Positions 1-64,000 of a DNA stretch of 64,000 bases are shown here, piece after piece; position 1 is the stretch's first letter; each line of letters begins with the position of its first letter. The translations under genes and the position numbers were made by a program. The stretch covers positions 904,855 through 968,854 of the forward strand of contig NMRA01000011.1 in NCBI GenBank assembly GCA_002633005.1. Reading direction: 5' to 3'. Below the pieces are notes generated by a model. That model worked only from the letters and a program-made list of their open reading frames with translations, searched no databases and had not been told where the DNA came from. The stretch is from Phoronis australis. Taxonomy: Eukaryota > Animalia > Phoronida.

Positions 1-278
1 ACCTAGCTGTATTTTGGCAGTAGTCTTCATACAGCTAGCTGTCCCTATAAGAATTAATGTGTCACTTCGGTCCACTTACGGTGACTTACAGTGGTGTTAA
101 TGGTAGTGGATGACTGCTGGTATTTGAAAGTACATTTATTTGTTTCAACTTTTCGTCTTCTTTCTATCCATTTGCATATTGCATGAGATTTCCAGAAATT
201 TTGCATTTCTCTGGGCTTTCCTACTAGTAGCTGCTATGTCAGTTCGGGATCATTGAAGCCAGTTTTGAATCACAAAAT

Positions 279-405
279 TGTTGTGTGTGTGTTTCTGATG
301 AATCAAGAGCTTCTGTTGTCCACTCGTTAATGGACAATTGCATACGGTATTAGTTGAATGGTTAGCATGCTTAGTGCTGTTTTTATAGGGGTTTTTGGTT
401 TGATG
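279..405 (+). mobile_element. Degenerate LTR copy of the same family, opposite orientation
   Basis: tgttg...ccactcgttaatggacaattgc...tagttgaatggttagca aligns to the reverse complement of 421-523. Confidence 0.55.
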
Positions 406-420
406 GTCTCAGCAATTACC

Positions 421-890
421 AATAAAACCGTCAAGCGTGCTAACTATTCAGCTAATAGGCAATTGCCCGTTAGTGAGTGGCTAACAGAGGCTCATATGAT
501 CCACCGGAAGCACGACTGCAACATTCCCCCTTTCCTGTGGAAGAGGGCGCGTCCTGGAAGGTAAACGCCAGATTGTATCGCATTCAGGCCATCAACTTCG
601 TTTGGTATCTTTACCAGTGCAACACAGGAGAACACAAAGTTGTCTCACGAACAGGTTCTCCACTCTGGAACTTTTACCATCACCATACCAGTTGACAATG
701 CTTCATTGGTAGATCATCTGTCTTGCCAACTATGCCACTTGTAGCAACAGCCAAGAAAACGTGACCCGGGAATCGAGTCAGAGACCCTGATAAAACCGGC
801 AAATGTGCTAACCATTCAGCTTATAGCAATTGCCCGTTAGCAAGTACCAAACAGATCCTCATATGATCCACCGGAAGCTCGTCTGCAACA
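421..890 (-). mobile_element. Miniature non-autonomous LTR retroelement (TRIM) with tRNA-like LTRs
   Basis: 5' LTR 890-740 (TG...CA), PBS TGGCATAGTTGGCAAGA at 737-721 (tRNA-Ser-like), ~185 bp non-coding core, PPT GGAAAGGGGGAA at 535-524, truncated 3' LTR 523-421. Confidence 0.75.
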
Positions 891-1064
891 CTGCAATTGG
901 CATGGGTGGCAAATGGATGATTTACCATTGAAGCACTCCCAACAAGGTCTCGGCACGGACTTCGGACACGGCGCATGGTATGGACTCAGAACACAATGAG
1001 AGGACATGGGTTAGTGTTGCTGAGGGCAAATTCCAGGTCATTGGGATGTTGCTGAGATCTGCAG

Positions 1065-1232
1065 CCAGGAGGCAGGCCTGTTTTGTAGGAAAGGGGGGGA
1101 ATGTTGTAGATGTGCATCTAGTGAATCATAAACCTCTTTTACCCACTCACTAATGAACAATTGCCTACTAGCTGAATTCTTTGCACACCTGCCGGCTTTA
1201 TCGGGGTCGCAAGTTCAGTTCCCGGGTCAGGT
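1065..1232 (+). mobile_element. PPT + LTR copy of the same family
   Basis: aggaaagggggggaa then TGTTG at 1102; ccactcactaatgaacaattgcctactagctgaa...cccgggtca. Confidence 0.65.
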
Positions 1233-1803
1233 GATCTTGGCAATTACTATTTGCACAATAAAATAGCTGAGCTGAAGGGGTCTTTATTTTAAAGTTGACA
1301 CTTCAGAAGTGCAGGATTTGGCTGCAGCATTTGTTGTAGGGTAGCAGTTGAATTTCCAGATAGGTTGGATTTTGCCTTACCTGTCTTAATTGTTTTAGTC
1401 CAGTTGGACTAGTCTTCTTAGGGAGGGACCCTTATGCAGTAATGCCACATGTGAACTCAATGCCCAGAATGGCAATCATAATTGAATGATTGAAGTAGCT
1501 ACACTGACAGATAGGGGGTGCTGCAGTACATTCAACCAAATGTTGTAAAGATGATAACATGTTCACCATGTTCTACCTCAGTGGTGTGCTCAAAGTAAGA
1601 TCTGTTTCTACGCAGCTGCAATCATGAGTGTTGTTATCTTGTGCCTTGTTTAGGTTGACTCGTCTCTATGAATGACAGCTGGCTACTGACACGTGTGATT
1701 GATGGACTTGCGTGCTTTTACATGTCAGAGACATCTCGGGAGGATGCCTAAAGCATTGTTGAAGGTTCACCAAGTCACTTGACAGATTCACAGTACATTG
1801 TCG

Positions 1804-1879
1804 TCTTTGTAATTGTATCTTTGTATATGTATCTTTGTAATTGTATCTTTGTAATTGTATCTTTGTAATTGTATCTTTG
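1804..1879. repeat. 14-bp tandem repeat (tctttgtaattgta), ~5 copies
   Basis: Visible periodicity just upstream of the first LRR acceptor. Confidence 0.85.
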
Positions 1880-1902
1880 GTTTTTGTTTTTCAGCTTTAG
1901 AG

Positions 1903-2983
1903 ATGGTGCACTCTCCCTCGTCAGGAACCAATGATGTCAGCTTAAACAGCACATCCGCTGACTTTTCATCTCAAGATTTAGAAACTCTCCCTCCATCTGT
2001 TCTCGCCAGCACTCACCTGACTCACCTCTACTTGGATTTTAACAAGTTGAAAGATCTTCCACAAGAATTCGGCACTTGCCTTCCATCACTTTCGTTTTTA
2101 TCATTGGAAGGAAATGATCTGGAATTTCTACCCGATTCTTTTGGAAGCCTGTCTCGCCTCACCGAGCTGTATTTAAATGAAAACAAACTTAGCGATTTTC
2201 CTCCATCGTTTGGAAAATTGAAAAACTTACAAATACTAAACGTTGTTGGCAATAATTTGTTGACGTTGCCTCAGTTGCTAAGCAACCTAGAGTCGTTGCA
2301 GTCGATTTACGCGGATGAAAATGGTCTTCGTGAAATTACGCAAGATATTGGCAGGTTATCTCATCTTAGAATTCTTGAAGTCAGCAACAACAAGCTGTGT
2401 AGCCTACCAGCAAGTATAGGTGAACTGGTGAATCTTGAATCACTCAATATCAGTGTAAACAAGTTGAAAACTCTGCCTGAAAGTCTAGGCGACCTCGGAA
2501 AGCTCAAGGCTTTGGATCTATCATGCAACTGCATTAGACAATTGCCAATGCATTTCAAATCTGTAGCAACATTGGAAATGCTCGTTGTTGAAAATAACGA
2601 AATTTCACTCTTGCCAGAGTGGGTCAGTTCCCTGTCTTGTATTGAGTGTCTGTCAATGGCTGATAATCACATCACAGAGTCTCCATTTACATCTGAATTT
2701 TCAACAAATTGTCAGAACCTAAAAAGACTGGATGCTGGTGGAAATTTCATGGACGCCTTGCCAGACACGTTCGGGGAGCTTAAGAGTTTAGAGTTCCTCC
2801 ACCTGGGAAGTGTCATTCATGAGTTAGAACGACGGAATTTTCAAAACGGCAATTGGTTGACCATACTTCCGGACAGTTTTTGTCAGCTTCACAAATTGAC
2901 AGAGGTTCACTTGGACGAGAACCAGTTGACAGAGTTACCAGAAAACGTTGGGGATCTTCACAGCCTGGAATTTATTGATTTAG
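1903..2983 (+). CDS. LRR gene coding exon 1 (LRR1-15)
   Basis: LxxLxLxxNxLxxLPxxFGxL repeats; donor G|GTTAAA, phase 1. Confidence 0.93.
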
Positions 2984-5900
2984 GTTAAAATGTCAAATGT
3001 CACCATAATAGAAATGTTCTCATGTGCAAAGTTTTCACGTTGTAACTTGCGCTTTATATTACTCTTACCTTCCTGTATATAGCATGCAAGACAAATAATT
3101 TTTAGCATTTCTGCAGTGTAGATGCTTTATGCTCATAATGTCAAAAAAGGCATCCTCTCAAATTAAATTAAAAAATTTCAGAAAGCATCGATTGCTTTAC
3201 TTTTCAGAAAAAAGGATCATTTTCCTTGTACTTCAAACGGTTAAAGTGTTCACACGGAATTGTTTTTAATAAATGTATGCTGATAACCTCTGTCGACTCA
3301 ACAAAAATTATGCAAAGCTGAAATACTCTTCTCATACTGATCTCATCAACTTTGTCGTATTACTTTACTGCAGGTCAGAATCGACTACTGGAATTGCCAA
3401 CATCTTTCGGCAGGCTGAGGTCTCTGCGCACATGTCTTTTGTCCAAGAATCATCTGGAACTCCTGCCCTCTACGTTTGGTAATCTGTCCAAACTGGAGGA
3501 ATTCCGAGTTGATAACAATCAGGTACTTCATGATAAAAAATTGTCGCATCACTTAAACTGCTACTGTGGTACTGATGAAGTATTGATTCCAAGGAAATCC
3601 TTAAGTTACCCAAATGAAATTCAAGAGAATTTTACAGGCATATATTGGTTTTGGTGTTTGAGCTATACCCAAATTTTGGCTGCTTGCCTTTACTTAGAAA
3701 ATATTTGATCTTAATTTTGCACTATTCATTTGTTCAGTTCTATGTAGTACACTACTCTAAAGTAGATGTGTTAGTCTTAAGTTTAAAGTTGCTTTATGGT
3801 CTCAATGTGACAATGAATCTAGAGTGTCAGAATTATCATTGTTATGTTGTTTTTGAATATCCATGTTCCAAGGCTACATGCCAACCTTTCTAAAGGAACG
3901 TCAGTTTAGCAAAGAAACGGGCATTCTGAGTCTGAGCACTTTCATAGATTTAGCTTGCATTCAGAGTAGTTCTGAGCCTAGTAAACTAGAGGTTCGTTCA
4001 ATTGATCTCGGCTTGTTGATTTCTCCATCCAAAATCTCCATCCTGCATAAATGGGGTAACAAAGGCGTAATGTACTATGATTAATAACTGGAATTGGCGT
4101 TGAATCATTATGACATGCAGTTTGGTGCACCTGTACAGAAAAGAGACTCAACATAATTTTGCAGATTGCTGAGTTGCCAGAATCGTTTCATCAGCTCACC
4201 AACCTGAAGACGCTAGATTTGTTCAACAACAGACTCACTGAGATTCCACCTTGCTTAGGCTCTCTGAAGAAACTGACGCGACTGGACGTAAATGGGGTAT
4301 GGCAACATTTTTGTGTTTGGATTATGCCCAAAACACTGGAACTACAACAGTTTATTATCAACGCCGGATTCTGTACGAATGGTTGAGTTCATTTATTAAT
4401 AAACATTGTATTATATTACTGTTTTTCTTGTTGAGGGCCCTCTTGGAAAGCAGTGCTATCACTGAAGAGGCCACCCTCATTTTAAATATCACAACAATAA
4501 ATAAATAAATAAACATTGTGATCAAGTCCAATTTCCAGCTAAAACTGTCAGTATCACTTTAATTTGACTTTGCTATTGGAAAGTAGATTGATTTTGTTTT
4601 TGTTGATTTCCTTTGGCTTATATACTTGATGCTCTAAGAAAATTCAAACAAGTTTACTTGCCAGAATACTAGGTGGCTCTTCTCTCCAAAGTTTATCTTT
4701 TGACAAGGAATTTTTTAAATCGTGACTGCGAGATCAAAAAATGCCATGTTGCATTCTTTCCTGAGCCGATGTAGTTCAACAATTTGTCCTTAGGTTATGG
4801 GGTTATTTGTATTCTTTGCAATGTTTGCTTTTGATCGCATTTTTGTGACAAATTGTTAATGACAACATGTTTGCTTGTCTTGAGATTTCCAGTCCGATTT
4901 TGACTTTCAGCATTTCTTTTAAGCACTATAAACGTACCTTTTCAGAATAAATTCAAAATTCCACTAAATAAAAGGCCCATGCTTGACCGCGAGTTGACCT
5001 ATGCTCCTCGTGACCCTGACCTTAAGGATAACTGGAGGGGAAAGGGTCGTCATGAAGAGATAGACAACGTGACTGTTAAAAAGGTCAGTCGGTTGCCAGT
5101 TGTGATCTGATACACTTGTCATGAAACATCCATTGTTAGTTTTATTTTGTACGAATCTTTGTTTTGTACAACTTGAACCCTGACTCACTGAAACTTTCAA
5201 TTTTAATATTTATTCATTCATCTCAAAACACCTGTACCGCATTTTTCTTTGAAACGCCAATTATTTTTCATAAAAATGCCTTATATTTTGCGAGTTTATT
5301 TGGCATAGAAACAAATTTGAACTAAACGAATAATCGAAAATTCCTAGCAGTGTTTTAGGTAAATTGTGAAGTTTTCATTCATTAAAATTGACCAAGGGGT
5401 TATTTTGCTATGAGTGGAACTTTTAAATGAAATTTTGACTTAAAAAGGTGAAAATGTAATAATAATAATGGCACATGAATATAAAACATATTTTTATAAT
5501 CTCATCTGTTTTCTGTTAGAAAATATATATTGTTACTAGTTGACATAGCTTTGGTATAAGAGTTAGTATAAAGGCCAATAAATAAGGTTTGAAATAACTT
5601 TAAGTTGTCAAAACAGTTCACGTGGGGTCACGTGCTTCCATTAAAATTGAGCTTATAGTGTGTTTTTGTTCTCCTGTAATCTCAGATTCACATTGACGCT
5701 GGCGATGATGCCTCCGAGTCCGAAGAGGAGGCACAGCCATTGAGCTGGAACGAGAATGCTCTGCGAAGGGCTATGAGGTCAGGGATGTCCATGTGGAGAT
5801 CACACACGGGTCAGTTGAGTGTCAGAGGTCATTCTGCTGCCATGGAGACAGATGCCTGGATCTGTTGCAGTCATTAGAAAGGGTTGTCCTTTGACACTAG

Positions 5901-8891
5901 TTTGAACTTTGAACGGAAGCTTAAAATGTCAAATTTGTACTAAATTTGGAGCATCATATCTGAGAAATAGTGGATTGGATCCAAATGAAAGTGTCAGATA
6001 CTTTGAATTATACACTGTTATCCATTTTTATTTAAGAATTGTTTCTTTAAATATTTCACTCGCACAAGATGAAAAACTGAAAGTTAGGACTTGAATGAAG
6101 GATTTTTATGTGCCCACATATAGTCTGTACTCTGTCATTGCTTTTGTTTGTCATTGCTTCTGTTTGTCATTGCTTCTGTTTGTCATTGCTTCTGTTTGTT
6201 ATTGCTTCTGTTTGTCATTGCTTCTGTTTGTTATTGCTTCTGTTTGTCATTGCTTCTGTTTGTCATTGCTTCTGTTTGTCTTTGCTTGTTTGTTCGTCAA
6301 TTATTCTGAAGACCACCTCTATCTTGAGGACAACCCAACACTTGTCAATTTTCTGACAGATTCAGCTACTGTGGCACCCCCTTTTGTCCATTGGCCAATT
6401 CTTCTGAAAGTTGATATGGGGGTACTTGTGCTGGCACCAGTCAATTTTCAGACAAACTTGATTACCATTGCGTCCCCAATTGGTTATAGTTTTGATAAGA
6501 AATTCTGTGTCTGTCAATTTTTGGCCAAACTGGAGGAAATTTGCGCTGACCTGATGCATAGTTATGTTTTAGGAATGTCCGTTGCTTTTTGGCCAAAATG
6601 TCCTGGACTGTGACAACCACTACATGAGATTGCTTGTATAGGCTGTTCATATAAGGGAGGAACACTCTGAGCGTTACCTAAACAGGAACAGAGTTTACAA
6701 TGTCCAGCTGTGGTGATTGATGTTGTCCTGTTCTCAGCATATTTCTCTCACTGTGCATTTCGACGTTATCGCGAGCAGTGGGACTATGTATATTTTGTTT
6801 TTATTTGTTTGATTTGATGCGGTCATACTACTTCTGCCTGAAGATGGTTTGTTTGTAATAAACCGAAACGTTTGATTTGGTTAATATGTCTATCTTCACG
6901 TGCGCACTCATGATTACACTCTCGTTAAAACATTTACCTTCATGAAATTGATCTCAGTTTTTTTCCTTTGTCAAAGAAGTTGTGATATCTGGCTTGGAAA
7001 GGACTGGCAGCCCGTTATGGCTTGAGACTGAGGCTTTACAATTTGGCTTGTCACAGCGTGTCATTTTATTTTCCGAGCACGATTTCAAGTAATGACGAAC
7101 TATCAAGACGGAAAGTCACTTCTCATGTGAGTGAGAATGAATTGAGATCAAGTGAATAGCTGCAAGTGGTTTAATGCAAAATCCAGTTTTATTCTTTGAT
7201 GGAGGGCAGGTTTATGGCTGCTTTGATAACTCTGCACGGTTTCAGTTTGGTAAAACGTGAGAAAACATTAAAGTTTCATTTTCAAATATTTTGTTCTCTT
7301 ATCCCAAGCAGAAAGGTCGAACATTAAATTCACCTGTTGTCAAGGTGTTAATTGTTTGTACAAGTCATTAACAATGTCAGTGTATTGTCTATTTTCCGCT
7401 TCTAGGACCTGATAAGCGTGAAGTGTACAGAAATCCGCAGCCGCAGACTCCTTCTCAATGTTCCTCCAGTGAAGAATGCGTTGTGGAGGATGACGATGAC
7501 TGGCAAGCCTGGGACATCGGCGATGAAGGTAGGAATTGTCCTCTAGGAATATCAACATTAGCTGTTGTTCATTAGCACCTATAAGGGTAATAATTTCCAT
7601 AGTGAGCGTGATAACACGTGGAACAGGAAATTTTGTAGAGGTAAAACTCAAAGAACTCTGCAAAGATACATGCTGCAACTAGTTTGTTAATGTACTAGTA
7701 GAATATATGTGTTTTGGCACGATTGGTAAGTCTACATGTCAATGTTTTCTTGTAAAACACTAAAGAAACGAAAGTTTTCAACCAACGATGTGTAAGTTAA
7801 CAGAAGCATGAATGCTTTGCTTGATCGAATATTTTTGATGTCAAATGTGAGAGGGCTTTGTGTTCAGCTAGATTATATTCGTTCCAGGTTCTGCAGTTTC
7901 AGTCGGTCAGACCAAGACATGGTGCCCTCCATTGTCTGAGGAGGAGGAAGACTGGGACAAGGAGTGTGAGGGTAGGTCACACATACACACACACCACCTG
8001 GTGGTGACCTGGGTATGACCTGAGAGGAGAAACAACTGGGTACTTTCAGTCCGTTATTTGTTCCTTGATATCCGTTTGCGATGTGATTGGTTGATTGTTG
8101 TTACCGTGACCTAAGGTGCACTAAGTTTTTTATGGCATTTTTTGCAATTGCTGGTTATCTCAGTTTGACGATTCTGAAACTAGGTGAAGGAAACTATAAA
8201 AATGTGATGGTTGGCAAAACAGCAACTTTTGATTAAGTCACTTTCTGTTATAAATTGGGCCATTCTATTCCTTAGCCAAATGAAAAATAATTTCTAGACT
8301 TAAGAACTGACTCTTTGTTACTGCTTCAGACCAAGATCATAAGTTAGCTTGTCACGACAAGTTAGGTTCAGTCACCGAAGCAGTATGGCTGTCATGGGTC
8401 TTCTATTATAATCAATTTCAGCACATAATAACATTGCTTTGTAAGGGGGAAACACCCCTGTATAGAAAATAGTTTTTGATACTAAAACATGGTTATGCCA
8501 GTTTGATGTTGATTACGAGACGTAATTAGTCTACTACTCCTGAGGAATTTCCTATTAACTATGTTAGCCTTCGTACAGTCTGAGTCACATACACCTGGTT
8601 GAAAAATACTTTTGACTCATTGAGCATAAAGTGTAAAGATTTATTCAAATTACTTGTTGAATATTTTTTATAACTTGTTGCGTAATGAATTCTTCATCAA
8701 TATTTCTTTGGTTGGTAGATGTAGTCATCCACACTCCGCCGGTCATAGTGCCCCAGTACTTCAGAACCTATCGACCGTACAAGGATTACGTGCCTGCGGA
8801 CGATCATGTGTCTCCGTTCAATTGGACGAAAGGTAGCAATCCTGAGGTTGTTGAGGGACAGTTCTCAGATGCTGAAGAAGACGTTTCATGA
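1903..8891 (+). CDS. Spliced gene: LRR protein (~19 x 23-aa repeats) with acidic C-terminal tail bearing a COPR5-like / PRMT5-binding-motif end; 667 aa
   Basis: Join 1903-2983, 3374-3522, 4165-4296, 4946-5083, 5686-5809, 7406-7528, 7888-7971, 8719-8891 = 2004 nt. Frame is open, all introns are GT-AG with matching phases. An acceptor at 1894/1900 precedes the ATG, so an upstream exon may exist. Confidence 0.88.
3374..3522 (+). CDS. LRR gene exon 2
   Basis: ctgcag|GT; GQNRLLELPTSFGRL...VDNNQ|gtac. Confidence 0.92.
4165..4296 (+). CDS. LRR gene exon 3
   Basis: ttgcag|IAELPESFHQL...LTRLDVNG|gtatgg. Confidence 0.92.
4410..4507 (+). mobile_element. 5'-truncated LINE/SINE 3' end with (AAAT)n tail and 12-bp TSD
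   Basis: TSD aataaacattgt at 4398-4409 and 4508-4519; gagggccctctt...aagaggccaccctc stem-loop. Confidence 0.6.
4946..5083 (+). CDS. LRR gene exon 4
   Basis: tttcag|NKFKIPLNKRPMLDRELTYAPRDPDLKDNWRGKGRHEEIDNVTVKK|gtcagt; completes the last LRR. Confidence 0.85.
5686..5809 (+). CDS. LRR gene exon 5
   Basis: tctcag|IHIDAGDDASESEEEAQPLSWNENALRRAMRSGMSMWRSHT G|gtcagt. Confidence 0.82.
6131..6290. repeat. 16-bp minisatellite (ttgcttctgtttgtca), ~10 copies
   Basis: Direct periodicity; produces the spurious Cys/Leu-rich ORFs at 6095 and 6108. Confidence 0.92.
7406..7528 (+). CDS. LRR gene exon 6
   Basis: ttctag|GPDKREVYRNPQPQTPSQCSSSEECVVEDDDDWQAWDIGDE G|gtagga, phase 1-1. Confidence 0.82.
7888..7971 (+). 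CDS. LRR gene exon 7
   Basis: ttccag|GSAVSVGQTKTWCPPLSEEEEDWDKECE G|gtaggt, phase 1-1. Confidence 0.82.
8719..8891 (+). CDS. LRR gene terminal exon
   Basis: tggtag|DVVIHTPPVIVPQYFRTYRPYKDYVPADDHVSPFNWTKGSNPEVVEGQFSDAEEDVS*. Confidence 0.85.
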
Positions 8892-8989
8892 TCAATATAT
8901 GGCTATTTCATATGCAGATAAGCCTTGTTAATCAGTCTGGGCTGAGTAAGGCGCGAATTGTGCTTGGTCGCTGTATGGTTGCTCTGACA

Positions 8990-9130
8990 GTACACATAGC
9001 AAGAATTTGACTGTGACTGTACATCAGAGCACAACACATGAATGGTTCGAGATGGCTGCTCTGAGAGTACATAGCAAGTATTTGACTGTGACTGTACATC
9101 AGAGCACAACACACGAATGGCACGAGATGA
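8990..9130. repeat. 74-bp tandem duplication downstream of the LRR stop (probable 3' UTR)
   Basis: catagcaag(a/t)atttgactgtgactgtacatcagagcacaacac at 8996 and 9070. Confidence 0.85.
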
Positions 9131-10417
9131 CACACAGGTTGTAAAAACATTGTTTTTTATCTGAATGTCATTTAATTAGTGCTATCATTGTTTTGCTAAT
9201 GCTGAACGCTGTCTTCTGGTGCTTCTCATGTCATTCACCATGCCTCGTGCATGTTTTAAGAAAATGTTTTTGTGTATCAGTGAACGAACATGTGGCAGGT
9301 GTAAAACAATTAAACTAACTCTAGTCAGTGTCGATGTAATGGTGCTTTGGTTGTGCCAACAGTCAGTTATGTGGCAGTAAGCGCATGGGGTAGATTGGTA
9401 TCAGTGTGGATATGGGGCGATTATTTAGCGTAGTCCTGAAGAATGGATGGGACTAGAGCTTTTCTGTTTCGCTCATGAGATGGCAGCAGTGTTTAAGTGG
9501 AATGCAATGTGCCGAATTTCCTAACAAAAACAATGTTAAAAATTACTTTCGGCATGATTTTTTGAACAGTGCAGCTCTCAACATGGTAAAATGTTTCGCT
9601 TTTATTTCAGTGTTGTTCAGTTTTATTAGTACTTCTGTTCGAAAAATTTATTGTCAGTAAAATGTTGTGAACGTTGATGGGACAGTTGTCATCTTGTTTA
9701 ATTGAACATTGGTCAAACTTGATGTTTAATATGTAAATTAATATTTTGTTAATTACATAAGCACTGATTGGCTCCAGTTATGTGTGGAAGAGGGGCACAA
9801 TCACTTAACAAAGTTTTGAGATTTGTCATAGTCACATGATCATCATTCTGTTACCAGTGGGTGAGATTTCGTAACCATCAAAATTACTGGCAGCGAAATT
9901 TTCAGAAGGTGCAAATCTGCTTTGCAATCACACAGCAACGAGGAGAGGTATTTACCTTGTTGTGCAATGTTGCATTATTCAAATTTTAAGTTCCTATTGA
10001 GGTGGCTTAAAAGTTAAGACGCTTATGTTTTGTTGAAAGGTAAAGACTATTTGGTGAAATTGTTCTACGGAAATTGGTGCTGCCGGCATGTCTGCGTCAG
10101 AAGTTGAGACAGCATCATGTTTGTTTTTTCATGTTCAAAACCATTTATGTTTCTCAATAAAATGGTGGGTTTCATTATTTCACCTCCACTTGAAATAAGA
10201 CTTGTAAAGCAGTCGCATACAAAGGTCAAAGATATCCTTAAGGGCGAGCTCAACCGACCCCAAGATACCAAGAACTGGTTGAATTTTTATTATTTTATTC
10301 TGATACTTGATTATAAATTAAACAATCAGATGTCAATAAGTATGAACAATTTACACAACTTTAAAATCTGCTTTGAACATTTTCTCTTAAATGAGAAGAT
10401 CACTTTAGCTTATTAAT

Positions 10418-10567
10418 AAGTGAACCTGAAGTTCACTTAGTAAAGTGAACCTGCAGTTCACTTAGTAAAGTGAACCTGCAGTTCACTTAGTAAAGTGAAC
10501 CTGAAGTTCACTTAGTAAAGTGAACCTGCAGTTCACTTAGTAAAGTGAACCTGCAGTTCACGTAGTA
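10418..10567. repeat. 25-bp palindromic minisatellite (aagtgaacctgcagttcacttagta) x6
   Basis: Each unit contains the inverted repeat aagtgaac-N5-gttcactt. Confidence 0.93.
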
Positions 10568-13475
10568 AGCATTAAAATGAGACTGTTGAATCTTAAAGAT
10601 GTCTTCAAATTTACTCATTATAACAAAACAAAACTGCAAATTTGTGTTCAAAATATGTGAAGATAACTGCAATCACTCAATGCCTCACACAATAACTTAC
10701 TACAATAAAAGTTACATACTCGAGTATCACGGGGCTGCTTAATCTAGTTTTTCCTGAAATTTACAGAGAACAATGTAGCCTCGTGTTGTCTAATTTCAAA
10801 GACCAAACATGGGTGGTTTTGATAATCTGGCATATAACTTTCTCCCAAATGTATGGGTTACGATGACCTAAGGGACCATGTCTTCACATTGGATTGAAGC
10901 ATTTCTGGAGAATGGACCTGCGGATTGGGGGCTCTTGTGTTTTCGGTGCACCATATTGGTCCAAAAATGGGGTCACTTGATCCCAACAGAGTGTCGGCCA
11001 TCATGAAATGCAATAATTGTTCTCATCAGTGCCATTCTTTGATTTAGAGCAGTCGGGTCTACTTCCACAGCCTAAAATCTTAAGGTCGTAAAATGTTCAA
11101 AACCTGACATTTTAGCATTTGTGCGTACTTGCTTGTGGCACAAGGCTCGAAACTGGTGGCCAGTGGAGAGGTCAAAATTTGGGACTACCAGTGGGAGGGA
11201 TGGGAATAAGGAGGAAATATTGAAATTTGCAATTACCAGTCATGACAGTTGAATTGCGGGGATGATGACAAACTTGTTGGATACCACAGCGATTTGTACC
11301 TGTGTGATGTAAGACTATGAAAACGTGAAAACTGTAGCTGCATGGTCGTTCAGTTTGCGGCCATAATGCGCTCAGCTTGGTTAGATTCAGGCAGTTTCTT
11401 CGTAATGTACGACGACTTTAATTCTGAAGTAAAGCAACTAGTTTTGGCATTCACAAGGGTATCTTTCTGACGAGGGAGGGGTCTGACACAAAAATTGGGA
11501 TACCCACCATTTATAGAGTAGAAGAGAGCGCATGATTAAAGGGGTCCACTAGTTGGAGCATCAATGGTAGTCGCCTTTTAGTAAAATTTTTTTTTTCACA
11601 AGATAATCCTTTTGTTGAGATCGTAAGCCTGAACAAAAAACCTTTTGGACTGTATTCGTTTTTAGTAATACAGTCCTCAAAATGTGGCACTTCTGAGAGT
11701 TTTCTGGTAAAAAGGGACTCTTTTTGGGGTTTTGGAAATTTAATCAGAAAAGGCAGAGAGAGAATCTGATTGTGACTAGACTGTTATCCGTGTAAGCGAC
11801 ACCTCCCACGTGACACCTACGTAAAATAAGTACTCCGGCATTTTTGTGCATAATGCTCACAAAGTCTCTACGTCCTATTTGAAGAATGGAGCTATCGTCG
11901 GTTGTGAATAAATTTGTCAGTTAATCAAAGATCACGCAACATTTGCAGAATGAGAATGGAAAGGTGTGTTGGGTCCAAAAATAAATTGATTATCGAAATG
12001 GTGGACTTCCATTCGTTACACTTAGTTGCAGTATTACATGGGCATATAATGATTGACTGTAAATTGGACTTCGTAGCTTGGAACAAACGGGCCAAACTCG
12101 AGCTAAGCGTAGGGTTAATCCGCCACTGTGAACCATATTAAGTTGACCCATGTATGCTAAATAAGATAATAATTGCTTAAGATATTAATTAACTCTTACA
12201 TATGACAACCTAGGATATAAAAATACTGACATACACAGAAACATCAAAAACTTCCATACGACATGTGAAATCGCTGATAGCCCCAACACGTGACTTCAAC
12301 AATCAAGGATCAAAACAACTGGTTAATTAATACATAAATTAACTAACAACATCAGTACAATGCATCTTAACACTGACTGCAGGTACTGGCGCAATAGGCA
12401 CAAGTTAGCTGCCAGTATTGCCATCATTGAATTGGTTGAATGTTGGAGACATTGAACATATAGCACCTGCACAAAATAGTTGTGCAGTGGCACGAGACAA
12501 AAACAGCAATCACAGTTAGAAAAATAAATCTTACTTTCTTTTCAGACACAATCGCACACACTAACTGCGTGATTATCAGCCAGTGGTCTCCAACTAAAAT
12601 AGCTACACGTTACGAAAAATAATGTTTTGTTTTCACAAAAAATCACAACTCACAGTTTGACGTAACCAAACCTTGTACATAAATTCACATTTTGGTTGTT
12701 AAAGCTGTACTTGTGAAACGAAGTTCAAGATTAGGCTTTAACTAATGGCTGTGATCATTCAAAAGTGAAATGAAGTTAGTAACAGAGTACACAAAATAGG
12801 TAGTGTAAACCTGCATTCAAGTGTGTACGAGACACGTCACAATTTTCTTTTGATCCCCAGCTAGACGAGGCCACAGCCAATAGAGAGAGTTGTGACATGT
12901 CGTAGGTTTTGAAGTTATGTTCATATTTATCAATTATCAACATCTCTAGTGTCACACATTACACAGAAGACGGCATAAGACATGCTAGATAAAACTTTAT
13001 CAAACATACAGCATATAACATCCCAGCAAAAAATTTTATCAAATAGCAGTCCAGTATAGGCTACCGTAGAGCATAACCCAACAAGTAGCAAAAGCAACAT
13101 TGGTAATAAAATTACAATGACTGTCAGAAACATGCATCAACTGCAAAAATTTAATACTCAACATCCAACTTATTCAGTAACTCTTGGCTAAACATTTCTA
13201 AACTAAGGAAGAAATAAAAGCGTCACTTTAGTGCAACGCAGCTGGTTTAATGAAGATGGTTGATAACATTAATGAAATTTTATAGCTCCAGTACAAACAG
13301 AATACTGATAACAATATAAGATCAAAGTCAACGTCAAAGACTATCAAGTTGTTCTTAAGTGTTGGACAAGTGTCTCATGACTTACTGATGCTTTGCAAGA
13401 TAAATTCATTGTTAAAAGTTATCATTTGCAGAGCTCATCACTCATCTGATAAATAATTACACTCAATTCTTTTCA

Positions 13476-13548
13476 TCAATGGATCCTCGGAGCTGATCGG
13501 TCATTTGTTGCAGTTTTCTTCAGCTTCACGTTGGCAAACATATTTGTC
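13476..13548 (-). CDS. BAIAP2: BAIAP2-like terminal exon (WH2-like)
   Basis: TNMFANVKLKKTATNDRSAPRIH*; matches the IRTKS/IRSp53 VKLRPTVTNDRSAP tail. Confidence 0.92.
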
Positions 13549-16500
13549 CTAAATAGACAAATAAATAACTAAATAAGCTTTAGAAACAAGACCCTTGAGT
13601 ACAACAATTTGACCTTCGAACCAATCAAACAGCTTTTGCCCATAATGTTTTATATATGCGCGAAACAGTTAAAGCAAGAACTGTTTATTAGTGTTATTAT
13701 TAATGTAAACTATAAGTCATCCAGTACATAGAATAGAGGAAAAATTATAAATCTGTACTGGACGTACTTGAGAAAGAAACACCAACATTTTGTCAGTAAC
13801 TGCTGACTTTGTCAAGACTGTAACAACATCTGTTGGAGATAGTTGAGAATGAGATAAACAGTGGGAAATCTTCGGTAGCACTCGATCTCATGTGTGTGAC
13901 AAATTAAATCTGAGTCCACCTCTCTTGTACAGGAGGAAAATTCAGTTCACACTTTTTACACCGCATTCAAACCAGTTTTTCTACTTGTCCAAAATCAATA
14001 CATCATTCAGGTCAAAAATATGACCCGATTCCTAACAATAGGTGAACACAGCTGAGTTGCAGGTGTCACCATAGTTAAATTTCTCGCCATTTATCTCATT
14101 CTCAACTGCCATTGCTGTTTCTTTCTTGAGTAAGTCCAGTACAGGTTTATAATCTTTCCTGAGTTTATTATTAATCTTAACAATTCATTCCTTGAGTTTG
14201 TTCCTCACCCCTTCAAAGCCCAGGATTGCTATTCAGGCGTGTAATTCAAATTTAGAATACAAGGTAACTTACGAAGATTCTTCTTCATCATAATCAGCTA
14301 CTGGTGGTGGTGGAGGCGGTAAGGGTGGCGACGGGACACTGGCCATTGGCGACTCAACGTATCTTGGTAGACCATGTGATGGGTTCAAGTTCACACTCGC
14401 ATATGGTGAGGCACCTGGCACAAGCTGACTCTCTGCATAATGGCTGCCATGTTGCCTGGCTGGAGACGGTGAATAATGGTTCCCTCTGGCACCGGGATTA
14501 TCGAAAGGTGGCGGTGGCGGTGGCAGGCCGTTGTTTGGCACGTGGACTGGGCTGCTGGCGTACATGGTCCGGTGATCCATAGCTGTGAAGAAATATTCAG
14601 TGTCAACAGAGAAAGAGTAGAATCCAGGATATCCATTGATTGCCAGGCTAAACATTTCAAATAAAAATGTTACAAACAAGAACCATAAGGAGAGACCTCT
14701 GTGTTTCATTAACAGAACTGATATTAATGAATTGATTAATAATTCGTTTTAAACAATATTTGTGTATCTTCTAACATCTACCTCTAATGGAAAAGTAACG
14801 AATCTTATCTGACAAAACAAAGACCTCCGATTCTTGGCAAGCAACAATATTATATAACCTTCAAATTTCAAATTTAGTTTATTAACACAATGTAAGTTAC
14901 CAAGTTTGAATTTCATAATGCTCTCCCTCCAACTGGCTTCCTCAAAAATATCAAACAGAACTGAAGTCATACATTCTGTATCACAAAGTAGAAGCACATA
15001 CATTAGACCTATGGCATGCATTAAGAATATAGTGCAGTTCTGCTCTTTTTTATCAAATTGACTGAGGTGTCAAGGAAACAATGTGCTTAAGACTACACCC
15101 CAAATGGTTTGCTTCTAGGGGTGTTGATCAGTATCATGGTCATTAGATGGCACAGATCTACAGGCAACCATGACATAACAAGTCGCCACTAGGAGGCACT
15201 GCAGTAGTCGGATCCTCCGAGCAAGTAAACAAGAATATCCTTCTCTAATTTCTAAAAGCTACTGCAATGGGTTTAGGAGATACAGACGCAGATGCCACTA
15301 AGTCCACTAGGGGCACCAAAGTGGTTGGACCCAACTAAAAATCTACATTACCAGTAACACATCAGCCAATTGTCATGATGATCATCTAAGCGGTTTGGTG
15401 GATACACACAGAAGACTCAAAAATAATAAAAATGGCCACTGGGTAGCGCAGAATACGTCAAATCTATTCCAAAATCGGAAACCCTTGTCGTTTCCATACA
15501 AGAAACTTGTTATTTTCATTTCATTAAAAACCGTAGAACGCTGAAGATACAGAGGCAAATATGAAGAATTACAATTCCCGTCAGAGTAGTCCAAAAGAAA
15601 GGGCATCTGCAGTCACTTTTATAGGAAAACACTTGCAAATTTTCACAAAGATCCTGCAAAAGATGTAGGTTGCATTGGATGCAAAGAGAAAACAACCACT
15701 AGGGGTCACCAAAGTTGTCAGACCCCATTGAACAAAAATCAATGTTGGTCATAGTTTTCTCATTAGGAACAAGAATCATTTTTGAGCAGTAAGACAGATG
15801 AAGAGACAAACAACAAAAAACAGACTCAAAATAATAAAAATGACCAATAGGTGATGCAGGATACAGCGAATCCACATCAAAATGGAAAGGTTTCATCGTC
15901 TCCTTAACAGTAACCTGTAATCTAAATTTCACTAAAATCCATCCACTAATTCTAAAGATACAGTACCAAATGTAAAAACTAAAACTGCCACTAGGGGGCA
16001 CAGTGTTAGTCAAACTGGTCCACAACTCATCATCTGTAGTCAGCTGCACAGGAACACACATGCCAAGTTTCATTAAGATTCTATGAGGGTTACAGCCAGT
16101 GGATGCCAGATGTCGGGACGCTCGAAGATGACGACGATATGCACCCATATATGTATATCAAGGAGCTAATAAGTCTATTCTGAAGTGCCGACATGCACAC
16201 GACATGACTAAACCTTGTAGGAAACCATCCTAACTGACTCCCCTTATTTTTCAACTTTCAAAATTAGGATTGCGTGTTCACCTGATGTTGGAGGAGACTG
16301 ACTGTGGTTTGCAGATGTCATGGTACTGGATGGTGGCATCGTCTGAGGTGGAGGTGGAGCACCTGGCTAGAAATGGGGACAAAATGTTAATACAACACGA
16401 ACACACAAAATGGAACACAATATGGCGACAGCAAGGGTAAACAAGAAGATAATTTTATTCGATTATTTAAACATTTATATAGTTTAGGAAAGTTTATGAT

Positions 16501-19500
16501 AATAAAACGAGCTCATTTATTAGTAGTAAAAATTTAAAATCGGTCACAGGAATTAAAATTTTGCAATAAAAAACATTGCATACATAGAGCACGACTGAGC
16601 TTCAAGAATTAGAAAGTATTGGAGTTAATTAAGCAATGGGTAAAAAGGATCTTATAAAAACACCAAACCACTATTTGCCTTAATATTTTTTTAAATGTGC
16701 TAAATAATTTGAAAAGCATATGCATTATATCAAATTTCAGTCAGTTAGTGAATGTCACACCAAATCGATAGCGAAGTGTGTTTAAACGAAGAGTGAAGCC
16801 AATGTAGGTCTCACCTAATCGTTACAATAAGTTAGATAACCCCACACCGTGTTTCTGACTGCACCACATGGTTAGTATGAATCAACGCAGTTTTTAACGC
16901 AAACTGTTAGTAGTGTCGACATAGTTACTGAGTGGTTCAAGATGAACTGAATGAGAGGCCAATTACTGGCAGTGTAACATTAGGAATACAAATGACATCA
17001 AAATTTCAGACTAAAATATACACTCAAGTGTAGTGTGAGAGTCAAAGATGTATTTTTAATAAACAAAGTGACATTTGCTGGGTCCTTCTCATTTCAATTC
17101 ACAACGAGTTGGTATAGATTCATTTAGTATGAAATAAAGAAAATTACTTTTAATCCCAAGGAGTGTGTTTCTCACAGTCAATGCAAAATGTAAGATGTGT
17201 AGAGCAATTATCGCTCACCAATCCAGCTACCATTATAGTGAATTTTAGTAAATAGCATAACTAAGATTAATATTAAAAGCAAACAAGTCAAATACAAGAC
17301 TGTGAAGTGAAATACTGGTTTAAAGTGTTATCAGTTTAGTACTAGATTTCCTAAAACCCACTTTCCTTCTGTTACGAAAACCTACATTAACCTCCCACGT
17401 GACTATATGCCTGAAAAGCAACAATACATATTTACACATGCTGGAGTCGTTTTGCATAAGACACTACAAAATATAATCAGAAAAGTAATGCATGCTGGGA
17501 GTACAAGGCACGCATGCAAAGCAATATGTAAGTTTCACGTCAACCTTTCAGAAATTCGTTCTAATTGATCCTCACCTGTCAGTCATTTCTACAGACAACT
17601 ACATAATAGACAGTGTGGGGGCAGACATTCACACATGAGAGTGGTCACAACTATACCTCATGCTGGGACAGTACCTGTGGCCAGATCACACCAGAACTAC
17701 ACTAGACATAATTATGCTCTATTTAGAGCGTAACTTTAACACAGAGCAAACTCGCAGGACACAAGAGGATTGCTGTTAGCACCGATTTGAAATAGTTGAT
17801 CAAGAACCAGTTTGCGAACAAACTTTATTCACCTTGTCAGTTCACATGGAACAAAACGACCCAGCATAACTGTACAAATGGGTAACAAATTCAGTTTAAA
17901 CGGGAATAATTGTGCCACGTCAGTTTGCGCCAAGTCAAAGAAGTCACGTGAACAGTACAATGGCTTTAGATCACCAATAGTTACAGGGCGTGCAGTAACA
18001 GTGACAGAGACAAGGGTCAGCATGCCGTTGTACCTGCCAGTGTGGGAGGTTGCCTAGCGATGAGTGGCTGAAGCGAGGGTCCTCGTATATAGTGTGGGGT
18101 CGGGGATTGGCTACATTAGATGGGTGGTGACCAGACCACACCACACGATAGTCAGCCCACTGATAAGTCTATGGCCAGGGAGAGAAGCAGAAGATACAAC
18201 TATATAAATCTGTTCACATCTTAAAACCAAACAGAAAAATAATGTCCACCTAGTAAAAACTCCAAATTAATTACAATGTTGCAGCAGACCTAGAATGAGC
18301 TTTGTGCAATAAAAAACAAAAGCACAGTCAATTATTAAGTTATGAAAATTGTCATATTGTTTGTAGGTAAGACAATTTGCACATTCCATCAAATTTTCGC
18401 ACTATGCTGATCACTGCCTATAACGATTCTCTACCAAAATCTCATCAAAGCTTACCTGCTGGGGATTCTGACGTTGAAGTGAGTAACTTCTGCTGTCGTC
18501 TGCTTGTGGCGGTTCCTGTCGTATCAGGGGTCGAGTGGTAGGCATGGTGCGACTGCGCGGGTCAACAGAGCCATACCCATGGAATCCCGGCACTGGATCA
18601 GCTGGAGGAAGGACGGTGATGATGTCATCGTCCGGCCCATCCACAAGGTCAATCATACTCTTTGCTCGCTGATTAAGACTGAATGATTAATTAACAAGTT
18701 ATCAGTGGTCAGTCAAAATGCCTATTGTGTGTAAATGATAACCAATAATTTACAACAGTCTGCACAATTACGAGCCATGATGCAGACTAGTTACACCCTC
18801 CGAGCCCAAAACTTTTCACAAGACAACGAGCACACATGGCATTTTCTAGTCGAACATGGTACTCTAGACTGGAAGTAACACACTGCTTAATAGGATATTA
18901 CATTGCAAGACACAACTGTATTCATTTGAGAACTTGTGTCCATGATCAAGAGATCAGTACTTGGCCATATTAACTTAAAATCCAACACACAGACTCACAA
19001 GTGTCTGTGTAAACTCGGAGCTTTTAGCTAGTGAATACTTTGGAGCAAATACCTTTTCTGGTTTGTGTCAAATGGCTCAGTGAAAGAAAGTGGAAACCAA
19101 CCCATCCTGAAAAGGATGACAGACAAAGGTTAGAGAGTAAAACCATCATAAATTTGACTACTCTGCATAAACAACCAAACTGAAGAAACTGAAGTTACAG
19201 AACAAGATAATTTATAACGTTACAATAGGTAAGTCAACAATACTGACAAGAAAGATACTAACTATAAATTTGATATCAGTGATTCCTCAATTTCCTTTTT
19301 CTTTATGGCTGACTCAATTCACTTGATAGTTCCATAATTTTCTTTATACTTGAAATTTAAGGTTGAACAGCGAAGTTGCTACAACTACTAAAATCATGTA
19401 ATGACGTCGAACACATCACGTGTCAGGTGCAACATTTGATGACTCACTTGTGAATCTTGATGTTTTCACCATAATGCCAGCCATCTTTCTTGTCACCAAT

Positions 19501-22500
19501 CAGCCTGATAATGTCACCAGAATTGAATGATAACTGGGTCTCTGCTTTGGTCACATGATCGTACAAGGCTCGCACGTGTGGCTGTTGGGCAGGGGGCGCT
19601 GGAGGTGGTACTGTGATACTACGTGGTAGCGTAGTACCTGCAATTATCAATAACATATCATAAATCTCCAACAGAAGTACGTGACCTTTTAGCGAAAATC
19701 CTTTACTTTCAACAAAACATGAGAAACATAAAATCACAGGGAACATTTTCAAACCTCGAGCATAAGACTGCTTCATCACACAGTGTTTAAGGCCAAGTTC
19801 TTTGCGACTACATACAGAGGCACATGGCTAGAACAAGTAGTTGACTACACCCCTGGAACAAATGGTTTCCAGGGCTTCAGCTTCACCGCCAGTCCAAAGT
19901 TTTTACTTCAAACAGAGTAGCAGGCCAGAACAGTGACACTGAATACAAGTACTGTGCACACGTGACATGCTACAATTCATCACTGTTGTCCAGAAAGTTG
20001 ACAAAGCAAGTGGCGAATGTGAAAGAGAACGAGAACATCATTAAAAAAAATTGCGTTTCAACACGGCCACAGGACCCGCCAGGAAATAAGTGTTCAATTC
20101 AAGCAAGTGCAATGAGGAATGGATGAGAACACTACTCACATCACAGGTTAAGTTGAAATTCACTCGAGGCATAACACGCACACACGAAATCTGGTGAAAG
20201 GCTGCATAGGTACCAACTGAAGTTAGTATAATTTTAACTGATTTTGTGAGCTGATAACATACCTTTAGCTCAAGAATTCACTTAAAATGCTCATGGCCTC
20301 ACAATTAATCAGCTCGATCACACGTTACAGCACAGAAAATTAAAATAAGGCTCCTTCTTACCCCTAAACATCACTCTAGTGCTAGGTTCAATCAACTGCA
20401 TTAAGCAGGTATGTTACACTGCGGTCTGAAGGCAGACTGCTATTTGATTTATTTTTAAGTAGGATAAAGATCATAGGACAACGACCGCGAGCTCACACTT
20501 AACATCGGCTGTACCAACACCTAATTGTTACACAAGGTGCAATAGCGTCATTGATTGTTAGGTTCATGATCATGAACCTGTGAAACACCACATCAACAGA
20601 GTTAACAACTCGGCAAAGCAAAGGGAAATAAAGATCGCCATAGGGACAGATAAAAATAATATTCTTCAACCATAGACAGTTTGAAAAGAAAAAATTCAGA
20701 GAATATTCATCTCTGCAGGTCGTAATTGTCAAACACAAACCCCCTTCAATACAAACAGTATACACCCTAGCAGTCAATAGTGTGACGTACTGTCCTTCCC
20801 CTAACCAAATGGTCTGGCTTGGTACAACCAATATTGACCAAAAAAAGAACTTCCTATGTCTATTGCGGTCTCAACAGAGCGTCACTTCTTGTGTAATTGC
20901 TTCACCACTTGCCACAGAATTAACCAAATACCAAAGATCAGCAGCCCCACAGCCACACCTCAATGAAACACACTGAAATCCCTTAGTTTGAAAGGCCACA
21001 CCACGCAAGTTACCAAGTCTGGAATACGACTTCAAGAGCATTCCTTAAAGATAAGACAACAACGACAAACAAATTAGTCCCGACTTAGTTTGACTGGTTT
21101 GCCATAGTTTCCTGACTAACAATGTGCAATACGAAAGATGTGATATGACAAGAAATCAAAGTAAACCACAATTTTCTCTCACTATTTGAGAAAGAGTACA
21201 ATAATTCATGACAAAACAAGTACAATTGAATATTCAACAACATTGTTTTCAGCAAACATAAAAGTACAATTTTGTGTCAGTGAAATGTCTTTAGTACGCA
21301 GGAACTTCCAGAAGCTAAAAATTAAACAGAAAGATTTTGGAAGGTAGACTGTGAGTCCTTCTACATACCTGTTCCATTTGATCTCGTTTCAGCGATGTCT
21401 GTCATAGAACGTGGTCTTCCATTGGCTAGTTTGTCGTAAGTGTGATGATCAGTTGGCTGTCTGTGCAACGAGTCAAATTTGGTCTGTCTCAGGTCAGTGA
21501 TGGAGTTGGTCTGATGCTCATCTTCGGCATTCTACAATCAGTCAAGACGTCACCATAACATTAAAAATATTTCAAACTGAAAACAGGAGTGCAGGAACGC
21601 TTTTGTGTTTGTTCTATCAATGAATAAATTAAGCAAAAAACAGCAATAAACTTAAGAAGAATAACACGGAGCGTTCACATGCCCCCCGTGACATATGCGC
21701 CACTGCCCCTAAGATATGTGCCCCTGTAAGTATTCCAAATGGTAAACATACAATGGGAGTTCAACGATGGACATTATTATTTATCCAGGCGAATGACTAG
21801 ATACAAAAAAATTATAAATCACAAGTTTTGGACCTTACTACAAAGTACGTGCGGAGCTGCCTGGCTCTTACTGGGGATTGATGACTGACTCGTTCCTGTG
21901 AAAATTTCACTAGCCTCTACCGGTGTTCATAGACAACAACTGCAAGGCCCTCGACCACGTTCGGGACAGATTTAAGTTGTGTGACTCGTGTACACACAGA
22001 GTAACTATAGTCCAATACACACAGAATAACAATAGTCCAATACACTCAGAGTAATTATAGCACATGAATAACAAAAATTTGGTGTAAGAAAAAAATTTTT
22101 ATGGACCACTTTACTCACCTCATTTGAAATAGCCAATAAATTTTGTGCATTTTCCGGAAGTTGCGCTGGATCTTTGTACAGGGCAGTCCACTCGACTAGT
22201 CTGTGACTCAACATTTCCTGAGACTACAACAGAAAAAAAAGCTGTGAGAGTAACTTTTTTAAAGCTTACCTCACTCCACGTCAAAGCATAAGGGGTGCAT
22301 TCACCAACACCTGACATTCAGAGGCAGAAACAAATTTTCTGCAACAGAAATAGTGCGCTTACGGACTTTACTCATAATTTAACATTCCAACACTGATCAC
22401 AGCCAGTTGATGGCATTTGGCTAGGTTGCAAGCATTCCCCTAAAACCCCGCTTTTCACGAGCGTGACCAAAAATCCTGCTAAACTGACAAGATATTAGCC

Positions 22501-25500
22501 TAAATGAGAAACCAAAGCATAAAACCCGATGGCTCCATATTGAGAAAGTACTCACCTTACTATGATGCGTAGCATAAGCACGCACCATACAACACATGCG
22601 GTCTAACACGAAACTGTAGCGCTTGCGTTCCTCCAACATCACTTTCTTCAGTCCTCGTAGACGAAAGCTGTCCACCTTGGTGCGACATTCATCAGCCAAT
22701 CGTAAACACTGGATAATACAAACAGGCAGATTTGAGACACTCTATTAGATGAGCAACTTCTTGTCCTTCAGTGACAGTTGTTACCGACTACATCACATTC
22801 CACACTGTCTGACAAATAAACACTTTTACTGATTAAAAAGATTAAAGGTTTTCAAAAATGATGAAATATCTTTTAGTCTGTACAAAAACTAGAAAAGAAT
22901 TATAGGCAAGCATGAGTCATCTGCACACATTCATTAGTATTGAAATCATCAAATCAAAATTAAATGTCGTAAGTCTAACTTTGATCTCAGTAAACACAAT
23001 GTTAAAACTCTCACTGTGATCGCCACAAAACAGTAAGAAAGTGCAGACATGACACCAGCAGTACTACATCTAATGGATACTCCAGTGGACGTGTTGCTCA
23101 CACCAAGAGAGGAAAACAGAGAGGAAAACGTGACAGTTGGAATGAAAGACATTAACACACTCATCATGTTATCAGGAAAATGTTGTCATCAGAAATTCCA
23201 ATAGTACAAAGCTTGAATTTTTTTAATTAATTACAAAATGTTTCATTCAAAATGTGTTCGTTGCAAGGTATCAGCCTAACGACCGTCCACAAACCTGCAT
23301 CTCCTTGGCATCCTGCCCAAACCCCTTGGTCTTGTTTTTCCGTCGTACTTTCTTCAAGTTACTTGTGGCCTTGTCATACGAACTGACCAATAGTTTGTGG
23401 CCATTTGCATACTTCTTGTGTTCAAGCTGAAAAACACAAAGCGTTTGGTGGTAATGGAGTGCAAACCATATGACAGACATTCTAACTACAGTGCTATATA
23501 ATCTATTCCATTTACTTATAAAAATAAAAACAAATGCTTGAAGTTTAATTGAAAATTTGACTGCCACAAACAGTAAGCAGATTTCTATAATATTTTTCTG
23601 AACCGTCATAATAAATTTATACCATTACCATTCCTTGTTACACTGAGAAATGTTTGAGAGCAATTATTTACAAGTAAATAAGATGTAAGTGAGTTATATG
23701 TACTTACTGACAAATTCTTGAACTCGCTATCCTGCTTCGTTTCCAAGGGTATGAGCAAATCTCTGGTCACTGCCTTCAGCTTCAATGAGACAAAGTGGCC
23801 ACTCAGTATATTATTGACTGAATTTACCACAAGTTTCCTTGTGGCAATGAACACCTTTTCACAAAAAGAAGAAAAAAATTCCAAAAGTGAACGATCTGTT
23901 CAGATGCACCACTTGAAGTGTGTGAAATTTTGGTCGCGAGTAATTCCCACACTGAAAACAGTCTACAAGTGAAGGACATGTTATCACACTTCACACAACC
24001 TTTAAAATTTATGATATGTCAGCATTGCAAATCACTATGAAATAGTAAAAATTTATTGGCAGCAGACAGACTAATGGCAAATTAAATGTCATGTAAAATA
24101 GGGGTTAGCAAGGCAGCTGTGTACAGCTGCGACCCCAGTGCTCAACTGACATGCAGCACTGAGCTGGTGCGAGTAGATACTGTAGAATCAGATTTTACGC
24201 TGTGTCATTTCTGAAAGTGCAAATTAAGTATGATCTCTGGAGTTTGAGACCACTTCCATACCTTTATGTGGTCTACATCATAAATTAGCCTTTGACGGGC
24301 AATTATCCTCAGCCGTTCAAATAAAATCTGCAAAGCAGCACATTGGGGCAAACAGTTTCCTCTTCTAAGGTGTTTTACATAGACCACTTTATTTTATTTT
24401 ATTTTATTTTATTCTAGACATTCTACTCCAACATTTTCTGACTATTTCCACAGCACATACGGCTGACGAAAACGTCTCATCAGTTGTATAAAACATCTGA
24501 CTGGCCCAAGGGTGTTTCAGTATTGCAACTGCGCCACCTACAGGATCAACTAAATACCTAAAATGAACATAGAGTGCACCAGTACCAGCTGACCTCAGGT
24601 CAAGACTAAAAGAGCACAGGTCTGAACAACTTACCAAAGCAGCCTCAATAACAAACTGGGTCATTGAGTGTGTACAGGATCAATCAGACAAGATTATACA
24701 AGTCAAGATGGATTATGTAGGATTAGAAGTGTGAAGTATCAGGCTGTTTATTCAGGATGGTTTAAAATTCTTTCCAGGATGAAAGACATGTTTTGGTGCA
24801 TTTCTGGTGTCAAGAGATGACCAGCATCTTGATTTTAATTAACTGCATATCACATAGAATTTATTGGGAAGACTTAATTCTGTCCTAATCATTGCGAAAA
24901 TGGAACATTGTCTTGAGAAGGCTGTTAATGTGGATTGTAACTATTGCCTAGATCATACTGACGCAGTGGTTCGAAGGCCTATTCCTTTGTGAAAGAAACA
25001 TTTAAAGCAGACAAAAAGTAACCTTTCAGACGACATACTGTTTTTGAAAAGGACCATTCTTGCTCATATTTTCAAATAAAACAAAGAGTTTCAAATCAAA
25101 TAGACATTAGTCCATTTTTAAAACAACAAAAATTGTTTCAAAATGAACAAATATTTTGACGGAAGAAAAAACAAAACTTACGTTTTCCTCAATTTGTTTT
25201 TGTATTTCTCTGTACACTTCTGCCAACTGTAAGAAGGCTGAGCCTGTAATGAAAAAGGTGTTTAAGTAGGACAACTAACAGAAGCACATTTCTTCCAAGG
25301 GTAAAAAGGACAAAACAGCATGAAAAGACAGCATAAATCTAAGTCTAAATCGATGTTTCATCTTCTCAACAGGGGGCAATCGACAACATGCAGAAAGCTG
25401 CCAAGTGACGTTTAAAATAGGTCACGATACAAAGTTAAGTTTTCTGAAATTACAGCTGCAAATACCACATATAGTAAGCCAAAGTCCATAAATTCTTTAG

Positions 25501-28500
25501 GTGACAAAGACTTCCTGCAGACAATAAAAGACCACACCATGTGGATGTGTAACGTGTAACGTGTAACGTGCTAACGACAACTTGTAACTCAAGCTGTCAC
25601 AACAAACTCATCAGTCAAATAACATCACCCCTATATGTGAACATATGAATGAAAATGTTAAAAAGGACTCTGACCTTTTATACATACAGACTTCTGGAGG
25701 TAGATTTTAGTGCACGACCAAATTAACATAGACTTAGCATTTTAGTGAATGGCTAATTAATATAAAGTTGGAATTTTTCTAGTTTTCTGAGGCTGGCTAC
25801 TTTGCTGCAAAAAAGTGTTTATCAAAGGTGTCCATTTTAGGACAACGGTAGTACAAAGCATGCAAATATTACCACCCTCCCACGTTCACTTTTATCAAGA
25901 CATTTGCCCAAAACTTCCACTTGTACAGCTCATTGTTTGCTAAGTCGGTGAACCATCATACACTTCATTAGATGTTTCATAAAAGCGTGAACGAACCCCG
26001 GAAATGAAAGATCATACCTGAAGAGAAATGCACCTTCACTTAATTAGGTAACAAAACTAATTAGATTTGAACTTTCAGACTGAGAATAGCATGTTATTAC
26101 ATCCGCTGATCATAACAGTTTCTTTATTAAGACCAATGAAGAATGTCATATCCAATTCTTGCCTACGCCTGACTAATTTTGAAATTTAAAATGTGCGGCA
26201 GGGTGTTGCAAGCCCACATCATTTTTAGCCAAGTTCTCAAATTTTTCTTCATAAGTCATCATACAAACACATACAAGCCGAGGTAGTTTTTAAAAGACAT
26301 GATAAGTGGGACACCATTATCGTCTTATTGGCCTTCATTGACTGAAAACAGGTTATTACAACTGTATCAAAGATACCAACGGCAAAAATTTTGATTTGCC
26401 AGAAGTGTGCAGTCATAAGAGGCTTTCCCGTTAGGGGAACTTCGGTTTACCAAAGCGTCGCCGAAACTTCGCATACCATTCCGACTTGACAACGATTTCT
26501 AAGTTATTGCTAAGATACCAGATGACGCAGTTCATTCGTACTCTCAAACGAATACTGAGTAGTGGGTTTGAGGCTAACTGAAAATTGTATTCCTGCCATT
26601 TGCGAGTGTTTATTTGTCATCAGATATGTTTTCTTTTCTTTATTTGTGGGTGTTTATTGAGAGCACGTCACCTACGCTACAATAACAATTCTGTATACAA
26701 TAACAAAGAACACATTTTGCGAGTCTTGCGCAAGCATGTATCATTGCCGCGACCTCTACCAATAACCTTGACAAAGTTTCACTCTGACCTTTCCCACTAC
26801 ACCAAAGTTTCGAAGAGTACAAAAGCTTTCCTTTTAAATCCTACTATTTTCAGCGAAGTTAAACTTTCCCACTTACCAAAACTTCGGTAGAAGCGAAGTA
26901 TCACCTCAAATGGGACAGTGACTATAGTATTTTATATCAAACATACTGTAATCAGCTGTTGTGAGATGTCGCTTTACCATTAGATGCGAAACTTCGCTTT
27001 TACCGAAGTTTCGGTAAGTTGGAAAGGTTTACTCCGGTAGTTAATCTGCAAGCGAAACTTCACTTAAAATAGTAGGTACTTGTTGAAACTTAAGTGTAGT
27101 GGGAAAGGTCAGAGTGAAACTTCGCCAAAGTTATCGGTAGAGGTAGCAGCAACGATATACAATCACGGGAGACTCACAAACCGACACTGACCATTTTCAT
27201 AAACACTCGTAAATGGCAGAACAATTTTCTGTTAGCCTCAAACCCACTAGTCCATATTCGTTCAAGAGTACGAATTAACAGTGTCGTCTGGTATCTTAGC
27301 GATAACTTTGATATCGCTGTTAAATGGGAAATGTAAGCGAAGTTTCGGCAAAGCTTCAGTAAACCGAAGTTTCCCTAAAGGGAAAGTGCCTTTATATCCT
27401 CTACTAAGTGTACAATCTCTTGAACATGCCAGAAGCAAGTTAACAGTGTGTTAATGCTCAACAAGTTGACAGTTATATCCAAGTGATTACACAAAGTAGT
27501 ATCACTTAATGACCATTAGGTCACATCTGTTACTTAAAGTAAGTACTTAAATCATCCTGTCTGCACGATGCTCAGAGCTGATTCAGGTAGCTATTAAATA
27601 AAACCAATATGTTACCATGGAGATGGAAGAACCCTTTCTAAAGTAATAAGTTAGTTCTAGGAAATCAAAGGAAGACCTGGTTGATCATCTTCAACTTAGA
27701 CATACAAATAATGCTGGTCATTATATGTGCCAAATAAAACATTTTGACTATCATCAACGCCAAAATAAAAACGAGCAAGGCAGTGTGGCACACTTCACAT
27801 ATATAAGGAACAATCATTATTTTAAACATTCACAGTGAAGGTTGGCACTAAATTGAAGGACTAGTGGTTTTTGTCCGAAAATAAAGGTGTACTGTCTTCT
27901 CCGGGTGATCACAATTTCACAAAGATCACTCAAGCGGTAAGCCAGAGAGAGCTATGCAACAAAAATTCAAAAAGCCACAAGTACCACTACACGATACACA
28001 CTTCTCTGAACATTGGTGGTGGCCCATTCTCAAAACAAAAACACAAACCAAGTTTTAAATGGAAAGAAAGATAGCTACAAATAATGAATTGCCCCAAGGG
28101 GGTCCAGGATTCACTTGATTCGTACAAAATTTTTGTATTATCATTATTGTCATGGCTACACATTTAGCATTGTAATGGCTAAACATTTTGTATTGTCATG
28201 GCTACACATTTAGAATTGTCATGGCTACACATTTAGAATTGTCATGGATACACATTCTGTATTGTCATGGCTACACATTTAGAATTGTCATGGCTACACA
28301 TTTTGTATTGCCATGGCTACACATTTTGTATTGNNNNNNNNNNNNNNNNNNNNNNNNNNNNNNNNNNNNNNNNNNNNNNNNNNNNNNNNNNNNNNNNNNN
28401 NNNNNNNNNNNNNNNNNNNNNNNNNNNNNNNNNNNNNNNNNNNNNNNNNNNNNNNNNNNNNNNNNNNNNNNNNNNNNNNNNNNNNNNNNNNNNNNNNNNN

Positions 28501-31500
28501 NNNNNNNNNNNNNNNNNNNNNNNNNNNNNNNNNNNNNNNNNNNNNNNNNNNNNNNNNNNNNNNNNNNNNNNNNNNNNNNNNNNNNNNNNNNNNNNNNNNN
28601 NNNNNNNNNNNNNNNNNNNNNNNNNNNNNNNNNNNNNNNNNNNNNNNNNNNNNNNNNNNNNNNNNNNNNNNNNNNNNNNNNNNNNNNNNNNNNNNNNNNN
28701 NNNNNNNNNNNNNNNNNNNNNNNNNNNNNNNNNNNNNNNNNNNNNNNNNNNNNNNNNNNNNNNNNNNNNNNNNNNNNNNNNNNNNNNNNNNNNNNNNNNN
28801 NNNNNNNNNNNNNNNNNNNNNNNNNNNNNNNNNNNNNNNNNNNNNNNNNNNNNNNNNNNNNNNNNNNNNNNNNNNNNNNNNNNNNNNNNNNNNNNNNNNN
28901 NNNNNNNNNNNNNNNNNNNNNNNNNNNNNNNNNNNNNNNNNNNNNNNNNNNNNNNNNNNNNNNNNNNNNNNNNNNNNNNNNNNNNNNNNNNNNNNNNNNN
29001 NNNNNNNNNNNNNNNNNNNNNNNNNNNNNNNNNNNNNNNNNNNNNNNNNNNNNNNNNNNNNNNNNNNNNNNNNNNNNNNNNNNNNNNNNNNNNNNACGTG
29101 CAAAGTTTTGACTTTAACCTTCTCACACAACTCTTGCAAGTTGACAATAAACAAAGATAGGTTAGGTGGCACTGAACAGTTAGACTGCGGCCGCGGCCAG
29201 TTTGCACTCCCAAAATATTAAAATCTAGGGGTAGGCCAGGCTTGGGAGCATTTTTTAGATAGGTACTGTATGTAAGCCAAGTGAATGTGTTTTTTTTGTA
29301 TTTTGTGAACATGCTGAGAATGAAAAAGGCCACTTTCTCGGCTGTAGCTGCACTCTTTTTCAAGATGGTGGCCTCCTGTTGCAATTGTGCATTGCTGCGT
29401 AGCAACTGAGAAATTGGCCACGATTTCAGGTAGCCCTAAAACAAGCCTGATTTGCAAAAAAACTAGTTGGTTGGTTGACAGTACTTTTGGACCACATTTT
29501 TGGAATCGGTGGGAAATTTGCTTTCGGAATCTAATGTTGACTTTAGTCGAGCATCGGCAGAGAAGTGGTGATTTGGAGGTGAAAAGTGCCGATTTTGCAT
29601 TTTTTGCCCTTATTTTTCTTAGTTCAGCTTGGTTTCCACTGGGAGTGAAAGGGTCAAAAATACAAGAGTACAAAGTTTCTGTGCTCATCTGTAGGGCTTG
29701 TGATGTGAAATGACTCAAAACTTTACTTTATTTGCATGCAGTTTTTGACAGAGTGAAGAAAGGGTGAAGAGTCCATTGACGTGTGTTCTGATAGGCAAAT
29801 CCCTGTGAGAACCGTTCAGTGCCTCCTTACTGTCAACACTGAGTAGTACTACGTTTCATTATTTTGTTCAAATGTTCACTTTTTTACAACTAAATGCATT
29901 TCGTTTTACTTAGTAAGCCATCAAATATTCAATACCACGTAAAATATGCTGGGTACTTCATGTGACTTCAGCGCCACCTTAGAGTATTTAGAGAAACTTC
30001 AATGTTGTTCAACAACAGATACTAATGGGAAAATTACAGATCACATCAGTGTTCTATCAGGGGAGATAACTTGGTAGGAAAGGCCAAAAGAAACTTATAG
30101 TTGCGTGATACTGTGTCATCGGGATCATCATTATTGGTTGACCAGAGGCGAAATGTTTGAAAAGTGAACAGCAATGGTTGGCACTAACAGCACTTTAAAT
30201 TAATCTAAACATTAGCTCATTAAAATTAACATATCACCGCAACAACCTTGTGACTATTGTTGGATTGATTTTTCAACTGTGTCGTATTCATGATCTGGTT
30301 GAAAACACACTAAACAAACAAAACGTTTAAGCAAGTCTACGTTTGATTTGAGAGTGAGACTTTGTGACTAAGACTGCTTTCCATGACGGCATGGGAAGTA
30401 AAAGTGACTAATTCTGCCTCACAGGCATTGAATTTGTGACCAGTATGTACGTATGTTGACATACTGGAGTAACTTCATATAACTCACAAGCATATTATCG
30501 TCATTAAAGCAGGCTTAACCATGTCGTTATTAATCAGTTTAATTACATGGGGATCACCAACGCTGGATGATAAAGTAAACTTTGAGCATTTAGGCCTGTT
30601 GCTTTGTTATCTTTGGTGTCAGACAGAATCAGGCCATGATACTTTGCTTTGTGTTTATTATGAATTTGATAAGTGATAAAGCACCTCCCTAAATCAACAT
30701 TTTGAAAACCCTAAGACTCTGACTTACGGTTAAAAATTTTCAATTTGGGACACAATACGGGGGACAAATTTCTCGACAAAAATTAATTTTCATGAAAATT
30801 TACTTCTGCTTTCAGCATTGTTTGTATGGCGTAGCTGTAACCTAACAAAATTTGGTAGAATTATAAGCATTTGTAACAACGTGGCAAGCCTCTGAAATAG
30901 AGAAATGTTACCAATTATTTTTGTTCCAAATTGAAGAATATTTACCATGGTGGAAACCTATTTTCCAAATTTTATGAAAATCCATCAGAACTTTTTGAAG
31001 ATACCGAGGTAAATGTAAAAAAGATAAAATTGCCAAAAGGGTGCACACCAGTAGTTGGATCCGTCTGAAAATTAGTTCATGCTGTTCAATCCATGAAAGG
31101 ACCATAAGAGCAAAATTTCATGAACATACATCAAAGGATTTGGAGACAGAGCAGCAGACGCTGGACAGAGAGCAATGACGGCATAATGCGCCCACATATA
31201 AATATGTGGAGCATAAAATTTTTCACAAATAATTTATTGAAATTTATGGTTGACTGATAATAGAATACAATGATATACTTACCACAGTACTAAGGGTTTC
31301 AAAAATAGCATAACAATGTTTTAGCACTATCATTTCTGGCTCAACAAGCACACAATGCAAATACATATCGCGTGTACACTAAGGGGATGTTTTCACTTGT
31401 ACCAGTATGTTCAACCTCATGACATAAATTTTTAAATGTTAGTCTATTTTACTCCCAATACATTGATACTGTACGCAAGTATTACTATTCTGCTCTAACA

Positions 31501-34500
31501 AAAACGTATAAAAAATATTTACCCCAGGCAATATGCAAAACAGTAGTAAAAAGTCTTCTATCTGATATAGACCCAATGGCTAAAATTACCATAGGCTTTC
31601 TGCACAGGTCCTTATGTTTTGTGACAGCAGCAATAGATGGAACAATACATTCTCAGGAGATGCGATTGATGAGAACCTCAATAACACCAACAGCATGAAA
31701 TTAGGTGTTTTCATCATATTATAATGTCCTGAACTGAAGAATGTTTAATGTATAACCGTACACACCGACAATGTCATACATACCAATATCGTTGGCAGCG
31801 CCATTGGCTTGCTCGGCGGCTCTTCCCAGGCTGGAGATGCTGTCAATGTGGGCTTTAGCAGTGGCGGTGACACCTGTTGACAAGTTAACAGTAATAAAGC
31901 TCATACAAGTCTCTTGTGACCGGTGTCAAGAGTGTGAACTCAGTACATAACCAAGCTGACTGGAGATACAAATATTTAGAATTACTGGCAACAATAATGT
32001 ACCAGAGAGTTGTAGTGCACTTAATGCCAGGGACAGTTTAGACAATGAAAGCATTGTGGTGAAATTGGCCTGTTGTCTGCTTAGATGGCAACCTATCACG
32101 GGGTCACTTGAGAAGGAAAAATACATCAATATGCCAGATGTTAAAAACAACCAGGCATTTTAAATGAAGAAGGATTGGCCTCATATAAGCCGTTCTGACA
32201 TCAAATTTGTTACAGAAACGGAGAGTACACAGGTACAGGTGAAGAGCCACTTAAAGTTTAACAGACTACATACATATAGTGATAGCTCAATTTGACGATG
32301 CAGAAATCCAATGCGAGCTTAGTGACCTGGTAAAAATCCGAAGTCACTATGCACACCTATGAGCACGCGCTCAAAATACTGAAGGAAGTAAACAGACAAG
32401 AGTGTCTTAAACTTCGTGACTCACGCACACAGACAATGTGTCGTGATCGTCTGCTTTTCCGGGAGCCTCTGTGGAATTTTAGGCTCAGTGAGACTGCTGA
32501 GCACGTGGCATACACATAATTATTTGTTCGACTAAAAAAAGACACATGCCGGATGTTGCGAGGGGCATTAGCTCAGTCCACCGGAACTTGAATTTAGACA
32601 TTTGCCATTTTCGACTATTGTCAACTATGTGTCGTTACAGGGGACGGGACTTTCACACCTCTGCATACAGACTTCGAAATGTTTCCCCACTTTGGCAAAC
32701 TTTTGCAGATGGCATATGACAACTTGTCATAACCGGAACCTAATAGTACTCAATAGCATTGAGCCATGCATATTAGTTTATGTTTAGAAAATTTATCTTG
32801 GTAAGTTACATATGCCATGGGAGCTATTCATAATTTCCTGAGCACAATACATTTACGTATTCATAATCAATGACCAAAGCAACATAGTGAAAAAACAACT
32901 CTTCCACTCAGCTAATAACCAAATTAAAACAGTTAGTGGTGACATTAGAGATAAATGGAACACCACAGTATATCAACATTGATCATATTTAATTAAACCA
33001 TAATATATTGGTACTTCTATAGTTGATTCCATTCATACACCTCATACTCAATATATTAGTCACGCACGCACAAAAAGCATTTACAGGTGTTGTTCATAAT
33101 GTCACAGTGCTTTACAACGGACAACAGTATTGCATCAAACTACTTGGCACACAACCTTCTCCAAGATAATGCGCCCAAAACAGTCACGGCCAGGCAAACC
33201 TTCATATTACGAAAAATCACCCACCTACGTAACACTGGGGAACAGGTCCTGTACACTCATAGATTATTCCTGATTGCATAGTTCATTTTAAGACTAGATA
33301 TATGTTGTTGAACGCATACTGAAAACAAAATTCTGATGTAGTGTTATTCATGGTCCCTTCCCATGAATGTTCAAGGTTGGTATTGAGTGGAGACTAAAGA
33401 GGTGCATTAAACATGATGACACAGAGAGAACGCTAAACTTTGCCGTTATCAAAGATATCGTCGTCAATAAAGGCACATGCTATATTCGCAAATATTTTGT
33501 TCAAATATTCATCATCGGTTCTTCTTCTATAAGCATTTCAATATTCAATTGTCTATCGATGCAATACTTTATATTTCACATATGTAGGACCCTCAAGAAA
33601 TGTCCCAATTTGTCCATCCTCAGAACATTGTGTCTTAGTAACGGCTGCTTTCAGCCACCATGTTTTTATGCACAGTTATCCAAAACAATTAGGAATATTT
33701 TTTAAACTGTAACAGTTTTGGAGATTTCATCTAGTACATTCATACAGAACAAAAGTTGGTCATGTTATTGATAAAGAGTCGTTTTTTTATTTTTACTAAA
33801 ATGACAGGCATCATCATGTGACCCAATATTAATAACAGATTGGTGTAAAGTCAAAACTCAAATTCTGCACGCTTTCTATTTTCACAAAATATGCACTTCT
33901 ACTCAAGTTAAAATCTATAGTTATGTAGATCATGTGGTTAAATACATCCACAAATCCATAACAATTACACAAGACATTCTTAAAATTTTAAATTCGCAGT
34001 ACTTCCTTGGTCTAACAGGAAAGCTCAAGTTAACTTGGCTATTTACATTCACATACCTCTAGAGCCTTGTAGGGAAGGCAAGACATATGTATCACTTCAT
34101 GTGATGCATGCGTAGAATTCCAAATAGCAATTTCATACCTGTTGTTGATTAACTAGGTAAGTATACCTGGTTTGGACATTACTAGTACATAAAAAACAAA
34201 ACGGTGGGGGAATACAAAAAATCATAGATACTGAAAGCTTGTGTGTGGAATTCAAAAGCATGTTTAACCAGAAAAAAATGTGAAATTTCCATTTAGAATT
34301 AAATTATTTCATACTATTAAAGTGCATTGTATTTTAGTACTCTGCAAAAGGAATGCAGATTGAATTAAAGTGGCATTAAATTGGTGCTTTCTGTCAAAAA
34401 TAAGTTTTGATTTAAGCCACTCAGCGTTACAAAATAGATATTATCTTGCTCCTTACTCAATTAATTTTAAAGTCCGCTCCATATACAGCCTACCTTTGGA

Positions 34501-37500
34501 CAACTTGCACTATTGCAACTTGATACCCCACTTTTAAGTGGAGCATCCACACTTACACACATCCAGTCACTATGGTAAAGGCGGGAGTTGTCTCCCTGTG
34601 TGTGTGACAATGAAGACCTCATGCGAGTACGGAGCGCAACAGAAAACTCACCTGAATGTTACCACACCTGATAATTACTTCCGCCTTGCCTCAGCATTGC
34701 GACCACACAGGGGTTAGAAGTGGCGCAAGTTACCCCTAAATAAGTTAACTCGCCTCCATAAGGTGAAGTTAGTTGTCACAAGTGGAGCAAGTTGCTCTAG
34801 TTTAAATAAAGTCCACACAGCATCCAAACCCAGCAAAAATCATTCCAGGAGTAACTTGTTCTAGTGTAAGTCTGTGCGTGGACGGCACTTCAGAAGTGCT
34901 CGATAAGAACTGACCAAGCTCATAAAGTTCACAATGAGACTTGAAATTTCATGAGCTTGGTTTGAATTAGAAACAAACTTTCTAAGCCCAAAAGTCACCT
35001 ACAATTAGACTAAAAGGTCTTTCCATCAATGTCGACACTTCCCTGTTCAGGGGAGCGTCAAACAGTCTATTCGGTCTTGGATCAATGTTAACAGCTCAAG
35101 ATAAGGTTGCAATAAACAGGTGGATATAACAGTGAAGCCTTGATGCATCCCTGCAGTGGTTACGCCCAACTTGGGTGCTCATCGAAATTATGTGCAGGGG
35201 TCACTGCTGTGACATTGGTGAAGGTCATATTACGCCACCTTGCGATAACTTCGATGACTATGGTGTTACCTCGCGATAACTCTGACGTCTGCTAACTACC
35301 GTACCGAAGCTAATAGGAAAGCTCACGTTGACTTCTATGTGGACTCTTCAGTCACTAGTACCACATTTAACTTGATGGGAAAGGCCAAACAAAGAATGTG
35401 AGAGCCATAGAGTAAATGGTCTGAATCAAAAGTTGTTGCTGATGGAAAGTGAATTTATAACCGCTTGGAATGATTCCATGACCTTCATTGTTTGCTGTAA
35501 CTTTATGATTGAGATAAAAAAATGACCTAGAGTAAGATATGCAAAAGGCAAACACTAGTCATTGCTACAAGGATAGTTAATTTATAGGATGAGAGGCATT
35601 TTCATTTCTCATCAGGCAACTCAAACGAATACGAGTTACCTCTACTCTCAATCCCATTTTTGGTTGAAGAAAAAGTTGCATGCTAATCACTTATAAAGTT
35701 CTGCAATTATTTGGCCAAAAATTAGAATTCTAACGTAATGCCAAGACATGAATATAAAGTGATACTCAGTATCTAAAAAATTTTAAGAACAAGTTTTGCG
35801 GCACAACCGATCTGCCAAAAATAACCTACCCACATTCAGTAAGTATTGCGACATGGTGTGGGGAATGACACTGCATGGTGCTATCGGTGTACGTGCCCAT
35901 TAGGTACGTCATTCGTTCAAAGGTCATCCATTTGCAGAATTTTTTTGTTTTCATGTTTACAAGTAATCTGCAAACTCAACTGCAGCTTAGTTACGATGGG
36001 ATATGTTCAAACATTATTGTTTAGTTCCTGCTTCCCTTATCATAGTTGGCAGAGTGCAAATGCCCCTGTAACAATGTCTTCCTCAGCATGTCACAATTCG
36101 CAACACAATTGTACATTTTAACCTATACCCCAGATAGTGCAACTTGCGTCTATTACAATAGCTAAAGAGCTGGGACCTCTTAAGAAGCCGATTCTTCAAA
36201 ACTGCTTCCTGCTGGGTAGAGCTGGCTGACAACAGCAGGTGGTTTGGTTGTCACAAATGCATGTGGTCTTTTAAGGAGGCCCAGAAATAAATGGGATTTC
36301 ACATAACATAGCAAGCATTTTGAGTATTTTACCAATAGTGTTAACAAGGAAAAAACCTGAAAAGCAAATGCCTCATTTTGCTTCTTGCTTTAAAAGAGTT
36401 TACATATCATTAACAGCCTATTTAGCTGTATAGACAATACTGATGGACTGTTCTTGTGCCTCATGGTCAAAACAAAGTAATTTTCAGAGGAATGTCATAT
36501 AGTCTATTTTGTAATTATTAAACCCATCAAATATTAGTTAAACTTCCTGCTTAGTGTCAGCAACTGAAGATGATAATGAGGAGCCCAATCACGTCCAAGT
36601 ACCTCAACAGACAACATTGTGAAAAAGGCAAGAGATAACGCAGTCGCTTTAAGTTTGCGCGATCATCACGCTCCATTTTTATCTTTTTGTGACGTTACAA
36701 GGTTTTCCCCATAACATTTCCCTGAAAATGGCAAGTGATAACCACTAGGTTATCAGTCTTAACTAAATAACCCTTTGAACAAACAATCAAACTGCAATCA
36801 TGCTCAATTCAACTTAATGTTCATAACAAACTGAAGTTTTATTCCAGAATTTAGACAATAATACACCAATTATGTCTCACCCTCTTTCATTCAAATACTG
36901 CAAGTGTTCACACACAGACACTGTCTGTTCTTGTCAAATACATGAGCCTGGTGTCTATGACATGAATTTTTAAATGATCCCAACAGGAGATACAAAAAAA
37001 GAAAGTAACTCAACAAAACTTGGAGAAAATCCCCGAGATTTTTAGGTGAAAAAATGAGCTCTTGAGAACATTTGGTATTATTTTCGAAGTTATCAAAATT
37101 AGTCATCATGTCCAGTAATATCACCCGCCCCAAGTCCTGCACAACAGACTCTATTGAACCCTAGCACCAGATTATCAGAGACAACAATACCGCAATGACG
37201 TTATGCAGGTCTTATCTGTAAAAACAAACAATTCCTCAGGTGATGGGTGTGTTTACCTGGCCACTTTTGAGAAGGGCGCATACCCATGACCATGGTTGTG
37301 AAGGGTGGCGCACATATTAAAAGATGGTTTAATACCTTCATCATATAAATTATAAGAGACTGCAAATAATCAGAGATAGCAGAGACGGATTAAATTACTT
37401 TGTACAAGGATGTTCCATGGATGAAAATTGCAAGCATACCTGGTATGGTATCAGGCGATCGAATGAACAACCGTAATAAGGATAGCCAGATTAAATTGAT

Positions 37501-40500
37501 GGGCAATAAAAAGTCAATTTCAAAAACACTCAACATTTTCCACGGAAAAAATAAAAGCTGGGATTACATTACTGGCACATATTTCCACCTGTCGTAAGAC
37601 AAAACTACTCGACAAGTAAGAGAAATCTCCTGACTAAACTTTAAACCTGATAACCCTCATTCGTTTCTCATTTGTTGAATTCCAAGAGGAGAGCTAACAG
37701 ATTTTGACTGACCAATAAGCATCAGATGGGACATAATCTGCAGTACTTTGAACCATGGTACAGTGGACCTGTTTCTTGAAAAGTCTAATGACTTTTGTCG
37801 TCTGACTTAAGCCAAAAGTCAGATACCTGACTTCGAATAGCCAAAAGTTGATTTTGTCTATTGCATTTCTCAAAACATTTTGTTGCCTGTCTGTTCGAGC
37901 AGCGATCAGAAATAACAAAGCGCGGTTAATTGTTCTGAAGCATAGAAATCACTTCTAATCTGGGTACAGAACAATTTGCGACTGATTTTACGATAAGTGA
38001 TCTAAATCAAAAGTTGGTTTCTGACAGAAGGCACGGGTTTATTGACCAGGCTACCAGTGTCAGACTTGTTGATTTTTGTTGATCCCAAACTGTATAATAA
38101 TCATGAAATGTGAAGTTTATGGTATAATACACAGCTTTTTCTCCATAAAAATGCTCAATTTCACTCCTGAACAAACCTCACACCTATACAGAGGTTAACA
38201 CCAGTGAGTGCCCTTGAGATTTCTCTAGACGGGCTCCACCCAACATTGAACTCTTTGAATAATTGATATATCAACAGGTAGAGATTAGCTGGCTCACAGG
38301 CCAGTTCATGTCCCAGAATTCATTATACCTTAATTGTGTTCAAAGGGAGTATCCTCCTCTACACCACAAAGTCAATATTGGAGGTTTTGAAAATATGCTC
38401 TTGGTCTTTANTCTAAGATTTGTCTTAATTTCCAAACTTTGAAACTTCCACATTTGGAAAGTTACTCAAAATTAAGACAAAACTTGGCTCATACACTTAA
38501 GTCAAACTTAAGATCTCTTTCTTGATTTGGTTTTAAGACAAATTTAACTTTTATTTTAAAATTTACAAAAATTTAAGATTTGTCTTAGCTAAGTCAGTTT
38601 TGTTGGAACGGGCCCAGTGTCAGACTTGTTGATTTTTGTTGATCCCAAACTGTATAATAATCATGAAATGTGAAGTTTATGGTATAATACAGAGCTTGTC
38701 AATGCTCAATTTCACTCCTGAACAAACCTCACACCTATACAGAGGTTAACACCAGTGAGTGCCCTTGAGATTTCTCTAAAGGGGCTCCACCCAACATTGA
38801 ACTCTTTGAATAATTGATATATCAACAGGTAGAGATTAGCTGGCTCACAGGCCAGTTCATGTCCCAGAATTCATTATACCTTAATTGTGTTCAAAGGGAG
38901 TATCCTCCTCTACACCACAAAGTCAATATTGGAGGTTTTAAAAATATGCTCTTGGTCTTTATGCACTATCAGACCAAAGACTTTATGCACCACAATCAGA
39001 ATAACAGAGTCAATGTATCCAGTACAATTTCCATATTTAACTGAAACATTTTAATGTCTGACAGGTAGACCTTCAATTGTTAACAAGTACATTGCCTATG
39101 AAAAGCAGAGTCATTACATTATGAAATAAAGCCACAACAGCCTACAAATTGTGGGATAGGGAGAACATAGAAGCAGGATGCATGGTAAAGGTTAATTTAC
39201 CAGTGATGTACTTTAAAAACAGACCATAAACCAGTTACCACAGTGACATACAAGACCACAGAATTGATTCCTGGAAGTTTTCTTCAGTCACAAGCTATAT
39301 GTTTAATTACCAGTGACATGTGACATGACAAAAGTTGGAACCCTGTGTGTGTAGTTTTGATAGCAAGCAAACTATGTCCACAAACACACCAGCTATCCAC
39401 GGTGATCCAAAGTGATCTACAACTATCCATAGTGATCCATAGTGATCTACAACTATCCATAGTGATCCAAAGTGATCTACAACTATCCATAGTGATCCAG
39501 AACTATCCAAAGAGATCCAGAACTCAACAGACAGCAAATTCTTCGATTTTTCAATCTCCCCAACTAATGAGAGAAGTCTATTAAAATGAACTTGCAAATA
39601 TTATTGACTTAAGCACAAAATTCACTAATTTGTAATGTTTCAGTTCAGTACCCACCTTCTGAATAGAAAAGTTCTCAGAAGTAGGTTAATGAAAATTTTG
39701 CATCAATTTTAAGCTGTAAAGCACTAGATGTTCTACAACATTGAATAAAACATTTGAATATCATTTTTTCAAATAACAGATCATTTAATTTGAAAAATGT
39801 TGATTTTACATTGAATGTTTTGTTATTTTGCATTTAATAACAGCGCGACATAAAATTCCACAATGACATACTAATAAATAGGCAAATCCAACTGTAGACA
39901 CTACATGTGATTTCCAATTTATTAAGGAAAAAACTTTTTAACTAAGATTATTCGCAACAATTAAGCTTTTTTCAAAACCCCGACAACATAACATAATCAC
40001 TATCTAATAAAACACAACGCAACGGGGTAATCAAAATCTTCAAATGGCGCATTATTTTTAAAGCTCAAAAATGAAGTTGGTGACCTAATTCTTTCTGTCT
40101 AATTTCATAGAAAGCAGGATGGTTATCATCATAAAACACAAAAAGAATCAACAGTGTAACTTTTGTGTAGGAGCTGAAATGCTAAAATTCCAGGAGCTCA
40201 AAATGCAGAAAAATGTTACTCTGGCATACAAAAATCAGAAAAACCCAGAAATATAATTGAAGTTGTTACAACATAAAAGTGACATCATACAACAAAATCA
40301 ATCCATTTCCAAAAGGATTTGAATCGTTAATTGGAGGAGGCTCTTCAGTAACGCACATATATTTCACATTTTTGCTGGACGAGTCTTGCAAGTTTTCGGC
40401 AGATATGTAGTAAACAAAGATCAGAACACAAAATTTGAAGGTTTGCCAGAAAAAAATCAACAATAAATTAAAACTGTATCAAGCCCATGTAAATGCATGT

Positions 40501-43500
40501 ACAAAACTTGGATCCAACAATTACACTCTAAAAAGAAAACTCTGAGGTTTTCAAATCCATGTTACCAGTGTGAACACTTGATGACTCAAAGTTGGAAAAT
40601 TCATGTGACCATAAAAGTCTGTAGTCTTGGGATTTTGATTAAAAATGTCTTCTGTATCTTAGCTGATAACAGTTGACACATCGCCAGTTTATGAAAAGCG
40701 TAATTTTTCCAAGGAATGTTTACACCTCCAAAGACATATTTGCTTAAAAATCACAACTTCTTTCTCATTGTACAATAATCAATAAAACTATTTCAGTAAG
40801 TGCAACAACTCAAAAGGCCTGTACCATGGTTTGAAGCAATTCAGAATGGTTTTGTAAAACTGGGTCAAAACACCTCACGTAATAGGTTATAAAAACCAAT
40901 GTCACAGAATCAAATAAAACTAGCGTGCTGTTATCACTACCAGGAATGGTGAATACCCACTTGACAAGGCTTTCTGATACGCTCTGCCTGTTTGAATGAA
41001 GGTCTTCAGTCTTGGTGCAAAGGCATCGTTTAAGTCCTGAAAGATGCAAATTGTAAGATTATCTTAGAGATGATTAAAGTTGACATAAACTTGCAGATTA
41101 ACGCACATTTGGTATCCAGCACTCCCTACTGGTTTAATCAGCTTATATCTTTCCACAGTATTAGGACATCTCTTACAAAATCATAAATAATATCCAATTC
41201 AAAAGCTGGCCGAAATGCATTCACTTTTGCCAGTAGTAAAAATGTCAGTAATCTGAACACTTTCAAGTGCATAATATACACCACTACTGATGGGGTTTGC
41301 ACCACCATAAGCACATGCTCAGGGAAAGGAGACCTGTCTTTATTGTTGTTTAAATTCAATTTTTGTTATTAAAGAAATTCGGATGTTGAGAAAACACTAA
41401 TTCCTGGCAAAAATGACGCCTTCACAGACAGCACTTTTGTTTGGCTAAATCATATGCATTTACTCACATGAACCTTAAATGTAAGTGAACCTTAAATATA
41501 AGTGAACCTTACATGTAAGTGAACCTTAAATGTAAGAGAACATTAAATGTAAGTGAACCTTAAATGTAAGTGAACCTTAAATATAAGTGAACCTTAAACG
41601 TAAGTGAACCTTAAATGTAAGTGAACCTTAAATGTAAGTGAACCTTAAATGTAAGTGAACCTTACATGTAAGTGAACCTTAAATGTAAGTGAACAAGGTG
41701 GTGATGTGCTGACGTGCAGTCGTTCATTTCAAACAATTGTATGCACTTATTAAATCATAAGTGTCAAATGAGGAACAGTATGTTCCCTTAGGGCAAACAA
41801 CAACTAGTTACTGCAACTACTTGTCAACTACTTTTCAGTTTGGAGCTAAATGAAGAACAGTCGTGTACAAGTTCAACAAACACTGACACAGTAAGAGTGT
41901 ATGTACATCCCAGGCTCTCAACTAAAATGGTTATTCTGATGGGACACGAATGTATTTCAGTGGCCAGTCTTGCTTGCCATGTTTTGTTTTCATATCTCTC
42001 AACCTTTCTAATTCAACTTCAGAAATAAGGCCAGGTAAATACTAAAGCTCGTAAGATGTATTTTCAACTTGTTAAACTATTACTTCAGTTTGCGGTTCTA
42101 CAATATTGGATCTCTGAAAGCATGCACAGTGCCGCTTTAAGACGAATACTTCTTGGTAATAACAGAGGCCAAAATAAAAATATTATTTAAAGCGGCTACA
42201 AACATGCCCTCGGTCACAAAAACAGATAATTTGATTCAGATCACTTACTACGGTGTAACTTGTGGGCTCGGAAAGGATTGACATGTGCTATTACTTGAGA
42301 CCAGTCTACAAGTTGGGCCGTCACAGTGTGTCATTTTATTCAACGGCCATTTTCTCAAGGAGTAATGAACTGCCAGTTCTTTTGCAAAACCAAAAATCCC
42401 TTCTCCGCCCGAGACCAGTTTCATAATGTTAAGTGGCCACTTTAACTTTCATGTTACCCACCAGATGGTTAAACACCTCAAATTTCTTAAATTAATATAC
42501 AGCTTGTCAACAGGTGTATCTTGCACGGATATTATTTTAGAGTTGAACAAACACACGCACATAGTACAGTAGTAAAGCACTAGCTACAGTAGCAACTGTT
42601 CACCGTGGATTGTCATGAGGGTAGAAGGGTACATACCCAATGAATGCGTGGATCATTGATTGTCACTTACCACTACACTAGTCATGTCATGAAACAATTT
42701 TGAATCAACATGCAGGTATGAGAAGATAAGCAGGTACTTAGCTGTGATCTGCACTGTTAACAGTTTACCTTAAGTTTAAAACTAAACAAATGAATTCCCC
42801 CNNNNNNNNNNNNNNNNNNNNNNNNNNNNNNNNNNNNNNNNNNNNNNNNNNNNNNNNNNNNNTCCCATACTCACAAGTTATCTTCCATAAACAAACAAAG
42901 GAATCCAAAACGCCAAACTAAAAATTCAATTTTCTGTTTATGTTGAGGACACAGCTTGTAATCATGTTCTGTATAATTTAGAGCAATAATGACCATCAAA
43001 TTAATCAAACAAAACCGTAATCGTTCGGGTTAACGCCCATGCTCAGTTAACCGCCCACCCCCTACTTTAGGTGAATTTCGATTTAACCGCCCACTGCTCG
43101 GTTAACCGCCCCCCTGCTATTTTTGAAGATTTCCAATTAACCGCCCACTGCTCGGTTAACCGCCCATCCCCTACTTTTGACGATTGGTGATTACCGCCCT
43201 GTGCTAATAGAAAACGCGAATCCCCGACCTTTNATCCTGACATGAAGGAATAATGAACACATCATCAATCGCATACTAGTGACGTAGAACTATGCAGTAC
43301 TTAAGCAGTACTAAGCAGAGCTACGTGTAGTTTGAAGTTCAATAACTAAGAGGCCATCCTGCAGCCAACATAAAATACATTTTATAACGTTATTCCAGGA
43401 AACTAAAGCTGGATTCGTACTTATTTAATTATCGGATGATTATCAGTTAACGAAACTCATAAGTTTTGGTATACTTGTCAAAACTAGAATCACAGTTGAA

Positions 43501-46500
43501 AGATGATGGAAGTCGGGCACAAAATGTATGGCTATTATAAAATCATGCTACACACAACACTAACATCGGCTAATGACCGGTAACTGCATATAATTCAGTC
43601 TAATACTTGCACGTATTCGGCTAAATCACAATCAAGGTCCATATTCGAGAGTTGACTGTTTTACGGTCTAAAATAATTTTTTGTTCACTTACCAAATGCC
43701 AACTGAATCTCATTATGCAAAGAGTTATTTAGTTGTGCAAATTAAAAAAAGAATCATCAAAATCGGACAATGTTTGAGAAATATGTGCATGTTTTTGTCT
43801 ATGACAATCATGCATTTTTAGCGTTACGCGCGGCCATCTTAAAAATAAATATTTTCAACTGTCAAGAGTAGAAAAGAAATTTATTTTATCAAGCAAGCAA
43901 TTGTTTAGATACGACTGGGAATAACTTGAGTCACTTTCAGAGTCAATTAGATGAAGTTGTGCTTAATCATTGAGAAATGGTAGGGTTCATCATAAAACAG
44001 GCACGGAATTTGTAAATTCTGTATTTCTAACCCTCACCTACTGTGAAGAAGGTTAAAACTAAAGTTCACACTCTGTAACGAAAAGAACTGCAAAATATGT
44101 CAGTCTAGCCAACACAGAAAATTATTCAATATCTAAACAAACCAAAAGTTTGGATATTGAATGGGTTCTGCTATGCTGAAAATGGGCCAAAAAGGCTAAC
44201 AAAATGTAGTGTACGTACCCCCATGTGGAATTCAGTAATACAAATGGTCATTGCAAATGTAATTTTTTCCTTTAAAGTAACATTATGGTGCTTATTATCA
44301 CCAAAGAAAATAAATGGCCATACAACATTATGTTACCATGTGATGCAGAAACAGTAATGTAGTGTACGTAGCCCCTTTTGTAGTGTACGTTTACCCCCAT
44401 GTTTACAAATGCCATGAAACTAAAATATCACTTGGTAAGTTAGCAACATTGGTCATAGACAGTTTCCTTCCTTAAAAATGTTAGGTTAAAAGAGTGTTTA
44501 TTGCCAATACATTTGTTTTGAGTGAAATATTAGCATTTGTGTAGTGTACATACCCCCATATTTGAATTTGTGCCTATTTTCAAAGTATGGCAGATATGCA
44601 CATGAACGCTGTGCTTTTTATTTTTTCTCTTTGAATTGATTTAGTAAATCAACTAACTCTCAGTAGATTCTTAGTATTTAGTTACAAATCTGACATGTCA
44701 CTGATAAAGTAGTAATACACTTTATTCACTTTAAGTCAAAATCCAAAAAATACAGTTGATACAAATTTACGCTTATGGAGACTCCGTGAAGGACCCCTGT
44801 GTAGTGTACGTACCCCCATGTGAATAAATATTATGAAACAAAAATATTACACGGTAAGTAAGCAACACTTGTCACAGACAGTTTCCTCCTTTAAAAATGC
44901 TAGGTTAAAAGGGTGTTAATTACAAATACATTTGTTTTAAGTGAAGTATTAGCATTTGTGTAGTGTACGTATCCCTATATTTTAACATGTGCCTGTTTTC
45001 AAAGAATGACAGACAGACATGCACATGACTGCATGCTGTATTTTTTATTTGTTCTCTTTGAATATTGGTAAATGAACTAACTCTCAGTAGATTTTAATTA
45101 TTTTTTATAAACCTGAAAAGTCATTGAAATGTAGTGTGTGTACCCCTGTGTAGTGTACGTACCTTCAACCTCTGTGTTATAAAGTATTGCTCACAAGAAT
45201 TTTACATACAGCTGCTGTTCTCATGAACAATACTGATGTTTCCAAAATGAATACAGTCTAACAAAAAAAACAATGGATATTATCAAATTTGTGGACAATA
45301 AAATGCCACACAGGACTTGGCTAGTACTGAAAATCCTAGAAAACACGTCTCAAGACAACTTCAACTTGCAACAAACTAACAAGTAGAGGCAGCACAAAAC
45401 TCGAGACCATCCCATACATTTGTAACTTAGTCAAAATTTGATGTTGATTGACTGTGCGTAGTGTACGTACCCCCCAACCAGTACCATTTTTACTGTTTAC
45501 AAGTGGAACACTGGGCCTAGCATTGCTTTAACTATTTTGGCCAACTGGTGAATGTATTGAAAACTAGGCAAATAGCACCAATAAAGTTTTTGAAAAAGTA
45601 GTTACTCGTCATTTTCTTTTTGTAAGAATCATATTGCAAGAGAAGGAAGTTCTCGTTATAAGTTGTGTTAAGATTTGCAATGTATCATCATCTAGAACAA
45701 CTTGATCAGCAAGGTAATAACTTTTCTTATTTTAGTATGTGACACTTCTTTAATCAAAAACTTATTAAACTAACAGCTACCTTATGAATTTTTGCATGGT
45801 AGAAGTGGGTTGTTGTGACCACAAGTTGTAGTGTACGTACCCTTTCATACAACTGTGATGCATATAGGTCATAAAATTTTATTCGGTGGTTCTTGTGCAA
45901 AAATATTTTAGATTACTAACCTGGAATGATGGTTCTTGAAAATAACACAGCTTTTACAGTTATATGACAACCTTAATTTTTCACCAAAAGTGGCCACCGA
46001 ATATGGACCTTGATTGTGATTTGTCCGATTGCAGTATAAAGGTCCAAGTTCTGGAGACTCTGGTTTTCCATGATAATGAATAACAGAGATTTCACGAAAC
46101 ACCTTTCACAAATTAATGGTATTGAACAAAATTCCGATATTTCAGTACCGTAGTAAAAACTAGACTTTGGATATTTTTGTTTTTCAATTATAAAACACTA
46201 CTATGGCTCAAAAGAAAGGGAAATTGGCATGGAAGTCAGTAAAACAGACATATTGACTATTTTTATTCCGTATTGTGGGTTGTAAAACAAACAACTTAGC
46301 AGTGCACTTGGAAAGCTTTGTTAGTTTGTGAAAAATGAAGTATTGTACTAAGACGTAATGAATGGGGCGTAAACGGGAGACAGTGTGGCTCAGTGGTTTG
46401 AGCTCCCGGCTCCTGTTTGTGAGACCAGGGTTCTAATCCTGGCTTCACTGGCTGACAATCGAGCATTGCACAAAGGTGTCTCCTACTCCTCTACTAGTGA

Positions 46501-47652
46501 ATGTATGCAATGGTGTGAATGACAACCTGGATGTAATACGAAAGCAATTTCTAGGGTTGTGCCCCTGTTATAAAATGGGTTGTAGACATTTGGGTGTGCC
46601 CGTGTAACATCATGTAGAAGGAAGACGGAAGAAGTGGAATTAAGTCGACGGACTGAGGCCATCTAGGCCATTAAGCCAATGGAATGATGTCACTGAGGCC
46701 AAAAACCAGTACGAAACTGGCCAGCCTCCCTCCGCGTCTGCGAAAAAATGGCCCGCGAGAAAAAAAGTTTGAATCTAAATAAAGGCGAGTTGCACTACCT
46801 CGGACAAAGGTAATGTTGTAATAGATGCAACGAAGGTCTGTAGTGGAGCGGGGGAGAAAGAATTTGAGTGAATTTTCTGTTTTATATTATAAAGTAATTA
46901 ACATAATCTATCAAATTTGTTGCCATCGGGCGCTTAATTCTGGATACAACTTAATTGATGACCGCTTTGTAGTGGACATGTTCAAGTACTCCATACTAAA
47001 TGTACATTCTTTCTGAAGGTGGCGTTGTTCCAGTTTCCGCTGGTCAAGAATCAATCAATACGGTGCACAGAAAGTCCTCACAAAAACTGGTTGCTGATTA
47101 TCAATTTGAAATAAGAAGATGGAATTTGCTATTATACCAAATGGGAAAACAAAATTTTAGGTTTTCTAAACCAGATTTCTCTATTTTGGAAAATGGAAAA
47201 CCAGTAAAAAGTCCAGGGAAATATGTTGTTTTATTACATTATGTAGGCTTTTGCACAAAATCTGCAGGTGTTATGGGTTCTACTACATTTTTTCGAAAAT
47301 AAGTTGTCAAAAATCGGTGCACTGTTTCTCCGTGTACAAACAAACACAAATTTAAATTCATACAAACAACAAAACATCGTGAAAATAATACAGACTTGAA
47401 AATTAACAAATAAATTTACATATCTTAGTTTGGTTATTCATGTGACGCTGAGACAGCAGATGAGTCTAAGAGTTGAGACTGGTCGGCCGCTGGTAGGCCT
47501 ATAACGTTAGCAGGCGGCGAAGTTGCCAAATGGTGAATGGGTGATTTTTAAATCCAAGATTTACCCGCTATTTTCAACGTTTAACCTACCTTGTACAATT
47601 TTTCTGTAACATAGTGAATGTGATCACTGGTGGCTTGTTCCTGTGTCCCCAT
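13476..47652 (-). CDS. BAIAP2: IRSp53/IRTKS-family I-BAR + SH3 protein (616 aa; 661 aa with cassette exon)
   Basis: Exons 47652-47590, 41036-40961, 31873-31784, 25243-25182, 23779-23708, 23426-23295, 22708-22556, 22223-22119, 21531-21369, 19637-19448, 19106-19053, 18678-18456, (18168-18034), 16366-16282, 14582-14273, 13548-13476; phases consistent. IMD motif LEERKRYSF, SH3 VRALYDH...DGWHYGE...GWFPLSF, tail FANVKLKKTATNDRSAPRIH. The symbol denotes the family (co-ortholog of BAIAP2/L1/L2). Confidence 0.92.
13737..14160. mobile_element. MITE-like element with long imperfect TIRs
   Basis: aggaaaaattataaatctgtactggacgtacttgagaaagaaaca matches the reverse complement of 14116-14160; gttgagaatgagataaa is also mirrored. 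Confidence 0.72.
14273..14582 (-). CDS. BAIAP2: BAIAP2-like Pro-rich penultimate exon
   Basis: tcacag|AMDHRTMYASSPVHVPNNGLPPPPPPF...PPLPPPPPPVADYDEEES|gtaagt. Confidence 0.88.
15165..16170. repeat. Degenerate interspersed repeat with internal subrepeats (ccactagggggcac); possibly non-autonomous Helitron/Helentron-like
   Basis: ccactagg(g)g.cac recurs near 15186, 15304, 15696 and 15988; the agactcaaaa(a)taataaaa block recurs near 15413 and 15823; related sequence at 30880-31220. Confidence 0.45.
16282..16366 (-). CDS. BAIAP2: BAIAP2-like Pro-rich exon
   Basis: ttctag|PGAPPPPQTMPPSSTMTSANHSQSPPTS|gtgaac, phase 0-1. Confidence 0.82.
18034..18168 (-). CDS. Candidate symmetric cassette exon of BAIAP2-like gene
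   Basis: ccatag|TYQWADYRVVWSGHHPSNVANPRPHTIYEDPRFSHSSLGNLPHWQ|gtacaa; 135 nt, phase 0-0, GC-richer than the flanking intron. Confidence 0.55.
18456..18678 (-). CDS. BAIAP2: BAIAP2-like exon 12
   Basis: LNQRAKSMIDLVDGPDDDIITVLPPADP...RQNPQQ|gtaagc. Confidence 0.85.
19053..19106 (-). CDS. BAIAP2: BAIAP2-like exon 11 (SH3 end)
   Basis: MGWFPLSFTEPFDTNQK AG|gtattt; 3' boundary less certain. Confidence 0.8.
19448..19637 (-). CDS. BAIAP2: BAIAP2-like exon 10 (SH3 N-part)
   Basis: TTLPRSIT...VRALYDHVTKAETQLSFNSGDIIRLIGDKKDGWHYGENIKIH|gtgagt. Confidence 0.93.
21369..21531 (-). CDS. BAIAP2: BAIAP2-like exon 9 (linker)
   Basis: NAEDEHQTNSITDLRQTKFDSLHRQPTDHHTYDKLANGRPRSMTDIAETRSNGT|gtatgt; phase 0-1 bridges its neighbours. 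Confidence 0.82.
22119..22223 (-). CDS. BAIAP2: BAIAP2-like exon 8
   Basis: SQEMLSHRLVEWTALYKDPAQLPENAQNLLAISNE|gtgagt; alternative in-frame acceptor 6 nt downstream. Confidence 0.88.
22556..22708 (-). CDS. BAIAP2: BAIAP2-like exon 7
   Basis: CLRLADECRTKVDSFRLRGLKKVMLEERKRYSFVLDRMCCMVRAYATHHSK|gtgagt. Confidence 0.92.
23295..23426 (-). CDS. BAIAP2: BAIAP2-like exon 6
   Basis: LEHKKYANGHKLLVSSYDKATSNLKKVRRKNKTKGFGQDAKEMQ; basic IMD tip. Confidence 0.9.
23708..23779 (-). CDS. BAIAP2: BAIAP2-like exon 5
   Basis: LKAVTRDLLIPLETKQDSEFKNLS|gtaagt. Confidence 0.88.
25182..25243 (-). CDS. BAIAP2: BAIAP2-like exon 4
   Basis: GSAFLQLAEVYREIQKQIEEN|gtaagt. Confidence 0.9.
26421..27390. mobile_element. 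Foldback/MITE element with long imperfect inverted arms (about 500 and 420 bp)
   Basis: 26421-26922 is the reverse complement of 26968-27390, e.g. agtgggtttgaggctaac / gttagcctcaaacccact and tttcactctgacctttcccactacac / gtgtagtgggaaaggtcagagtgaaa. Confidence 0.88.
28147..28333. repeat. 23-bp minisatellite (ttgtcatggctacacatttagaa) running into an assembly gap
   Basis: About 8 visible copies before the Ns. Confidence 0.92.
28334..29095. other. Assembly gap (N run)
   Basis: Run of n. Confidence 1.
29162..29829. mobile_element. Non-autonomous DNA transposon, ~20-bp TIRs
   Basis: ttaggtggcactgaacagtt ... aaccgttcagtgcctcctta (3 mismatches in 20). Confidence 0.7.
30880..31220 (+). repeat. Interspersed repeat end with terminal hairpin (Helentron/HINE-like)
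   Basis: ccacatat-aa-atatgtgg hairpin near 31191-31208 followed by gcataaaa. Confidence 0.4.
31784..31873 (-). CDS. BAIAP2: BAIAP2-like exon 3
   Basis: VTATAKAHIDSISSLGRAAEQANGAANDIG|gtatgt. Confidence 0.9.
34470..34890. mobile_element. Degenerate MITE
   Basis: Left end aagtccgctccatatacagcctac vs reverse complement of right end aagtgccgtccacgcacagacttac; internal gcaacttg/caagttgc repeats. Confidence 0.5.
38054..38961. repeat. Near-identical ~350-bp duplication (38054-38410, 38614-38961) around a single N, with a transposon end between the copies
   Basis: Copies differ by a few SNPs and a small indel; N at 38411. Confidence 0.9.
39393..39510. repeat. 30-bp minisatellite (ctatccatagtgatccaaagtgatctacaa) with 10-bp substructure
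   Basis: About 4 copies. Confidence 0.9.
40961..41036 (-). CDS. BAIAP2: BAIAP2-like exon 2
   Basis: tttcag|DLNDAFAPRLKTFIQTGRAYQKALS|gtgggt, 76 nt; IMD helix 1. Confidence 0.87.
41469..41694. repeat. 17-bp minisatellite (tgaaccttaaatgtaag), ~13 copies
   Basis: Direct periodicity. Confidence 0.93.
42802..42862. other. Assembly gap (N run)
   Basis: Run of n. Confidence 1.
43013..43232 (+). mobile_element. DNA transposon end with subterminal ttaaccgccc repeats
   Basis: accgta start followed by ~7 ttaa(c)cgccc motifs in ~55-bp units; cut by an N at 43233. Confidence 0.55.
44205..45845. mobile_element. Repeat element with ~10 copies of gtagtgtacgtacccc and an internal ~420-bp duplication
   Basis: Motif near 44205, 44358, 44379, 44540, 44800, 44959, 45130, 45149, 45458 and 45827; 44380-44715 resembles 44800-45135. 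Confidence 0.65.
46382..46460 (+). mobile_element. tRNA-derived SINE head
   Basis: A box tggctcagtgg, B box ggttctaatcc; no intact cloverleaf. Confidence 0.65.
47590..47652 (-). CDS. BAIAP2: BAIAP2-like exon 1
   Basis: MGTQEQATSDHIHYVTEKLYK|gtaggt; resembles the IRSp53 N-terminus (H..TE..YK). Confidence 0.85.
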
Positions 47653-47734
47653 GATACGATGAAAACAGAAAACCAGAAGAAAATTTGGAAGAGAAGATAC
47701 TACATGTTGACTTTCCGATGATATCCGCTGAGTT

Positions 47735-47915
47735 TGACGTCAAAGGTTAAAGTTTGTTGGACGAAATATGTTTCCTTCACTGAAAACCTCTTTACATTTG
47801 AGCGACATCTATTATCGATTACACATGGAGCAGGCCAATGAGATGAATACCATAGACTAGCTAGTTATTATTGGAGGAGGCAGCCACTTCGGATGTGGAG
47901 AGATGGCGGACGTCA
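47735..47915. promoter_or_regulatory. Putative promoter region upstream of the BAIAP2-like ATG
   Basis: TGACGTCA (CRE) 47735-47742, CCAAT 47835-47839, YY1-like AGATGGCGG 47901-47909; locally raised CpG. Confidence 0.4.
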
Positions 47916-48799
47916 TCTATCACACATGTGAACGATTTTACTGGACAAGTTGTGACCACCTCAGGTTTTGATAGCTGCCTATGGTTATAACTAAACGACC
48001 TCTGGAAAATTGCAAATGTTACAAGGTCGCCCCGGCCGGCTGGTCAACCCGAGAGCCCTTAGATCATGTATAGTGAAAATAAAAACCCGGCGAAGGACAA
48101 TAAAATGATGATGACACTTATAAGACTTTTAAAAACGTTTCCATTTTATGAAAAGACTCTATCTTGATCTAGTAATGAGTGTTGACTTGTACTTGTTTAC
48201 ATCCATGAGTACCTGCTGAGCGGCCAGTGGCATATAGGGTAAAAGCCCTAGGAGAAGTGAAAACGCGCATTTCTTAAAATGACGGTGAAATTGACACATT
48301 TCGTTTCGCGACGGAAAACCCGCAGAAACTTCATAGTCATGCAAGGCCTGAACCCGCACGCTGCATCGCAACCGTTCGCTTTCCGTCGCCGGGAGCTGAG
48401 GAACAACCGGTGCATCGCGGATATCGCGTACGAAAAATTGACTTGATCGGATCCGAATGAGTAGTAGGCCACCACATTACAGAATTATCCGAGTAGGTTG
48501 GCACCCACTGAACAAGTGTGAGTGACCCAGGACACCCATTGCCTTCCCTTTCGTCATGTTTCGTGACACTCAGTACAATGACATCGTCGGTGATGGAAGG
48601 AGGATGTGGGTGACCCCATAATGATGGTAATCAATTTTTGTCACTCTTCAAGTTACTATTCAGTAAACCTTGATATATTGAGCCGTTCATGTTAGAGTAC
48701 TTGAGCAGCACGGGGTCTCAGAGATCAGACGGGGATCAGTAGCCGGGGTCCTTGCCCCAGAACGCCTCTTTGTCCCCCTCGTCCCGCACTGTCAACTAG

Positions 48800-49076
48800 T
48801 GCTGGTGTGTTGGTTATGTAGAAGATCGCCTGTGTTGTAGGACCTCACAAGATAATGGTGAGGTAAATGAGTTTGGTACAGAATTATTAGATTTTTGTCA
48901 AAGAAATGAGATAAGAATTCTGAATGGAAGAGTAGGGAAAGATGCAGACATTGGTAGTGTAACATGTGTAACTTATAATGGATGTAGTGTTGTTGATTAT
49001 GTCATGATGAGCAAGGATTTATTGTACTGTGTGGACGGTTTTGAAATCGGTGAAATATGTGAATCGACTGCGCACT
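48800..49076 (+). mobile_element. Non-LTR retrotransposon APE endonuclease fragment
   Basis: RTSQDNGEVNEFGTELLDFCQRNEIRILNGRVGKDADIGSVTCVTYNGCSVVDYVMMS: the ILNGR...G.SVVDY signature; no start codon, so missed by the ORF track. Confidence 0.85.
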
Positions 49077-51654
49077 NTATTGAATAAATATATATATATA
49101 TATATATACTAGTGGCACTATAAAAGAAAAACGAGACTGGCCATGAAAAAAAACACAAAATATGTTAATGAATGAGGGCCAACAGTATTAAGATTTTCAG
49201 TTTGCTGTCTAAAAAACCAAAAATGTCAAACTTCCCGGTATTAAAAAAAGTTCAGTTGACGTTAACTGGAATGGCGAAAAATGGAATTGAAGACTCATAT
49301 TTGCGAATGAGAGGAGATCTATAGGCCTACGTGATTTTATACCGATATTGATACCGTGAGTTTCCCTCGGATTCGGAATTTGAAGAATTTTCTTTTGAAC
49401 ATATGATTTGACGAAGAGGGAATTGTTCGTACGAAACTCGCTTTGTCGAACTGGCTGTCATTGATTGTATTTTTTATGACTCGGTACAGGCACTCTCGTG
49501 TAATGAATTTGGTCATAGTGCAATAAGTAGCAATCGTAAACAAAGATTTATGCGATTTTGGAGTGCAAGTTTAACTCATAAACCCTGACAGGCTACGACT
49601 GGAATGAACCCGAGAATTCACGTTAACACAAATAAATCAGTTATCAAAAACTTCTTGGGGAAGGACCTTAAACCCTCTATTTGTGCCCCGTATCCCATAT
49701 GCTCTGACGGTTGCCCGTAAAGTCAGGTATCAGCACGTTCCCTTCAGTCCAATTAAAATTGTCTAAAAATTTCATAGGCTGCATTACGGATTTGCAACGG
49801 ACGTTGCAACAAATCTGACTGTGATGTGTATTCCTCTGTTGTGGCTATGTAGTTTCCCAACGAGCGTTATTTTTAGTCCTAATACCCCGATAGGTTTTTG
49901 AATTGCATGCTTACCTACCTACGAAAATCTGTCGATTCGCTCTCGGTTTTTTGACTAGTACGAGCTTAGTACATCTTACCAGAAGCTGAGGATGATTCAA
50001 TGAACGTTGCCAGATGAAATTCTGTAAAGTCTCTACCATAATACCCCAACGGTAAACTGCATTCATGCCATTCTGAAATAACTTTCTAAGAAATTTAGGT
50101 GAACTTTGACGTACGGTAGGTTGATGAAATCCGTAATGTTCATTATCTGTTGTCCGGCCCCGCGTAGCATCCACTCGAAACTAATGTAGGCTACAGTGAC
50201 ATTTTCAAGAAGTTTTGAAACAGCTTAGACAGTGCATCAGCGACACCAGAGCCAGTTATAGCGCGCCCTTTCAAATTGTACCCCTTCAATACATGGCCAT
50301 GAAGTGAACTTTCTTTTTCTAACCCGACCTTAGGGCTCATGTTTACCCTCGGAAATTGACGGAACTATAACCGAAGTGCACAAGATGTTCCATTACGAGA
50401 CTAATGCTGTTTCTTACCCTTCTCCGGATTTGCAGCCCGCTGTACGAATTTATATTGTTTTTATATCTCTAAATAATTATATCAGTACATTTGGAACCCT
50501 AATTAACTGATAGTCATAAAAATAGGACAGTAATGGTCAAAATCATTATCTACATACGTAATCGCGTAACGTGCTCAAGCCTAAAAAGTTAATACCCTTT
50601 CCCGCGAATTTTGTTGAAGCACGGTACTCCAAATTCTGGTGCCTATCTCTGCGGTGGCGGGTTGCCCTACAGCAGAGTCTTACCAGGAAGACAGAATTTG
50701 GTGCCCACGGAGAGTATTCCGACTTTGAGACCACAGGCGCAAAAGTCTGGCGAAGTCAAATTAGTTTGTGCTATCGCCATAACGTTTTCCTTCCTACCGA
50801 CCTGCTAGCATTTCTGGGGGTGGAGGCCGTAAGTTTCATTCGGAAATATAATTCACATGAAGGCGCTCACAGGGGGCACTGGTCGCGAAGACGTGTGCGC
50901 AAATTATACGGTTTACAACATCACCTAAAAGTAGAAGTGCTTTGCAACCAGCTAACGGAACAAAAAGATGGTAGTAGAATCCGGTGCCCCTTCACCACAT
51001 GTTCAAGGCTTGGAATGACTTATATGTCAAAAAAGAGGAAAGTTTTCTAGTTGACGTATCATTCTACAAATAAATAGGCTTATGTGATAGAAATATTTTT
51101 CGTTGTTGTAAAATTTAACAACCAGGAACATTTTTCTTTGCATGAATAAAGTCAAAATAATGATAAAAAAGAGGAAATTGGAAATCAAATACGAAATCGA
51201 AATAAAAAAGGAAATCCTCTAGAGGGAGTATCGAAATAAAAAAAGGAAATCCTCTAGAGGAAGTATCCAATCCCTGCATGTTTAGAATTAATGCGTCAAG
51301 TGTCACTCCATTCCAAATAGGATTTGGACATATATAGTTATAACGCCACCAGCAGACAGTATTTCCACGTCAGCACATATACTGACCGCTGCTACAGTAA
51401 CGCCACCACATCTCCCGTTCACAAGGCACTACTTCACCACTACGCCATTAACACATCACGTAAGTCACAAGTCTTAAGGCACCCGGATTCTGGGGTCACT
51501 TATATTTTTGAATGAAACACAAACCATTTGTTGATTGCAAACCTGCATCCAGTATGACAGATCCGTCTATCAAGCGCTAAAAAGGTTTTCAACAGGTAAG
51601 TGTTCCATCATCTCTGGCAGAAACACAAAATTGTGTTAAGATTGGATTAGGGCA

Positions 51655-51799
51655 CAGTGGCGGTTATAAAGGGNCCATGGCCCCCCTAAAATTCTCCCAG
51701 ATTACATTTGGCGATTCGAGGGTGTGAATGTCTGAAGGGCAAAATCCTGGCCAATACTCTGTCCTGCCCCCCCAACTCAAAATCCTGGATCCGCCCCTG
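51655..51799. mobile_element. hAT-like MITE remnant
   Basis: cagtggcgg ... ggatccgcccctg termini; internal N; no TSD seen. Confidence 0.6.
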
Positions 51800-53820
51800 G
51801 GACAAACAAACAGTAATGTGGACAGCAGGGCTTCACAAATGTGGCAAAGCCTCAGCAACATCTAAGTAAAAGTCAACCCCATTTTCGCTAATCATTACCA
51901 CACAAAAACAAACTTGGCCTTGTTTTGCTTTTATTCTTGGTCACATTTTACAACTGAGAAACCATCGACTTCATGAACTGACTAACACAATAGGTTCATT
52001 AATGTACAATAAAACAATAATATTAATATTAATAATAATAATAGTAGTACAGTAAGACAAGAACACTGTACAGCACAGTGGACCATATATTATTATCGAG
52101 ACTAATCCACTGTCCACAAGAACTCAAGTTTGAAACGGCCCATGAAACAAAGACTGTCAAAACAGAGGACAGCAGGATAAATGCAATTCAGTCCAGACTG
52201 CTGGTCTTGGTACCAGACAGAAGGTTCATTAAACTGCCGTCACAAAACAAAGAAACAAACATACAGAGATTAACAGAAATACTCCAGATTTCAGGAACTG
52301 AAAAAATGAAACTGAAAGCTGTACTATAATACAATAACAATCCTGTGGAGAATCTTTTCTACCCCTCACTGGCAGAGGGAAAACAGATGCATAATGCCTC
52401 CAAGCAGTAAAATTTTCTGTTAAAAGTACGCAGCTAACGACACACTTTCATTTAAAAATGTACATCTAATGGTCGCATGGCTGCAAATTCTGAAACTTCT
52501 TGGAAACCGGGTTAACAGTCCTGATTGTTCACATGTAACCATAAGCAATGTTTCTTATTGTTCTTATTGATAAACCTACTCGCTTTAGATAAACAAAATA
52601 AAATGCTATTGTCAGTAATGACGTCATTATGCCTACTTTGCTCAGATTACAGACCAAGGTTTCAGCAGATAATTCTTATTACAATTGGATAATGGGTTTC
52701 TTCATTCCATTTTAAGTTTAGACTTTGACAGGTCTTCTCGTTTCTTAACTATTTAGAGTAAGGCAAATCAAGCACTGATACTTGTAAAACTTAAAAGGCA
52801 GTCATTCATTAGTGCAGAAAAAGTAGACAATAATGCACCAAAAAAGGTCACTTAATAATTAAAATAAGATGCAAGTCAAAAATCAAAAAAGGTATCTTAA
52901 CATGCAGGTTTCTAAACATTTCCAAAATAAAGTCTTACAATTAAATTGTGTTGAGCTGAGCTGAGTAACTTTAAAGCACCTAACTATACCCGCGAGTGAC
53001 CATTAATTGTCTCAAACTGTTGCCATATTTTCATCTTTACTATTGTACAGGACAACTCACCAACACATACTTCACCTAGGAATAGTAAATACCACTAAAC
53101 CAAATGGGCAAGCCTTGCAGGAATAAGAGTTTTACATCTTTTTGTATACAACCAGTCAATTATTTCAGCATCCTAGAAATTCAACTGGCATTGGAAGAAC
53201 CGCTTTCATATTCAATTGGCTGCAAAATTTTAAGCTATCTCTGAGACTTCAACTCAAAATCCCGTCGAGGCAGAAGCGCTTTAAAATTACTCACTCTTTA
53301 TAATTCCCAGTGAGCCTTTATTCCATGGCATTTGAACCTTAACACAAGGCAATAATGTCAGAGTTGAGTTTTTGAAATGTTGATTAGTTGAAATGAATCT
53401 TTCAAAAATGCTTTTGATGAAACCTTGCACAGTACAAGCAATAGTGCTTCTTCCAAACTCCATAAAAGTGCCCTTTTCAATATAGGCTAAGCATAACTAA
53501 GGAATCCTTTGCACAAAGCCTGGCCGATAATTGAGAAATTAGGAAATAAACTCTTTGCAGTTTTAGGATTAAGCAACGTAAAAGGTTTGACAGGAAAGTC
53601 AGGTGGAGTGGTAAAATTATTGCACCATAAACAGCACATGAAATTTGCTAGGTAACAGTCATCATTGCAGGCTGAATGACAGTGATGGATTACACGACGG
53701 CCTCCTACACCAAACAAATCACAGTCATAAGTACTTCCAGTGAGGAGAGGGGACACAGGGACAAAACTTTACAGAAAGCAGGAGTGAATGGAGAGGATGC
53801 GAGACGAGCCAGGTTCTACT

Positions 53821-63965
<10,145 letters not shown>

Positions 63966-64000
63966 CTAGATGACACATCAAAAGCTGTCAGTATGTCAAA

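Follow-up and report, generated by a model that had tools for sequence, protein, structure and literature searches.

A 19-repeat LRR protein with a COPR5-like tail as a probable tethered adaptor of PRMT5

The gene described here lies in the window, the whole 64-kb stretch of DNA that was analyzed, and encodes a protein in which a solenoid of 19 LRRs is followed by an acidic tail ending in a sequence close to the PRMT5-binding motif. We favor the interpretation that this protein is a tethered substrate adaptor of PRMT5 and probably represents the ancestral, LRR-bearing form of COPR5. Only three motif-bearing PRMT5 adaptors have been described, pICln (CLNS1A), RIOK1, and COPR5, which are alike in the motif and otherwise dissimilar. 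COPR5 (COPRS; coordinator of PRMT5) is a histone H4-binding protein that recruits PRMT5 to chromatin. It is short, LRR-free, and reported in tetrapods only, whereas the window protein, of 667 amino acids, combines 19 LRRs with a cap and an SxWRSH block, and its family occurs in non-vertebrate animals. A literature search found no publication describing a family that combines LRRs with a COPR5-like tail.

Gene structure and the LRR solenoid

The gene consists of eight exons between positions 1903 and 8891 on the plus strand, which together form an uninterrupted frame of 667 codons. Exon 1 (1903–2983) contains the start codon and encodes amino acids 1–361 with LRR 1–14 and the start of LRR 15; it is defined by its open frame, a match to Pfam LRR_8 (E = 4.8e-47), RNA depth, and a joint. 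Exons 2 (3374–3522; LRR 15–17) and 3 (4165–4296; LRR 17–19) are documented by Pfam, frame, and RNA joints. The remaining exons were assigned by frame and RNA joints: exon 4 (4946–5083) encodes the LRR cap, exon 5 (5686–5809) a predicted helix and the SxWRSH block, exon 6 (7406–7528) a poorly conserved acidic linker with a mean column conservation of 0.29, exon 7 (7888–7971) the first COPR5-like block, and exon 8 (8719–8891) ends with the stop codon. The final three exons have GT-AG ends and are in frame with the five upstream exons; exon 7 is followed by a phase-1 intron that splits an Asp codon.

All seven introns were seen as joints in RNA runs carrying the same species label. The numbers of joint reads in runs X1/X2/X3 were 2/1/5, 3/8/9, 5/3/9, and 3/3/14 for introns 1–4 and 7/2/4, 0/3/9, and 1/2/9 for introns 5–7, while contig run X4 contained no joint for any of the seven. 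The single transcript is inferred from this chain of joints, because no individual read covers the whole gene. The joints support the view, first taken in a sequence-only reading of the window, that the tail exons are spliced to the LRR exons of one gene. Four alternative splice choices for exons 3 and 5 were rejected: three break the frame, and the fourth, a donor at 4287, keeps it open, but the RNA backs 4296. In a second check of the RNA reads, no joint into exon 1 was listed. The neighboring genes in the window are an IMD+SH3 gene and USP7, neither of which is among the genes listed around human COPRS.

A strict pattern recognizes 16 LRRs, to which three irregular ones have to be added, in agreement with the approximate count of 19 given earlier. 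The signature of the family is the irregular LRR 13 with the inserted loop LGSVIxELERRNFQNGNW (2803–2856, plus strand), identified by its conservation: the loop residues G, S, E, G, and N are present in 36 of 36 relatives, and concave-face conservation reaches 0.76 at this signature compared with 0.43–0.58 in LRR 1–12. In two ortholog models the loop has a lower pLDDT. We consider this region a candidate partner-binding patch. The cap motif YxxRDPxLKDNWRG[RK] (5000–5044, plus strand) retains its Y in all 36 relatives and its W in 33. After the cap, W[RK]x[RK] occurs in 19 of 19 listed proteins, 18 of which have G as the third residue; most relatives have a single RG at this site and no GRG tract. 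In the SxWRSH block (5788–5805, plus strand), W and H are kept in 35 of 36 relatives. The exon 5 helix is predicted with low confidence in both ortholog models.

The closest fold matches were SHOC2 and leptospiral LRRs, with TM-scores to the target of 0.67–0.84. SHOC2/SOC-2 and lrrA-like scaffolds, the names that databases use as labels, are also long solenoids of 23-residue repeats. The identity to SHOC2 is 28–32%, confined to the repeats and found in shifting partial alignments, which does not amount to SHOC2 orthology; the inserted loop, cap, acidic tail, and terminal motif set the family apart.

The terminal motif and the conserved blocks of the tail

The motif-like sequence GQFSDAE (block 3; 8856–8876, plus strand) agrees with GQF[D/E]DA[D/E] at six of seven positions, as the sequence-only reading had stated, and departs from the exact motif by an S at position 4. 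None of the window's six frames encodes another GQFxDA, and the chance of a six-of-seven match within the last 30 residues is about 3e-5, given the tail's own composition. Four residues (EDVS) follow it, one fewer than initially counted; in COPR5 the motif (177–183 of 184) likewise lies a few residues from the C-terminus. In a published alanine scan of the PRMT5 motif, the D-to-A exchange at position 4 left the IC50 unchanged (6.4 vs 6.0 µM), and the side chain at this position is solvent exposed. Among pICln mutants examined by co-immunoprecipitation, only E231A retained binding. The S mismatch lies at this alanine-tolerant position. VVEGQFSDAE retains every published hot spot, Val(−2), Gly, Gln, Phe, and Asp5, and its motif Gly is preceded by at least two residues, in line with the published truncation criterion.

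The tail behind the LRRs is predicted to be disordered, with pLDDT values mostly below 50 in two ortholog models, and in neither of these predicted folds is it docked on the solenoid. The motif thus stands near the terminus, outside the folded domain, on a predicted flexible segment. This arrangement, in which a confidently modeled solenoid is followed by a tail of low model confidence that carries the motif at its end, matches the published flexible-tether model. pICln and RIOK1 also combine a folded domain, a flexible linker, and a terminal motif, but their folded parts are unlike the LRR solenoid of the window protein, and a search of PDB sequences with the tail profile gave no matches, so that no sequence likeness to pICln or RIOK1 was found beyond the motif.

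Relatives with LRRs and tail, 617–816 amino acids long, were found in a sponge, cnidarians, spiders, molluscs, an annelid, a brachiopod, and echinoderms. As anticipated, their database names refer to LRRs only; names were looked up for 29 of 87 library matches, the other 58 being mostly short fragments. When relatives of more than 600 amino acids were collected by LRR sequence alone (an unrelated 1367-residue match was omitted), nine out of ten had kept the terminal motif, and the tenth, a mussel model, differs from its relative from precisely the last intron onward. In a larger set of 53 proteins of this size, biased because many were retrieved with a tail profile and some nearly duplicate one another, the motif is present within the last 30 residues in 46, with 23 matching at all seven positions. 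Its best-kept columns are Gln, Phe, and Asp5 (46, 45, and 40 of 46), the first two partly as a result of the selection pattern. A brittle-star relative reads VETGQFDDA, compared with the published COPR5 peptide FETGQFDDAED. Five clam relatives carry the degenerate form xQF[DE]NCD, and short fish proteins have D/E in place of Gly; alanine at these positions cost 16-fold and 6.5-fold in the published scan. A quick, midpoint-rooted tree of 32 LRR regions roughly follows the animal groups and places the window protein with Lingula (SH-aLRT 90), in none of the starred clades. Alignment A1 was made without P0001 and P0014, alignment A2 without P0021 and P0025.

The conserved parts of the tail are EEDWDKE, YVPADDH, and the terminal motif. 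Block 1 (EEDWDKECE; 7944–7970, plus strand) retains its W in 33 of 36 relatives. Conservation of both EDWD and GQFxDA, proposed as a check in the sequence-only reading, is seen in this W and in the nine of ten LRR-found proteins. Of the other upstream blocks proposed at that time, WQAWD and TWCPP keep their W in only 0–1 of 36 relatives and HTPPVIVPQY a single P (28 of 36). The suggested block-by-block correspondence to human COPR5 was thus partly wrong: the block preceding the motif is YVPADDH ([FY]xPxDxH; block 2; 8787–8807, plus strand), not HTPPVIVPQY. Block 2 keeps its spacing to the motif, its His lying 18 residues before the motif Gln in the window protein; among 34 proteins this distance is 17 in 27, 18 in three, and 19 in two, and two were unmatched. 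It thereby sits at the distance of the second PRMT5 contact of pICln, 16–24 residues before the motif Gln. This second site is reported to be pICln-specific and absent in invertebrates, and a drug directed against it left COPR5 binding undisturbed.

Similarity to COPR5 and the short fish proteins

Pfam COPR5 (PF15340) matched nine of 57 relatives, all below the cut-off (best 22.1 vs 27 bits), and the other 48 gave no match. The matches reach E = 2.7e-4 and are colinear over profile positions 43–149 of 150, including a 33-to-33 residue stretch that spans block 2 and the motif. The window itself, tested as single-exon pieces, gave none in eight pieces. No protein reached the cut-off among the 26 scanned from the 87-hit library search, and no tetrapod sequence appeared. 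None of five pieces lacking the motif kept its match, a result that limits rather than refutes the similarity because the scan filters discard weak matches. At least 12 proteins with the exact motif gave no Pfam COPR5 match, so the motif alone is insufficient for one. The resemblance of the tail to COPR5 claimed at the outset hence recurs as a weak, colinear similarity, with every match below the cut-off.

The tail profile also retrieved a 107-residue protein from Danionella (E = 8.8e-4 among 1.8e9 sequences) and five further clusters of 93–113 residues, three of them named as carp-family fish. These proteins are LRR-free, have no cap motif, and show the same three tail blocks at the same spacing. 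They gave matches to the invertebrate tail as well as to Pfam COPR5, and similarity beyond the motif was seen for fish only. Using hhalign, fish and invertebrate tails align with a probability of 91–92% (E ~1e-6). With a motif-free invertebrate profile, eight of eight fish proteins scored above all of their 200 shuffles, and in the reverse test with the fish profile only 19 of 36 invertebrate tails without the motif outscored every shuffle; the fish set consists of closely related members found through the tail. As deduced from read-through ORFs, fish and bivalves have the last intron at a matching position and in the same phase. The name EVI5 isoform X2 is attached to one of the fish records. 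Four loci in metagenome contigs (35–37% identity over short stretches) and one PDB sequence (E = 1.2) found with the fish profile were taken as chance matches, and the ESM Atlas gave no usable match for the brittle-star tail or a fish protein. The LRR-free fish tails fit the origin of COPR5 by LRR loss that had been suggested for the window protein.

Proposed mechanism and alternative explanations

In the mechanism we propose, the GQFxDA[D/E] motif would dock in the PRMT5 TIM-barrel groove as pICln, RIOK1, and COPR5 do, which is very likely. The EDW and PxDxH blocks, which are kept at fixed spacing when the LRRs are lost, may provide further contacts, made with PRMT5:MEP50 or a shared partner and not with the LRRs. 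It seems rather more plausible than otherwise that the conserved concave face of LRR 13–18 and the inserted loop hold a partner whose arginines the flexible tail would allow to reach the active site. Germline and Piwi proteins are candidates for such a partner, since mouse Coprs pulled down Miwi. The LRR, cap, and SxWRSH exons were quite likely lost toward the bony vertebrates, which would leave the short module found in fish and as COPR5. We tentatively go one step further, with somewhat less than even confidence: COPR5 might be the stump of an LRR-bearing PRMT5 adaptor as old as animals, with invertebrates keeping the substrate-selecting solenoid as an undescribed targeting branch, fish keeping an unannotated COPR5 of 100 residues, and the three-block tail forming a longer PRMT5 interface with its middle block in a pocket beside the groove.

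If true, LRR-bearing COPR5 from sponges to echinoderms would move the origin of COPR5 to the base of animals, provide a conservation map with three blocks to mutate for a poorly understood protein, indicate unannotated fish orthologs, and directly raise the question of which proteins the solenoid brings to PRMT5. Drugs are being directed at the adaptor groove, so that a second conserved contact preceding the motif, if real, would be relevant to adaptor-selective inhibitors.

Binding to PRMT5 need not imply a role as substrate adaptor: the protein might itself be methylated (at NW[RK]G[RK]), or it might anchor or compete with PRMT5. The W[RK]x[RK] after the cap and the competition of motif-bearing adaptors for one groove would agree with this, which we nevertheless regard as unlikely, given the single RG without a GRG tract in most relatives, a 450-residue solenoid whose conserved concave patch points to a bound partner, and the adaptor role of all three published carriers of the motif. 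It is improbable that the family is an independent fourth group of adaptors that came to resemble COPR5 by convergence, through a short motif on an acidic tail, with the fish proteins derived from a separate truncation or forming part of another gene. pICln, RIOK1, and COPR5 indeed resemble each other in the motif only, the Pfam matches stay under the cut-off and are lost once the motif is removed, one fish record bears the EVI5 name, and the gene neighbors differ from those of human COPRS; against convergence stand the colinearity of these matches over ~100 positions, including the 33-to-33 stretch, the motif-only proteins that fail to match, and the fish proteins that match on both sides.

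As a last alternative, the tail might bind a partner other than PRMT5 and the protein might be an ordinary SHOC2-like scaffold. We consider this very improbable, even though SHOC2 and leptospiral LRRs are the nearest folds and the motifs of clams and fish have diverged at positions used in binding: the likeness of ~30% is confined to the repeats, the exact GQF[D/E]DA[D/E] is unique in the human proteome to the three PRMT5 adaptors, and the hot spots Gln, Phe, and Asp5 are the best-kept columns of the motif.

Structure of the LRR gene and its protein

Eight coding exons on the forward strand (1903–2983, 3374–3522, 4165–4296, 4946–5083, 5686–5809, 7406–7528, 7888–7971 and 8719–8891) encode an open frame of 667 amino acids, and every intron between them is of the GT-AG type. 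In raw RNA reads from runs under the same species label, joints were found for all seven introns, in three of three runs for six of them and in two of three for intron 6; a fourth run consisting only of contigs contained no joint. The tail exons are therefore not a separate gene, the case that the sequence-only reading had named against itself. Since the reads are only 90–99+% alike to the window, they derive from other individuals. Among the variants listed (40 of 103), 10 of the 19 coding variants in the LRR gene are synonymous, as is the single variant within the motif. At 422–530, 777–830, 4404–4520 and 7038–7070 lie short repeats that are transcribed and attract many loose-ended reads from either strand; they resemble SINEs or similar dispersed elements.

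The solenoid, previously estimated at about 19 repeats, indeed comprises 19 LRRs (residues 16–457). The irregular LRR 13 includes an inserted loop, LGSVIxELERRNFQNGNW, and no other stretch of the protein is as well conserved; conservation of the concave face is 0.56–0.76 in LRR 13–18 vs 0.43–0.58 in LRR 1–12 (37 sequences). The LRRs are followed by a cap (YxxRDPxLKDNWRG), an SxWRSH block, an acidic linker and three short blocks: EEDWDKE (EDW block), YVPADDH (PxDxH block) and the putative PRMT5-binding motif. The last 110 residues contain 28 D/E and 6 K/R. AlphaFold models of two relatives, from pearl oyster (16 rows) and Lingula (36 rows), are confident for the solenoid up to about residue 470, while the tail mostly has a pLDDT below 50; among known folds they come closest to SHOC2 and leptospiral LRRs, at ∼30% identity.

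Conservation of the putative PRMT5-binding motif

The consensus GQF[D/E]DA[D/E] is reported in the human proteome for pICln, RIOK1 and COPR5 only, in an account that places COPR5 homologs in tetrapods alone (10.1101/2020.08.22.256347, available sections). The motif GQFSDAE was confirmed at 8856–8876 (+), but it ends four residues before the stop, not five; the chance of such a match within the last 30 residues is ∼3e-5. Its sole mismatch is at position 4, and all hot spots known from alanine scanning of a RIOK1 peptide are retained. According to PMC8252068, Gln and Phe are indispensable in that peptide (IC50 >300 µM), alanine at Asp5, Gly or Val(–2) gives 97, 39 and 14 µM, and alanine at the solvent-exposed position 4 gives 6.4 vs 6.0 µM for the wild type. 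In the available sections of 10.1101/2020.08.22.256347, every alanine change somewhat reduced binding in vitro, with E231A as the exception in co-IP.

When a portion of exon 1 served as query, 20 proteins were obtained from 153 candidates, including 10 long relatives from bivalves, echinoderms and one annelid. As anticipated, all 10 bear generic LRR or hypothetical protein names. Nine close with the motif itself or a variant of it; the tenth, a mussel model, diverges exactly at the last intron from the short relative P0043, whose ending is normal. A tail profile search added abalone, octocoral and further bivalves (16 matches from 6438 candidates), and one of 1.84e9 representatives gave 87 matches, with source data for 29 and species for 14. 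The latter are scallop, Lingula, jellyfish, octocoral, three spiders, chiton, sea urchin, sea cucumber, starfish, brittle star, the sponge Oscarella and one fish; this sample includes no insect or nematode and is no test of absence. The branching of a quick tree broadly matches the animal groups, as expected for a single ortholog family, with the position of the window protein not firm.

Overall, 46 of 53 long proteins carry the motif (exceptions: P0001, P0020, P0028, P0039 and P0150–P0152). Gly is retained in 42 of the 46, Phe in 45, Asp5 in 40 and the exact motif in 23, a census biased by search route and near duplicates. Counting against conservation, five clam proteins (P0002, P0005, P0009, P0021, P0024) have a degenerate xQF[DE]NCD. 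The same clam proteins share a C-terminal V[DN]PVF extension behind it. In cnidarian and sponge relatives (P0029, P0034, P0035, P0044, P0097, P0098, P0153), the EDW block and the motif are kept at a longer distance from each other and the second block differs, reading YPP...TAxY[DE]S in cnidarian-type tails.

Short fish proteins and the relation to COPR5

The proposed similarity to COPR5 was borne out only in part: relatives match the Pfam COPR5 profile PF15340 weakly (1/9, 0/9, 6/26 and 2/13 in four scans), but none reaches its 27-bit cut-off, the best match scoring 22.1 bits (E 2.7e-4, profile positions 43–149 of 150). By score, the window-type LRR protein is thus not a PF15340 member. At least 12 proteins with the exact motif show no PF15340 match, so the motif is not sufficient for one; it is needed, since the match was lost in 5/5 motif-free pieces. 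The top score belongs to a 112-aa RefSeq model (P0104, P0123) that consists of the tail alone and is close to sea-urchin tails, either a split gene model or a genuine short form.

Another match, P0110, comes from Danionella; it has 107 aa and lacks LRRs. Its relatives form five clusters of 93–113 aa among eight candidates of 58–188 aa; two clusters lie on transcript-sized contigs (909 and 1175 bases). These proteins are made up of EEDWEKELEE, YSPxxHH and [DE]QFADAE. Profile comparison with invertebrate tails gave 91–92%. Against an invertebrate profile with the motif removed, all eight fish proteins beat 200 shuffles each (13.7–24.3 bits); in the reverse test, also without the motif, 19 of 36 invertebrate tails beat shuffles, the window tail among the top two. 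In 27 of 34 proteins, 6/6 fish among them, the His of the second block and the Gln of the motif are 17 residues apart; in the window this distance is 18. Splice-site read-through ORFs place the last intron of fish and bivalves after (P)Y, directly following the EDW block, and residue changes at this joint fit phase 1, as judged from protein records rather than DNA; the RNA-proven intron 7 of the window, also phase 1, lies just behind the same block. The fish proteins are thus well tied to the invertebrate-type tail and weakly to Pfam COPR5. We regard P0110 and P0131–P0139, unannotated carp-family proteins of 93–113 aa with tail blocks only, as candidate fish COPR5. One fish record is named "EVI5 isoform X2".

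The sequence-only reading had suggested that COPR5 may derive from the fused form by LRR loss. The LRR-free fish tails agree with this, but the last step to tetrapod COPR5 rests on sub-threshold PF15340 matches. Loss is the simpler history because the fused form occurs in a sponge, cnidarians and both bilaterian branches and the short forms in fish, in a sampling without jawless fish, shark or invertebrate chordate. The literature searched, with subscription journals mostly outside it, brought up no paper on an LRR protein with a PRMT5-binding motif or on a COPR5 beyond tetrapods (including accessible parts of PMC9706563, PMC6896060 and PMC12474799; ortholog alignments in figures or supplements may bear on COPR5 range). 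Papers that combine the exact motif with PRMT5 dealt with the three human adaptors.

Possible adaptor function and genomic neighborhood

By the tests applied, the LRR protein resembles a motif adaptor and is predicted to dock on PRMT5. Known adaptors are flexible tethers, with the motif on PRMT5 and the folded part on the substrate (PMC11847536, available text). Because the layout is the same, we propose that the solenoid would select a partner and the tail keep it near PRMT5. The fish proteins lost the cap and SxWRSH along with the LRRs and retained EDW and PxDxH; the former pair therefore likely belongs to the solenoid, the latter to the PRMT5 side or a shared partner. The second PRMT5 contact of pICln (residues 205–213) lies 16–24 residues before Gln229 (PMC13556114, in part), the same distance as PxDxH in window-type tails. 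A similar contact by PxDxH is a lead only, since the same paper calls this site pICln-specific and a drug against it left COPR5 binding unaffected. Pull-downs with mouse Coprs recovered histones and Miwi (PMC6325579, available text), which suggests where partners of the LRR protein could be sought.

The LRR gene faces, tail to tail, exons of an IMD + SH3 gene (14269–24679, –), presumably of IRSp53/BAIAP2 type, and C-terminal USP7 exons occupy 56503–62167 (–). Neither is on the neighbor list around human COPRS in the available part of PMC5370280. One USP7 exon with its flanks is duplicated (59607–59906 and 60042–60341, spaced by 435 bases and 98% identical over 300 bases, adjoining an N). Most likely the assembly placed two alleles side by side, or else the tandem exon is real. 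At ∼28300–29100, a run of Ns with a tandem repeat on its flanks marks a gap in the assembly, and a fragment at 48800–49087 weakly matches an endonuclease/reverse-transcriptase element (E 0.05).
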